Shown here: one piece after another, positions 1 to 15,937 of the stretch
Numbering within the stretch: position 1 is the stretch's first letter
How the letters are laid out: each line of letters starts with the position of its first letter
Virus record (IMG/VR): IMGVR_UViG_2737471841_000003
Length of the DNA stretch: 15,937 nucleotides
Reading direction: 5' to 3' (one strand)
DNA from: a virus
Taxonomy: Duplodnaviria > Heunggongvirae > Uroviricota > Caudoviricetes
The notes under the pieces: generated by a model
The model's database searches: none
What the model saw: only the letters and a program-made list of their open reading frames with translations
Told to the model about the DNA's origin: nothing
Translations under genes and position numbers: made by a program

Positions 1-1
1 C

Positions 2-106
2 GGTAGCGAGGGTGATAAGCCTAAACTGGTGCGGAAACAGATCACACTGGGGGCAAGGCCGATTAACGTTGACCTTTCTAAAGAAGTTAAACGTTTTAAT
101 GAATAA
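2..106 (+). CDS. 3' end of an upstream gene (partial, 34 codons, ...KEVKRFNE*); possibly a tail assembly gene given what follows
   Basis: Frame 2 is open from the window edge to TAA at 104-106, 11 nt before the RBS of the next gene. No start is visible, so this rests on the open frame only. Confidence 0.3.
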   Translation, partial: GSEGDKPKLVRKQITLGARPINVDLSKEVKRFNE

Positions 107-117
107 CAGAGGGAAAA

Positions 118-2256
118 ATGAGCAACAAAATCGTAGGTGAGATCACAAACGTCATTGGCTTTCAGACTGACAAACGAAGTTATGATCAAGTCAAAGCTGA
201 CATGCGCAAGCTAACCACTACGTGGAACCAGTGCGCTGACAAGATGAAAACGCCAGCACTGGAAAAGATGAAACAGGTAAACCAACAGTTGAGAAAACAG
301 CGTGATCTCCTGAGAGAGATTAAAGCGGCCCAAAGCGGTGTAACGGGTGTTCCCCGTGTCGGTGGAGGTCCGGCAGGCCTGGCAAGACCAAAAACAGGCA
401 ATACCCGCCAGATTTATAACAGGGTGAGGAAACAACAGGCAGCGGAGGCAAGGAGATTAGCCAACGAGGCAAGACGCCAGGGAATATTACAGGCACAAGC
501 TACCAGAGACTCCGCAAGAATTACCTCCACCTTCCAGCCTTCCACAGTCGATAAATACAGAAAACAAATCAGCGACCTGCAAGCCCAGCGGCCCAACATG
601 CCAGCCGCTGAATTTAATGCCCGTATGGGCAAACTTATGATTGACATGAAGAATCATGAAAAATCATTAATTCACTGGGACAAGGTGTTATCCAAAACAT
701 CAAGCACGCTTAAAAGGTTTAACTCTGGACTGAATACAGCGATTAAAGGCCTGGGATTCGCTGCCACGGCGCTGGGTGGGATGATTTATAAATCTTTCCA
801 GGTATCAGCACAGAATAACCGCGCTTATTACGGCTTACTTGCTCAAAATTCAGATGACAAAGCTCTTACCAAAGACCAGATGAATTTTGTGGATCAGATG
901 TCCGATAAATACGGCCTTTCGCTAATGGACGCACAAATGGATTATATGAAGTTCAGAGGGGCGACTAAGGCAACGATGGACGAATCCACAGCAAGGGGAT
1001 TGTTTGAAGCTACTACCATCAAAGGTACAACTGCAGGTACTAACGCACAAGGGATGAGCTTAGCGTTTAAAGCCCTTGAACAGATGAGTTCTAAAGCCTC
1101 GGTTTCCATGGAAGAATTGCGGCAACAGCTCGGCGATCACATTCCGGGTGCGGTTCAGGATTTCTATAAAGCGTGGAAGGAAACCGAAAACAAATCAGAA
1201 GCGACCTATAAGGATTTCGAGAAAGCGGTCAAGGCAGGCAATGTTCAGTTAGAAAAACTTGCTCCCTCCCTGATTAAAATCTGGTCAGTGGCTGAGGGTA
1301 CTGAGGCATTTGCTCAGGCAATGCAACAGCCAGAGAAGGAACTCCAGAGACTGAAAAACACTATGGATAAGGCCGCGATCAGCTTCATGGGTGTAATTGA
1401 CCCCACAGACGGCGTTATTTCAGTATCTGAATCTCTGAGCTACCTGTTCCGTGATATTAAGGCGGCTTTCGGTGAGGCAGATTTTAAAGCAATGGGTGAA
1501 CTGGTAGGTAAATTCCTGTATGAACTGCAATACAGGTTCTGGAGATTCTACTACGACACCGGGGAACCTTTCATGCAGAAGCTGAACGGTTTGTTGGGTG
1601 AGACTACCGATGAAAAGGTAAACACCATTTTTAAAGTGCTAAGTGAGTTGGTAAAACTCAAAGTTGCCATTATGGGGCTATCTGCAGCGACAAATGCAGC
1701 TAAAGCTATCTATACACTTAAATCTGCAATTGAGGCTTTATCGGGCGCATCTACCACGGCAGCGTCCACCGCAGGTAACAGAGGGAACGGCGTAACCGAT
1801 CTACCTTTACCAAAAGGCAACAACCTCAAAAACAGTGCTCTGGTTGAAAATGTCTTACAGAACTATGATGAGGCACAAGCCAAATGGAGGCGGGAACATC
1901 CCGAGGGTAGCGTAGATGTTACGTCTGTAAGAAGCTGGATACCTAAACCGCTTTTAGACTGGTATGACACAGCCGCAGCCACACCGGGCAAATTACCAGA
2001 ATGGATGGGTGGTATCCCGTGGAGGCCAACACCTACCATCAACACCTCACAGGCGCTGCCTATGCCGCAGATGAGTCCTGCATTCATTCAACAGGCTGGC
2101 GTAAACCCTGCTCTGAATATCCACACAGAGGGTGAATTACGAGGCGATATCAACGTTAAGGTCGATATGATGAATCAGGATGTTTATGTGGACCAAAGGA
2201 TTGATGCTAAAATCGATGATTATGAAACGCGCCAACTAAACCTGTTAGCTAGGTAA
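118..2256 (+). CDS. 712-aa virion-type protein, possibly tail tape measure protein
   Basis: ATG at 118 preceded by GAGGG (108-112). Long uninterrupted ORF with a coiled-coil-like, Q/K/R-rich N-terminal third, a hydrophobic segment (GLGFAATALGGMIY) and a segment (SVSMEELRQQLGDHIPGAVQDF) that resembles tape-measure core regions from memory. Followed directly by an intrinsic terminator. The function is inferred, not searched. Confidence 0.45.
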   Translation: MSNKIVGEITNVIGFQTDKRSYDQVKADMRKLTTTWNQCADKMKTPALEKMKQVNQQLRKQRDLLREIKAAQSGVTGVPRVGGGPAGLARPKTGNTRQIYNRVRKQQAAEARRLANEARRQGILQAQATRDSARITSTFQPSTVDKYRKQISDLQAQRPNMPAAEFNARMGKLMIDMKNHEKSLIHWDKVLSKTSSTLKRFNSGLNTAIKGLGFAATALGGMIYKSFQVSAQNNRAYYGLLAQNSDDKALTKDQMNFVDQMSDKYGLSLMDAQMDYMKFRGATKATMDESTARGLFEATTIKGTTAGTNAQGMSLAFKALEQMSSKASVSMEELRQQLGDHIPGAVQDFYKAWKETENKSEATYKDFEKAVKAGNVQLEKLAPSLIKIWSVAEGTEAFAQAMQQPEKELQRLKNTMDKAAISFMGVIDPTDGVISVSESLSYLFRDIKAAFGEADFKAMGELVGKFLYELQYRFWRFYYDTGEPFMQKLNGLLGETTDEKVNTIFKVLSELVKLKVAIMGLSAATNAAKAIYTLKSAIEALSGASTTAASTAGNRGNGVTDLPLPKGNNLKNSALVENVLQNYDEAQAKWRREHPEGSVDVTSVRSWIPKPLLDWYDTAAATPGKLPEWMGGIPWRPTPTINTSQALPMPQMSPAFIQQAGVNPALNIHTEGELRGDINVKVDMMNQDVYVDQRIDAKIDDYETRQLNLLAR

Positions 2257-2261
2257 AAAAT

Positions 2262-2297
2262 AAGGCCCCTGGGATCGCTCCTCGGGGCCTTTTCTTT
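2262..2297. terminator. Bidirectional rho-independent terminator between convergent transcription units
   Basis: Stem AAGGCCCC (2262-2269) pairs with GGGGCCTT (2284-2291), followed by TTTTCTTT on the + strand. On the - strand the same stem is followed by a T-rich run (complement of the A6 tract at 2255-2260). It sits between the stop at 2256 (+) and the stop at 2314 (-). Confidence 0.6.
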
Positions 2298-2313
2298 ATG
2301 CCTGTATGTTTGC

Positions 2314-2463
2314 TCAGATGAACTGAGAAAGCTCGCGTACAAGCTGGATTTCCTGCCTTTCTTTCTGTTTTTCCTCTAACCACTTCCTACCCTCAGGTGT
2401 GCTGAGAAACTTGCGTACATGAATACGCTTGTTGTTTCTCTTTATGGCTTTCTGGTTTTTCAT
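2314..2463 (-). CDS. 49-aa highly basic small protein (MKNQKAIKRNNKRIHVRKFLSTPEGRKWLEEKQKERQEIQLVRELSQFI)
   Basis: Internal ATG at 2463-2461 of the track ORF 2314..2568 has a strong SD (AGGAGGT, complement of 2467-2473) at 3-nt spacing. The longer N-terminal extension in the track would overlap the promoter at 2540-2568. About 14 of 49 residues are K/R. Confidence 0.45.
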   Translation of the reverse strand: MKNQKAIKRNNKRIHVRKFLSTPEGRKWLEEKQKERQEIQLVRELSQFI

Positions 2464-2539
2464 GGTGTACCTCCTATTGCACTGGCTACGCCAGGTAGCC
2501 ACAGCTACCCCGCAGGGTGTTACCGCCGTTAACGTCCAT

Positions 2540-2568
2540 ATTATAGCCAATATCTGGCGTTTAGACAA
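2540..2568 (-). promoter_or_regulatory. sigma70-like promoter for the 49-aa gene (-35 TTGTCT, 17-bp spacer, -10 TATAAT)
   Basis: Reverse complement of 2540-2568 reads TTGTCT-N17-TATAAT. The implied start site is about 70 nt upstream of the ATG at 2463. Confidence 0.35.
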
Positions 2569-2900
2569 TAGCAGTCTTTTTGATGCCGTGATGGTGGTAT
2601 ATAAGCCTGTGGCATCAATTAATAGGTTTTTCTGATTGTCTTGCAGATCAGCTTTATCAGGTATCTGTTTATGTTCCGGTACGATGAGACCGTGCGGGCA
2701 TCTCTTAGTTTTGGCTTATAACTTATGTGCCTGGTAAGAGAGCAGAACCACCATCAATCGCCTGTTTATCGCCTTGGTTAGGGCAGGGCCGCATCAAGCC
2801 CAGTGATCTGTAAGGTACTCCACACCATATACGCTTCTTTTCTCGTAGAGGTCGCGTTAACCTCTGGGGTGTGTTTCCATTCGACAGGATAGCATGATCA

Positions 2901-3728
2901 TTATGGGTATACTACTCCTGCACTTTCCATTGCACTATCTACATAGGCTTTAGTTCTGGGAGACATGGGGGCATTACCCTTAGCTGCGTCACCCACATTC
3001 GACTCTTTAGACTTATCGTTCACAATGCCCTTATTCTTGGGTGGAGATTTCTTCGGATCAGAGAAAATTGTGGCTTCCACCATTTTAGTTTTGAAGGTCC
3101 TGAACTCCTGGAGAGTGATATCAAAGAGAATGGCCTCACCTTCGGTGTTCTTTTTGCTGGCACGCATCGAGGTAATGATAAAATTCTCATAGACATCTTC
3201 TTCTGTGACCAACGAGATTAATTGGCGTCTATCTATACATTCATTAACCGCCGCCAATGCCGCCGCCATCCTTCCACTTTCGCGGGGGGCTTCTGGATCT
3301 GTGTTACGGTCAATGTAGTTTGCCTTCCGGTACATCTGGGGAGAGGTAGTCACCCTGGCGGTGAAAGATATTTTGGTATCTTTGATCACGGCATGATCTG
3401 AAATAGTCACACCATCTTCTACAGCAAAATCTGTTTTCTCTATATCTCTGGTGACTTCATAATCGGTAATGCAGTCGAAGATAAGGCAAATGTTATCGGT
3501 GTAGTTAAATTCCTGTAAGCGATAATCCTGACCATGACCATTCAGGCCGGAAATTATCATGGTGAATTGTGCATCAGCCTGAGCTTTTTCTGCATTTAAG
3601 AATTTACCTTCATGCTCAACGCCCAATTCATCCTGGCTATAAATCCTTTCCCCAGTCTTCCAGTCCCTGCGACCTTCTGAACCATAGGAAACATCTTCGT
3701 TAATAACTACTTTATTGCTATTCATCAT
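2901..3728 (-). CDS. 275-aa acidic hypothetical protein; no domain recognised (could be a minor virion protein or an accessory gene)
   Basis: ATGATG start at 3728-3723 preceded by AAGGGGA. It begins 15 nt after the stop of the 53-aa HTH ORF, so the two are probably co-transcribed. TAA stop at 2903-2901. I see no Walker, HNH or PD-(D/E)xK motif. Confidence 0.7.
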   Translation of the reverse strand: MMNSNKVVINEDVSYGSEGRRDWKTGERIYSQDELGVEHEGKFLNAEKAQADAQFTMIISGLNGHGQDYRLQEFNYTDNICLIFDCITDYEVTRDIEKTDFAVEDGVTISDHAVIKDTKISFTARVTTSPQMYRKANYIDRNTDPEAPRESGRMAAALAAVNECIDRRQLISLVTEEDVYENFIITSMRASKKNTEGEAILFDITLQEFRTFKTKMVEATIFSDPKKSPPKNKGIVNDKSKESNVGDAAKGNAPMSPRTKAYVDSAMESAGVVYP

Positions 3729-3743
3729 TTTCCCCTTGCCTTG

Positions 3744-3905
3744 TCAGATAATGCCATAGTGTTTCAATGTTTCAATCAACCCATTACGTTTCAGGAAAGT
3801 TCGCACAGCCTCACGCGTAACTCCGGCTTTTCTGGCTATTTCCGAAAGGTTGATAAAATCAGTGTCTGTGTTTTCAATAACAACACGTTTGTTAATCAAT
3901 TTCAT
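3744..3905 (-). CDS. 53-aa helix-turn-helix DNA-binding protein (MKLINKRVVIENTDTDFINLSEIARKAGVTREAVRTFLKRNGLIETLKHYGII); absent from the ORF track (below its length cutoff)
   Basis: Translated codon by codon from the reverse strand: ATG at 3905-3903, SD AAGGAG (complement of 3914-3919) at 8-nt spacing, TGA at 3746-3744. The segment LSEIARKAGVTREAVRTFL is a typical HTH (excisionase/MerR-like or Nu1-like). Confidence 0.5.
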   Translation of the reverse strand: MKLINKRVVIENTDTDFINLSEIARKAGVTREAVRTFLKRNGLIETLKHYGII

Positions 3906-3940
3906 AAAATAAGCTCCTTGAAGAATACAGGTAAAAGGAT

Positions 3941-3978
3941 AATAAAAAAGGGAGGGAGGTTGTTAGCCTCTCCTCCCT
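3941..3978 (-). terminator. Intrinsic terminator or stabilising hairpin just downstream of the major capsid gene
   Basis: On the - strand: GGGAGGAGAGG, loop CTAACAA, CCTCCCTCCC, then CTTTTTTATT. It begins about 20 nt after the capsid stop at 3996. Phages commonly place a strong hairpin after the capsid gene. Confidence 0.5.
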
Positions 3979-3995
3979 TGTATTTAGCTATCAGA

Positions 3996-5024
3996 TTATG
4001 CCGCTTCGGTTAATTTCAGTTTAAAAATGAAATCTGGCCTACTATTGAGGTACGCGGTATGGGATTCACAGAAGATTTTACGCTGGGTGTTAGTCTGTTC
4101 TAACCAGTAAATTTCCCGTGCAGGTGCACCGCTCATTGCATAGCGTAAATTACGGGTTGCAGGTCCCACAATTTCACTCATGCAAGGCAGGAAAGTATTC
4201 TTGCGAACTGCCGGAACAGCGTAAGCATGACCTTCTTTCATGAATGAATCGTCACAGCTGATAATAGTGATAGCAATGCCATCTACCTGGAATACAGAAT
4301 AACCCGGCAGATGTTCACCATCAAATACCATGCTGGATTTAACAGTACCATTACCGAACATAATAGCGCGGCGAATGTCTTTATCATCGTAACGCAGGCG
4401 ATCATAAGTTGAGCTATCTACGAAGAGATAAACCCCACCAAATGAGTGAACTAAACCGCCCATTTGTTTTTTGACCAGTTTTACAATTCGTTCAAGCTCA
4501 CGGATGAGATCGCCACCCAGGTTTAACTCATCTTCGGACTGTTTAAACTTGCCACCCAGTTCCTCGACAATATCGATATCCCCACCTTTGAAATGAATCA
4601 CGTTATCAAAGAGAGCGCGCTGCATAGCTTTTTCTCTTGCAATTTCAAGGCGTTGTTTCATGCTCAACAGGTGTTCACCCGTCACATCGTCCAAGGTTTT
4701 CTCACGATTGGTGCCTGGTTTGCGGTGACCCTGGAAAGCGCTGGCGCTGATCTGAGATTCCAGTGCATAAGCAGGAACACGCAGCATTAAAGTTTGTGCT
4801 GTACCTGTTACGATGCTGCCATAATCACCCAGATCATAATCGCTTACAACTGGGGCAGCTGATTGGGTTGCTGCAATAACGTTATCGAACACGAAGGAGG
4901 TTGTACTGGTGTAAATTTTTTCATTAAACAAGCCCAGAGAAGTGATCAGCTGGTTTTCTAATGTTGGTTCTAGCATCACACATTCTGTGACATCTTTATA
5001 ATCGAATAATTGAAAGTCTGCCAT
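3996..5024 (-). CDS. Major capsid protein, lambda gpE family (342 aa)
   Basis: Size matches lambda E (341 aa). Recalled local similarity to lambda gpE: KNTFLP vs KNFLP, SGAPAREIYW vs GDPAREFTM, and a similar central hydrophobic block. ATG at 5024. It sits directly downstream of a small decoration-like gene, as in lambda D-E. Confidence 0.7.
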   Translation of the reverse strand: MADFQLFDYKDVTECVMLEPTLENQLITSLGLFNEKIYTSTTSFVFDNVIAATQSAAPVVSDYDLGDYGSIVTGTAQTLMLRVPAYALESQISASAFQGHRKPGTNREKTLDDVTGEHLLSMKQRLEIAREKAMQRALFDNVIHFKGGDIDIVEELGGKFKQSEDELNLGGDLIRELERIVKLVKKQMGGLVHSFGGVYLFVDSSTYDRLRYDDKDIRRAIMFGNGTVKSSMVFDGEHLPGYSVFQVDGIAITIISCDDSFMKEGHAYAVPAVRKNTFLPCMSEIVGPATRNLRYAMSGAPAREIYWLEQTNTQRKIFCESHTAYLNSRPDFIFKLKLTEAA

Positions 5025-5036
5025 TCCATCCCCCTA

Positions 5037-5360
5037 TTAAAGTGCTAATTTGACATGTTCGTTTAACAGGTGGGGAATAGCTTCCGGAGGATTAATTCCG
5101 AAAGAATTTAATACCACACCGATCCCGTGAACAATAACTAATTTGTCGCCTTTTTTAGCTGGTTCCAATACCACAAATAAAGCAGGCATCTCTTCTTCGT
5201 CAGCGTCGAATTTTGCCCCTTCTGCGGTAATAACATCGCCAGGGAATAAATCCTCAGTTAATGCCGTTTTCAGTTCCAGAGCTTTTTGTTCAAACTCGGG
5301 GTCCATGGAATAGGCGACCACATCTGCACGTGTTTTACGCGGCTTATCAGAAAATAACAT
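5037..5360 (-). CDS. Putative head decoration protein (107 aa), lambda gpD-like by position and size
   Basis: ATG at 5360 with GAGGT SD. Its stop is 12 nt upstream of the capsid gene start. 107 aa vs 110 aa for lambda D. Sequence similarity to gpD was not confidently recognised; the call is positional. Confidence 0.45.
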   Translation of the reverse strand: MLFSDKPRKTRADVVAYSMDPEFEQKALELKTALTEDLFPGDVITAEGAKFDADEEEMPALFVVLEPAKKGDKLVIVHGIGVVLNSFGINPPEAIPHLLNEHVKLAL

Positions 5361-5429
5361 CGTGTTACCTCATCTCTATCGCATTTATCAGATTTAATGT
5401 ATTAGAATCTCACCTCTGATACATTAATA

Positions 5430-5460
5430 AAGGCCACCCCTTCAGGTTGGGTAGCCTTGA
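5430..5460 (-). terminator. Terminator-like hairpin upstream of the head genes (- strand)
   Basis: On the - strand: GGCTACCC, loop AACCTGAA, GGGTGGCC (8-bp stem with one G.U), then TTTATTAATG. It lies about 70 nt upstream of the start at 5360. Confidence 0.3.
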
Positions 5461-5913
5461 TAATGGACCAGGTGCATAATCCAGAGCACGAAGATTATTC
5501 TCTGGTCATTCGTCTGTCGAGGTGATTTAAATGTGAAGTGAATCAGGCATTACTGCCTCAATCCATATAATAAAACCTCCCCCTAGCCCAGAGAGAGGCC
5601 TTATTATTTACTAGGATATATGAATGACTGATTTCAGTCTGGCAGATTCGCTAATAGCTCACCGCCTGGCACTTATTATCGCCTTCATTAGATCACCACA
5701 AATAATGTCGGCTATGGGAGAATGTAACCCGCTCCCAGTTGTTCACAGTACAACCAGACTTTTTACTGGAGAAAGTAATATCCACTCGTATAAATATTAC
5801 CTTCTTTAAAGGCCCTCGCTACGGTGGAAAGAAGAGGTAGCACAGAACAACCAGCAAAGACCTTTAAAGAAGTACGCCCAGCATCAAGGGGAAAATGATG
5901 AAAAAGCTCTGAG

Positions 5914-5942
5914 CTTCCGGGCGTTGACAAGTACAGGAGAAC
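5914..5942 (+). promoter_or_regulatory. Near-consensus sigma70 promoter (TTGACA, 17-bp spacer, TATTAT; TG immediately upstream of the -10)
   Basis: TTGACA at 5914-5919, TATTAT at 5937-5942, TG at 5935-5936. Confidence 0.45.
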
Positions 5943-6018
5943 ACTGTATTATCCAATAATCGGTGAGATGTAGGTGAGATAACTCGAAAGGTGTAACCAT
6001 GAAAGTATCTACATCATA

Positions 6019-6038
6019 GTATTATGATAACATAATAC
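6019..6038. promoter_or_regulatory. Inverted repeat (GTATTATG ATAA CATAATAC), candidate operator or RNA hairpin in the leader
   Basis: 8-bp arms separated by 4 bp, downstream of the 5914 promoter and followed 16 nt later by a T7 run (6055-6061). Confidence 0.3.
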
Positions 6039-6095
6039 TTGCCGTTTGTCAATCCTTTTTTCAAAGAAATTTAAAAAATTTTTCTCTCCGCCTCT

Positions 6096-6142
6096 TTTCT
6101 CGATCAAACAATTGAAAAAACTATTGACTGAGGCGTTAGAAT
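6096..6142 (+). promoter_or_regulatory. Promoter for the homing-endonuclease-like gene: 13-bp upstream box TTTCTCGATCAAA, then -35 TTGAAA and -10 TAGAAT (19-bp spacer)
   Basis: The box at 6096-6108 is identical to 14751-14763, which sits in the same position relative to the consensus promoter at 14768. -35 at 6112-6117, -10 at 6137-6142. The spacer is longer than optimal. Confidence 0.35.
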
Positions 6143-6182
6143 GTGATACGGTTCACCACAAATGGTAAGTGGAGGGTGCGAT

Positions 6183-7013
6183 ATGAAAGAGAGAAAACAG
6201 GCTTTAGCTAAAACAACAGAGCAGTTCATCGCTGAGGCAAGGAAAGTGCATGGTGATAAGTACGATTATTCGAAAGTTGAATACGTGAATATGCGCACTG
6301 AGGTTTGTATCATTTGCCCAATACATGGGGAGTTCACACAAAGACCAGAGAACCATCTTCGCGGTAACAGAGGAAAGGGGTGTGGTTGCCCTATTTGTAA
6401 ACCTTGGAGAAAACGCCTGACACGAGAAGAGTTCGAAAGGAGGGTAAAAGAGGTACACGGTGATAACCTGGATGTTTCACAGTTCGATTATAAAAACGTT
6501 CACACAGAGGGTATTGTTAAGTGCAACAGGTGCGGCATGACGTTCTCGATACAGGCACAAGCGATTATCCTTAGAAATTCTGATGGTAGTCTTCTAGGCG
6601 GTTGCCCTGTGTGTGACCATCTACACAGAGACGCGGAATATGTTTATTTGGCGCTGGATGATCCACACTTTCCGACGAGATTTAAGATCGGGGTAACAAG
6701 CAACCCACAGGACAGATTGATAACTTTGAAGTGTAGAACACCTTTCAGGGTGTTTATGAAATGTTGTTTCAAAGTAGGAAAAGTGAAGGCGCGGAGGCTG
6801 GAGTACTTCCTGCACAACTTCTACAACTTCTGCAATTGTGGTTATGAATCAAGAAAGGACTTTCAGGGTGCAACAGAGTGGTTTTATTACCTGCAAAGTA
6901 AAGTAGGGGTGAAGAGGGTGCTCAAGATGTTAGTAAAACTGGTAAACGCCAGGAGCTACAACCGCCACTACATAAAGCATAAAAAGCCAACGTTTAAACG
7001 CACTTTGTTTTAA
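6183..7013 (+). CDS. Homing-endonuclease-like protein: two N-terminal Zn-ribbon repeats plus a C-terminal T5orf172 (GIY-YIG-like) domain
   Basis: Start moved to ATG 6183 (GGAGGG SD at 6171-6176); the track start at 6162 lacks an SD. Two tandem repeats of HGDKYDYSKVEY...C.ICP.HGEF.Q.P..HL.G.GC..C, then YVYLALDDPHFPTRFKIGVTSNPQDRL...EYFLH...ATEWFYY, which matches the T5orf172 pattern as I remember it. Confidence 0.65.
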   Translation: MKERKQALAKTTEQFIAEARKVHGDKYDYSKVEYVNMRTEVCIICPIHGEFTQRPENHLRGNRGKGCGCPICKPWRKRLTREEFERRVKEVHGDNLDVSQFDYKNVHTEGIVKCNRCGMTFSIQAQAIILRNSDGSLLGGCPVCDHLHRDAEYVYLALDDPHFPTRFKIGVTSNPQDRLITLKCRTPFRVFMKCCFKVGKVKARRLEYFLHNFYNFCNCGYESRKDFQGATEWFYYLQSKVGVKRVLKMLVKLVNARSYNRHYIKHKKPTFKRTLF

Positions 7014-7064
7014 TGGTGGGCCAGGGATGGTTATTGACTCTCAATCATTATTTTAAAAAAGATG

Positions 7065-7093
7065 TTGACTACCACACGGTAAAAGTGTATAAA
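7065..7093 (+). promoter_or_regulatory. Near-consensus sigma70 promoter (TTGACT, 17-bp spacer, TATAAA)
   Basis: TTGACT at 7065-7070, TATAAA at 7088-7093, about 40 nt upstream of the 7131 ORF. Confidence 0.5.
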
Positions 7094-7130
7094 GGGCCTA
7101 AAGAAAGAGAAGTGGCAAAGGAGGTAAAAA

Positions 7131-7250
7131 ATGTTCAGGCTGATGGTGAATGTCCTGGCGATAATCTTCGGGTTAGTGCTCTTTCTGATGGCCTGGAGCG
7201 TTATCTTTGAAGTAGTGGATATAGTGATGGCGATGTTAATGATTAAATAA
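7131..7250 (+). CDS. 39-aa hydrophobic single-TM peptide (MFRLMVNVLAIIFGLVLFLMAWSVIFEVVDIVMAMLMIK); not in the ORF track
   Basis: ATG at 7131 preceded by AGGAGG (7119-7124) at 6-nt spacing and by the 7065 promoter. TAA at 7248-7250. The overlapping track ORF 7013..7210 in another frame has no SD and covers the promoter. Confidence 0.4.
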   Translation: MFRLMVNVLAIIFGLVLFLMAWSVIFEVVDIVMAMLMIK

Positions 7251-7266
7251 CGCAGGAGGCAAGATC

Positions 7267-7329
7267 ATGAAACATTGGGAAGTGATTGCACTGTTCATCA
7301 TAATGTTTGTGATGTGCATCGAGTTTTAA
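7267..7329 (+). CDS. 20-aa hydrophobic peptide (MKHWEVIALFIIMFVMCIEF); not in the ORF track
   Basis: ATG at 7267 preceded by AGGAGG (7254-7259) at 7-nt spacing. TAA at 7327-7329. It is very short, so this is tentative. Confidence 0.3.
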   Translation: MKHWEVIALFIIMFVMCIEF

Positions 7330-7364
7330 CATTAGTCGATCAATATATTGAAGAGGTGACTACT

Positions 7365-7916
7365 ATGAAAACTATCAAAACTATCGCCGCTGTGGTCCTG
7401 GCAATGTTTGTGGGCAATGCTAATGCCGCCCTGGTGATCACAGACCAAGACATTGAAGACCACATGGAGACAATGGAGGTTTACTACCAGGCTGAGGATA
7501 TTGATTGTGAGATCTGGAGCAAGATGTTCACGAAAGGGGTAATTGAAGGTAACGACAAGTTCAGGCACGGTATCCGTGTTCACAAAGACCTCACAATTGT
7601 TGCCATGAAAGCTAAATCGGAGTTCTACAACAAATACGCAGGGGAGGTTGTCAAATCTGGCGCAAGTAAAGGATACAGCAAGGAGAGAGTAGATCAGATT
7701 AGAGATGTTTACATCGGTGCTTACATCGGTGCGGCCGAGATGAAATCTCGCGTAAACAGCAAGTTCGGCAAAGCCGCTGATCTTAACTCTGTAGCTAAAA
7801 AGAGAGCAGAAGCCGATCATTGGTTCAATTTCTGTGTGAAAGTGAAAGAAGAATATCCGGTCGTATTGTTCAACGAGTGGTTAGCTATAGCACAGCTGGC
7901 AGAAGATGATTTTTAA
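7365..7916 (+). CDS. Secreted (periplasmic) protein with Sec signal peptide, 183 aa
   Basis: Start moved to ATG 7365 (GAGGTG SD at 7353-7358). N-terminus MKTIKTIAAVVLAMFVGNANA/AL has n-, h- and c-regions with a predicted cleavage after ANA. There is no Cys at +1, so it is not a lipoprotein. The track start at 7275 lacks an SD. Confidence 0.6.
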   Translation: MKTIKTIAAVVLAMFVGNANAALVITDQDIEDHMETMEVYYQAEDIDCEIWSKMFTKGVIEGNDKFRHGIRVHKDLTIVAMKAKSEFYNKYAGEVVKSGASKGYSKERVDQIRDVYIGAYIGAAEMKSRVNSKFGKAADLNSVAKKRAEADHWFNFCVKVKEEYPVVLFNEWLAIAQLAEDDF

Positions 7917-7946
7917 CCGGGGACGATCATCGACTCAAAAAAGTGA

Positions 7947-7975
7947 TTGACAACGGAGGTGAGATCCGGTATAGT
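7947..7975 (+). promoter_or_regulatory. Near-consensus sigma70 promoter (TTGACA, 17-bp spacer, TATAGT)
   Basis: TTGACA at 7947-7952, TATAGT at 7970-7975, upstream of the 8011 gene. Confidence 0.5.
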
Positions 7976-8010
7976 TCACCACATAGAGAAGAGATACGGA
8001 GGGCAGCAAG

Positions 8011-8391
8011 ATGAAAACTTTCAATTGGGTTAAACCACAGATGTTACGTCGCGCCAATAACCACGGTGAGGGTGTACGCCACCACAACGACGCACCTGCA
8101 CCGGACATGAAGAAGGCACGCAAAGTGATCAATCTTCGTCAGGACGCGGCTATCGCTCGCAACCTGAAAGCAGAAGCGAAAAACCGTAACCCGTTGGAGG
8201 CAATTCTTGTTGCCCTGGTCAATGACCATGCAGCTCATTTCCGTCATTTCAATGGCATCAACCAGTACCAGATGGCAGAAGCCAACCGTAAAGAAGAAGA
8301 GCGGATCCTGGCTGGACTGGTACACGTTGAGATTGAACCTGAACCGGAACCGGAGGAAATTCATTGGGACCTCTGGAAAATGGCAGCTTAG
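8011..8391 (+). CDS. Hypothetical early protein (126 aa)
   Basis: ATG at 8011 with GGAGGG SD at 7998-8003. Contains a PEPEPE stretch. Function unknown. Confidence 0.6.
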   Translation: MKTFNWVKPQMLRRANNHGEGVRHHNDAPAPDMKKARKVINLRQDAAIARNLKAEAKNRNPLEAILVALVNDHAAHFRHFNGINQYQMAEANRKEEERILAGLVHVEIEPEPEPEEIHWDLWKMAA

Positions 8392-8452
8392 TCCACAGAG
8401 TGGATTTCACAGAGTGAAACCTGATAACAGGCAGCTTGAGGAGGCTTGAATC

Positions 8453-8917
8453 ATGAAAATTTTCAGTATTGAACATTACGAAGACAAAATTGAAGAGCTG
8501 GAAAGACTGGCTGAGATTGCAGATTATCGCGCGGGGTACGCCGCTGGACTTGCGGAAGTTCGGGAAAAAATACTTAAAAAATTCCACAGCTTGTACTATG
8601 TCCTGGCGGTTGCTGAGCAAGAACAAGATGAGGAGCTGTACGAGTACACGTCGTGCCGTATCCTGGAAATGGCGGGTGTGTACGGCATAATCAAGGCGGG
8701 AGAGGTGATCTCAGACGAAGAGATTGCGAAGAGACTTCGTAAACGCATCGAAAACGCATACTTTGAAGCGATCTACTATACGAAAAAAAGCACGGAGCTG
8801 TATAAACGCATAACTGCGGCGACGAAAGTTGTCACTCAGCTACAGAAAGTAAAAATCTTCAAACTGAAAGCGGCGTTGGCTATCGGTAAAATGTTTTTCC
8901 CACATCGTTTCAATTGA
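8453..8917 (+). CDS. Hypothetical early protein (154 aa)
   Basis: ATG at 8453 with GAGGAGG SD. Function unknown. Confidence 0.65.
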   Translation: MKIFSIEHYEDKIEELERLAEIADYRAGYAAGLAEVREKILKKFHSLYYVLAVAEQEQDEELYEYTSCRILEMAGVYGIIKAGEVISDEEIAKRLRKRIENAYFEAIYYTKKSTELYKRITAATKVVTQLQKVKIFKLKAALAIGKMFFPHRFN

Positions 8918-8945
8918 TTAAATAATAAACAGAGGAGACTGTAAA

Positions 8946-9314
8946 ATGAGTTACGAAAACTGCTGTTTCTGTGTGGAAGATGTGCCGCCAGTCATTCTGG
9001 AGCGTCACGGTGTGAAAACGTATCTGCCGATGATTCTGATGTTCGAGCATTTCCTCGATCATGGTGATGACGGTTTTTATGTCGGTTATAGTGAGGACGA
9101 TTTCCCTCCTGACTTGCTGAAAGAGTTGGAAGAAAAAGGCATCATTGAAGTATTTGATCAAACTGACGTGGATAATGGTGTGTGGGTAAGGGTTAAAAAA
9201 GAGATTCACATTGAACGTCTGCAACTTGCGGCAGAAGTCCAGGGCCTTGAGATTCTCGACATGAGCGACTACCTCAAACAACTGGACGAAGCATACAAGG
9301 CGCACGATTTATAG
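8946..9314 (+). CDS. Hypothetical acidic early protein (122 aa)
   Basis: ATG at 8946 with AGAGGAG SD. Tightly spaced after the preceding gene. D/E-rich. Confidence 0.65.
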   Translation: MSYENCCFCVEDVPPVILERHGVKTYLPMILMFEHFLDHGDDGFYVGYSEDDFPPDLLKELEEKGIIEVFDQTDVDNGVWVRVKKEIHIERLQLAAEVQGLEILDMSDYLKQLDEAYKAHDL

Positions 9315-9327
9315 GGGAGACACACAG

Positions 9328-9642
9328 ATGAATAAAGACGTGATTGAACTGCTGGAACAACTGAACAAGGCCGCTGAGTATATCCTGGCCGATGTGAAGG
9401 TCCTGGATGGTCACTTGTTGCTGGCGAGCAAGTCAGCCACACAGGAAGGAAGGGACAGGGCTGTCGAGCTATACGTTCAGGATGCTGCACATCTTATAAA
9501 CAAATGGTTGCCTGATGTGGGTGTCGAGGTGACAAACTACGCAGAAGCAACGGCGGCGCATATGGTGCTGATGCATCTGGCAATTGATAGTTACCGTAGT
9601 AACATGTTAGCAATGCTGGACTTCATGAAGGCTAAAAATTAA
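9328..9642 (+). CDS. Hypothetical early protein (104 aa)
   Basis: ATG at 9328 with GGGGAG SD, 14 nt after the preceding stop. Confidence 0.6.
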   Translation: MNKDVIELLEQLNKAAEYILADVKVLDGHLLLASKSATQEGRDRAVELYVQDAAHLINKWLPDVGVEVTNYAEATAAHMVLMHLAIDSYRSNMLAMLDFMKAKN

Positions 9643-9704
9643 TCGTACTCGATCAATAGTTCAATTTTACTTATGAATTGTGGAGAGCATAAGAGGTTCC
9701 AACA

Positions 9705-10226
9705 ATGAAAACTGAACTCAAACATGAAATTCTAAACGCTTTTAACAACCGTATCGAGGCCATAGTGGATGGTCAACCTGGCGGGATGTTCTTTGTGGAG
9801 GAAGCCATAGAGCTGGCTAAAGCGGAGGAAGCAGTAGAGAGAATACTCAACATCCCACACAGTGATCAATGTCTGGTAGATAGGTATCTATACGGCTTCA
9901 TGCGACTGGTCCGGCATTATTGCGAGGTGCCTGTGGACCATCATTTTATCAGTATGATCTACGCCGATGCTTCTGACTTCTTCTACAGGCTAGATCACAG
10001 AATAGACGAAATGATTGTTGTGTTACTGGCGGGATCTGATGACGAAAGGTTGTTAGACGTAGAACCTGATGAACTGGTGAAAAAACTTATTGAGCGTGTT
10101 TATCGGGAAATGGAGGCAGACGTAGAGGCAGCGGGTGAAGATGGAAGAATGCGGCAGAAGCTGGAGGCCGCGTATAAGGCCAGGCCGAAGGATGATGATG
10201 ACGATACGGAAGGAATCCCATTCTGA
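9705..10226 (+). CDS. Acidic early protein (173 aa) with an SSB-like C-terminal tail (...KDDDDDTEGIPF)
   Basis: ATG at 9705 with AAGAGG SD. Strongly acidic overall. The C-terminal codons were checked directly: GAC GAT ACG GAA GGA ATC CCA TTC TGA. Confidence 0.65.
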   Translation: MKTELKHEILNAFNNRIEAIVDGQPGGMFFVEEAIELAKAEEAVERILNIPHSDQCLVDRYLYGFMRLVRHYCEVPVDHHFISMIYADASDFFYRLDHRIDEMIVVLLAGSDDERLLDVEPDELVKKLIERVYREMEADVEAAGEDGRMRQKLEAAYKARPKDDDDDTEGIPF

Positions 10227-10277
10227 GCTATTGGGGCCGTCACTGGCCCCGCTTACCAACTAATCGGAGAGCATAAG

Positions 10278-10553
10278 ATGAAACTCAAACTTATCGAAAG
10301 TCAGCTGAACATGTTCTTTAAGATGGCAAGTGTGATCATTGTGGACGGTGAACAATTCGCGGGTCCAGTGCCACACAGTAGCATCGTTTTAGATATCAAC
10401 AGAGAGGCCCTTAAATGCGTTGTGGAGGCCGTATTTAATCAGGATGTAAAAGTGTATAGGCTTATGGAGTTTGAGCTACAGGAGCGCGATTTACGCATCA
10501 TAGAGCGACATTTGAAGGCTGAGCAAGCCGCAGAAGAGTTGAACCTGGATTAA
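10278..10553 (+). CDS. Hypothetical early protein (91 aa)
   Basis: ATG at 10278 with GGAGAG SD. Confidence 0.6.
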   Translation: MKLKLIESQLNMFFKMASVIIVDGEQFAGPVPHSSIVLDINREALKCVVEAVFNQDVKVYRLMEFELQERDLRIIERHLKAEQAAEELNLD

Positions 10554-10662
10554 GGGGGTGTATACCCCGAACATTGTGAGAGGTGTGAGATGGCTAAACA
10601 AATACTTTCAATTGTTCCACTGTGGAAACTGAATCATAAATTCGTAAAAAAATGGTAAACCA

Positions 10663-11013
10663 GTGCTGTTTACATACCTTGATGCGCTGGTCTTCGGTTA
10701 CATAGCACGAGCTAACTATGGGGGCAAGTGGTTCAACTTCGTAATGAAGAATGCAATCTACGACCTCTATACAAGCGAGAAGGAGATAACGCACAGCGTT
10801 GAAAAACTGGTTATGTTAAGACTTATCAAAATAATGCCGGGTGAAAGTTTGCCTAACTGCCACATGGTGGCGCAAGTCACTCATAAGGAATTGGAAGACA
10901 CGATCAATAGGTATATCGAGCGTGAAAGAATGTCTTGCGCGATGATCGACCTTGATGAAGAGAGGAGGAAACAATTCCAGGGTAATGATGAATGGGAAGA
11001 TTGTCCTTTTTAA
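10663..11013 (+). CDS. Hypothetical protein (116 aa from a GTG start; start uncertain), C-terminus ...NDEWEDCPF
   Basis: The ORF is open from 10648. The first start codon is GTG at 10663 with no clear SD; an alternative ATG at 10744 has a weak SD. It is preceded by a 22-codon uORF (10590-10658, SD GAGAGGTG) that ends in an A7 run. Confidence 0.45.
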   Translation: MLFTYLDALVFGYIARANYGGKWFNFVMKNAIYDLYTSEKEITHSVEKLVMLRLIKIMPGESLPNCHMVAQVTHKELEDTINRYIERERMSCAMIDLDEERRKQFQGNDEWEDCPF

Positions 11014-11030
11014 TGTAGGGGGGTGGCAAA

Positions 11031-12008
11031 ATGACTACAGAAGTGATGATCCAGATTTTCGAATCTGATTTAAATAATGATGGTAACTTAGTCCCGGTTG
11101 TTAACGCCCGTGAGTTTTACGAAGCGCTTGGGATGCGAAAAGATTATGGAAATTGGATCAGGTGGCATCTTCGGAAATTTGAAAAAAATCGGGACTTTAT
11201 TACTTTTATCGATAAGTCGGGAGAACATCCGCGTCATAACTATTTTATCACTTTGGACACTGCAAAGCACATATGCAGGGTGAGCCAACGCCAGGAAGGT
11301 GAGCAGTTGCTACAGTATTTAATTAAAGTTGAAAAAAGATACCGTTTAGTACTGGACCCACAACCACAGATTCCTGTTTACACACAGTCACAGATTCCTG
11401 TTTACACACAGTCACAGATTCCTGTTTACACACAGACGGAACCTGAACCGTTGCCAGGAACACCGGAACATTTTGCCCGTGCATTTACGGAGGCTTACCA
11501 ACAGATATACGGGGCAACAGATCAGCAGCCAGTCATTGAGCACAATACGGAACCTGTGGTTCCTTGTTGGGGAGCTGGGTCTAATCAGAGCCTCGAGGTC
11601 CAGGATGTGCAGGAAGTACGACCGCCAGCACCTGTGCTGGGGTATTACAATCCTTGCCCGGACAACAAAATCAACATGAAAGGCTTAAAAGAATACCTGA
11701 GCAATGAACGCCTGATCAAGTACCTCATTAAAAAATTCAACATTGAAAATGAGATTTATGATTATGGTTACATAAATGTGAAAGGGAAAGCTGAGTCGGA
11801 GATTGTGTACGATAAACGTAAAACGCTGGCGATCTTACATGCCGCTTACGCTTTGAGTACTAGAGTAAACGCCACACAGAGAGAGTTTATGGGGATAGTA
11901 TTCACGATGTACAGGGTGTTAAGAGACACACATTATGATAAGGACATGTACGATACAGCTTACACTCTTCTTGAAGAGGATATAAACAAATTGTATAAAA
12001 TTGATTGA
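11031..12008 (+). CDS. Antirepressor-like protein with N-terminal AntA-type domain (325 aa)
   Basis: ATG at 11031 with a G-rich SD. The N-terminus (VVNAREFYEALGMRKDYGNWIRWHLRKFEKNRDFITF...YFITLDTAKHI) matches the AntA/AntB antirepressor N-terminal pattern as I remember it. Contains a triplicated QIPVYTQS repeat. Confidence 0.65.
   Translation: MTTEVMIQIFESDLNNDGNLVPVVNAREFYEALGMRKDYGNWIRWHLRKFEKNRDFITFIDKSGEHPRHNYFITLDTAKHICRVSQRQEGEQLLQYLIKVEKRYRLVLDPQPQIPVYTQSQIPVYTQSQIPVYTQTEPEPLPGTPEHFARAFTEAYQQIYGATDQQPVIEHNTEPVVPCWGAGSNQSLEVQDVQEVRPPAPVLGYYNPCPDNKINMKGLKEYLSNERLIKYLIKKFNIENEIYDYGYINVKGKAESEIVYDKRKTLAILHAAYALSTRVNATQREFMGIVFTMYRVLRDTHYDKDMYDTAYTLLEEDINKLYKID
11367..11438 (+). repeat. 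Three tandem 24-bp direct repeats (CAGATTCCTGTTTACACACAGTCA) inside the antirepressor-like gene
   Basis: Units at 11367-11390, 11391-11414 and 11415-11438; the third differs in its last bases. In frame, encoding QIPVYTQS x3. Confidence 0.9.
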
Positions 12009-12086
12009 GCATCTATACTCGATCACAACTCAACAATAAAGACGGAGAGTCGAGAGCATGACTCTCCTCAACCCCGGAGGCCCAAC

Positions 12087-12362
12087 ATGTATTACTACGA
12101 TTGCAAAGACCCGATTCTGGCTGAACGTAACCGCCTGGCTAATGAGATCGCCCAACAGGCAAAAGAGAAAAAAGCCCAACAGCGTATGGAGCTTGGAAAA
12201 GAGATTTACAGACTCCACACAGACGGCTACACAATGGAATGTATAGCCAAAAAGCTGGGAATGTCTGAACCAACAGCCTACAGACTGCAACGGGCATATC
12301 TGAAAGCTAACCCGCACCTCAAAGTGTTCTCGGGGCGTGTTGCGGCACGGGGTCGTAGTTAA
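12087..12362 (+). CDS. Small HTH DNA-binding protein (91 aa), resolvase/sigma-region-4-like HTH
   Basis: ATG at 12087 with GGAGG SD (12076-12080). The segment GYTMECIAKKLGMSEPTAYRLQRAY is HTH-like. Its stop lies 10 nt before the first operator-like palindrome. Confidence 0.6.
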   Translation: MYYYDCKDPILAERNRLANEIAQQAKEKKAQQRMELGKEIYRLHTDGYTMECIAKKLGMSEPTAYRLQRAYLKANPHLKVFSGRVAARGRS

Positions 12363-12371
12363 CACACACTA

Positions 12372-12408
12372 GGGACAAAATGTCCTACCTACCCGGGACA
12401 AAATGTCC
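12372..12408. promoter_or_regulatory. Two copies of a 14-bp palindromic operator-like site, GGGACAAAATGTCC, 23 bp centre to centre
   Basis: Exact copies at 12372-12385 and 12395-12408. Each is a dyad (GGACA-N3-TGTCC). Confidence 0.5.
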
Positions 12409-12409
12409 A

Positions 12410-12419
12410 CCCCCCCCCC
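12410..12419. repeat. Homopolymeric C10 tract
   Basis: Ten consecutive C at 12410-12419, directly after the second operator copy. Confidence 0.9.
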
Positions 12420-12449
12420 GGCAATATGTGATTCCCGGAAGACACATGT

Positions 12450-12486
12450 TTGTACAAATTGTAGTCACTGATTGTACAGATTGTAG
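12450..12486. repeat. Two direct repeats TTGTACA(A/G)ATTGTAG spaced 22 bp
   Basis: 12450-12464 and 12472-12486. Each has a TGTACA palindromic core. Confidence 0.6.
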
Positions 12487-12490
12487 CACT

Positions 12491-12573
12491 ATACCGGTTT
12501 TCCGATAGAGCTATACCGGATTTCCGGTAGAGGTATACCGCTTTTCCGGTATAGGTATACCGGATTTCCGGTA
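12491..12573. repeat. Iteron array: four 17-bp dyad-symmetric sites (ATACCGG-N-TTTCCGGTA) at exactly 22-bp spacing; putative replication origin or partition/regulator binding array
   Basis: Sites at 12491-12507, 12513-12529, 12535-12551 and 12557-12573. Arms TACCGGA and TCCGGTA are reverse complements. Followed by an AT-rich stretch (12574-12622), the same layout as the lambda origin (four dyad iterons plus an AT-rich region). Confidence 0.6.
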
Positions 12574-12622
12574 ACTATTAGATCAATCTATTACATCAAG
12601 AAAAAAGATCACTTATTATATT

Positions 12623-12645
12623 AAGGGCCTTGCCCTTTTTGTTGT
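12623..12645 (+). terminator. Terminator-like hairpin (AAGGGC, loop CTT, GCCCTT, then TTTGTTG)
   Basis: 6-bp GC-rich stem with a 3-nt loop, then a T-run, at the end of the AT-rich region. It would terminate read-through from the 12087 gene across the iterons. Confidence 0.35.
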
Positions 12646-13845
12646 GGGATTGATTGGTGGGATTGATCTTACTGATAGTATAATACTCCACCAATCAACC
12701 CTAAGTTGTGGGAGAGTACGGAGCAGACTGCGACTACAGAGCAGGCTGAGAAGTACTCAATGGGTGTAAGGGATTAAGGGACCCACACACATTTCCACAC
12801 ACAGAGTAAAGCCAGAGGCTTTATGAAGTGTAAGAGTAATGCCTAAAGAGTCGAAGCACACTTTAGGCTATATTGTGTGGGAGGTATCTGTACATAGTAC
12901 AGAGTACTCCCCATTATGTGGGGGCAATCCTGCCCGTAAGGGCAGCTCATGTGATTCGCAGCCGTAAGCTGAACTGCGACGAAGAAGGCTGCAAAGGTTC
13001 TCGGCCCGGTTACAATTACGCAACAATTTTATAATCTATCGTTAACCTATACCACTATCACAATTTCTATAGTTGAGTCCTACTATCCCCTACACCATAA
13101 AATCAATTTTAAGCCACACTCAGCCTACGGCTTCACGGTAAAACGTGTTTTAACCCACATAATGGCCCCTGTAGTGAGCTAAATGGTATACACCGCTATA
13201 ATTGGGTTACTTATGAGATAACCTCGTTAGAATCGATTCTAGAGCGTTTTAGAGCTTGAAATCCATCCTGCAAACTGCAAGATGATGATTCTATCGGGGA
13301 AGAATTTTTTTCCTTCCCGTAAGTCGTACCGTAGAGCAGATTTGCTTTACGAGCTTTCTCACACCTCAGGCCTCTGGCCTTCATGGAGTATCGGAGATAC
13401 GACTCACCGCATATACTCTGTTTTCAGTGCTACCCTGATCGCATCCGACCCTTTTCAGAGGCACTTTTAACCGCATTCTGGCACGCTACAACAGCAAGAA
13501 ATAGGCTGATTCTACTGATTTTACCTTACAATACAGGTACATAGCAGAAGGGCAGGAATATACTGTGAGAATGGTTGCTAGACCGGGCCTTCTTCTCTCT
13601 GTGTGTGCATTCTGAAACCGTTATGTAGTCGAGTATATAACGACTGGTCAGACCAGTGCAGGGCTGAAAATGATGATCGGTCACCACAATTATGGGCAAA
13701 TTACTGTACATTCATACAGTAGTTATACATAAAGAATATGCATCGATTGCTCTTTAGGCACAGATGTTATAATGTAACAATTAATTTAGTTTACCTCGGT
13801 AATCACTGTGTGGACATGTCACGCAACTAAACTAAATCCGAAGAG

Positions 13846-13854
13846 TTATCCACA
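13846..13854 (+). promoter_or_regulatory. Consensus DnaA box TTATCCACA
   Basis: Exact 9-mer match to the R-type DnaA box, single copy. Nearby are an 8-bp palindrome GACATGTC (13812-13819) and a 10-bp inverted repeat, ATTTAGTTTA (13783-13792) with TAAACTAAAT (13827-13836). Confidence 0.3.
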
Positions 13855-14687
13855 GATTGGGGGTAAATCATCAACATAGTCTGTAGCCTCTGACAGAGAG
13901 CAAAAAGAAAGGCCTTTTATGTGATCAATATCACGTTTCTGGGGTAGTTCTGGAGGCTTAGGTGCGGGGAAGTAGTGCGTACTGACACCAGAGGCCGCAT
14001 AAAACAAGGGGATTTAACATAATGGATCTTGTATACACCACACCTCACCACGTTGAAATCTGATCTTACTTTGAGGCTATCTGCCAACAGAATCCGCGTA
14101 CATGCACCATAACCTGTATGTGGGATGCAATAATAAAGGCCCTGGCGGCCCACAGGCCGCATGAATACTGGGCTTGTCATAGATATGGGCCTGTATCGCT
14201 ATGTAGATGCGGGATGACCTGTAAGGGTGTGGCAGGTGGCAGGGGCTGGAGGGCACGGTACAGCACAGCTAATGGGTGAGGCCCCAGATATTTGAGAATC
14301 ACTCTCACCTGAGAATAATTATCAGTAACTCCTGCCTAGTACCACCCCTGTAGGTAAGGTTGATCATTGCCCACATTGCTGGTATACTTTATCTGTGGGA
14401 AAGTAACGCCGTTACTTCCGCGAACGCTGTGCGTGATGTGTGGGAGAATGTGCCTGCGTAATAAAAAAATTGAAAATTACTCATCTGTCAACATTTCAAT
14501 GACGTATGTCAATCATTTATGCTATGTGTTTACTTTATAATCAATCACTTACGAATTTAATGAAATAAATGCATTTAAATAGGGTGAAACTCAAATCTAA
14601 CCCCTGAAACTGTGTTGATAAAGGGGCGTGAAGCCCGGCGTAGGTAACTCGTTACCCGCCAGTGTTATTGATAATTCTCATTTACGT

Positions 14688-14716
14688 TTGACAATGCAAT
14701 CCCAATGGTGTATAAT
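14688..14716 (+). promoter_or_regulatory. Perfect consensus sigma70 promoter (TTGACA, 17-bp spacer, TATAAT)
   Basis: TTGACA at 14688-14693 and TATAAT at 14711-14716, in an AT-rich upstream context. Confidence 0.6.
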
Positions 14717-14750
14717 AGACTATAAGGGGTAAGATAGAATCTTTACTCAA

Positions 14751-14796
14751 TTTCTCGATCAAAGGTATTGACAAATGAGAGTAAAGGTGTTATACT
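14751..14796 (+). promoter_or_regulatory. Second tandem near-consensus promoter (13-bp box TTTCTCGATCAAA, then TTGACA, 17-bp spacer, TATACT)
   Basis: Box at 14751-14763, -35 at 14768-14773, -10 at 14791-14796. It lies 80 bp downstream of the 14688 promoter. Confidence 0.6.
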
Positions 14797-14885
14797 TATC
14801 TATAACAGCAAAACTCTACTTTAGAGCCGCTCCATGAGGAGCAAAGCTCCGAAGTGTGATCATAGTCGGTAAATCCCTTACTTAC

Positions 14886-14918
14886 CGGGGGCACTTCTCC
14901 AGCCCCCTCTCTTTTTAA
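14886..14918 (+). terminator. Intrinsic terminator in the leader (GGGGGC, 9-nt loop, GCCCCC, then TCTCTTTTTAA)
   Basis: Stem 14887-14892 pairs with 14902-14907, followed by a T-run at 14908-14916. It is about 110 nt downstream of the predicted start site and about 50 nt upstream of the 14969 start. Confidence 0.5.
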
Positions 14919-14968
14919 CGGTATGGTAAGAAAACATTCTTTATAAGTGATAAAAGAGGTAGTTAATC

Positions 14969-15208
14969 ATGGCTAAACCTTATTCAAATAGCTTTAACAT
15001 TGAAACAATGAGAGCTGATCAGATTGTAGACATGGTGAGGAACCAGGAACTTTCAGAGGAGACGCTCTACATGTTCATCTATCGCACGAAGAACCGTTAC
15101 CCGGAGGTAGATAAGGCATGGAAGGAGATCAAGCGCCTCAAAAAAGAGTTCAAGAAAGAAGCTGAATTGTACTGGCGCAAACGGTTTTTCTATAACTACA
15201 AAGGCTAA
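14969..15208 (+). CDS. Hypothetical basic protein (79 aa)
   Basis: ATG at 14969 with AGAGGT SD. K/R-rich C-terminal half. Confidence 0.6.
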   Translation: MAKPYSNSFNIETMRADQIVDMVRNQELSEETLYMFIYRTKNRYPEVDKAWKEIKRLKKEFKKEAELYWRKRFFYNYKG

Positions 15209-15240
15209 TCGGTAGAGATAACAAAGATAAAGGTGGAAAC

Positions 15241-15756
15241 ATGAGAGCAGTTTTTGATCAGCTGCCGTGGTGGCTTGATTTTCTCGAAGAACTGGACGGA
15301 AAGAAATTTAAACTGACAAAAGGTGAAGCGAGAGCATTTGCTTGTATTCTTACGTATGCCGCGACATGTGGTAAGATTTTCCCGTCACTCCACACAATAG
15401 CCCTTCATATGGGTTTACGGAGTGAAAAACGAGCGCCGACACAGGCGCATAAAGCGATCAAAGGCCTGGAGGAAAAAGGCCTTATACGTGTTAGCCGTCG
15501 CGCTGGGTGTGGAAACCATTATGAACTAGTTTACACAGCAGATCAACTCTTTGAGATGACAAAGCAACAGAATCCAGACTTGTTCAAAGGCTATGAAGAC
15601 ACGTTCGGAGAAGAGGATAGGGAGAGAGAACAGGCAGGGGATAAACCGAAGAAACATGATACAAAACAGGGGGTTACGTGTCAACATGACAACGGTCAAC
15701 CGGATGATATTCACATAGAAGCGTGTGATCTGGATGCTACTGACATACCATTTTAA
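15241..15756 (+). CDS. HTH_36-type winged-helix DNA-binding protein (phage replication/regulatory type), 171 aa, with SSB-like C-terminus (...DLDATDIPF)
   Basis: ATG at 15241 with AAGGTGG SD. The segment LTKGEARAFACILTYAATCGKIFPSLHTIALHMGLRSEKRAPTQAHKAIKGLEEKGLIRVSRR matches the HTH_36 pattern seen in the N-terminal domains of phage replication proteins. The terminal codons GAC ATA CCA TTT TAA were checked. Confidence 0.7.
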   Translation: MRAVFDQLPWWLDFLEELDGKKFKLTKGEARAFACILTYAATCGKIFPSLHTIALHMGLRSEKRAPTQAHKAIKGLEEKGLIRVSRRAGCGNHYELVYTADQLFEMTKQQNPDLFKGYEDTFGEEDREREQAGDKPKKHDTKQGVTCQHDNGQPDDIHIEACDLDATDIPF

Positions 15757-15824
15757 CATAAATCACAGCTCCGCATGAAGCTACGCTGAATAAATCACAC
15801 TGTATTAACAATGAGGTAACAAAA

Positions 15825-15937
15825 ATGAGTTTAGTTGAAAGATTGAAAAAAATCCTCGCCACAGAAGAGGTAGAGGAAGAGGAAGAAGTAGAGAAGGCGG
15901 CGGATCCTAAGCCTGAGAAGGCTGTGAATACCCAGAG
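15825..15937 (+). CDS. 5' end of a downstream gene (partial; MSLVERLKKILATEEVEEEEEVEKAADPKPEKAVNTQ...)
   Basis: ATG at 15825 with GAGGT SD (15813-15817). The ORF is open to the window end. Confidence 0.5.
   Translation, partial: MSLVERLKKILATEEVEEEEEVEKAADPKPEKAVNTQ

What the first reader, a model, noticed from the sequence alone, without database searches (positions are those of the whole stretch)
12372..12645. Lambda-ori-like module: operator pair, C10 tract, two TGTACA repeats, four phased dyad iterons, an AT-rich region and a terminator
Four 17-bp sites (A TACCGGA N(2) TCCGGTA) recur at exactly 22-bp intervals (12491, 12513, 12535, 12557), which puts them on the same face of the helix, and are followed by about 50 bp of AT-rich DNA. 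This is the classic iteron plus unwinding-element layout of lambdoid and plasmid origins. Upstream are two exact GGGACAAAATGTCC palindromes (23 bp apart) and two TTGTACA(A/G)ATTGTAG repeats (22 bp apart). That makes three distinct site families in 270 bp, all just downstream of a small HTH protein gene whose transcript would run through them to a hairpin and T-run at 12623-12645. Unlike lambda, where the iterons lie inside the O gene, this array is intergenic and the candidate initiator (the HTH_36 protein at 15241) is 2.7 kb away.
Basis: partly seen in the sequence, partly recalled or inferred. Interest (0 to 1): 0.65.

Follow-up and report, generated by a model that had tools for sequence, protein, structure and literature searches.

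The report
Probable replication origin of satellite plasmid
A 280-bp gene-free stretch of a 15.9-kb circular, phage-related E. coli element has four evenly spaced protein-binding repeats next to the easiest-to-melt DNA in the element and is swapped in relatives together with a distant DNA-binding gene, so it is most likely a replication origin: an ordinary device in an undescribed element.

Summary
The window is a whole 15.9-kb circular E. coli element with a few capsid and tail genes. It is probably a plasmid-like satellite of rV5-type phages.

Comparison with relatives shows that 12363-12645 is a discrete, swappable cassette. Flanks are 86-100% identical, while the cassette is replaced by unrelated repeat arrays. 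Cassette type tracks the protein in the slot at 15241: 171/175 aa with TACCG-N6-CGGTA dyads, an unrelated 382-aa protein with other repeats, and a 305-aa HTH_36 protein with direct iterons plus a DnaA box.

Between the two dyad-type elements the half-sites are invariant and the 6-bp spacer is free. The least stable 40-mer of the whole element lies 1-14 bp from the array in four elements, representing three independent array types. This supports an iteron plus unwinding-element origin with a lambda-like layout.

Not supported:
- The 91-aa HTH protein as the binder. It stays 91-97% identical across cassette types.
- The HTH_36 label, which is below threshold.

A 116-aa protein co-varies too. Nothing has been tested experimentally.

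The more unusual features lie outside the finding. They are a ~2-kb structured noncoding region between origin and initiator, and SSB-tail-like C-termini on four proteins.

The parts
12087..12362 (+). Last gene of the rightward operon: a 91-aa HTH_23 protein. It is context only, and probably not the binder of the cassette sites.
   Evidence: Pfam HTH_23, E = 2.9e-6. It is 96.7%, 93.3% and 91.2% identical in L017, L019 and L012, although L017 and L012 carry an unrelated cassette.
12363..12645 (.). The swappable cassette as a whole (here called 'type A'): the proposed origin of replication.
   Evidence: Window versus L017, identity per 50 nt: 86-98% up to 12350, 42-56% (random level) across 12351-12650, and 100% from 12651. 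The three- and two-way alignments give the same boundaries.
12372..12408 (.). Two exact GGGACAAAATGTCC palindromes (12372-12385 and 12395-12408). They are accessory sites with an unknown binder.
   Evidence: L019 has one degenerate copy, AGGACAAAATGACC. Types B and C have none.
12410..12419 (.). C10 homopolymer. It is probably incidental.
   Evidence: Present in the window and in the identical Logan assembly. Absent from the type-A relative L019.
12450..12486 (+). Two direct repeats TTGTACA(A/G)ATTGTAG, 22 bp apart. They form a second site family.
   Evidence: L019 carries 2 copies of AACTATGTTCAATTTGACC at the same position. L020 carries 5 copies of AACTATGTTCA spaced 32/22/23/22 bp as its only array.
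12490..12573 (.). Four dyad iterons TATACCG-N6-CGGTA at exactly 22-bp intervals. These are the proposed initiator-dimer binding sites.
   Evidence: L019 has 5 copies with the same outer half-sites but a different spacer, CGGGTG against GATTTC.
12574..12622 (.). AT-rich tract, the proposed DNA unwinding element. It holds two GATC-initiated 13-mers: GATCAATCTATTA (12581-12593) and GATCACTTATTAT (12607-12619).
   Evidence: It contains the least stable 40-mer of the whole element. The tract and both GATC sites are conserved in L019. The same adjacency is seen in L019, L020 and L018.
12623..12645 (+). G+C-rich hairpin AAGGGC-CTT-GCCCTT plus a T-run. It marks the boundary of the AT tract and is a possible terminator of the upstream operon.
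   Evidence: Terminator scan. Identical in L019. L018 has an analogous G+C hairpin, GGGCCGCGATAGTCGGCCC, after its AT tract.
12647..12701 (+). Invariant inverted repeat GGGATTGATTGGTGG / CCACCAATCAACCC with TATAAT (12679-12684) in the 27-nt loop. It is the first conserved element after the cassette. It may be a promoter/operator or the 5' hairpin of the noncoding transcript.
   Evidence: I10. Invariant in five relatives.
12643..14680 (+). About 2 kb without genes, lying between the cassette and the promoters of the initiator operon. It is a mosaic of conserved, hairpin-rich islands.
   Evidence: No gene was called in two assemblies. Stems are preserved through swaps and one compensatory change. 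Folding z-scores are -4.8 and -6.8. There is no Rfam match.
14688..14796 (+). Two consensus sigma-70 promoters (TTGACA-17-TATAAT and TTGACA-17-TATACT) for the operon 79 aa - initiator - 72 aa - tape measure.
   Evidence: 12/12 and 11/12 matches. 100% identical between the window and L017 despite different initiators.
15241..15756 (+). 171-aa protein in the 'initiator slot': an N-terminal winged helix, a disordered acidic tail, and the C-terminus ...DLDATDIPF. It is the proposed cognate initiator.
   Evidence: PHROG replication-initiator families at E = 3e-5 to 4e-4. AF2 model with a winged helix at residues 10-110. MarR/LexA-type structural matches. Slot occupancy co-varies with cassette type.
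10663..11013 (+). 116-aa protein ending ...EWEDCPF. It is present only in elements with the type-A cassette and is an alternative or additional binder.
   Evidence: The homologue in L019 is 73-77% identical. There is none in L017, L012 or L020.

Best explanation
Region 12363-12645 is most likely the vegetative or plasmid origin of replication of a ~15.9-kb circular E. coli element.

Proposed mechanism:
1. Dimers of a cassette-specific winged-helix protein bind the four TACCG-N6-CGGTA dyads. The most likely binder is the 171-aa product of 15241-15756. The half-sites are 11 bp apart centre to centre, and the sites are 22 bp apart.
2. The resulting nucleoprotein array strains the adjoining AT-rich tract (12574-12622), which is bounded by a G+C hairpin, and opens it.
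3. Host replication proteins are then recruited. This may occur through the acidic ...DIPF tail, which resembles the C-terminus of E. coli SSB.
4. The two smaller site families upstream would bind accessory or control factors.

What is shown: the repeats, their phasing, the cassette boundaries, the co-variation with the initiator slot, the half-site conservation and the stability minimum.

What is inferred: which protein binds, that the tract melts, and that replication starts here.
For: (1) Four phased dyads are far beyond chance. They are the only intergenic tandem array in the element.

(2) The cassette has sharp boundaries. It shows random-level identity inside 86-100% identical flanks.

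(3) There is a one-to-one correspondence between cassette type and initiator-slot protein in the four elements where both are visible:
- window: type A with a 171-aa protein;
- L019: type A with a 175-aa protein, 83% identical;
- L017: type B with an unrelated 382-aa protein;
- L020: direct AACTATGTTCA iterons with a 305-aa HTH_36 protein.
Meanwhile the flanking 79-aa and HTH proteins are 100% and 96.7% identical between the window and L017.

(4) All three slot proteins independently give weak-to-moderate hits to phage replication-initiator families. The 171-aa protein hits phrog_270, 8102 and 391 at 3e-5 to 4e-4. The 382-aa protein hits phrog_678 'O-like' at 2.7e-4. The 305-aa protein hits HTH_36 at 26.8 bits, above its cut-off of 25, and DnaD_N at 1.7e-3.

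(5) Between the window and L019 the outer half-sites TATACCG / CGGTA are invariant in all copies (bar one base in the window's first copy), while the 6-bp spacer is GATTTC-like in one and CGGGTG-like in the other. This is the pattern expected of dimer contact sites. The winged-helix region of the protein is nearly invariant.

(6) The least stable 40-mer of the entire element lies 12, 14, 1 and 6 bp from the array in the window, L019, L020 and the 20.7-kb plasmid L018. That covers three independent array types. My rough estimate of the chance of this per element is about 1%.

(7) L020 has a perfect DnaA box, TGTGGATAA, beside its AT tract.

(8) The layout matches ori-lambda: four iterons that are each an imperfect inverted repeat, followed by an AT-rich tract (PMC7466680).

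(9) The element is circular and is found as whole ~14-16-kb contigs, so it needs its own origin.
Against: - There is no experimental evidence of any kind.
- The initiator assignment rests on sub-threshold similarity. Pfam HTH_36 scores 13.9 bits against a cut-off of 25. The fold is a generic MarR/LexA-type winged helix, equally typical of transcription factors. The domain is an orphan, with only its own cluster among 1.84 billion representatives.
- Co-variation rests on only four elements.
- A 116-aa protein and a weakly conserved 183-aa protein also occur only with type A.
- Type B cassettes (L017, L012) do not have the stability minimum next to their repeats.
- There is no DnaA box within the window's cassette. 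The single perfect box, at 13846, lies in a non-conserved stretch.
- The origin would lie 2.6 kb from its initiator gene, which is unusual.
- A second AT-rich block (14462-14590), highly conserved across initiator types, is a competing location for an origin.
Confidence: 0.6

Rival explanations
1. The cassette is a transcriptional control or copy-control locus, not the origin itself. On this reading the arrays are operator or activator sites for a cassette-specific winged-helix regulator. That regulator would govern the promoter-like element at 12647-12701 and the long noncoding transcript that starts there. Replication would start elsewhere, for example at the conserved AT-rich block 14462-14590 next to the initiator operon.
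For: - In every relative the array sits immediately upstream of the invariant TATAAT-bearing inverted repeat and the structured noncoding region.
- The 171-aa protein's fold is closest to MarR/LexA-type repressors that bind palindromes as dimers.
- Region 14462-14590 is 94-96% conserved, is the third least stable stretch, and holds an IHF consensus at 14539.
- The window's cassette has no DnaA box.
Against: - Four to five phased sites followed by the single least stable duplex of the element, in three independent array types, is an origin signature rather than an operator signature.
- The three slot proteins hit replication-initiator families, not repressor families.
- Block 14462-14590 carries no sites that change with the initiator type. 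It lies directly upstream of two consensus promoters, which by itself explains its conservation.
Confidence: 0.2
2. The cassette is a packaging recognition site (pac/cosB-like). On this reading the repeats are bound by a small-terminase-like HTH protein so that the element's DNA is loaded into helper-phage capsids.
For: - The element has capsid and tail genes but no recognisable terminase or portal, so it must be packaged by a helper.
- Small terminases are short proteins with an N-terminal HTH and bind repeats near their gene. This is my own knowledge of lambda Nu1/cosB.
- The 171-aa gene lies just upstream of the structural genes.
Against: - None of the candidate proteins hits a terminase family in Pfam or PHROGs.
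- The adjacent HTH protein does not co-vary with the cassette.
- A packaging site that must suit a helper's terminase would be expected to be conserved among close relatives. Instead it is the most variable segment.
- The link to the stability minimum has no role in packaging.
Confidence: 0.07
3. The cassette is a partition (centromere) site or a site-specific recombination site (res/attP). It would be bound by a centromere-binding protein, or by a recombinase with accessory factors.
For: - Phased dyad repeats also occur in plasmid centromeres (my own knowledge of sopC and parC).
- The 91-aa HTH gives a very weak hit to a ParB-like PHROG at E = 3.5e-3.
- Relatives encode small serine recombinases, and L018 encodes a tyrosine recombinase.
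Against: - No ParA/ParM-type ATPase is present, and no ORF is large enough to be one.
- The window has no recombinase at all, yet has the full array.
- L017 and L019 share a 93.6% identical resolvase but have different cassettes.
- The cassette is far from the resolvase gene.
Confidence: 0.05

Closest known systems
ori-lambda of lambdoid phages (O protein / iterons)
   Same: Both have four iterons that are each an imperfect inverted repeat bound by a dimeric initiator. An AT-rich tract where unwinding occurs follows directly, and then a G+C-rich or palindromic element (PMC7466680; the palindrome is from my own knowledge). Weak PHROG similarity to 'replication initiation O-like' families is seen.
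   Different: - The array is intergenic, not inside the initiator gene.
- The initiator gene is 2.6 kb away, across a structured noncoding region.
- The protein does not reach any Pfam threshold and is an orphan.
- No P-like helicase loader was found.
- Spacing is exactly 22 bp, and the half-sites are TACCG.
Iteron-type theta origins of plasmids (RK2 oriV, P1, F, pPS10, R6K)
   Same: Both have a ~22-bp iteron period, an adjacent AT-rich region with 13-mer-like GATC motifs, then a G+C-rich stretch. Origin and Rep act as a specificity pair. These points are from my own knowledge of those origins; the features in the window are. The element occurs as a free circle.
   Different: - Those iterons are asymmetric and bound by Rep monomers with two winged-helix domains (Rep_3/TrfA/Pi). 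Here the sites are dyads and the protein has one winged helix.
- There is no Rep_3 match.
- There are no DnaA boxes in the window's cassette.
- There is no autoregulatory site at the rep promoter.
Origins of phage satellites (SaPI/PICI ori with Rep iterons; PLE ori with RepA)
   Same: In both, a small helper-dependent element carries its own initiator and an iteron-containing origin whose specificity is swapped between lineages. This is from my own knowledge. The host element here looks like a satellite: it has few virion genes, and its Dit-like protein is 49% identical to the tail-tube initiator of rV5-like phages.
   Different: - SaPI Rep is a helicase fused to the origin-binding domain, and the ori lies directly after the gene.
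- PLE RepA belongs to the RepA_N family.
- None of these families matches here.
- The element carries no integrase and appears to be extrachromosomal.
E. coli oriC 13-mer unwinding element
   Same: GATCACTTATTAT (12607-12619) matches the oriC right 13-mer GATCTCTTATTAG at 11 of 13 positions. A second GATC-initiated 13-mer lies 26 bp upstream. The oriC sequence is quoted from memory, so this is a lead, not a test.
   Different: There are only two copies, they are not tandem, and there are no flanking DnaA boxes in the window.

Membership tests
Lambda-type origin (ori-lambda / O protein) | Four or more iterons, each an ~18-19-bp imperfect inverted repeat | tested here: met
   Four 18-bp TATACCG-N6-CGGTA dyads. 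The lambda definition is from PMC7466680.
Lambda-type origin (ori-lambda / O protein) | AT-rich unwinding tract directly flanking the iterons | tested here: met
   12574-12622. It contains the global stability minimum of the element.
Lambda-type origin (ori-lambda / O protein) | Origin located inside the initiator gene | tested here: not met
   The array is intergenic, and the candidate initiator starts 2.6 kb downstream.
Lambda-type origin (ori-lambda / O protein) | Initiator belongs to the O family and is paired with a P-like helicase loader | tested here: not met
   There is no Pfam hit at threshold, and PHROG 'O-like' reaches only E = 4.3e-4. No loader-like protein is found among the ORFs.
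Iteron-type plasmid origin (Rep_3/TrfA/Pi class) | Tandem Rep-binding repeats with ~22-bp phasing | tested here: met
   The period is exactly 22 bp.
Iteron-type plasmid origin (Rep_3/TrfA/Pi class) | Rep protein with tandem winged-helix domains of a known Rep family | tested here: not met
   The model has a single winged helix. There is no Rep-family hit and no PDB sequence match.
Iteron-type plasmid origin (Rep_3/TrfA/Pi class) | DnaA box(es) beside the iterons or AT-rich region | tested here: not met
   There is none in 12363-12645. The only TTWTNCACA match in the window is at 13846. The feature is met in the distant relative L020.
Iteron-type plasmid origin (Rep_3/TrfA/Pi class) | Origin and initiator form a specificity pair | tested here: met
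   Cassette type and slot protein correspond one-to-one in four elements. The sample is small.
Any replication origin | Supports autonomous, initiator-dependent replication; initiation maps to the site | not testable with these tools
   This needs cloning, 2D gels or marker-frequency analysis.
Plasmid partition centromere | Cognate NTPase (ParA/ParM/TubZ) and centromere-binding protein encoded alongside | tested here: not met
   No such protein is found in Pfam or PHROG scans of the ORFs.
Packaging site (pac/cosB) | Adjacent or cognate small terminase; conserved among elements using one helper | tested here: not met
   There is no terminase hit. The segment is the most variable one among close relatives.

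The most novel reading that the evidence does not exclude
The cassette is one half of a split replication module in an undescribed family of ~15-20-kb plasmid-like satellites of virulent rV5-type coliphages. On this reading:
- Interchangeable dyad-iteron origins are coupled, across a ~2-kb structured noncoding RNA that starts at the origin's edge, to orphan winged-helix initiators.
- The SSB-like ...D-IPF tails of those initiators recruit the host primosome or polymerase directly, without DnaA or a helicase loader.
- The RNA takes part in initiation or copy control.
Probability: 0.2. Interest if true: 0.75.

Novelty: new variant of a known kind. Interest (0 to 1): 0.5.

Why it matters
If this is the origin, it gives a handle on how an uncharacterised family of small circular E. 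coli/Shigella elements maintains itself. These elements are seen in isolate drafts and gut metagenomes but are absent from RefSeq complete E. coli genomes, PLSDB and the phage collection. The closest thing found was one distant cousin plasmid.

It also offers a clean natural experiment in origin/initiator specificity. Nearly identical backbones carry at least two non-homologous origin cassettes matched to non-homologous initiators.

The origin architecture itself is textbook. The value lies in three things:
- the unusual physical separation from the initiator;
- the dyad (lambda-like) sites in a plasmid-like context;
- the neighbouring features, namely a large structured noncoding region and SSB-tail-like termini, which could make the initiation mechanism testable.

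Tried and rejected
- Nucleotide and protein searches of the phage collection with the region, the noncoding stretch and the HTH protein found nothing. The major capsid protein also found nothing.
- RefSeq complete E. coli genomes gave no match. PLSDB gave only a 100-nt AntA fragment.
- Exact-pattern scans for one iteron in viral contigs gave three unrelated single-copy hits, L001-L003. Scans for the conserved noncoding motif in viral and JGI metagenome contigs gave nothing.
- A two-iteron pattern gave only unrelated actinobacterial and metagenomic hits in genome and metagenome contigs, and none in viral contigs. The hits lacked the array and the conserved hairpin.
- Protein-pattern scans of viral contigs with the HTH and the 171-aa protein found nothing.
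- Rfam gave no match at gathering threshold or at E <= 1. No tRNAs were found.
- A PDB sequence search with the initiator profile gave nothing meaningful.
- An exhaustive search of representatives with the winged-helix domain found only its own cluster.
- Single-sequence AF2 of the 116-aa protein was unusable, with pLDDT 39.5. hhalign between it and the 171-aa family showed no relation.
- The HTH protein as binder was rejected because it does not co-vary.
- An attP/res reading was rejected because the window has no recombinase and the cassette does not follow resolvase identity.
- RNA folding z-scores could not decide the strand of the noncoding region, since both strands are significant.
Full report
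**1. The observation**

- Four 18-bp units TATACCG-N6-CGGTA start at 12490, 12512, 12534 and 12556, exactly 22 bp apart. The first copy has a degenerate right arm.
- With three mismatches allowed, the window has five matches against 0.00 expected in 200 dinucleotide shuffles.
- The bare core TACCGNNNNNNCGGTA occurs four times here, against 0.17 expected for the whole window.
- Two exact GGGACAAAATGTCC palindromes lie at 12372 and 12395. A C10 run lies at 12410-12419. Two TTGTACA(A/G)ATTGTAG repeats lie at 12450 and 12472. All are confirmed.
- The AT-rich tract 12574-12622 contains the least stable 40-mer of the whole 15.9 kb. Its nearest-neighbour energy is -40.5 kcal/mol, against a mean of -52.5 with sd 3.85.
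- A short G+C hairpin followed by a T-run sits at 12623-12645.
- No other intergenic tandem array exists in the window.

**2. What the window is**

The window is a complete contig, JUDJ01000049.1 of GCA_000798295.1. An independent Logan assembly is identical over 10.3 kb, is circularly permuted, and reads straight across the window's ends. The molecule is therefore circular or terminally redundant.

The proteins are annotated by NCBI as E. coli or Shigella sonnei. Relatives occur as whole contigs of 14.1-15.9 kb.

Gene content:
- a tape-measure protein, a Dit-like protein, a lambda-E-type capsid protein and an AntA protein;
- a T5orf172 endonuclease and about ten small proteins of unknown function;
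- no portal, terminase, integrase or partition ATPase.

The Dit-like protein is 49% identical to the 'tail tube initiator' of rV5-like myoviruses such as FFH2 and FV3. I read the element as a plasmid-like satellite of such phages. That is an inference.

The element is absent from the phage collection, from RefSeq complete E. coli genomes and from PLSDB, apart from an AntA fragment.

**3. The region is a discrete, swappable cassette**

Relatives were obtained through the HTH, 171-aa and tape-measure proteins.

Against L017, a 15,187-bp E. coli contig, identity per 50 nt runs as follows:
- 86-98% up to 12350;
- 42-56% across 12351-12650, which is random level;
- 100% from 12651.

L012, L014 and L017 carry in this place a different set of repeats, AACATCCCTCYTAAGGGAGGTAT and TAACCTCTAGAGGGAGGTAT, which I call 'type B'.

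L019 carries a 'type A' cassette like the window's. It has five TATACCG-N6-CGGTA dyads, four of them at 22-bp spacing. The AT-rich tract with both GATC sites and the same hairpin follow.

In the window-L019 alignment the outer half-sites are invariant apart from one base in the window's first copy, whereas the 6-bp spacer is GATTTC-like in one element and CGGGTG-like in the other. Contact positions are conserved and the spacer is free, which is what a site for a symmetric dimer should look like.

**4. Which protein goes with the cassette**

An all-against-all comparison shows that the window and L017 share almost all proteins at 89-100% identity. The 79-aa protein is 100% identical and the 91-aa HTH is 96.7% identical.

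The gene following the 79-aa gene differs completely:
- The window has a 171-aa protein.
- L017 has an unrelated 382-aa protein.
- L019, which is type A, has a 175-aa protein 83% identical to the window's.
- L020 is a distant relative (tape measure 42% identical, capsid 29%). It has a 305-aa protein that passes the Pfam HTH_36 threshold and is 31% identical to the window's protein over 111 residues.

L020's cassette consists of five direct AACTATGTTCA repeats spaced 32/22/23/22 bp. An AT-rich tract and a perfect DnaA box follow.

Cassette type and 'initiator slot' therefore correspond one-to-one in the four elements where both can be seen, although the two loci are about 2.6 kb apart.

Each of the three slot proteins gives weak to moderate hits to phage replication-initiator families.

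The AF2 model of the 171-aa protein has pLDDT around 80 over residues 10-110. It shows a winged helix followed by a disordered acidic tail. Its best structural matches are MarR/LexA-type dimeric DNA binders and generic phage 'HTH' proteins, a few of them named replication proteins.

Caveats:
- The Pfam HTH_36 hit of the window's protein is below threshold.
- The domain is an orphan among 1.84 billion representatives.
- A 116-aa protein (10663-11013) and, weakly, a 183-aa protein also occur only with type A.
- The 91-aa HTH protein next to the cassette does not co-vary. It is therefore unlikely to bind these sites.

**5. The unwinding element**

I ranked all 40-mers by duplex stability in each element. 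The single least stable one lies at the following distance from the repeat array:

| Element | Distance to array |
|---|---|
| window | 12 bp |
| L019 | 14 bp |
| L020 | 1 bp |
| L018 | 6 bp |

L018 is the complete 20.7-kb E. coli plasmid pRHB39-C22_4. It is a distant cousin that shares only the Dit-like and AntA proteins. It nevertheless has five GTATCAAnTTGATAC dyads with a 22-bp period, an AT tract, a G+C hairpin and then 1.4 kb of noncoding DNA.

That makes three independent array types with the same arrangement. Type B is the exception, since it has no stability minimum beside its repeats.

The window's tract also holds two GATC-initiated 13-mers. One of them resembles the right 13-mer of oriC at 11 of 13 positions. 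The oriC sequence is from memory, so this is only a lead.

**6. Interpretation**

The best explanation is an iteron-plus-unwinding-element origin with a cassette-specific initiator.

The layout is that of ori-lambda: four iterons that are each an imperfect inverted repeat, then the AT-rich tract (PMC7466680). The 22-bp phasing and the succession of AT tract and G+C element are those of iteron plasmids (my own knowledge).

It fails membership of both families on the protein side and on location. It is not inside the initiator gene. It has no O/P pair and no Rep_3-type protein. There is no DnaA box in the window's cassette.

The main rival is a regulatory or copy-control array for the promoter-like inverted repeat at 12647-12701 and the noncoding region behind it, with the origin lying elsewhere. 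I give this 0.2.

Packaging, partition and recombination sites are unlikely, for the reasons listed under the rival explanations.

**7. What lies beyond the finding**

From 12643 to about 14680 there is no gene in either assembly.

- The stretch is a mosaic of islands 84-100% identical to L017, separated by unalignable segments.
- In five relatives the first 400 nt keep their stems through whole-hairpin swaps: AAAGCCAGAGGCTTT, GGAGCTTTGCTCC and AGAGCTGGAAGCTCT.
- There is one compensatory change (GCAGCC...GGCTGC to GCTGCC...GGCAGC).
- Extra hairpins are inserted inside a conserved loop.
- Several G-U pairs fall on the + strand.
- Folding z-scores are -4.8 on the + strand and -6.8 on the - strand.
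- Rfam has nothing, even at E <= 1.

This looks like a large structured RNA, or a set of DNA hairpins, that starts at the edge of the origin.

Four proteins of the family end in an acidic stretch plus (I/V/C)PF, like the C-terminal tail of E. coli SSB. They are the 171-aa, 173-aa and 116-aa proteins of the window and the 382-aa protein of L017. In some homologues one residue follows the Phe, or Leu replaces it.

**8. Verdict**

The origin reading is the best-supported one at 0.6, but it rests on comparative evidence only.

The device is a new variant of a known kind, sitting in an undescribed element. Interest is moderate for the finding itself and higher for its surroundings.

Noticed in passing
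window 12643-14680 (+); L017 4276-5980; L019 12243-12937; L020 14420-14901 and 545-800; L018 16856-18250: About 2 kb without any called gene lies between the cassette and the initiator operon. It is a mosaic of highly conserved, hairpin-rich islands. Stems are preserved through hairpin swaps, with one compensatory pair, hairpin insertions in loops, and TGTGGG motifs clustered on the + strand. There is no Rfam match, even at E <= 1. It is possibly a large structured RNA.
   Followed up: partly
window 15241-15756, 9705-10226, 10663-11013 (also 7365-7916); L017 6530-7678; L019 10067-10537 and 11083-11526; L018 20120-20395: Several unrelated small proteins end in an acidic run plus (I/V/C/S)PF: ...DLDATDIPF, ...DDDDDTEGIPF, ...EWEDCPF, ...WDDNVPF. 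These resemble the C-terminal tail of E. coli SSB (...DDDIPF), which docks PriA, DnaG, chi and others. In some homologues an extra residue follows the Phe.
   Followed up: partly
whole window, 1-15937: The window is a complete circular element. A permuted Logan contig reads across its ends. Relatives are 14-16-kb contigs from E. coli and Shigella. It has tape-measure, Dit-like and capsid genes but no portal, terminase or integrase. The Dit-like protein is 49% identical to the tail-tube initiator of rV5-like phages. This suggests a plasmid-like satellite, and I found no description of one in the literature I searched.
   Followed up: partly
window 12647-12701: An invariant inverted repeat, GGGATTGATTGGTGG / CCACCAATCAACCC, gives three GGGWTTGAT sites around a TATAAT at 12679-12684. 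It is conserved in all close relatives regardless of cassette type, as is the 91-aa HTH protein. It may be that protein's operator or promoter.
   Followed up: no
window 14834-14858 (+) and 13360-13384 (-); L020 13930-13954, 14150-14174, 14604-14628; L019 12476-12500: A 25-nt module, ATGA-[5-bp stem, 3-nt loop]-(Y)GA-NN-TGTG, recurs in both orientations in noncoding DNA. The copy ATGAGGAGCAAAGCTCCGAAGTGTG is identical in the window and in the distant relative L020, and it is an insertion relative to L009 and L010. It may be a small mobile or recombinogenic hairpin.
   Followed up: partly
window 14462-14590: This AT-rich block is 94-96% identical across relatives with different initiators. It holds TGTCAAC/TGTCAAT repeats and an IHF consensus at 14539, and it is the third least stable stretch of the element. 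It lies just upstream of two consensus promoters (14688-14716 and 14768-14796).
   Followed up: partly
window 13846-13854: The only perfect DnaA box (TTATCCACA) in the element lies in a stretch that is not conserved in relatives.
   Followed up: partly
L018 (CP057043.1) 18245-18400: A complete 20.7-kb E. coli plasmid, only distantly related, has the same architecture: five GTATCAAnTTGATAC dyads with a 22-bp period, an AT tract that is the plasmid's stability minimum, a G+C hairpin, and then 1.4 kb of noncoding DNA.
   Followed up: partly
window 6183-7013 versus L017 14023-14589, L019 7000-7566, L012 5940-6584: The first gene of the rightward operon is a T5orf172/DUF723 endonuclease in the window but a small serine recombinase (resolvase) in relatives. 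This is another cassette swap.
   Followed up: no
window 11365-11435: A perfect 24-nt x 3 tandem repeat lies inside the AntA gene and encodes QIPVYTQS three times.
   Followed up: no

What the first reader, a model, noticed from the sequence alone, without database searches (positions are those of the whole stretch)
12410..12419. C10 homopolymer between the operator pair and the iterons
Homopolymeric tracts of this length are prone to slipped-strand mispairing. A length change here would alter spacing between the GGGACAAAATGTCC operators and the downstream sites, a possible phase-variable switch. It may also mark a sequencing-error-prone position.
Basis: inference. Interest (0 to 1): 0.35.

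Follow-up and report, generated by a model that had tools for sequence, protein, structure and literature searches.

The report
Poly-C spacer beside a replication origin
The run of ten Cs is real, but it looks like a strain-specific spacer between protein-binding repeats beside a lambda-like replication origin on a small circular phage-like element of E. coli; nothing found here shows that it works as an on/off switch.

Summary
C10 sits exactly at 12410-12419. It is the only homopolymer longer than 7 in the window, and a second assembler recovered it identically. The window is a whole 15,937-bp circular contig from an E. coli draft genome, a phage-like element with no DNA match in INPHARED, and no protein match there for its capsid-like and Rep-like proteins. 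The tract lies in a 280-bp non-coding cassette after a small HTH gene. The cassette holds two exact GGGACAAAATGTCC palindromes 23 bp apart, then C10, two TTGTACARATTGTAG repeats, four TATACCGGWTTTCCGGTA iterons at 22-bp spacing, an A/T-rich stretch resembling that of lambda ori, and a terminator. C10 is the spacer of the second 23-bp unit; a degenerate third unit starts 23 bp further on. No plausible sigma-70 promoter spans the tract, no conserved ORF contains it, and it is unpaired in the predicted RNA fold. Ten complete and four partial cassettes from related E. coli, Shigella and gut-metagenome elements carry other site sets and no G/C run longer than 5. The closest one shares the iterons but lacks both the palindrome pair and the tract. 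Verdict: a lineage-specific, probably slippage-prone spacer in the accessory part of a lambda-type origin. A phase-variable switch is not supported, and read-level length heterogeneity was not tested.

The parts
12087..12362 (+). 91-aa HTH_23 protein gene directly upstream of the cassette
   Evidence: Pfam HTH_23 E=2.9e-6. The protein is KHI93883.1/WP_047671632.1 of E. coli. It does not co-vary with the downstream sites: the identical protein P0006 sits next to two different cassettes (L058 and L059).
12372..12385 (.). Palindromic site 1, GGGACAAAATGTCC (unit 1 of a 23-bp repeat; spacer TACCTACCC)
   Evidence: (family D2). The only exact copies in the window are this one and site 2.
12395..12408 (.). 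Palindromic site 2, GGGACAAAATGTCC (unit 2)
   Evidence: It starts 23 bp after site 1.
12410..12419 (+). C10 homopolymer: the C-rich spacer of unit 2 (ACCCCCCCC + CC)
   Evidence: It is identical in the Logan assembly L057, unpaired in the RNA MFE and centroid folds, and absent from all relatives.
12418..12431 (.). Degenerate third unit CCGGCAATATGTGA (8 of 14 matches to the site), starting exactly 23 bp after site 2
   Evidence: Read from the sequence. My binomial estimate for 8 or more of 14 matches at a fixed offset is about 0.01. This is weak evidence.
12450..12486 (+). Two 15-bp direct repeats TTGTACARATTGTAG, 22 bp apart
   Evidence: A diverged homologue is present in L059.
12490..12573 (+). 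Four 18-bp palindromic iterons TATACCGSWTTTCCGRTA at 22-bp spacing
   Evidence: D1; 6 matches against 0.14 expected. Five copies occur in L059.
12574..12620 (+). A/T-rich stretch (70-80% A+T) with two GATC sites; resembles the A-rich region to the right of the lambda ori iterons (CTATTACA ... AAGAAAAAAGA ... TTATT)
12623..12637 (+). Intrinsic-terminator-like hairpin AAGGGCCTTGCCCTT followed by TTTGTTG; right end of the variable cassette
   Evidence: hairpin predicted.
12644..12701 (+). Conserved promoter-like element where similarity among relatives resumes (GTGGGATTGAT x2, TATAAT at 12679-12684, inverted copy at 12688-12701)
   Evidence: D16, I10; L055 98% identical from 12644.
15241..15756 (+). 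171-aa winged-helix protein with an acidic tail ending ...DIPF; candidate initiator for the cassette
   Evidence: Weak PHROG hits to replication initiators, including O-like (E 3e-5 to 2e-3). hhalign against initiators that carry GGGACAAAATGTCC arrays: 79% probability, E 1.7e-5, residues 21-98. The AF2 model shows a winged helix at pLDDT 75-88 and a disordered tail; the best PDB folds are MarR/MecI-type winged helices, none at E<=0.001. The allele type co-varies with the cassette type in relatives.

Best explanation
C10 is a real, lineage-specific homopolymeric spacer. It fills the gap after the second of two exact 14-bp palindromic binding sites that repeat every 23 bp, and a degenerate third unit follows in register. 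This short array forms the left, accessory part of a lambda-type replication-origin cassette: four palindromic iterons at 22-bp spacing, then an A/T-rich unwinding region, then a terminator. The cassette lies in the 3' untranslated part of an HTH-gene operon on a 15.9-kb circular phage-like element of E. coli. The tract most likely does nothing beyond setting distance and helical register between bound proteins. It probably arose when a C-rich spacer (unit 1 has TACCTACCC) expanded or became uniform. It should be the most slippage-prone base run on the element, so rare +/-1 variants that turn the palindrome pair about 34 degrees relative to the origin iterons are expected. There is no sign that such changes are used as a programmed switch. 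Shown: sequence, register, uniqueness, absence from relatives, absence of a promoter or ORF. Inferred: origin function, spacer-only role, mode of origin of the tract.
For: The tract is present and is an outlier and is identical in a second assembly. The 23-bp unit structure appears as repeat family D2, 83% identical including the spacers. All repeat families are confined to 12372-12573 and spaced 22-23 bp. The layout matches lambda ori, which has four 18-bp palindromic iterons 20-24 bp apart followed by an A-rich region sharing CTATTACA / AAGAAAAAAGA / TTATT. Relatives carry, at the same place, cassettes with lambda-like ATCCCTC...GGGA palindromes and/or GGTTATACAGTGT iterons, and the type of Rep-like gene changes with the cassette type. 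The exact 14-mer forms arrays at 22-24-bp spacing inside replication-initiator genes (Phage_rep_org_N+DnaB_2, HTH_36+DnaD_N, RP-C) in many unrelated replicons. No promoter spans the tract and it is unpaired in the RNA fold. Ten complete and four partial related cassettes have no G/C run longer than 5. L059 shares the iterons and the diverged TTGTACA repeats but has neither the palindrome pair nor the tract.
Against: Origin function is inferred from architecture and co-variation only; nothing was tested functionally. Only one lineage carries this cassette type, so conservation or variation of the tract length cannot be judged. The two assemblies may derive from the same reads. The degenerate third unit matches only 8 of 14 positions (p about 0.01 at a fixed offset). 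A run this far from expectation, in a host where G/C tracts are rare, could reflect selection for something unrecognised. The protein that binds the palindromes is not identified. The adjacent HTH protein does not co-vary with the sites, and no window protein is detectably similar by sequence to proteins of the IMG/VR phages that carry the same site.
Confidence: 0.6

Rival explanations
1. Phase-variable switch. Slippage in C10 reversibly changes the distance between the palindrome pair and downstream sites. This would turn a promoter, or origin firing, on and off in subpopulations.
For: The tract length (10) is in the range that is hypermutable in known contingency loci. It lies directly next to exact protein-binding palindromes and in register with 22-23-bp repeats. 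Poly-C tracts between an activator site and the -10 box do act this way in Bordetella fim promoters (PMC1891110).
Against: No sigma-70-like promoter spans or adjoins the tract on either strand (best 7-8 of 12). There is no conserved ORF, and the next downstream feature is a terminator at 12623. Two assemblies give the same length. All 14 related cassettes lack the tract. E. coli is mismatch-repair proficient and is not known to use G/C-tract contingency loci widely (my knowledge); G/C tracts are rare and short in Escherichia genomes (PMC8928963).
Confidence: 0.1
2. The tract exists but its reported length is wrong (a homopolymer miscall or consensus error). Any argument from exact spacing would then be unsafe.
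For: Homopolymers of 8 or more are the classic error site for several platforms. The sequencing platform is unknown. The two assemblies may use the same reads.
Against: Two different assemblers give C10. The length puts the degenerate third unit exactly 23 bp after unit 2, the same as the unit 1 to unit 2 distance. The called genes of the window match the gene set and product lengths of related elements, which argues against a homopolymer-error-prone data set.
Confidence: 0.12
3. The G10/C10 block is an active structural element of the origin. It could be a rigid, hard-to-melt clamp limiting the spread of unwinding or protein oligomerisation. Or it could be a site where a transcript forms a persistent RNA-DNA hybrid that primes replication, as G-runs do at ColE1 ori and mitochondrial CSBII (my knowledge).
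For: The tract lies about 70 bp from the iterons of a lambda-type origin and is transcribed by read-through from the upstream operon before the terminator at 12623. Lambda ori itself needs transcription nearby (my knowledge). The run is far longer than composition predicts.
Against: Rightward transcription puts C10, not G10, in the RNA, which is the opposite of the ColE1/CSBII arrangement. No leftward promoter was found. L059 has the same iterons and A/T-rich region without any such tract, so this origin type does not require it.
Confidence: 0.08
4. The cassette is a packaging (cos/pac) or partition site rather than an origin, and C10 belongs to that site.
For: The element has capsid-, tape-measure- and Dit-like genes but no recognisable terminase or portal. 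It may therefore depend on a helper phage and need a recognition site. A small HTH protein is encoded immediately upstream.
Against: The HTH protein does not co-vary with the sites. The iteron plus A/T-rich layout and sequence resemble lambda ori, not cos. The cassette type tracks the Rep-like allele. There is no ParA or terminase partner.
Confidence: 0.08

Closest known systems
Bacteriophage lambda ori (O-protein iterons plus A/T-rich region)
   Same: Four 18-bp palindromic repeats about two helical turns apart, followed directly by an A-rich region. The window even shares CTATTACA, AAGAAAAAAGA and TTATT in the same order. Relatives of the element carry palindromes with lambda's own half-site ATCCCTC. 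The Rep-like proteins give weak 'replication initiation O-like' PHROG hits.
   Different: Lambda ori lies inside gene O, whereas this cassette is intergenic and about 2.7 kb upstream of the Rep-like gene. The iteron sequence differs (TATACCGGWTTTCCGGTA). Lambda has no flanking palindrome pair or homopolymer tract. The Rep-like protein is only 171 aa and lacks the O C-terminal domain.
Bordetella fim2/fim3/fimX promoter 'C-stretch' (phase variation by poly-C length)
   Same: A poly-C run of similar length next to a protein-binding site, where length sets the distance to the next functional element (PMC1891110).
   Different: In Bordetella the tract lies inside a mapped promoter between the activator site and the -10 box, upstream of a gene, and varies in length among strains. 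Here no promoter or downstream gene is associated, no length variation is seen, and relatives lack the tract.
GGGACAAAATGTCC iteron arrays inside winged-helix initiator genes of gut phages and plasmids (IMG/VR, ENA, GTDB loci L001-L052, L072-L102)
   Same: The same exact 14-mer, repeated 2-7 times at 22-24-bp spacing. Some arrays have C- or G-rich spacers, such as CTACCCCC in L094 and GGGGGGAG in L082.
   Different: Those arrays lie within the coding sequence of the initiator (Phage_rep_org_N, HTH_36/DnaD_N, RP-C) in Clostridia, Bacilli, Bacteroidales, Planctomycetota and others. None is followed by a long homopolymer. No window protein is detectably similar by tblastn/phmmer; the only link is a profile-profile match of the winged-helix domain at 79% probability.
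G-run-dependent RNA-DNA hybrid priming (ColE1 ori, mitochondrial CSBII)
   Same: A G/C homopolymer close to an origin in a transcribed stretch.
   Different: The known cases need the G-run in the RNA. Here the known direction of transcription gives a C-run in the RNA, and a sister origin (L059) lacks the tract. This comparison rests on my knowledge, not on a test.

Membership tests
Simple-sequence contingency locus / phase-variable promoter | Homopolymeric G/C tract long enough to slip at high rate (about 8 or more) | tested here: met
   C10 at 12410-12419.
Simple-sequence contingency locus / phase-variable promoter | Tract lies in a promoter (between -35 and -10, or between an activator site and -10) or in the 5' part of an ORF | tested here: not met
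   The consensus scan finds no promoter at 12363-12589. An exhaustive hexamer scan gives at best 7-8 of 12 matches, none convincing. The only ORF over the tract (12380-12508, 42 aa) starts at the ATG inside the palindrome, was not called in the public annotation, and cannot be conserved because the cassette is absent from relatives.
Simple-sequence contingency locus / phase-variable promoter | Tract length differs among isolates or within populations | tested here: inconclusive
   Two assemblies both give C10. No other carrier of this cassette was found in IMG/VR, JGI/ENA metagenome contigs, GTDB representatives, PLSDB, INPHARED, complete E. coli genomes or the protein-indexed Logan/ENA contigs.
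Simple-sequence contingency locus / phase-variable promoter | A gene whose expression depends on the tract | tested here: not met
   Downstream on the + strand come repeats, a terminator (12623-12637) and then an independently promoted ORF-poor region. Upstream is the stop codon of the HTH gene.
Iteron-type (lambda-like) replication origin | Three or more direct repeats of a protein-binding site about two helical turns apart | tested here: met
   Four TATACCGSWTTTCCGRTA repeats at 22 bp, plus 2 (+1 degenerate) GGGACAAAATGTCC units at 23 bp and two TTGTACARATTGTAG repeats at 22 bp.
Iteron-type (lambda-like) replication origin | Adjacent A/T-rich unwinding region | tested here: met
   12574-12620 is 70-80% A+T with two GATC sites. 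It is similar in sequence to the lambda ori A-rich region.
Iteron-type (lambda-like) replication origin | A cognate initiator whose allele matches the iteron type | tested here: inconclusive
   Rep-like alleles fall into types that track the cassette type: 295-306 aa with GGTTATACAGTGT iterons, 382 aa and the partial L061 allele with CCTCTAGAGG arrays, 171 aa with the window cassette. However, the window type has only one cassette-linked example. The family assignment of the 171-aa protein is weak.
Iteron-type (lambda-like) replication origin | Supports initiator-dependent replication | not testable with these tools
   Needs a plasmid replication assay.
GGGACAAAATGTCC arrays of winged-helix phage/plasmid initiators | Two or more exact sites at 22-24-bp spacing | tested here: met
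   Sites at 12372 and 12395, 23 bp apart.
GGGACAAAATGTCC arrays of winged-helix phage/plasmid initiators | Array embedded in the initiator's own coding sequence | tested here: not met
   In the window the array is intergenic. In 15 of the 20 loci inspected, the sites lie inside a long ORF of the initiator kind. Ten of these ORFs were scanned against Pfam, and four gave replication-initiator or HTH_36-type domains above Pfam's cut-off.
GGGACAAAATGTCC arrays of winged-helix phage/plasmid initiators | Homologous initiator protein | tested here: inconclusive
   No tblastn or phmmer similarity. hhalign gives 79% probability, E 1.7e-5, over the winged-helix domain only.

The most novel reading that the evidence does not exclude
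The C tract is a slippage-driven rheostat of replication. Length changes re-phase an accessory protein bound at the GGGACAAAATGTCC pair relative to the lambda-type iterons. Subpopulations of this small, possibly helper-dependent element would then differ heritably and reversibly in origin firing or copy number. That would be a contingency locus acting on an origin rather than on a gene.
Probability: 0.04. Interest if true: 0.6.

Novelty: new member of a known kind. Interest (0 to 1): 0.2.

Why it matters
The tract itself matters little. It is a mutational hot spot and a position to treat with care in assemblies, and anyone dissecting this origin should keep its length fixed or vary it deliberately. 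If length variants did change replication, it would be, to my knowledge, an unusual case of simple-sequence phase variation acting on an origin. The surroundings are more valuable than the tract: an undescribed family of about 15-kb circular phage-like elements in E. coli and Shigella with swappable origin cassettes, and one iteron word shared by very different initiators across phyla.

Tried and rejected
1. DNA relatives among known phages, plasmids and complete E. coli genomes. Megablast and blastn of the window or the cassette gave nothing useful: one 100-nt antA match and one 50-nt chance match.
2. A conserved 23-mer from the promoter next to the cassette was scanned in IMG/VR, GTDB representative genomes and metagenome contigs. 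There were no hits, so tract length could not be compared there.
3. The operator-pair pattern was scanned in IMG/VR, metagenomes and genomes. It gave 83 loci, none related to the window and none with a homopolymer after the sites.
4. I tried to reach more carriers of the window-type cassette through the HTH and Rep-like proteins, using all 12 contig look-ups. The contigs with the window-type Rep allele (L069-L071, L103) stop short of the cassette.
5. HTH protein as the binder of the palindromes: rejected, because the identical protein flanks different cassettes.
6. A shared DNA-binding protein between the window and the IMG/VR phages with the same site: none found by tblastn or phmmer.
7. Promoter with the tract in its spacer: none.
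8. RNA structure involving the tract: it is unpaired.
9. Rfam and tRNA scans of the window were empty.
10. Literature search for the 14-mer and for the accession numbers gave no hits.
11. Fold search with the Rep-like model returned only generic winged-helix (MarR/MecI-like) matches, none at E<=0.001.

Full report
**Observation**

Window positions 12410-12419 read CCCCCCCCCC, preceded by A and followed by GG. This is the only homopolymer longer than 7 nt in the 15,937-bp window. All other G or C runs stop at 6, with none of 7, 8 or 9. With the window's composition (C = 20.6%), the i.i.d. expectation for a C run of 10 or more is 0.0017. In 3000 first-order Markov simulations, any G or C run of 10 or more appeared in 46, or 1.5%. 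In 1346 complete Escherichia genomes, C tracts of 6 or more average 6.22 +/- 0.57 nt, and A/T tracts outnumber G/C tracts 11.6 to 1 (PMC8928963). The tract is therefore real and unusual.

**Where the window comes from**

The 91-aa protein encoded just upstream is KHI93883.1/WP_047671632.1 of Escherichia coli. The window is the entire contig JUDJ01000049.1 of assembly GCA_000798295.1. A Logan assembly of run SRR2239585 (L057) is 100% identical over 10,957 nt and runs straight from window position 15937 into position 1. The molecule is therefore circular (or tandemly repeated) and about 15.9 kb long. That assembly also has C10.

The element encodes these recognisable genes:
- tape-measure-like protein (118-2256)
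- Dit-like protein (2901-3728, minus strand)
- capsid-E-like protein (3996-5024, minus strand)
- T5orf172-domain protein (6162-7013)
- AntA-like protein (11031-12008)
- HTH_23 protein (12087-12362)
- a 171-aa Rep-like protein (15241-15756), behind two near-consensus sigma-70 promoters (14688, 14768)

No terminase, portal or integrase is recognisable. The window has no DNA match in INPHARED, and its capsid-like and Rep-like proteins have no tblastn match there. It is also absent from 5,426 complete E. coli genomes.

**Anatomy around the tract**

Between the HTH gene's stop codon (12362) and a terminator-like hairpin (12623-12637) lies a 280-bp non-coding cassette. It contains, in order:
- GGGACAAAATGTCC at 12372 and again at 12395, exact copies 23 bp apart
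- C10 (12410-12419)
- two TTGTACARATTGTAG repeats, 22 bp apart (12450, 12472)
- four 18-bp palindromic repeats TATACCGSWTTTCCGRTA at 22-bp spacing (12490-12573)
- a 70-80% A+T stretch with two GATC sites (12574-12620)

The repeat finder aligns 12372-12394 (site plus TACCTACCC) with 12395-12417 (site plus ACCCCCCCC) as one 23-bp unit at 83% identity (family D2). The tract is thus the spacer of the second unit. Exactly 23 bp after site 2, CCGGCAATATGTGA matches the site at 8 of 14 positions; my estimate is p about 0.01 at a fixed offset. The present tract length therefore keeps a possible third, degenerate unit in register. All three repeat families occur nowhere else in the window.

**What the cassette is**

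Three lines of evidence point to a replication origin of the lambda type.

First, the right half copies the lambda ori layout. Lambda has four 18-bp palindromic iterons 20-24 bp apart, followed by an A-rich region. The window's A/T-rich stretch shares CTATTACA, AAGAAAAAAGA and TTATT with lambda's, in the same order.

Second, related elements carry different site sets at this same position. I recovered 14 loci from other E. coli and Shigella-associated assemblies and gut metagenomes. Their site sets include palindromes with lambda's own half-site (ATCCCTCYTAAGGGA), CCTCTAGAGG arrays, and GGTTATACAGTGT iterons. Similarity to the window stops at the 3' end of the HTH gene and resumes at 12644 (98% in L055), so the cassette is a swappable module. 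The Rep-like gene changes type together with the cassette:
- 295-306 aa with the GGTTATACAGTGT iterons
- 382 aa, and the partial L061 allele, with the CCTCTAGAGG arrays
- 171 aa in the window

The 382-aa allele and the window protein give weak 'replication initiation O-like' PHROG hits.

Third, the exact word GGGACAAAATGTCC, repeated 2-7 times at 22-24-bp spacing, occurs in 83 loci from IMG/VR, metagenomes and genomes of Clostridia, Bacilli, Bacteroidales, Ignavibacteria and Planctomycetota. In 15 of the 20 loci I inspected, the sites lie inside a long ORF of the initiator kind. Of ten such ORFs scanned against Pfam, four gave domains above the curated cut-off: Phage_rep_org_N (with a near-threshold DnaB_2) in one, and HTH_36 in three. 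DnaD_N and RP-C hits were sub-threshold, and five ORFs had no hit. This is how lambda ori lies inside gene O.

The window's 171-aa protein is predicted to be a winged helix (pLDDT 75-88 over residues 10-115) with a disordered acidic tail. Its profile aligns with the N-terminal winged helix of those initiators at 79% probability (E 1.7e-5). Pairwise searches find nothing, and the fold search returns only generic MarR/MecI-type winged helices. Which protein binds which repeat therefore remains open. The adjacent HTH protein is unlikely to bind the palindromes specifically, because the identical protein (P0006) sits next to two different cassettes (L058 and L059).

**Is the tract a switch?**

I tested the features that define simple-sequence phase variation.
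- Tract length is adequate.
- Location is not. The consensus scan finds no promoter between 12363 and 12589. An exhaustive hexamer scan on both strands gives at best 7-8 of 12 matches, none with the tract in a credible spacer.
- The only ORF over the tract (12380-12508, 42 aa) begins at the ATG that is part of the palindrome. It is not called in the public annotation.
- The next feature downstream is a terminator.
- In the predicted RNA fold of 12355-12650 the palindromes, repeats and iterons form hairpins (z = -4.7), but the C run is unpaired in both the MFE and centroid structures.
- Polymorphism: the two available assemblies agree on C10.
- None of the ten complete and four partial related cassettes has a G/C run longer than 5.
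- The closest relative, L059, shares the iterons, the A/T-rich region, the terminator and diverged TTGTACA repeats. It has only one degenerate site (ACATAATGTC) and no C tract. This origin type therefore works without the tract.

No other carrier of the window-type left half was found in any collection I could reach. Contigs with the window-type Rep allele end before the cassette.

**Most likely explanation**

The tract is a lineage-specific homopolymeric spacer in a short 23-bp repeat array. That array forms the accessory, left part of a lambda-type origin cassette. The two perfect 14-mers and their similar C-rich spacers (TACCTACCC and ACCCCCCCC) suggest a recent local duplication followed by the second spacer becoming uniform or expanding. 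Spacers rich in C or G also occur in some foreign arrays of the same word, such as CTACCCCC in L094 and GGGGGGAG in L082.

The tract's job is to set distance and helical register. It is expected to be the most slippage-prone site on the element, and a +/-1 change would rotate the palindrome pair by about 34 degrees relative to the downstream repeats. Nothing indicates that this is exploited. I put this explanation at about 0.6.

The rivals are:
- a true phase-variable switch, 0.10
- a wrong reported length, 0.12
- an active structural or R-loop role at the origin, 0.08; this is weakened because rightward transcription puts C rather than G in the RNA, and because L059 lacks the tract
- a packaging or partition site instead of an origin, 0.08

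**Comparison with known systems**

The cassette works like lambda ori and other iteron origins. Membership is supported for the repeats and the A/T-rich region. It is inconclusive for the initiator and untestable for function. The tract resembles the Bordetella fim 'C-stretch' only in being a poly-C next to a binding site (PMC1891110). It fails the promoter, downstream-gene and polymorphism criteria.

**Verdict**

Interest in the tract itself is low (0.2). The decisive missing piece is a read-level count of tract lengths, followed by a replication assay with C8-C12 variants.

Noticed in passing
whole window (1-15937); relatives L053-L071, L103: The window is a complete circular contig of about 15.9 kb from an E. 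coli draft genome. It belongs to a family of 14-16-kb elements seen in E. coli, Shigella sonnei and gut-metagenome assemblies. These carry capsid-E-like, tape-measure-like and Dit-like genes but no recognisable terminase, portal or integrase. The window has no DNA match in INPHARED, its capsid-like and Rep-like proteins have no tblastn match there, and it is absent from 5,426 complete E. coli genomes. It may be an undescribed satellite or mini phage-plasmid.
   Followed up: partly
window 12644-14960: About 2.3 kb with no convincing ORF lies behind a conserved promoter-like element (GTGGGATTGAT x2, TATAAT at 12679-12684). The first part is 98% identical in L055. Relatives differ by clean, hairpin-sized insertions and deletions between TGTGGG-type motifs, which suggests modular structured RNA. 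Rfam finds nothing, and the alignment is too conserved to show covariation.
   Followed up: partly
window 10194-10226, 10990-11013, 15730-15756; L061 1-380: Three proteins end in an acidic run followed by (I/C)PF...DDDDDTEGIPF...NDEWEDCPF and ...DLDATDIPF. This resembles the C-terminal tip of E. coli SSB (...DDDIPF, from my knowledge), and Rep alleles of relatives do the same (...DDNVPF). It may be mimicry of the SSB tail to recruit host replication proteins.
   Followed up: no
L001-L052, L072-L102: The exact word GGGACAAAATGTCC forms 2-7-copy arrays at 22-24-bp spacing in replicons with GC content from 27 to 62%, from Clostridia, Bacilli, Bacteroidales, Ignavibacteria and Planctomycetota. In most loci inspected the arrays lie inside long initiator-like ORFs of very different sequence (where Pfam hits exist: Phage_rep_org_N, HTH_36). 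Many phages carry two arrays about 780 bp apart. I found no mention of the word in the literature searched.
   Followed up: partly
window 11365-11435: A perfect 24-bp x 3 tandem repeat lies inside the AntA-like gene and encodes (QSQIPVYT)x3. The Logan contig of the same element breaks here.
   Followed up: no
window 14688-14716 and 14768-14796: Two near-perfect sigma-70 promoters (TTGACA-17-TATAAT, and TTGACA-17-TATACT with TG) sit upstream of the 79-aa and Rep-like genes. The second is flanked by a 15-nt inverted repeat (14734-14748 / 14779-14793), which is likely an operator.
   Followed up: no
window 13846-13854: The window's single consensus DnaA box, TTATCCACA, lies in the ORF-poor region, 1.3 kb from the iteron cassette.
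   Followed up: no
L059 2030-2075: After its own HTH stop codon, L059 keeps a 26-nt relic of the window-type gene end (GTGTTGCGGCACGGGGTCGTAGTTGA). This marks the 3' end of the HTH gene as the recombination joint where cassettes are exchanged.
   Followed up: partly
L061 (ENA ERZ27242512 contig k141_228590, 60,220 bp): The same 15-kb gene set occupies the last 11.5 kb of a 60-kb metagenome contig. That contig is about four unit lengths long, so it could be a concatemer of diverged copies or a larger genome. The rest of the contig could not be fetched.
   Followed up: no

What the first reader, a model, noticed from the sequence alone, without database searches (positions are those of the whole stretch)
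12643..14445. Six same-strand copies of the heptamer TGTGGGA within the ORF-free region
Exact TGTGGGA occurs at 12643, 12707, 12876, 14119, 14394 and 14439, all on the + strand; two sit in a 10-mer TGTGTGGGAG and two in GTTGTGGGA. A specific 7-mer is expected about 0.2 times per strand in 2.6 kb, so an oriented repeated motif like this suggests recognition sites for a protein or RNA. The first two copies flank a 14-bp inverted repeat, GGGATTGATTGGTGG (12646-12660) with CCACCAATCAACCC (12689-12702). The motif was chosen after seeing the sequence, so it needs statistical control.
Basis: seen in the sequence. Interest (0 to 1): 0.4.

Follow-up and report, generated by a model that had tools for sequence, protein, structure and literature searches.

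The report
Oriented TGTGGGA motif in satellite's noncoding region
The six same-strand TGTGGGA copies are real, far above chance and conserved across a previously undescribed family of ~15-kb circular phage-satellite-like elements, where they most likely act as a strand-specific signal in structured noncoding transcripts, although what reads the signal is still unknown.

Summary
TGTGGGA occurs six times on the + strand of the 2.6-kb ORF-free stretch and never on its - strand. Only 6 of 2000 shuffles gave any 7-mer that many copies. The window is a complete circular 15.9-kb replicon carrying a capsid gene, a tape-measure gene and a tail-tube-initiator gene, all distantly related to rV5-like myophages. 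This points to a plasmid-like phage satellite. Eleven relatives from other assemblies each carry 1-6 + strand copies (5-6 in the four full-length ones) and none on the - strand. These fall in about 29 distinct sequence contexts, so the 7-mer itself is under selection. It lies among hairpins supported by compensatory changes. One copy sits 5 nt after the -10 box of a promoter conserved in three sequence versions. Its partial complement CCCACA is enriched nearby on the same strand, and indels often end at motif copies. My best reading (confidence about 0.4) is an RNA-level cis element: a helix foot or 5' tag read by pairing or by a helper or host factor. A DNA-binding-site array, for packaging or regulation, is the main rival. 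It is not Chi, not a Rep iteron, not a DnaA box, not CsrA-type and not in Rfam.

The parts
12363..14968 (+). ORF-free region between the 91-aa HTH gene and the 79-aa gene. It is a mosaic of conserved blocks (about 12640-13130, 13535-13730, 14235-14400 and 14450-14968) and exchangeable modules.
12643..12649 (+). TGTGGGA copy 1. It forms the 5' arm of hairpin A. It reads TGGTGGGA in five of the six relatives that cover the site (TGTGGGA in L012), where it is part of a tandem GGTGGGATTGAT repeat.
12707..12713 (+). TGTGGGA copy 2, invariant in all 7 aligned relatives. TGTGGG can pair with CCCACA at 12782-12787.
12876..12882 (+). TGTGGGA copy 3, invariant in all relatives while the upstream flank varies. 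It can pair locally with CTCCCCA, or long-range with ATTTCCACACAC at 12790-12801.
12917..12923 (+). TGTGGGG variant. CCATTATGTGGG (12911-12922) is perfectly complementary to CCCACATAATGG (13154-13165).
13564..13570 (+). TGTGAGA, a one-mismatch copy. It reads TGTGGGA in L020 and L022.
14119..14125 (+). TGTGGGA copy 4, inside a module shared only with L021 and L022. TGTGGG can pair with CCCACA at 14149-14154.
14394..14400 (+). TGTGGGA copy 5. It starts 5 nt after the -10 box of promoter P0 and is invariant in 10 relatives, while both the promoter version and the downstream sequence vary.
14439..14445 (+). TGTGGGA copy 6, at the 3' end of a 45-nt insertion that is bounded by TGTGGGARAR direct repeats. 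L019, L021 and L022 lack the insertion.
14360..14388 (+). Promoter-like P0: TTGATC, 17 nt, TGgTATACT. L019, L021 and L022 have TTGCCT, 17 nt, TGaTACAAT instead, and L010 has a third version. The spacing to the motif is the same in all.
12782..12787 (+). CCCACA, the complement of TGTGGG. Further copies lie at 13154-13159, 14149-14154 and 14370-14375. Each is 24-237 nt from a TGTGGG.
12640..13015 (+). Block I, an array of hairpins. Folding z-score is -5.7 on the + strand and -7.5 on the - strand. Compensatory changes are seen in helix 12958-12963 with 12987-12992 and in the hairpin at 12808-12822.
5713..5719 (+). TATGGGA in the second intergenic region. It reads TGTGGGAGAATGT in L012, L006 and L005, where it is preceded by TTGCCT, 18 nt, TAATGT and then 4 nt.

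Best explanation
TGTGGGA, usually followed by 2-3 purines, is a strand-specific cis element of the + strand noncoding transcripts of a ~15.9-kb circular, plasmid-like phage-satellite candidate.

The 2.6-kb region is a mosaic of RNA stem-loop modules and regulatory DNA sites. The heptamer marks the 5' edge of many modules. One copy lies at the start site of a conserved sigma-70 promoter, so that transcript would begin (U)GUGGGA. Others form the 5' strand of basal helices, pairing as UGUGGG with CCCACA or as GGGA with UCCC.

I infer that it works at the RNA level, in one or both of two ways. It may nucleate a common helix foot by base-pairing. It may be a short tag read by a sequence-specific factor supplied by the helper phage or the host, for processing, stabilisation or anti-termination of an untranslated transcript.

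Shown: enrichment, strict orientation, conservation as an island, the setting among hairpins, and the promoter juxtaposition.
For: - **Enrichment and strand.** There are 6 copies on +, 0 on - in the region, and only 6 of 2000 shuffles gave any 7-mer that many copies. Four full-length relatives have 5-6 + copies and 0 - copies, and 0 of 1000 shuffles reached the observed count. Across 12 sequences there are 49 copies in about 29 distinct contexts, all on +.
- **Sequence-level constraint.** At copies 2, 3 and 5 the 7-mer is invariant while one or both flanks diverge; at copy 5 both the promoter and the downstream sequence do. Only positions +1 to +4 (R R K W) show any further bias, so the copies are not recent duplicates.
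- **Orientation matches transcription.** The copies point the same way as the flanking + strand operons and the promoters P0, P1 and P2.
- **Promoter juxtaposition.** Copy 5 starts exactly 5 nt after an extended -10 box in three different promoter versions. A similar arrangement (TTGCCT, 18 nt, TAATGT, 4 nt, TGTGGGA) occurs in the second intergenic region of relatives.
- **Structured setting.** Block I folds with z-scores of -5.7 and -7.5. Six predicted pairs show double-sided compensatory changes, for example GCAGCC/GGCTGC versus GCTGCC/GGCAGC versus GCTGGC/GCCAGC, and AAAGCC..GGCTTT versus AAGAGC..GCTCTT.
- **Complement nearby.** CCCACA occurs 4 times on the same strand against about 0.6 expected. 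Every copy in every relative lies within 21-237 nt of a TGTGGG.
- **Helper-like phage.** In rV5-like phage FFH2 the motif clusters in the ORF-poor 104.4-106.8 kb stretch (5 of 24 genomic copies). Its orientation flips across a divergent promoter-operator region, so it is co-oriented with the predicted transcription on both sides.
Against: - There are no transcript data, so promoters and start sites are predictions.
- The predicted pairing probability of the motif's GGG is 0.84, against 0.79 for other GGG triplets in the same regions. Thermodynamics alone therefore does not single the motif out as a helix foot.
- Only about a third to a half of the copies have an exact CCCACA partner.
- Apart from copy 5, -10-like hexamers are not enriched upstream of the copies.
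- The motif helices themselves never vary, so they give no covariation evidence.
- The FFH2 motif sites are not in strongly structured sequence.
- No reader was identified. The conserved 79-aa protein has no informative fold match.
Confidence: 0.4

Rival explanations
1. The copies are an array of asymmetric double-stranded DNA sites for a protein. The protein could be the conserved 91-aa HTH_23 protein encoded just upstream, a helper-phage terminase small subunit, or a helper regulator. The array would direct a polar process such as packaging initiation or satellite activation.
For: - The region is a hub of DNA-level sites: iterons, a LexA-like box, a DnaA box, an IHF consensus and paired operators.
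- It shares short words, including TGTGTGGGAGGTA, TGTGTGGGAAA and TGTGGGATTGAT, with the ORF-poor region of rV5-like phage FFH2. That region is the top k-mer-sharing window of the FFH2 genome for k = 9-12.
- A7 and the following purines are conserved although they cannot pair with the base before CCCACA. This argues for sequence-specific reading.
- An HTH gene always abuts the region.
- At least one Vequintavirinae phage packages from fixed 514-bp terminal repeats (PMC9862379), so a satellite would need to mimic a signal.
Against: - Spacing is irregular (45-1240 bp) and there is no dyad symmetry or phasing.
- The copies are spread over 1.8 kb, unlike known pac or cos clusters.
- Copies lie inside hairpins supported by covariation.
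- FFH2 copies occur in both orientations.
- The location of the helper's termini could not be established.
- There is no detectable DNA homology to FFH2.
Confidence: 0.27
2. The motif has no dedicated reader. It is microhomology that persists because hairpin modules are gained, lost and swapped by recombination or slippage between short direct repeats, so copies mark module junctions.
For: - Several indels are bounded by motif copies. The window's 45-nt insertion lies between TGTGGGAAAG and TGTGGGAGAA.
- L012, L020 and L021 have an insertion flanked by ATGKGKGTAAGG.
- L014 has a duplication flanked by CTCCCCATTATGTGGG.
- L026 has a tandem TGTGGGAAATGTGGGAAAG.
- Most family members encode a serine recombinase.
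Against: - Microhomology explains deletions between existing repeats. It does not explain why one heptamer is maintained in about 29 contexts with strict orientation, or why it is invariant where no indel exists (copies 2, 3 and 5).
- Similarity between copies does not extend beyond about 10 nt.
- The same word is enriched in an unrelated phage region.
Confidence: 0.12
3. Every copy marks a transcription start. The heptamer would be an initiator or early-transcribed element of many small promoters, giving a cluster of small RNA genes that each begin GUGGGA.
For: Copy 5 lies 5 nt after a conserved extended -10 box in three promoter versions. The second-intergenic copy in relatives follows TTGCCT, 18 nt, TAATGT, 4 nt.
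Against: A TANNNT hexamer 3-7 nt upstream was found in 8 of 31 contexts, against an 11% background. Five of those eight are the P0 site itself, although the scan scored a downstream TACTTT rather than the P0 -10 box in two of them, and the rest are at background level. The sequences upstream of copies 1-4 and 6 are not conserved as promoters.
Confidence: 0.08
4. Chance or compositional artefact.
For: The motif was chosen after seeing the sequence. GGG-containing words are common in a region with mildly positive GC skew.
Against: The selection-corrected frequency is about 0.003. TGTGGGA accounts for 6 of the 15 GGGA words. The result is replicated in all relatives, with 0 of 1000 shuffles reaching the observed count and no - strand copy.
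Confidence: 0.02

Closest known systems
Satellite P4 CI RNA with its seqA/seqB/seqC repeats, and the phage P1/P7 c4 antisense RNA (Rfam C4 family)
   Same: A short sequence is repeated in one orientation in an untranslated, transcribed region of a satellite or phage. It acts through RNA-RNA pairing with complementary copies in the same transcript. (This description is from established knowledge.)
   Different: No match to the C4 family or to any Rfam family, even at E <= 10. Here there are 5-6 G-rich copies against 1-4 complements, spread over 1.8 kb, with no defined small RNA.
CsrB/RsmZ-type sponge RNAs with many GGA motifs
   Same: A noncoding RNA carries many copies of a short GGA-containing word among hairpins, read by one RNA-binding protein.
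   Different: CsrA sites are A(N)GGA, typically in hairpin loops, at about one per 20 nt. Here the word is UGUGGGA, mostly predicted in stems, at about one per 400 nt.
Lambda nutL/nutR and HK022 put sites
   Same: These are cis RNA elements placed downstream of promoters in transcript orientation. In FFH2 the motif lies about 100-130 nt downstream of each of two divergent promoter-like elements. The satellite region contains terminator-like hairpins that transcription must pass.
   Different: There is no boxA or boxB similarity and no N- or Q-like gene was identified. The satellite has many copies rather than one per transcript.
Oriented short repeats next to phage packaging sites or genome ends: T7 SRL/SRR heptamer arrays, P1 pac hexamers, lambda cosB R sites
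   Same: Short asymmetric words are repeated in a noncoding region of a phage-type genome. The satellite must be recognised by a helper terminase.
   Different: The known arrays are compact (100-200 bp). Here the spacing is 45-1240 bp, and the ends of neither satellite nor helper are mapped.
Plasmid or P4-type replication repeats (iterons; P4 ori/crr octamers)
   Same: Direct repeats in the noncoding region of a small replicon. P4 has octamers at two distant loci.
   Different: The element has separate, regular 22-bp iterons (12489-12575). These co-vary with the Rep-like gene, whereas TGTGGGA stays constant when both are replaced.

Membership tests
Chi (RecBCD regulator, E. coli type) | The octamer GCTGGTGG, oriented and over-represented | tested here: not met
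   There is no GCTGGTGG on either strand of the window. TGTGGGA shares only GG with Chi. The closest words, TTGGTGG in hairpin A, match 6 of 8 positions.
Rep-binding iterons | Regularly spaced direct repeats of about 17-22 bp whose sequence tracks the cognate Rep | tested here: not met
   TGTGGGA is 7-10 nt long, irregularly spaced, and unchanged when the iterons and the Rep-like gene are replaced. The 22-bp TATACCGG repeats do fit this family.
DnaA box | The 9-mer TTATCCACA (reverse complement TGTGGATAA), at most 1-2 mismatches | tested here: not met
   TGTGGGARR differs at positions 6-7 and often 8. A perfect box exists separately at 13847-13855, in the opposite orientation.
CsrA-binding sponge RNA | Dense A(N)GGA motifs in hairpin loops | tested here: not met
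   The motif is UGGGA, at a density of about 1 per 400 nt. Its GGG has a 0.84 predicted probability of being paired. There is no CsrB/Rsm Rfam hit.
Rfam C4/CI antisense RNA or any curated RNA family | A covariance-model match | tested here: not met
   There are no hits at gathering thresholds. Only three chance-level hits (E 2-7) appear at E <= 10.
Structured noncoding RNA (generic) | Thermodynamic stability above shuffles, plus compensatory base changes | tested here: met
   This holds for Block I: z-scores of -5.7 and -7.5 and 6 pairs with double-sided changes among 7 sequences. It is not shown for 13400-14600 or for the motif helices themselves.
Sigma-70 promoter start region | -35 and -10 boxes at canonical spacing, 5-8 nt upstream | tested here: inconclusive
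   Met for copy 5 in three promoter versions and for the second-intergenic copy in relatives. Not met for the other copies.
Terminase recognition (pac/cos) repeats | Location next to the packaging cut site and binding by the small terminase | not testable with these tools
   There are no virion-end data for the satellite or helper. Assembly break points in rV5-like records were uninformative.
Phage satellite (context of the element) | A small element with a partial set of virion genes, lacking terminase and portal, related to a helper lineage | tested here: inconclusive
   The capsid, decoration-like, tape-measure and Dit genes are 26-49% identical to rV5-like FFH2 genes. The 10 ORFs submitted to Pfam and PHROGs included no terminase, portal or integrase. 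Mobilisation by a helper is untested.

The most novel reading that the evidence does not exclude
The 2.6-kb region may encode a new kind of large, modular structured noncoding RNA locus. In this reading it is carried by a previously undescribed family of plasmid-like satellites of virulent rV5-like myophages. UGUGGGA would be the tag through which a helper-encoded factor recognises, processes or anti-terminates both its own noncoding transcripts and the satellite's. The satellite would then sense and hijack the helper by mimicking the helper's cis-element vocabulary: the motif, the TGAGAAT-N-ATTCTCA operators and the shared promoter words.
Probability: 0.2. Interest if true: 0.8.

Novelty: new variant of a known kind. 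Interest (0 to 1): 0.55.

Why it matters
If the heptamer is a recognition tag shared between a satellite and its virulent helper, it gives a direct experimental handle. That handle is a 7-nt word that can be mutated, used as bait or tracked. It would help show how a plasmid-like satellite detects and exploits a large lytic myophage, a class of helper for which no E. coli satellite has been described in the literature I could search.

The work also flags a family of ~15-kb circular elements that carry their own capsid, tape-measure and tail-tube-initiator genes. About 16% of each genome is devoted to a mosaic, partly structured noncoding region. Such elements are invisible to protein-centred annotation. 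If the motif proves to be only a structural helix foot, the finding is a modest annotation of a new noncoding RNA region.

Tried and rejected
- **Rfam.** Gathering and E <= 10 searches gave no family. ARAGORN found no tRNA or tmRNA.
- **DNA similarity.** The region and the whole window gave nothing in phages, plasmids or E. coli complete genomes, apart from a 100-bp antA hit.
- **Collection scans.** IMG/VR, JGI metagenomes and GTDB representative genomes, searched with DNA patterns and with protein alignments, returned no relatives. Relatives came only from exact-protein look-ups in Logan, ENA and NCBI assemblies.
- **Hidden coding.** ORFs of 25 aa or more are short, overlapping and uncalled.
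- **Chi, DnaA box, iteron and CsrA readings.** All rejected; see the membership tests.
- **Every copy is a start site.** Rejected.
- **Helix foot shown by thermodynamics.** The pairing probability is no different from control GGG triplets.
- **Long-range helix 12911-12922 with 13154-13165.** It is perfect only in the window and L022, has one mismatch in L020, and is broken in L019 and L021.
- **Direct homology to rV5-like phage FFH2.** blastn-short and nhmmer were negative. Only shared short words were found.
- **Locating helper genome ends.** GenBank repeat_region features turned out to be 31-41-bp repeats, and the record ends are assembly overlaps.
- **The 79-aa protein.** The AlphaFold model is confident, but there is no PDB fold match with E below 5.
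- **Conserved AT-rich block 14385-14610.** Against phages at a relaxed E-value, only noise was returned.
- **Literature.** Searches for the motif, the accession or an rV5 satellite found nothing relevant.
Full report
**1. The observation**

Exact TGTGGGA occurs on the + strand at 12643, 12707, 12876, 14119, 14394 and 14439. The only other copies in the window are three on the - strand, at 4164, 8898 and 9853. So is the inverted repeat between copies 1 and 2, with arms at 12647-12660 and 12688-12701.

The stretch 12363-14968 has no ORF above 87 aa, and two independent assemblies called no gene in it.

Because the motif was picked after seeing the sequence, I asked how often the most frequent 7-mer of a dinucleotide shuffle of the region reaches six copies. 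It did so in 6 of 2000 shuffles. GGGA as such is not unusually common. TGTGGGA accounts for 6 of the 15 GGGA words in the region.

**2. What the window is**

The window is the entire contig JUDJ01000049.1 of assembly GCA_000798295.1. A Logan assembly of run SRR2239585 holds the same sequence circularly permuted. In that contig the last base of the window is followed directly by its first base. The window is therefore a complete circular (or concatemeric) 15.9-kb replicon.

It encodes the following:

| Feature | Coordinates | Strand |
|---|---|---|
| Tape-measure protein | 118-2256 | + |
| Dit-like tail-tube initiator | 2901-3728 | - |
| Lambda-E-type major capsid protein | 3996-5024 | - |
| Decoration-like protein | 5037-5360 | - |
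| T5orf172 nuclease | 6162-7013 | + |
| AntA-like protein | 11031-12008 | + |
| 91-aa HTH_23 protein | 12087-12362 | + |
| 79-aa protein | 14969-15208 | + |
| Rep-initiator-like protein | 15241-15756 | + |

The ten ORFs I submitted to Pfam and PHROGs included no terminase, portal or integrase. The Dit-like protein is 49% identical to the tail-tube initiator of rV5-like myophages (Vequintavirinae). The capsid, decoration-like and tape-measure proteins are 26-28% identical to their FFH2 counterparts. I read the element as a candidate plasmid-like satellite of a large virulent myophage. This is inference; mobilisation has not been tested.

**3. Relatives**

Ordinary similarity searches and collection scans found nothing. 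Exact-protein look-ups did recover relatives. The 79-aa protein is identical in 24 contigs. Among these are four further full-length elements of 14.9-15.2 kb (L019, L020, L021, L022), plus several partial contigs.

- Every full-length relative has 5-6 TGTGGGA copies on the + strand of the homologous noncoding region and none on its - strand.
- The rest of each element (about 12 kb) holds 0-4 copies on either strand.
- In each relative, 0 of 1000 shuffles reached the observed count.
- Across 12 sequences there are 49 copies in about 29 distinct 42-nt contexts, all on the + strand. Beyond the heptamer only positions +1 to +4 are biased (R R K W, and never C at +1).

So the copies are not recent duplicates of a longer unit, and the heptamer itself is maintained.

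**4. Anatomy of the region**

A MAFFT alignment of the five full-length regions shows a mosaic.

- **Iteron block (12366-12620).** It holds four 22-bp repeats, two GGGACAAAATGTCC copies and a C10 run. In relatives it is replaced by unrelated repeats, and the Rep-like gene also varies (171-382 aa). This looks like a replication specificity module.
- **Block I (about 12640-13130).** Conservation starts close to copy 1.
- **Block II (13535-13730).** It contains a LexA-box-like TACTGTACATTCATACAGTA.
- **Block III (14235-14400).**
- **Block IV (14450-14968).** It holds two near-consensus promoters and a terminator-like leader before the 79-aa gene.

Exchangeable modules lie between the blocks. Copies 2, 3 and 5 are invariant in all sequences. 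Copy 4 lies in a module shared with L021 and L022, while other relatives carry different modules with their own TGTGGGA or TGTGGGG copies. Copy 6 closes a 45-nt insertion bounded by TGTGGGARAR direct repeats. Copy 1 reads TGGTGGGA in most relatives. Several other indels also end at TGTGGG words.

**5. Evidence for RNA structure**

Block I folds far better than shuffles, with z-scores of -5.7 on the + strand and -7.5 on the - strand. In a seven-sequence alignment, six predicted pairs keep pairing through changes on both sides.

- Helix 12958-12963 with 12987-12992 reads GCAGCC/GGCTGC, GCTGCC/GGCAGC or GCTGGC/GCCAGC.
- The hairpin at 12808-12822 is AAAGCC-AGA-GGCTTT in some relatives, AAGAGC-TGGA-GCTCTT in others, and AGAGTAC-AGA-GTACTCT in L012.
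- An inserted hairpin is GGAGC-TTT-GCTCC in L012 and GAGGC-TTT-GCCTC in L021.
- Loop-sized insertions leave the closing stems intact, for example the CTGCCC...GGGCAG stem in L012.

These are the usual signs of a functional RNA fold, or less likely a single-stranded DNA fold. The middle of the region (13400-14600) is not unusually stable.

**6. How the motif relates to these features**

- The partial complement CCCACA occurs four times on the same strand, against about 0.6 expected. In every relative each CCCACA lies 21-237 nt from a TGTGGG. Examples are copy 2 with 12782-12787, copy 4 with 14149-14154, copy 5 with 14370-14375, and TGTGGGG at 12917 with 13154-13159.
- Copy 3 can pair either locally with CTCCCCA or with the invariant ATTTCCACACAC upstream. 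The second pairing would enclose the variable hairpins.
- The A at position 7 cannot pair, because the base before CCCACA is A or G. Yet it is invariant, which argues for sequence-specific reading beyond helix formation.
- Copy 5 starts exactly 5 nt after an extended -10 box in three different promoter versions: TGgTATACT, TGaTACAAT with a TTGCCT -35 box, and the L010 version. The sequence after the motif takes at least five different forms. This is the clearest island of conservation. It predicts a transcript beginning (U)GUGGGA.
- A comparable arrangement (TTGCCT, 18 nt, TAATGT, 4 nt, TGTGGGAGAATGT) exists in the second intergenic region of relatives. The window reads TATGGGA there.

Two of my expectations failed.

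- The motif's GGG is not predicted to be paired more often than other GGG triplets (0.84 against 0.79).
- -10-like hexamers are not enriched upstream of copies other than copy 5.

**7. Link to helper-like phages**

The satellite region has no alignable homology to rV5-like phage FFH2. An unbiased count of shared k-mers nevertheless peaks, for k = 9 to 12, in FFH2's ORF-poor stretch around 104-107 kb (z about 4-5). Part of this could reflect composition shared between noncoding regions.

- The shared words include TGTGTGGGAGGTA, TGTGTGGGAAA and TGTGGGATTGAT.
- They also include a promoter-operator module: GATATTTGAGAAT, paired TGAGAAT-N-ATTCTCA-type palindromes, and TAATRGGTGAGGCC. All of these best-match one 125-bp FFH2 segment. 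I chose those three patterns after inspecting that segment, so the k-mer count is the unbiased test.
- FFH2 has 24 TGTGGGA copies genome-wide. Five of them lie in this ORF-poor stretch.
- The two copies to the left of the divergent operator region are on the - strand and the three to the right are on the + strand. Each is therefore co-oriented with the predicted outward transcription.
- These FFH2 sites are not in strongly structured sequence.
- A weak hit (E about 2) places the palindrome TGAGAATCACTCTCA in the left terminal repeat of T5-like phages. It sits there beside Fur-like, DnaA and LexA boxes.
- One Vequintavirinae phage is reported to have 514-bp direct terminal repeats and T7-type packaging (PMC9862379). 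I could not locate the termini of the E. coli rV5-like phages from the records.

**8. Interpretation**

Chance is excluded. Chi, DnaA-box, Rep-iteron, CsrA-sponge and Rfam-family readings each fail a defining feature; see the membership tests.

The properties that need explaining are these:

- a 7-10-nt asymmetric word;
- strict co-orientation with transcription;
- invariance amid divergent flanks;
- placement at the 5' edge of stem-loop modules and at one promoter start;
- an excess of the partial complement in cis;
- recurrence in a helper-like phage's noncoding region in transcript orientation.

Together these fit best an RNA-level (or co-transcriptional) cis element. It could be a common helix foot, a 5' tag, or both, read by pairing or by a helper or host factor. 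I put this at about 0.4.

The main rival, at about 0.27, is an array of asymmetric DNA sites for a polar DNA transaction such as packaging or activation. The shared vocabulary with the helper-like phage supports this rival equally well. Microhomology left by module shuffling (about 0.12) explains the indel boundaries but not the maintenance of the motif. A start site at every copy (about 0.08) is supported only for copy 5.

No tool here can show transcription or binding. The decisive experiments are listed separately.

**9. Novelty and score**

The motif is a new variant of a known kind of feature: a short oriented cis repeat in the noncoding control region of a mobile element. Its setting is more unusual. 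I found no description of this family of circular satellite-like elements, which devote about 16% of their genome to a mosaic, partly structured noncoding region. That region shares cis words with virulent myophages. I score the interest at 0.55.

Noticed in passing
window 1-15937 (junction 15937/1): The window is a complete circular or concatemeric replicon. In the independent Logan contig SRR2239585_139 the last base of the window is followed directly by its first base. A 72-aa gene spans the junction.
   Followed up: yes
window 118-5360; loci L006, L012, L019-L022, L024: This is a candidate new family of ~14-16-kb plasmid-like phage satellites. They carry their own capsid, decoration-like, tape-measure and tail-tube-initiator genes (26-49% identical to rV5-like phage FFH2). 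The 10 ORFs checked against Pfam and PHROGs included no terminase, portal or integrase. No relatives were found in IMG/VR, JGI metagenomes, GTDB representative genomes or INPHARED.
   Followed up: partly
window 12366-12620: An origin-like block holds four 22-bp iterons (TATACCGGWTTTCCGGTAGAGG, 12489-12575), two GGGACAAAATGTCC palindromes, two TGTACARATTGTAG repeats, a C10 run and an AT-rich stretch. In relatives the whole block is swapped for unrelated repeats (GGGTTATACAGTGTGG; AACATCCCTC..AAGGGAGG), and the Rep-like gene also varies (171-382 aa).
   Followed up: partly
window 14287-14324; FFH2 (NC_024134.1) 105395-105543: Paired palindromic operator-like sites, TGAGAATCACTCTCA and TGAGAATAATTATCA, overlap a TTGAGA-16-AATAAT promoter. 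The rV5-like phage has four such sites and the same GATATTTGAGAAT promoter word in its ORF-poor region. This suggests a regulator shared between helper and satellite. The second site also resembles a Fur box (14 of 15 positions).
   Followed up: partly
window 13702-13721, 13847-13855, 14539-14551: Consensus-like sites for host factors: a LexA box TACTGTACATTCATACAGTA (17 of 20, conserved in relatives), a perfect DnaA box TTATCCACA in a module shared with L021 and L022, and an IHF consensus AATCAATCACTTA.
   Followed up: no
L031 (Salmonella phage SIA3lw, T5-like) 240-1000: The noncoding left terminal repeat of T5-like phages carries TGAGAATCACTCTCA, identical to window 14293-14307. It also has six oriented TGTCGGATTTGCACA repeats, Fur-like boxes, two DnaA boxes and a perfect LexA box. 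This is a similar collection of sites to the satellite region. The BLAST hit itself is weak (E about 2).
   Followed up: partly
window 12929-12947: The hairpin CCTGCCC-GTAA-GGGCAG followed by CT resembles the stem of type I-F CRISPR repeats (CTGCC-GTATA-GGCAG-CT, recalled from memory). In L012 the loop is replaced by a 50-nt structured insertion while the stem is kept. A possible repeat mimic; not tested.
   Followed up: no
window 14688-14968: Two near-consensus sigma-70 promoters (14688-14716, 12 of 12 matches; 14768-14796, 11 of 12) are invariant in all relatives. They precede a leader with a terminator-like GGGGGC..GCCCCC hairpin plus a T-run (14887-14916), just upstream of the 79-aa gene. 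This suggests attenuation or anti-termination control of the operon holding the 79-aa, Rep-like and tape-measure genes.
   Followed up: no
window 14969-15208: The 79-aa protein is identical in 24 contigs although the neighbouring genes vary. The AlphaFold model is confident (pLDDT 83) and shows three helices, the last one long and basic. It has no PDB fold match and no Pfam family.
   Followed up: partly
window 11031-12008: The AntA-like protein contains three tandem QSQIPVYT repeats after its AntA domain. In relatives this gene is replaced by a T5orf172/DUF723 nuclease. In the window, a T5orf172 nuclease at 6162-7013 occupies the position that a serine resolvase holds in relatives.
   Followed up: no
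FFH2 (NC_024134.1) 104392-108560: rV5-like phages have a ~4-kb ORF-poor stretch with many promoter-like sites, a strongly folding inverted-repeat segment at 105.9-106.3 kb (z down to -8.8) and CCTGAAGAG repeated three times. Related words (TTGCCTRAAGAG) occur in Block I of the satellite. Its function is not annotated in any of 122 related records.
   Followed up: partly

What the first reader, a model, noticed from the sequence alone, without database searches (positions are those of the whole stretch)
14688..14920. Tandem consensus promoters driving a ~110-nt terminated leader with mutually exclusive hairpins: a small RNA or an attenuator
Two of the strongest-looking promoters in the window (TTGACA-17-TATAAT at 14688 and TTGACA-17-TATACT at 14768) fire into a segment containing GAGC-C-GCTC, GCTCC (14829-14833), GGAGC (14838-14842) and GCTCC (14846-14850). 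The central GGAGC can pair with either flanking GCTCC, which gives alternative structures. A canonical intrinsic terminator follows (GGGGGC/GCCCCC plus a T-run at 14887-14916), before the RBS of the 14969 gene. The layout fits either an abundant phage sRNA or a riboswitch or attenuator controlling the replication-associated operon (14969, 15241). A possible 20-codon leader ORF (GTG 14856 to TAA 14918) would end inside the terminator.
Basis: partly seen in the sequence, partly recalled or inferred. Interest (0 to 1): 0.6.

Follow-up and report, generated by a model that had tools for sequence, protein, structure and literature searches.

The report
Conserved promoter–leader–terminator gate before an operon
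Two very strong promoters fire into a short RNA that ends at a transcription terminator just before the replication-initiator-like and tail tape-measure genes of a small circular phage-like plasmid; the layout is conserved in distant E. coli relatives, but the "switching" hairpins are a dispensable insert, so this is an ordinary terminated leader, not a riboswitch.

Summary
P1 (14688-14716, 12/12 consensus), P2 (14768-14796, 11/12 plus TG), the GCTCC/GGAGC/GCTCC motifs and a GC hairpin with T-run (14887-14916) are all present. Near-consensus promoters are enriched (6 observed, 0.4 expected).

Comparison with 9 metagenomic relatives and E. coli 13-kb plasmids (proteins about 30% identical) shows that the promoters and the terminator are conserved. 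Three different stem sequences occupy the same position, each followed by the same T-run.

The hairpin segment (14822-14859) is the least conserved part. It is absent in three relatives, replaced in two and tandemly triplicated in one. A second copy lies on the minus strand at 13359-13388. It never overlaps the terminator, which forms with probability at least 0.99 in every relative. The 20-codon ORF is not conserved.

There is no Rfam hit, no antisense promoter and no promoter downstream of the terminator. The 14969 operon, which runs through the O-like winged-helix gene to the tape-measure gene, therefore needs read-through.

Best reading: a promoter-proximal terminator gate that also makes an abundant short RNA, as at lambda PR'-tR' (6S/StxS). 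The read-through factor is unknown. Verdict: new member of a known kind, modest interest.

The parts
14688..14716 (+). Promoter P1, TTGACA-17-TATAAT; predicted start about 14723-14724
   Evidence: 12/12 consensus. Conserved in 7 relatives. Homologous to the P1 of E. coli plasmid pE275a_13, sharing ATAATTCTCATT...TTGACAAT. In that plasmid it drives a 49-aa ORF that is missing here.
14753..14763 (+). TCTCGATCAAA motif directly upstream of the P2 -35 hexamer. A second exact copy lies at 6098-6108.
   Evidence: Two exact copies. The upstream regions of P2 and of the minus-strand promoter at 6052 align. Function not tested.
14768..14796 (+). Promoter P2, TTGACA-17-TATACT with an extended -10 TG (14788-14789); predicted start about 14804
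   Evidence: 11/12 plus TG. It is the most conserved stretch of the region, with identity score 0.97-1.0. The equivalent promoter TTGACA-17-TAAAAT plus TG is invariant in six E. coli plasmids.
14804..14825 (+). 5' end of the leader: conserved AACAGCAAAACTC, then a small hairpin CTCTA-CTT-TAGAG (14813-14825)
   Evidence: ACAGYAAAACTC is kept in all 7 window-clade leaders, and is shifted downstream in L005. The hairpin is shared with L007.
14826..14859 (+). Variable hairpin module CTCCATGA-GGAGC-AAA-GCTCC-GAAGTGTGA.
   Evidence: Absent in L002, L007 and L012, variant in L006, different in L005, and three tandem copies in L009. A second copy lies on the minus strand at 13388->13359 with stem AGGCC/GGCCT. 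Identity score 0.25-0.36.
14857..14886 (+). Conserved leader core TGATCATAGTCGGTAAATCCCTTACTTACC
   Evidence: GATCAT is invariant in 9 of 10 window-clade sequences. It aligns with TCATCATAGTGAATTTCCTTTAG of the E. coli plasmid leader. It is predicted unpaired, or in a loop, in both clades.
14887..14916 (+). Intrinsic terminator: GGGGGC / 9-nt loop ACTTCTCCA / GCCCCC, then TCTCTTTTT
   Evidence: -13.1 kcal/mol. Pairing probability at least 0.99 in every relative. The GGGG/CCCC stem core, the TTCTCC loop core and the distal CTTTTT of the T-run are invariant in the clade. E. coli plasmids carry different stems (GGCGGGGGCTTG/TGAGTTCCCGTT; GCTGGG/CCCAGC) at the homologous place, followed by the same TTCTTTTT.
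14917..14968 (+). Spacer and ribosome-binding site (AGAGG 14955-14959) of the first gene; no promoter
   Evidence: No promoter-like site here. The spacer shrinks to about 27 nt in L002 and L009.
14969..15208 (+). First operon gene, 79 aa, three helices, function unknown
   Evidence: Orthologous to the 69-aa first gene after the terminator in pE275a_13 (30% identity, E 1e-6).
15241..15756 (+). 171-aa winged-helix protein with an acidic tail, replication-initiator-like (O-like)
   Evidence: Weak PHROG hits, about 1e-4 to 3e-5. Winged-helix model whose best structural matches are MarR, LexA and MecI folds, all E >= 0.013. Distant relatives hit phrog_270, 678 and 186 and HTH_36. 31% identical to the 306-aa HTH protein of pE275a_13.
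15825..15937 (+). 72-aa gene that continues at window 1-106 across the circular junction; the tape-measure gene (118-2256) and terminator 2267-2287 follow
   Evidence: The joined ORF is intact and homologous end to end to the L009 product. The order Rep, small gene, tape-measure gene is seen in L004, L006 and L009. Tape-measure identification.

Best explanation
This is a promoter-proximal terminator cassette at the head of the operon that runs 14969 -> 15241 -> 15825/1-106 -> tape-measure gene 118-2256. Host sigma-70 RNA polymerase starts strongly at P2 (and at P1, 80 nt upstream). It transcribes a short leader and mostly stops at the intrinsic terminator at 14887-14916. The result is an abundant short RNA: about 113 nt from P2, about 193 nt from P1, and 57-214 nt in relatives. 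Only polymerases that read through the terminator express the operon, because no other promoter serves it. The cassette therefore sets, and probably times, expression of the replication-initiator-like and tail genes. This is the layout of lambda PR'-tR', where the short product is the 6S or StxS RNA.

The hairpin module at 14826-14859 is an optional, copy-number-variable insert. It does not decide termination.

Shown by sequence and comparison: the promoters, the terminator, their conservation, the dependence of the operon on read-through, and the dispensability of the hairpins.

Inferred: that termination is efficient, and that read-through is regulated. Regulation could come from an unidentified antitermination factor of the element or of a helper phage, or read-through could be merely a constant leak. 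That the short RNA has a trans-acting role is also only inferred.
For: Near-consensus promoters are enriched and specific.

P2 and the terminator's 3' arm and T-run are among the most conserved non-coding stretches. Their identity scores are 0.97-1.0 and 0.85, against about 0.5-0.7 for most of the adjacent coding sequence.

The terminator hairpin folds at -10.6 to -15.6 kcal/mol in six leaders. It forms with probability at least 0.99 whatever lies upstream.

The same architecture precedes the orthologous first gene in E. coli 13-kb plasmids, whose proteins are only 29-31% identical. The leader core and T-run align between the clades. The stem is replaced by two unrelated sequences at the same position. 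This argues for selection on terminator function rather than on sequence.

No promoter-like site lies between the terminator and the RBS, and the spacer is only about 27 nt in L002 and L009.

A second strong promoter on the minus strand (6052) is followed by a highly conserved leader of about 420 nt and an invariant terminator-like hairpin (5597-5576) before the capsid operon. Terminated leaders may therefore be a general feature of this element.

The lambda PR'/tR'/StxS precedent is described in PMC7547250.
Against: No transcript data exist.

The window's U-tract is interrupted (UCUCUUUUU) and the loop is large (9 nt), so termination efficiency could be modest.

No Q-, N- or other antiterminator family was detected among the window's proteins. 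The regulated-read-through step therefore has no identified actor.

Within the window clade the terminator stem never varies, so it gives no covariation signal there.

No target for a trans-acting RNA was found in the window.

The plus-strand leader before the capsid operon in the E. coli plasmid shows no clear canonical terminator.
Confidence: 0.6

Rival explanations
1. The short terminated transcript is the real product: a trans-acting, possibly Hfq-dependent, small RNA that regulates host or helper-phage mRNAs. Read-through into the operon would be incidental.
For: It has its own very strong promoters, a terminator with a U-tail, and conserved segments predicted to be unpaired: the 5' AACAGCAAAACUC and the AUCAU core. 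The pyrimidine loop CUUCUCC is invariant in the clade and is complementary to GGAG-type Shine-Dalgarno sequences. StxS shows that such leaders can be functional sRNAs (PMC7547250).
Against: No complementary target stands out in the window. The 5' segment is not shared with the E. coli plasmid clade. The operon has no other promoter, so read-through cannot be incidental. The host genome and the rest of the 60-kb relative could not be searched.
Confidence: 0.2
2. The leader is a riboswitch or attenuator in which the central GGAGC pairs with either flanking GCTCC, and that choice, or translation of the 20-codon ORF, decides whether the terminator forms.
For: Both pairings are possible in the window, and in L009 copies 1 and 2. 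An ORF from GTG 14856 runs through the terminator. Several relatives have some ORF crossing the terminator.
Against: The module is absent in three relatives and variable in others, while the terminator is kept. Neither pairing overlaps the terminator arms, and the terminator forms with probability at least 0.99. One pairing is favoured by about 6 kcal/mol. The alternative pairing is impossible in the copies whose stems are AGGCC/GGCCT or AGCC/GGCT. No Rfam match. The ORF's frame, start and stop are not conserved, and there is no Shine-Dalgarno sequence.
Confidence: 0.04
3. The hairpin with T-run is a weak terminator. It acts mainly as a structural element of the 5' UTR, giving mRNA stability, a processing site or RBS masking, or as a DNA-level element of the replication region such as a primer transcript or transcriptional activation of an origin near the Rep-like gene.
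For: The U-tract is interrupted in the window. The U-tract can pair with the AAAGAGG ribosome-binding site in read-through RNA. A 4-10 bp helix can enclose the terminator. The O-like initiator gene lies just downstream, and iterons, a DnaA-box consensus and an AT-rich ultra-conserved block lie upstream.
Against: The enclosing helix has no statistical support. The U-tract/RBS pairs never vary, so they are uninformative. Replacement of the stem by unrelated GC stems next to an invariant T-run is what selection for termination predicts. The iterons lie 2.3 kb away.
Confidence: 0.14

Closest known systems
Lambdoid late promoter PR' with terminator tR' (6S RNA; StxS in Shiga-toxin phages) and Q antitermination
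   Same: A constitutive strong sigma-70 promoter. An intrinsic terminator within about 60-210 nt that yields an abundant short RNA. Downstream structural genes are reachable only by read-through. The short RNA may have its own function (PMC7547250).
   Different: No Q-like protein or Q-binding element was identified. The region upstream is 2.6 kb of non-coding DNA, not a Q gene. The initial transcribed region of P2 has no -10-like pause element. There are two tandem promoters. The operon begins with small proteins and a replication-initiator-like gene, not lysis genes. There is no sequence similarity.
Satellite phage P4 immunity (PLE promoter, CI RNA, premature termination at timm before the replication gene); C4-type RNAs of P1, P7 and N15 (Rfam RF01695; recalled from knowledge)
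   Same: A small phage-like plasmid or satellite-sized element. A constitutive promoter. Premature termination upstream of replication genes. A small RNA derived from the leader. A central sequence able to pair with two flanking repeats.
   Different: No Rfam C4 match even at E <= 10. The complementary motifs are only 5 nt long and are not conserved. No processing signals are known.
Antisense-RNA-driven transcription attenuation of plasmid rep genes (pT181, pIP501, pAMbeta1; from knowledge)
   Same: A strong promoter, a leader and an intrinsic terminator upstream of a replication-initiator-like gene on a small plasmid.
   Different: No promoter-like site on the opposite strand within the leader. 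No pre-emptor sequence complementary to a terminator arm.
Lambda N / nut (boxA plus boxB hairpin) antitermination
   Same: A short hairpin module (5-bp stem, 3-nt loop, conserved flanks) sits between a strong early-type promoter and the first terminator.
   Different: The boxA consensus GCUCUUUA is not conserved. The hairpin module is missing in three relatives. No N-like protein was found.

Membership tests
Lambda-type PR'-tR'/Q late-gene antitermination | Strong constitutive sigma-70 promoter followed within about 200 nt by an intrinsic terminator that gives a short RNA | tested here: met
   By sequence and folding only. Conserved in two clades. No transcript data.
Lambda-type PR'-tR'/Q late-gene antitermination | A Q-family antiterminator gene, normally just upstream | tested here: not met
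   No Q or other antiterminator family among 20 window proteins in Pfam, PHROGs or NCBIfam. Upstream lies 2.6 kb without genes. Q families are diverse, and a helper phage could supply one.
Lambda-type PR'-tR'/Q late-gene antitermination | Sigma-70-dependent promoter-proximal pause element (-10-like) in the initial transcribed region | tested here: inconclusive
   None after P2. TAGAAT at 14735-14740 lies about +12 to +17 of P1, but it is not kept in L005 or L012.
Riboswitch or other cis-regulatory RNA family in Rfam | Conserved aptamer or structure that matches a curated covariance model | tested here: not met
   No match at gathering score in the whole window. Only chance-level hits at E <= 10 in 14300-15100.
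Classical terminator/antiterminator attenuator | An alternative structure that competes with the terminator hairpin, conserved in relatives | tested here: not met
   The alternative hairpins do not overlap the terminator arms. The terminator forms with probability at least 0.99 in 7 leaders. The segment is deleted or replaced in relatives.
Leader-peptide (translation-coupled) attenuation | Conserved short ORF with an RBS whose translation reaches or controls the terminator | tested here: not met
   ORFs that cross the terminator differ in frame, start codon, length and stop. The GTG-ATC-AT ORF stops after four codons in L008 and has no start codon in L002 or L012, where only unrelated ORFs in other frames cross the terminator. 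No consistent Shine-Dalgarno sequence.
Hfq-type trans-acting sRNA | Own promoter plus an intrinsic terminator with a U-tail | tested here: met
   The U-tail has 5 contiguous U in the window, and reads UUUCUUUUU in most relatives.
Hfq-type trans-acting sRNA | Conserved unpaired seed with identifiable complementary targets | tested here: inconclusive
   Conserved unpaired stretches exist. No target in the window stands above background. The host genome is unknown.
C4 / CI antisense-immunity RNAs (P1, P4, N15) | Match to the C4 RNA structure, with long repeats complementary to the RNA's loop in the same leader | tested here: not met
   No Rfam hit. Only 5-nt repeats, and these are not conserved.
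Countertranscript-driven rep attenuation (pT181 type) | Antisense promoter within the leader | tested here: not met
   No minus-strand promoter-like site (at least 9/12) between 14700 and 15000.

The most novel reading that the evidence does not exclude
The cassette is the master switch of a previously undescribed family of 13-16 kb circular, capsid- and tape-measure-encoding plasmids of enterobacteria, which look like satellites. Its abundant leader RNA would act as an immunity or copy-control RNA. Its terminator would be overridden by an antiterminator from a roughly 60-kb helper phage of the L009 type, coupling the element's replication and structural genes to helper infection. The covarying hairpin module with invariant GA/GA flanks, present in variable copy number, would be a protein-binding RNA motif that tunes this response.
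Probability: 0.12. Interest if true: 0.7.

Novelty: new member of a known kind. Interest (0 to 1): 0.35.

Why it matters
As a regulatory device it is familiar: a strong promoter, a short terminated leader, and an operon that needs read-through. Its value lies in where it sits. It heads the replication-initiator-like and tape-measure operon of an uncharacterised family of small circular phage-like plasmids. These have no DNA or protein match among 50,697 deposited phage genomes. Relatives are carried as plasmids by 7 of 5,426 complete E. coli genomes.

The cassette is better conserved than the proteins around it, so it is probably a key control point. Because E. coli relatives exist, it can be tested directly with Northern blots, Term-seq, reporter fusions and a screen for the factor that allows read-through.

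The eye-catching alternative hairpins are an optional module, not a switch.

Tried and rejected
1. DNA searches of the phage collection, near and distant, found nothing. Protein searches of the same collection with the capsid and Rep-like proteins also found nothing.
2. Exact-pattern scans of viral, metagenome and genome collections found nothing. One used the P2 sequence and one the ultra-conserved upstream block. Relatives came only from the protein index and from PLSDB and RefSeq E. coli plasmids.
3. The search for related loci in viral contigs gave no hit for the Rep-like protein and one doubtful 20-residue match for the 79-aa protein. I did not use it.
4. Rfam gave nothing for the leader or for the 2.4-kb gene-poor region.
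5. Searches for targets complementary to the conserved 5' segment and to the terminator loop found nothing above background.
6. I looked for a sequence element shared by the plus-strand leader and the minus-strand capsid leader. Only the promoters' upstream regions align, plus a chance-level 8-mer, TTCTCCAG.
7. A helix enclosing the terminator (columns 24-28 with 76-80 of A6) is no better than shuffled controls.
8. The near-consensus antisense promoter inside the Rep-like gene (15684-15656) has a -10 hexamer that degrades to TATCAG in 4 of 7 relatives. I did not pursue it.
9. Structure prediction and fold search of the 79-aa protein gave no match. For the 171-aa protein they gave only a generic winged helix.
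10. A K-turn reading of the GA/GA-flanked hairpin, and a resemblance to N4 hairpin promoters or CRISPR repeats, were considered from memory. I dropped them because they are untestable here or do not fit: tandem copies have identical 15-nt spacers, and no giant RNA polymerase is present.
11. Literature searches found no description of these plasmids.

Full report
**Observation**

- P1 is TTGACA-17-TATAAT at 14688-14716, a 12/12 match.
- P2 is TTGACA-17-TATACT at 14768-14796, an 11/12 match with an extended -10 TG.
- These are the best and joint second-best promoter matches in the window.

Sites with at least 11 of 12 matches number six in the window, against 0.40 expected in 300 Markov simulations (maximum 4). 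All six have a perfect TTGACA and a 17-nt spacer, so they are real features of this genome.

The terminator is GGGGGC (14887-92), a 9-nt loop and GCCCCC (14902-07), followed by TCTCTTTTT. The scanner missed it only because its loop limit is 8 nt. The hairpin folds at -13.1 kcal/mol. The whole leader folds at -36.4 kcal/mol, z = -3.7. From the predicted P2 start (about 14804) to 14916 is 113 nt.

**What the element is**

The window has no DNA or protein match among 50,697 deposited phages and no Rfam or tRNA hit. It encodes:
- a tape-measure protein (118-2256);
- a Dit-like protein and a lambda-E-type capsid protein on the minus strand;
- a T5orf172 nuclease, an AntA antirepressor and an HTH_23 protein.

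A 2.6-kb stretch without genes (12370-14960) comes next, followed by the 79-aa and 171-aa genes.

The end and start of the window join into an intact 72-aa ORF. This ORF is homologous end to end to the gene that precedes the tape-measure gene in relatives, and blastn runs seamlessly across the junction. The window is therefore a closed 15.9-kb circle. The operon behind the leader runs 14969 -> 15241 -> 15825/1-106 -> tape-measure gene, and ends at the terminator at 2267-2287.

The 171-aa protein is a winged-helix protein with a disordered acidic tail. Its few distant relatives hit replication-initiator, O-like and DnaD-like PHROGs and HTH_36. 'Replication-associated' is therefore plausible but weakly supported.

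**Relatives**

The protein index gave nine metagenomic loci, with Rep-like identity of 80-91%. One of them lies inside a 60-kb contig that also carries a terminase (L009).

A tblastn search with the capsid protein then found circular E. coli plasmids of 13.2-13.7 kb. These are non-mobilizable and occur in 7 of 5,426 complete genomes, always as plasmids; one record is a trimer. They share the gene order and a 2.2-kb gene-free gap. Identity to the window is 29% for the capsid protein, 30% for the tape-measure protein, 31% for the Rep-like protein and 30% for the first small gene.

**Comparative result for the finding**

Within the window clade, P1, P2 and the terminator are conserved. The identity score is 0.97-1.0 for P2 and 0.85 for the terminator's 3' arm and T-run. 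Most of the adjacent coding sequence scores about 0.5-0.7.

The segment holding the GCTCC/GGAGC/GCTCC motifs is the least conserved part, at 0.25-0.36. It is deleted in L002, L007 and L012, different in L005 and L006, and present as three tandem copies in L009.

This segment is a discrete module, CTCCnnGA-[4-5 bp stem, 3-nt loop]-GArGTGTGA. The GA dinucleotides flanking the stem are invariant, and four different stems are seen. A further copy lies on the minus strand at 13388->13359. Comparison therefore supports the GGAGC/GCTCC hairpin as the unit. Thermodynamics in the window favours the other pairing by about 6 kcal/mol.

Neither pairing overlaps a terminator arm. The terminator forms with probability at least 0.99 in all seven leaders, which range from 57 to 214 nt. 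ORFs that cross the terminator differ in frame, start and stop, and lack a Shine-Dalgarno sequence. The switch, riboswitch and leader-peptide ideas are not supported.

**The E. coli plasmids**

On the minus strand of pE275a_13, a homologue of P1 drives a 49-aa ORF that is lost in the window. It is followed by:
- a promoter equivalent to P2 (TTGACA-17-TAAAAT with TG);
- a leader of about 65 nt;
- a hairpin with TTTCTTTTTAAC;
- a ribosome-binding site and the orthologous small gene, whose product starts with MAK.

The leader core and T-run align with the window at 14852-14924. The stem is GGCGGGGGCTTG/TGAGTTCCCGTT in five plasmids and the unrelated GCTGGG/CCCAGC in pMB4926_4. Three different GC stems next to the same T-run, at the same place, in elements whose proteins are about 30% identical, is the signature of selection for termination.

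Within the window clade the stem never varies, so that clade alone gives no covariation signal.

**Mechanism**

No promoter-like site lies between the terminator and the RBS, and the spacer is only about 27 nt in L002 and L009. The operon therefore depends on read-through. Very strong promoters followed by a terminator make sense only if the short RNA is useful, if termination is regulated, or both.

This is the logic of lambda PR'-tR', whose short product is the 6S RNA and, in Shiga-toxin phages, the functional sRNA StxS (PMC7547250). A second strong promoter on the minus strand (6052) is followed by a highly conserved leader of about 420 nt and an invariant terminator-like hairpin before the capsid operon. 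This fits a general use of terminated leaders in this element.

Several things were not found:
- no antiterminator family in the window's proteins;
- no antisense promoter in the leader;
- no C4-type RNA;
- no target complementarity in the window.

How read-through happens, and whether the RNA acts in trans, remain inference.

**Verdict**

The feature is a conserved promoter-leader-terminator gate: a new member of a known kind, set in an uncharacterised family of phage-like plasmids. The alternative hairpins are an accessory module.

Noticed in passing
whole window (junction 15937/1); L009; L013-L018: The window is a closed 15.9-kb circle encoding a capsid protein, a Dit-like protein, a tape-measure protein and an O-like initiator, but no terminase or portal. 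Distant relatives are E. coli plasmids of 13.2-13.7 kb (7 of 5,426 complete genomes; one record is a trimer). A close relative of the same module sits in a 60-kb contig with a terminase. This may be an undescribed satellite-like or mini phage-plasmid family. No literature was found.
   Followed up: partly
window 12370-14960 (also L009 7376-10001, L012 1-1776, L013 7331-9536): A stretch of 2.2-2.6 kb is free of genes in all relatives. It contains conserved blocks (12907-13106, 13431-13747, 14248-14359), many small hairpins including GNRA-type loops, and a perfect 12-nt long-range inverted repeat (12911-22 / 13154-65). TGTGGG occurs 7 times on the plus strand, often just after a hairpin. The hairpin-plus-TGTGTGGGAG unit at 12843-12885 is recognisable in the E. 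coli plasmid (L013, about 7885-7840, minus strand). No Rfam match. It could hold structured RNAs, an origin, or both.
   Followed up: partly
window 14460-14599: A 140-nt AT-rich block is 93-99% conserved across five genomes, higher than any coding region nearby. It contains two TGTCAA motifs and the 12-nt palindrome TAAATGCATTTA (14567-14578). It lies between promoter P0 and P1. Function unknown.
   Followed up: partly
window 14360-14460; L012 1520-1600: A third plus-strand promoter, P0 (TTGATC-17-TATACT with TG), is conserved in L009 and L012 as TGnTACAAT. It is followed by a hairpin module (GGGAAAGTAAC-GCC-GTTACTTCC). In L012 this module has a compensatory stem (GTAGC/GCTAC) and sits between P1 and P2. 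Promoter-proximal hairpin modules seem to move or duplicate.
   Followed up: partly
window 12372-12575: Directly after the 91-aa HTH_23 gene come GGGACAAAATGTCC twice, a run of 10 C, and four 22-nt iterons with core TATACCGGnTTTCCGGTA. L009 has different iterons (TATCGGTATGGAAACC, three copies) after a different HTH gene at the same place. L013 has CCTGTTGGAATTTCCCACAGG repeated five times. These are candidate origin, partition or packaging sites.
   Followed up: no
window 5355-6075, both strands: Two near-consensus promoters face each other: 5924 on the plus strand and 6052 on the minus strand, with starts about 58 bp apart. Both are conserved in L004 and L009. The minus-strand one is followed by a leader of about 420 nt that is almost invariant over about 350 nt, an invariant terminator-like hairpin (5597-5576), and a second hairpin with a T-run whose stem differs between genomes (about 5455-5425). 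The capsid operon follows.
   Followed up: partly
window 13359-13388, minus strand: This is a second copy of the leader hairpin module, in the opposite orientation inside the gene-poor region: CTCCATGA-AGGCC-AGA-GGCCT-GAGGTGTGA. Its stem is compensatory relative to the leader copy.
   Followed up: partly
window 2474-2523 and 14623-14662; L009 9524-9620; L002 upstream of P1: Another small repeat family consists of two or three hairpins, CACTGGCTACGCCAGGT-[GGAC tct GTCC]-ACCCC. The second stem varies (GGTAGC, GGTGAC, GTGGAC, GGTAAC). It occurs just upstream of P1 in several genomes, possibly ending P0 transcripts, and near the minus-strand gene at 2314-2568.
   Followed up: no
window 15656-15684 and 15433-15448, minus strand: An 11/12 promoter match lies antisense inside the Rep-like gene, with a terminator-like hairpin about 210 nt downstream. 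The -35 hexamer is invariant. The -10 hexamer is TATCAG in 4 of 7 relatives and TATAAT in two. The surrounding coding DNA is unusually conserved.
   Followed up: partly
window 15140-15219: The last third of the 79-aa gene is 90-97% conserved at the nucleotide level, against 47-70% for the rest of the gene. This suggests an overlapping constraint.
   Followed up: no
window 13846-13854: A perfect DnaA-box consensus, TTATCCACA, occurs once. About 0.1 such matches are expected by chance in the window.
   Followed up: no
L013 7182-7331, minus strand: In the E. coli plasmids a conserved 49-aa hydrophobic ORF lies between P1 and P2, and its 3' end overlaps P2. The window clade has lost it, which is why P1 and P2 look like simple tandem promoters here.
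   Followed up: partly

What the first reader, a model, noticed from the sequence alone, without database searches (positions are those of the whole stretch)
15241..15756. Replication-type HTH_36 protein ends in DIPF, the last four residues of E. coli SSB
The C-terminus ...DLDATDIPF reproduces the SSB tail tip (E. coli SSB ends ...DDDIPF), which is the docking element for many SSB partners (PriA, RecQ, ExoI, DNA polymerase III chi subunit and others). A phage initiator-like DNA-binding protein carrying this tip could recruit host replication-restart or primosome proteins to the phage origin, or compete with SSB for them.
Basis: partly seen in the sequence, partly recalled or inferred. Interest (0 to 1): 0.6.

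Follow-up and report, generated by a model that had tools for sequence, protein, structure and literature searches.

The report
Initiator-like protein with an SSB-type tail
A small circular phage-like plasmid of E. coli encodes an origin-binding-type protein that has lost the usual C-terminal domain of its relatives and instead ends in a floppy acidic tail copying the docking tip of the host's SSB protein. This may be how it recruits host replication proteins, but the last residue is not strictly conserved in close relatives.

Summary
ORF 15241-15756 (+) encodes 171 aa ending ...DLDATDIPF. The window is a complete 15,937-bp circle from an E. coli isolate, and E. coli SSB ends DFDDDIPF.

The protein has a confident winged-helix domain (residues ~7-115) followed by ~55 predicted-disordered, acidic residues. 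"HTH_36" is below threshold for this protein but is reached through relatives.

About 60 relatives (265-313 aa, on 13-14 kb E. coli circles) carry winged helix + linker + folded C-terminal domain, and none ends in IPF. Only the 11 short forms carry the tail, with consensus [DN]-[LFY]-D-x(1,2)-[DG]-I-P-hydrophobic. One ends NFDEDIPF.

Across elements, 22-23-bp tandem dyad repeats followed by A+T-rich DNA co-vary with the winged-helix domain, not with the C-terminal domain. That layout resembles lambda O.

Against the reading: only 4 of 11 short forms end in a free Phe. The others end FE, FD, L, I or GLT, and the tail evolves fast (pN/pS 0.60).

Best reading (about 0.4): the tail replaces the recruitment domain by docking host SSB-partner proteins at the origin. 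It is unproven and I found no precedent. Interest is moderate.

The parts
15241..15756 (+). Gene for the 171-aa protein (stop codon included)
   Evidence: exact protein is in NCBI as an E. coli hypothetical protein
15259..15585 (+). Winged-helix DNA-binding domain, residues ~7-115
   Evidence: AF2 pLDDT 76-92, H-H-H-beta-beta topology. Foldseek PDB hits: LexA DNA-binding domain, staphylococcal plasmid RepA N-terminal domain 4pt7/4pql, MecI/MarR. PHROG replication-initiation families at E 3e-5 to 4e-4. pN/pS 0.17
15598..15726 (+). Charged linker predicted disordered, residues 120-162
   Evidence: pLDDT mostly below 50. Net charge -4 for residues 119-150. pN/pS 0.33 for residues 119-150
15727..15753 (+). 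SSB-tip-like end D-L-D-A-T-D-I-P-F, residues 163-171; DIPF is 15742-15753
   Evidence: Family consensus [DN]-[LFY]-D-x(1,2)-[DG]-I-P-[FLI]. Synonymous changes inside the I and P codons
12489..12573 (.). Four tandem 22-bp repeats (CTATACCGGATTTCCGGTAGAG), each with an internal dyad ACCGGAnnTCCGGT; candidate binding sites of the winged-helix domain (candidate origin iterons)
   Evidence: Motif found 5 times against 0.34 expected. Equivalent arrays in related elements co-vary with the winged-helix domain
12574..12623 (.). A+T-rich stretch (80% A+T) with two GATC sites next to the repeats; candidate unwinding region
   Evidence: window average 56% A+T; sequence
14688..14716 (+). Perfect sigma-70 consensus promoter-like site (TTGACA-17-TATAAT) upstream of the 79-aa and 171-aa genes; a second site (11 of 12) at 14768-14796
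   Evidence: consensus match only
14969..15208 (+). 79-aa ORF always found directly upstream of the short-form gene; function unknown
15825..15937 (+). Start of a 72-aa ORF that continues in frame at window 1-106, showing that the window is a closed circle
   Evidence: An independent 15,926-bp assembly is 100% identical and contiguous across the window's end-to-start junction

Best explanation
The 171-aa protein is the origin-binding protein of a 15.9-kb plasmid-like phage element of E. coli. Its winged-helix domain binds the four 22-bp dyad repeats at 12489-12573, beside an A+T-rich stretch, as dimers in a lambda O-some-like array. In about 60 longer relatives, a flexible linker carries a folded C-terminal domain that is exchangeable between DNA-binding specificities; I infer that this domain is the host-facing recruitment module. 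In this lineage that domain is gone. The linker ends instead in a short linear motif copying the host SSB C-terminal tip (D-phi-D..D-I-P-F-COOH). Several copies displayed from the repeat array would act like the four tails of an SSB tetramer and concentrate SSB-tip-binding host proteins at the opened origin. The most useful candidates are PriA or PriC (DnaB loading), DnaG primase, and chi-psi of the clamp loader. Shown: the ORF, the motif, the predicted disorder, loss of the C-terminal domain, repeat/winged-helix co-variation, circularity, and the host. Inferred: DNA binding to those repeats, the initiator role, any binding to SSB partners, and which partner.
For: The motif is identical to the host's tip. 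The resemblance covers the whole 8-9-residue SSB tip: an upstream D-[LFY]-D in 10 of 11 members, and P0004 ends NFDEDIPF against SSB's DFDDDIPF. I-P is invariant in 11 of 11 and D at -3 in 10 of 11, in the most variable part of the protein, with synonymous changes in those codons. Substitutes for the last residue are hydrophobic (L, I), and the two independent one-codon extensions are both acidic (GAA, GAT), which keeps a carboxylate next to Phe. The tail is predicted disordered and acidic, with ~55 residues of reach. All ~60 long forms have a folded C-terminal domain (pLDDT 77-93) in place of the tail, and none ends in IPF. The window has no homologue of that domain and no helicase, primase, loader or SSB gene. 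For the initiator role: PHROG replication-initiation, O-like and DnaD-like hits; best viral fold matches are phage 'replication' or 'replication initiator' proteins at E 1e-5 to 1e-3; the repeats follow the winged helix and not the C-terminal domain, since L008/L012 are 99%/38% identical with the same repeats and L007/L008 are 53%/98% identical with different repeats; A+T-rich DNA follows every array; related elements are finished circular E. coli plasmids. Precedents for a hub-binding peptide on a replication protein other than SSB: the clamp-binding motif of initiator TrfA (PMC4980987) and the gp2.5-like DTDF tail of T7 helicase gp4 (PMC12339929). The tetrapeptide DIPF alone binds ExoI and RecO, with IC50 of 102 and 45 uM (PMC10143822).
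Against: Only 4 of 11 family members end in Phe with a free carboxylate; 3 end FE or FD, 2 end L, 1 ends I and 1 ends GLT. Removing the terminal Phe abolishes all tested SSB-partner interactions, and its alpha-carboxyl is a main contact (PMC10164576). The last 21 codons evolve at pN/pS 0.60. The window's tail has only one Asp directly before IPF (A-T-D-IPF) against three in SSB, and DIPF alone binds 10-20 times more weakly than the octapeptide. All 11 sequences are 78-92% identical, so conservation has little power. The initiator assignment rests on sub-threshold or weak profile and fold hits that generic repressor-type winged helices match about as well; a repressor-operator pair would co-vary in the same way. 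An 'SSB-like' tail on DdrB proved dispensable (PMC3834827). No binding data exist and no co-folding could be run.
Confidence: 0.4

Rival explanations
1. The resemblance is fortuitous. The short form is a truncated derivative of a long-form gene, and its disordered acidic remnant happens to end in DIPF. The tail has no specific partner, and the protein works through its winged-helix domain alone, as initiator, copy-control factor or repressor.
For: The terminal residue varies among close relatives. Tail pN/pS is 0.60. Another truncated relative, P0076 (173 aa), ends inside the linker with no acidic tip. Part of the short-form linker (EEDREREQAGDKPKK) resembles the long-form linker consensus (KKERRERRRDAGKRE), consistent with descent by truncation. 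The DdrB precedent applies. The chance of DIPF is not negligible over a large scan.
Against: I-P, the D at -3 and the upstream D-phi-D persist in 10-11 of 11 members while neighbouring positions vary and synonymous sites have changed. Replacements at the last position are hydrophobic and both extensions are acidic. The lineage is found in at least 9 independent samples as an intact gene of constant length. An initiator without any recruitment module would need another route to the helicase.
Confidence: 0.3
2. The tail is a decoy. By occupying the SSB-tip pockets of host proteins (nucleases such as ExoI or RecJ, helicases RecQ or RecG, or SSB-dependent defence or repair factors), the protein protects or favours the element rather than assembling a replisome.
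For: Same motif evidence as the main explanation. A perfect consensus promoter upstream could give high expression.
Against: SSB is abundant and tetravalent (own knowledge), so a weaker, partly non-canonical tail would compete poorly. The tail is tethered to a sequence-specific DNA-binding domain, which suits local recruitment. It occupies the position of a domain present in every long-form relative.
Confidence: 0.1
3. The acidic tail acts in cis, folding back on the basic DNA-binding face of the winged helix as a DNA mimic to tune or auto-inhibit DNA binding, as the tails of SSB, T7 gp2.5 and T4 gp32 do on their own cores.
For: Net charge is +5 for residues 1-118 and -10 for residues 119-171. 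Tail-core contacts are known for SSB (Su et al. 2014, cited in PMC4980987).
Against: General acidity would be enough, so this does not explain the invariant I-P and the hydrophobic last residue. It is also compatible with the main explanation rather than exclusive of it.
Confidence: 0.1
4. The tail mimics another host peptide, for example the conserved C-terminal peptide of FtsZ (DYLDIPAFLRK, from my own knowledge), or is a C-terminal degradation tag.
For: D-Y-x-D-I-P is shared with some members (DYDASDIPFE), and the variant DIPGLT has 'DIP-small-hydrophobic' like DIPAF.
Against: The tails stop right after the hydrophobic residue and lack the A-F-L-R-K helix that makes the FtsZ contacts (own knowledge). 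There is no Q-L-x-L-F clamp motif and no LAA-type tag. The match to SSB includes the terminus itself.
Confidence: 0.05

Closest known systems
C-terminal acidic tip of bacterial SSB (SSB-Ct; E. coli ...MDFDDDIPF)
   Same: The last four residues are identical to the host's. Both have an acidic run with an upstream hydrophobic or aromatic residue, sit at the end of a ~55-60-residue disordered linker, and are attached to a DNA-binding domain that would be present in several copies on its DNA.
   Different: The carrier is a winged-helix protein of the double-stranded-DNA-binding type, not an OB-fold tetramer. There is one extra residue between D-phi-D and DIPF in most members and fewer Asp residues. 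The terminal Phe is not conserved in the family, whereas it is essentially invariant and essential in SSB. Partner binding is untested.
Lambda O-type phage initiators (N-terminal origin-binding domain, linker, C-terminal domain that recruits the helicase-loader complex)
   Same: Weak PHROG 'replication initiation O-like' hits. The long-form relatives are ~300 aa with the same three-part layout. Both use four tandem ~20-bp repeats with internal dyad symmetry followed by A+T-rich DNA.
   Different: There is no BLAST-level similarity to any of 50,697 phage records. The repeats lie 1.2-2.7 kb from the gene, not inside it. No P-like loader gene is present. In the window's protein the C-terminal domain is replaced by the tail.
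RK2 initiator TrfA with its beta-clamp-binding motif (QLSLF)
   Same: A plasmid origin-binding initiator that carries a short linear motif for a host replisome hub and needs it for replisome assembly (PMC4980987).
   Different: TrfA's motif is internal and addresses the sliding clamp. Here the motif is terminal and copies the SSB tip, so it would address the set of SSB partners. There is no sequence relationship.
T7 gp4 helicase-primase C-terminal tail (..DTDF), which resembles the tail of the T7 ssDNA-binding protein gp2.5
   Same: A replication protein other than the SSB carries the SSB-type acidic tail ending in Phe and uses the same docking site on a partner.
   Different: That is an all-phage system (the partner is T7 DNA polymerase). 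Here a mobile element would copy the host's tail to reach host proteins.
Staphylococcal multiresistance-plasmid RepA (RepA_N; PDB 4pt7/4pql)
   Same: A winged-helix N-terminal domain that binds iterons, among the best PDB fold matches, with a separate C-terminal part for host factor recruitment.
   Different: The fold match is weak (E ~5e-3) and no better than LexA or MarR. There is no sequence-family membership.

Membership tests
SSB C-terminal tip (SSB-Ct) motif | C-terminal-most residue is Phe with a free alpha-carboxylate | tested here: inconclusive
   Met in the window protein. In the family only 4 of 11 members meet it; the rest end FE (2), FD (1), L (2), I (1) or GLT (1).
SSB C-terminal tip (SSB-Ct) motif | Penultimate Pro preceded by Ile or Leu | tested here: met
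   I-P is invariant in 11 of 11 members, with synonymous codon changes.
SSB C-terminal tip (SSB-Ct) motif | Run of Asp before I-P-F plus an upstream aromatic residue (D-F-D-D-D) | tested here: inconclusive
   D at -3 in 10 of 11 members. Upstream D-[LFY]-D in 10 of 11 (N-F-D in P0004), but usually spaced by one extra residue, with non-acidic residues at -4 and -5 in the window (A, T).
SSB C-terminal tip (SSB-Ct) motif | Sits at the end of an intrinsically disordered linker | tested here: met
   AF2 pLDDT falls from 69 to 36 over residues 111-171 (10-residue block means) and stays below 50 for 136-153 and 155-171. This is a prediction only.
SSB C-terminal tip (SSB-Ct) motif | Binds the hydrophobic pocket, basic lip and basic ridge of SSB-interacting proteins | not testable with these tools
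   No complex prediction or binding assay was available.
Bacterial SSB protein family (OB fold, PF00436) | OB-fold ssDNA-binding core | tested here: not met
   The fold is a winged helix and there is no SSB Pfam hit. The protein is not an SSB.
Pfam HTH_36 (PF13730) | Score at or above the gathering threshold of 25 bits | tested here: not met
   13.9 bits, E 0.048, for the window protein. Homologues do reach it: P0007 at 31.8 bits, and many carry precomputed PF13730 hits. Membership therefore holds only by transitive homology (profile E 1e-5 to 1e-3).
Lambda O-like or iteron-type replication initiator | Sequence-specific binding to tandem repeats at an origin next to an A+T-rich region | tested here: inconclusive
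   Repeats and A+T-rich DNA are present, and the repeats co-vary with the winged-helix domain across 5 elements. Binding and origin activity were not tested, and a repressor-operator pair would look the same.
Lambda O-like or iteron-type replication initiator | Separate C-terminal domain that recruits the helicase or its loader | tested here: not met
   Such a domain is present in long-form relatives, absent here, and has no homologue elsewhere in the window.
Rep_3 / RepE-RepA-pi iteron plasmid initiators | Two adjacent winged-helix domains, Pfam Rep_3 | tested here: not met
   No Rep_3 hit. The model shows a single winged helix.
Beta-clamp-binding motif | Q-L-[SD]-L-F or a related pentapeptide | tested here: not met
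   No such peptide in the tail (sequence).
FtsZ conserved C-terminal peptide mimic | D-I-P-x-F-L-R-K amphipathic helix | tested here: not met
   Only D-I-P(-F) is shared and the protein ends there. The FtsZ motif itself is from my own knowledge.

The most novel reading that the evidence does not exclude
An origin-binding protein of a mobile element has replaced its folded recruitment domain with a copy of the host SSB tail. A double-stranded origin decorated with the protein would then look like SSB-coated DNA to the host and nucleate a PriA- or PriC-type restart primosome (or primase and clamp loader) there. That would be replication initiation by hijacking the SSB interaction hub, independent of a dedicated helicase loader.
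Probability: 0.3. Interest if true: 0.75.

Novelty: new variant of a known kind. Interest (0 to 1): 0.55.

Why it matters
The SSB tip is the address label for about 17 or more genome-maintenance proteins in E. coli (PMC7145534 abstract). I found no report of it being displayed by a protein that binds a double-stranded origin.

If the tail is functional, it would be a new and very economical way for a 16-kb element with no replication enzymes to assemble a host replisome. It would also be a natural domain-for-peptide swap, showing what the C-terminal domain of O-like initiators is for. It would further give a ready-made tool for recruiting SSB partners to a chosen DNA site.

It is cheap to test, with a peptide, a mini-replicon and a few point mutants. 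If the tail turns out to be inert, the case becomes a useful warning, like DdrB, against reading function from a four-residue match.

Tried and rejected
- Near-identical DNA in phages, plasmids and complete E. coli genomes: none.
- tblastn of the protein, the capsid protein and a long-form relative against 50,697 phage records: none.
- Related loci in IMG/VR, GTDB genomes and JGI metagenomes: none confirmed.
- Exhaustive profile search of 1.84 billion representatives: only one 50%-identity cluster for the short form.
- NCBIfam: only generic winged-helix hits far below cut-off.
- PDB sequence search: weak LexA and SlyA hits only.
- Stop-codon reassignment as an explanation for the ORF-free 2.3 kb: rejected.
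- Rfam at gathering and at E<=1: nothing.
- A DnaA box near the repeats: only one box in the window, at 13846, which is no more than chance.
- Copies of the 22-bp repeat near the gene's own promoter: none.
- Clamp-binding motif, FtsZ-peptide and degradation-tag readings were considered and set aside on the sequence.
- Literature searches for an initiator or phage protein carrying an SSB-Ct found none, and nothing on these 14-kb elements.

Full report
**1. The observation**

ORF 15241-15756 on the + strand starts at an ATG preceded by AAGGTGG. It encodes 171 residues and ends ...IHIEACDLDATDIPF followed by TAA. The exact protein is in NCBI as KHI93885.1/WP_047671634.1, 'hypothetical protein [Escherichia coli]', on contig JUDJ01000049.1 of assembly GCA_000798295.1. 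That contig has the same length as the window. The host is therefore E. coli, whose SSB ends DFDD-DIPF (PMC10143822; PMC5872125 abstract).

The chance of D-I-P-F at a given C-terminus is about 5e-6 from background frequencies, or 2e-5 using the tail's own composition. That is small for one window but not for a whole scan. The single sequence does not settle the matter.

**2. What the replicon is**

- The ORF that starts at 15825 runs off the window's end and continues in frame at positions 1-106. It matches the gene that follows the homologue in another contig.
- An independent 15,926-bp assembly is 100% identical and contiguous across the window's end-to-start junction. The window is a closed 15.9-kb circle.
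- It encodes a tape-measure protein, a Dit-like tail protein, an E-type major capsid protein, a T5orf172 endonuclease, an AntA-like protein and a small HTH_23 protein.
- It has no ORF large enough for a portal or a large terminase, and no helicase, primase, loader, polymerase or SSB.
- Nothing similar exists among 50,697 phage records.
- Distant relatives, with 28-47% identical core proteins, include two finished, non-mobilizable 13.5-13.7-kb E. coli plasmids. They also include dozens of E. coli, E. albertii and Shigella contigs of 13.3-14.4 kb.

The carrier is thus a plasmid-like phage element, possibly a satellite, that must replicate entirely with host enzymes.

**3. The protein**

On its own it is below every Pfam threshold: LexA_DNA_bind E 0.012, HTH_36 E 0.048 at 13.9 bits against a cut-off of 25, DnaD_N E 0.14. 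It has weak PHROG hits to 'replication initiation' and 'O-like' families, at E 3e-5 to 4e-4.

The AlphaFold2 model gives a confident winged helix for residues ~7-115 (10-residue block means of pLDDT 76-92). Confidence then falls, and pLDDT stays below 50 for residues 136-153 and 155-171. PDB fold matches are the LexA DNA-binding domain, the N-terminal domain of the staphylococcal plasmid initiator RepA (4pt7/4pql), MecI and MarR. All are at E 5e-3 to 5e-2, so they are not discriminating.

An exhaustive profile search of 1.84 billion representatives finds a single 50%-identity cluster for this protein. It also finds a few distant hits of 276-306 aa that share only the first ~125 residues. A wider search returned 69 proteins. 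About 60 are long forms of 265-313 aa, many with a precomputed PF13730 hit. P0007 scores 31.8 bits, above the threshold.

A model of a long form shows a winged helix (residues 10-135), a disordered linker (141-189) and a well-predicted folded C-terminal domain (190-306, 10-residue block means of pLDDT mostly 73-93, one block 65). Its best matches among predicted viral structures are phage proteins named 'replication protein', 'replication initiator protein' or 'phage conserved hypothetical protein C-terminal domain', at E 1e-5 to 1e-3.

'Replication-type HTH_36' is therefore reasonable by transitive homology, but it is not shown directly for this protein.

**4. Evidence bearing on an origin-binding role**

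The window has four tandem 22-bp repeats at 12489-12573. Each has an internal dyad, ACCGGAnnTCCGGT. The motif occurs 5 times against 0.34 expected. The repeats are followed by 50 nt of 80% A+T containing two GATC sites.

Related elements have arrays of 2.5-3 copies with a 23-24-bp period at the equivalent place. Each is followed by a conserved CTAATAGAT-like flank and A+T-rich DNA.

| Pair | Winged-helix identity | C-terminal domain identity | Repeat array |
|---|---|---|---|
| L008 vs L012 | 99% | 38% | same |
| L007 vs L008 | 53% | 98% | different |

L013 has a third winged-helix type and a third repeat. The blastn comparison of L007 and L008 shows the same modular swap.

So the winged-helix domain is the specificity module for these repeats, and the C-terminal domain is a generic, exchangeable module. 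Four dyad-symmetric repeats plus A+T-rich DNA, and a ~300-aa protein built as N-terminal domain, linker and C-terminal domain, is the lambda O layout (lambda details are from my own knowledge). A repressor-operator pair would co-vary in the same way. The initiator role therefore remains an inference. It is strengthened by the plasmid lifestyle and by the absence of any other replication gene.

**5. The tail in the family**

None of the ~60 long forms ends in IPF. All 11 short forms (171-177 aa, 78-92% identical) do carry a tail:

| Member | C-terminus |
|---|---|
| window, P0012 | DLDATDIPF |
| P0001, P0015 | DYDASDIPFE |
| P0002 | DFDYADIPL |
| P0003 | DLDTDDIPFD |
| P0004 | NFD-EDIPF |
| P0005 | DLDDSGIPF |
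| P0013 | DLDAADIPL |
| P0014 | DFDDTDIPI |
| P0016 | DLDDSDIPGLT |

The consensus is [DN]-[LFY]-D-x(1,2)-[DG]-I-P-hydrophobic. It resembles the whole SSB tip D-F-D-D-D-I-P-F, not only its last four residues. P0004's NFDEDIPF matches 6 of 8 positions with the same spacing.

I-P is invariant and the codons carry synonymous differences (ATA/ATT, CCA/CCT). However, the last 21 codons as a whole evolve at pN/pS 0.60, against 0.17 for the winged helix and 0.33 for the linker. The two independent one-codon extensions after Phe are both acidic (GAA, GAT). The window has no homologue of the long-form C-terminal domain anywhere.

**6. How this weighs**

Known SSB-tip pockets bury the side chain of the terminal Phe, hold its alpha-carboxyl on a basic lip, and bind the Asp residues on a basic ridge. 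Deleting the Phe abolishes binding to every partner tested (PMC10164576). DIPF alone still binds ExoI and RecO, but 10-20 times more weakly than the octapeptide (PMC10143822).

By that standard the window's own tail is canonical at the tip. The family, however, keeps 'D-I-P + hydrophobic + a nearby carboxylate' rather than a strict Phe-COOH. Only 4 of 11 members are canonical.

It can be reconciled with SSB-pocket docking if weak binding is enough because several copies sit on the repeat array. It fits a relaxed or different constraint equally well. DdrB, whose 'SSB-like' C-terminal motif proved dispensable (PMC3834827), is a caution.

**7. Best explanation and rivals**

My best reading has confidence ~0.4. 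The winged-helix domain binds the repeat array, and the tail replaces the lost C-terminal recruitment domain by presenting several SSB-type tips. These tips would concentrate SSB-binding host proteins at the opened origin. PriA or PriC for DnaB loading, DnaG, and chi-psi are the useful candidates (own knowledge of the E. coli pathways).

Rivals:
- A fortuitous remnant after truncation (0.3). In support, the truncated relative P0076 ends in the linker without any tip, and part of the short-form linker resembles the long-form linker.
- A decoy that competes with SSB (0.1).
- A cis-acting, DNA-mimicking, auto-inhibitory tail (0.1; compatible with the main reading).
- Another peptide mimic, such as the FtsZ C-terminal peptide, or a degradation tag (0.05).

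**8. Comparison with what is known**

The closest functional precedents are the clamp-binding motif in the RK2 initiator TrfA (PMC4980987) and the gp2.5-like acidic Phe-terminated tail of T7 gp4 (PMC12339929).

I found no report of an origin-binding or phage/plasmid initiator-like protein carrying an SSB-Ct. The library searched is incomplete, so this is absence of evidence.

The protein is not an SSB, since it has no OB fold. It is not a Rep_3 initiator. It is only transitively an HTH_36 protein. I rate it a new variant of a known kind, namely an initiator that uses a short hub-binding peptide, with interest 0.55.

**9. Limits**

- All conservation evidence comes from 11 closely related sequences.
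- DNA binding, origin function and partner binding are untested.
- The fold of the long-form C-terminal domain could not be assigned.

Noticed in passing
whole window (1-15937); L007, L008, L012, L013, L014: The window is a complete 15.9-kb circle. It belongs to a large family of 13.3-16-kb circular elements of E. coli, E. albertii and Shigella that carry a major capsid protein, a tape-measure protein and a Dit-like protein, but no portal- or terminase-sized ORF. Two are deposited as non-mobilizable plasmids. None resembles any of 50,697 phage records. They may be plasmid-borne phage satellites; I found no paper on them.
   Followed up: partly
window ~12,640-14,690; L007 1995-4394; L008 7331-9536: An ORF-free stretch of about 2.2-2.4 kb is kept at the same place in all elements. 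It is as conserved between L007 and L008 (86-89%) as the coding parts. It is not explained by stop-codon reassignment and has no Rfam match even at E<=1. Its function is unknown; it could be a large RNA, a packaging site or an origin-associated region.
   Followed up: partly
window 12,600-13,000 and 14,700-15,000: In 200-nt windows, predicted folding energies are 3-5.6 SD below dinucleotide shuffles on both strands at 12,600-13,000. At 14,700-15,000 they are 1.6-4.3 SD below, about 3-4 SD on the + strand. Controls in the tape-measure gene average -0.4. The sequence has many GNRA-like (GTAA) hairpins next to the repeat array. This could be a structured RNA or single-strand DNA hairpins.
   Followed up: partly
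window 11365-11435, inside the AntA-like ORF 11031-12008: A perfect 24-bp x 3.0 tandem repeat (CACAGATTCCTGTTTACACACAGT) encodes QIPVYTQS three times. A 100% identical repeat inside a gene may be a recent expansion or a second DNA-binding site array.
   Followed up: no
window 12372-12417: Two tandem 23-bp units, each with the palindrome GGGACAAAATGTCC, lie directly after the stop of the conserved HTH_23 gene (12087-12362) and are followed by a C10 run. They may be a site for that small DNA-binding protein (packaging or regulation).
   Followed up: no
L007 vs L008 vs L012 (wH genes L007 569-1486, L008 5517-6437, L012 8379-9287): The initiator-like genes are mosaics. The winged-helix half plus the repeat array, and the C-terminal-domain half, recombine independently between elements (99%/38% and 53%/98% identity).
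   Followed up: yes
L014 1-423: A 46-bp unit is repeated 9.2 times at 100% identity at the end of the contig, just upstream of the 74-aa and initiator-like genes of a fourth winged-helix type. It is either a very large iteron array or an assembly artefact.
   Followed up: no
window 6162-7013 vs L001 7000-7566: At the same position, the window carries a T5orf172/DUF723-type endonuclease gene and the related contig L001 carries a serine recombinase (Resolvase) gene. This looks like a variable cargo slot.
   Followed up: no
P0076 (173 aa, on a 40,370-bp contig): This is another short relative of the long forms. It ends inside the linker (…RRERFRDAGKRA) with no acidic tip, showing that truncated versions without the SSB-like end also occur.
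   Followed up: no
window 13846-13854: A single perfect DnaA box, TTATCCACA, sits in the middle of the ORF-free stretch. One match is what chance predicts (1.7 expected).
   Followed up: yes
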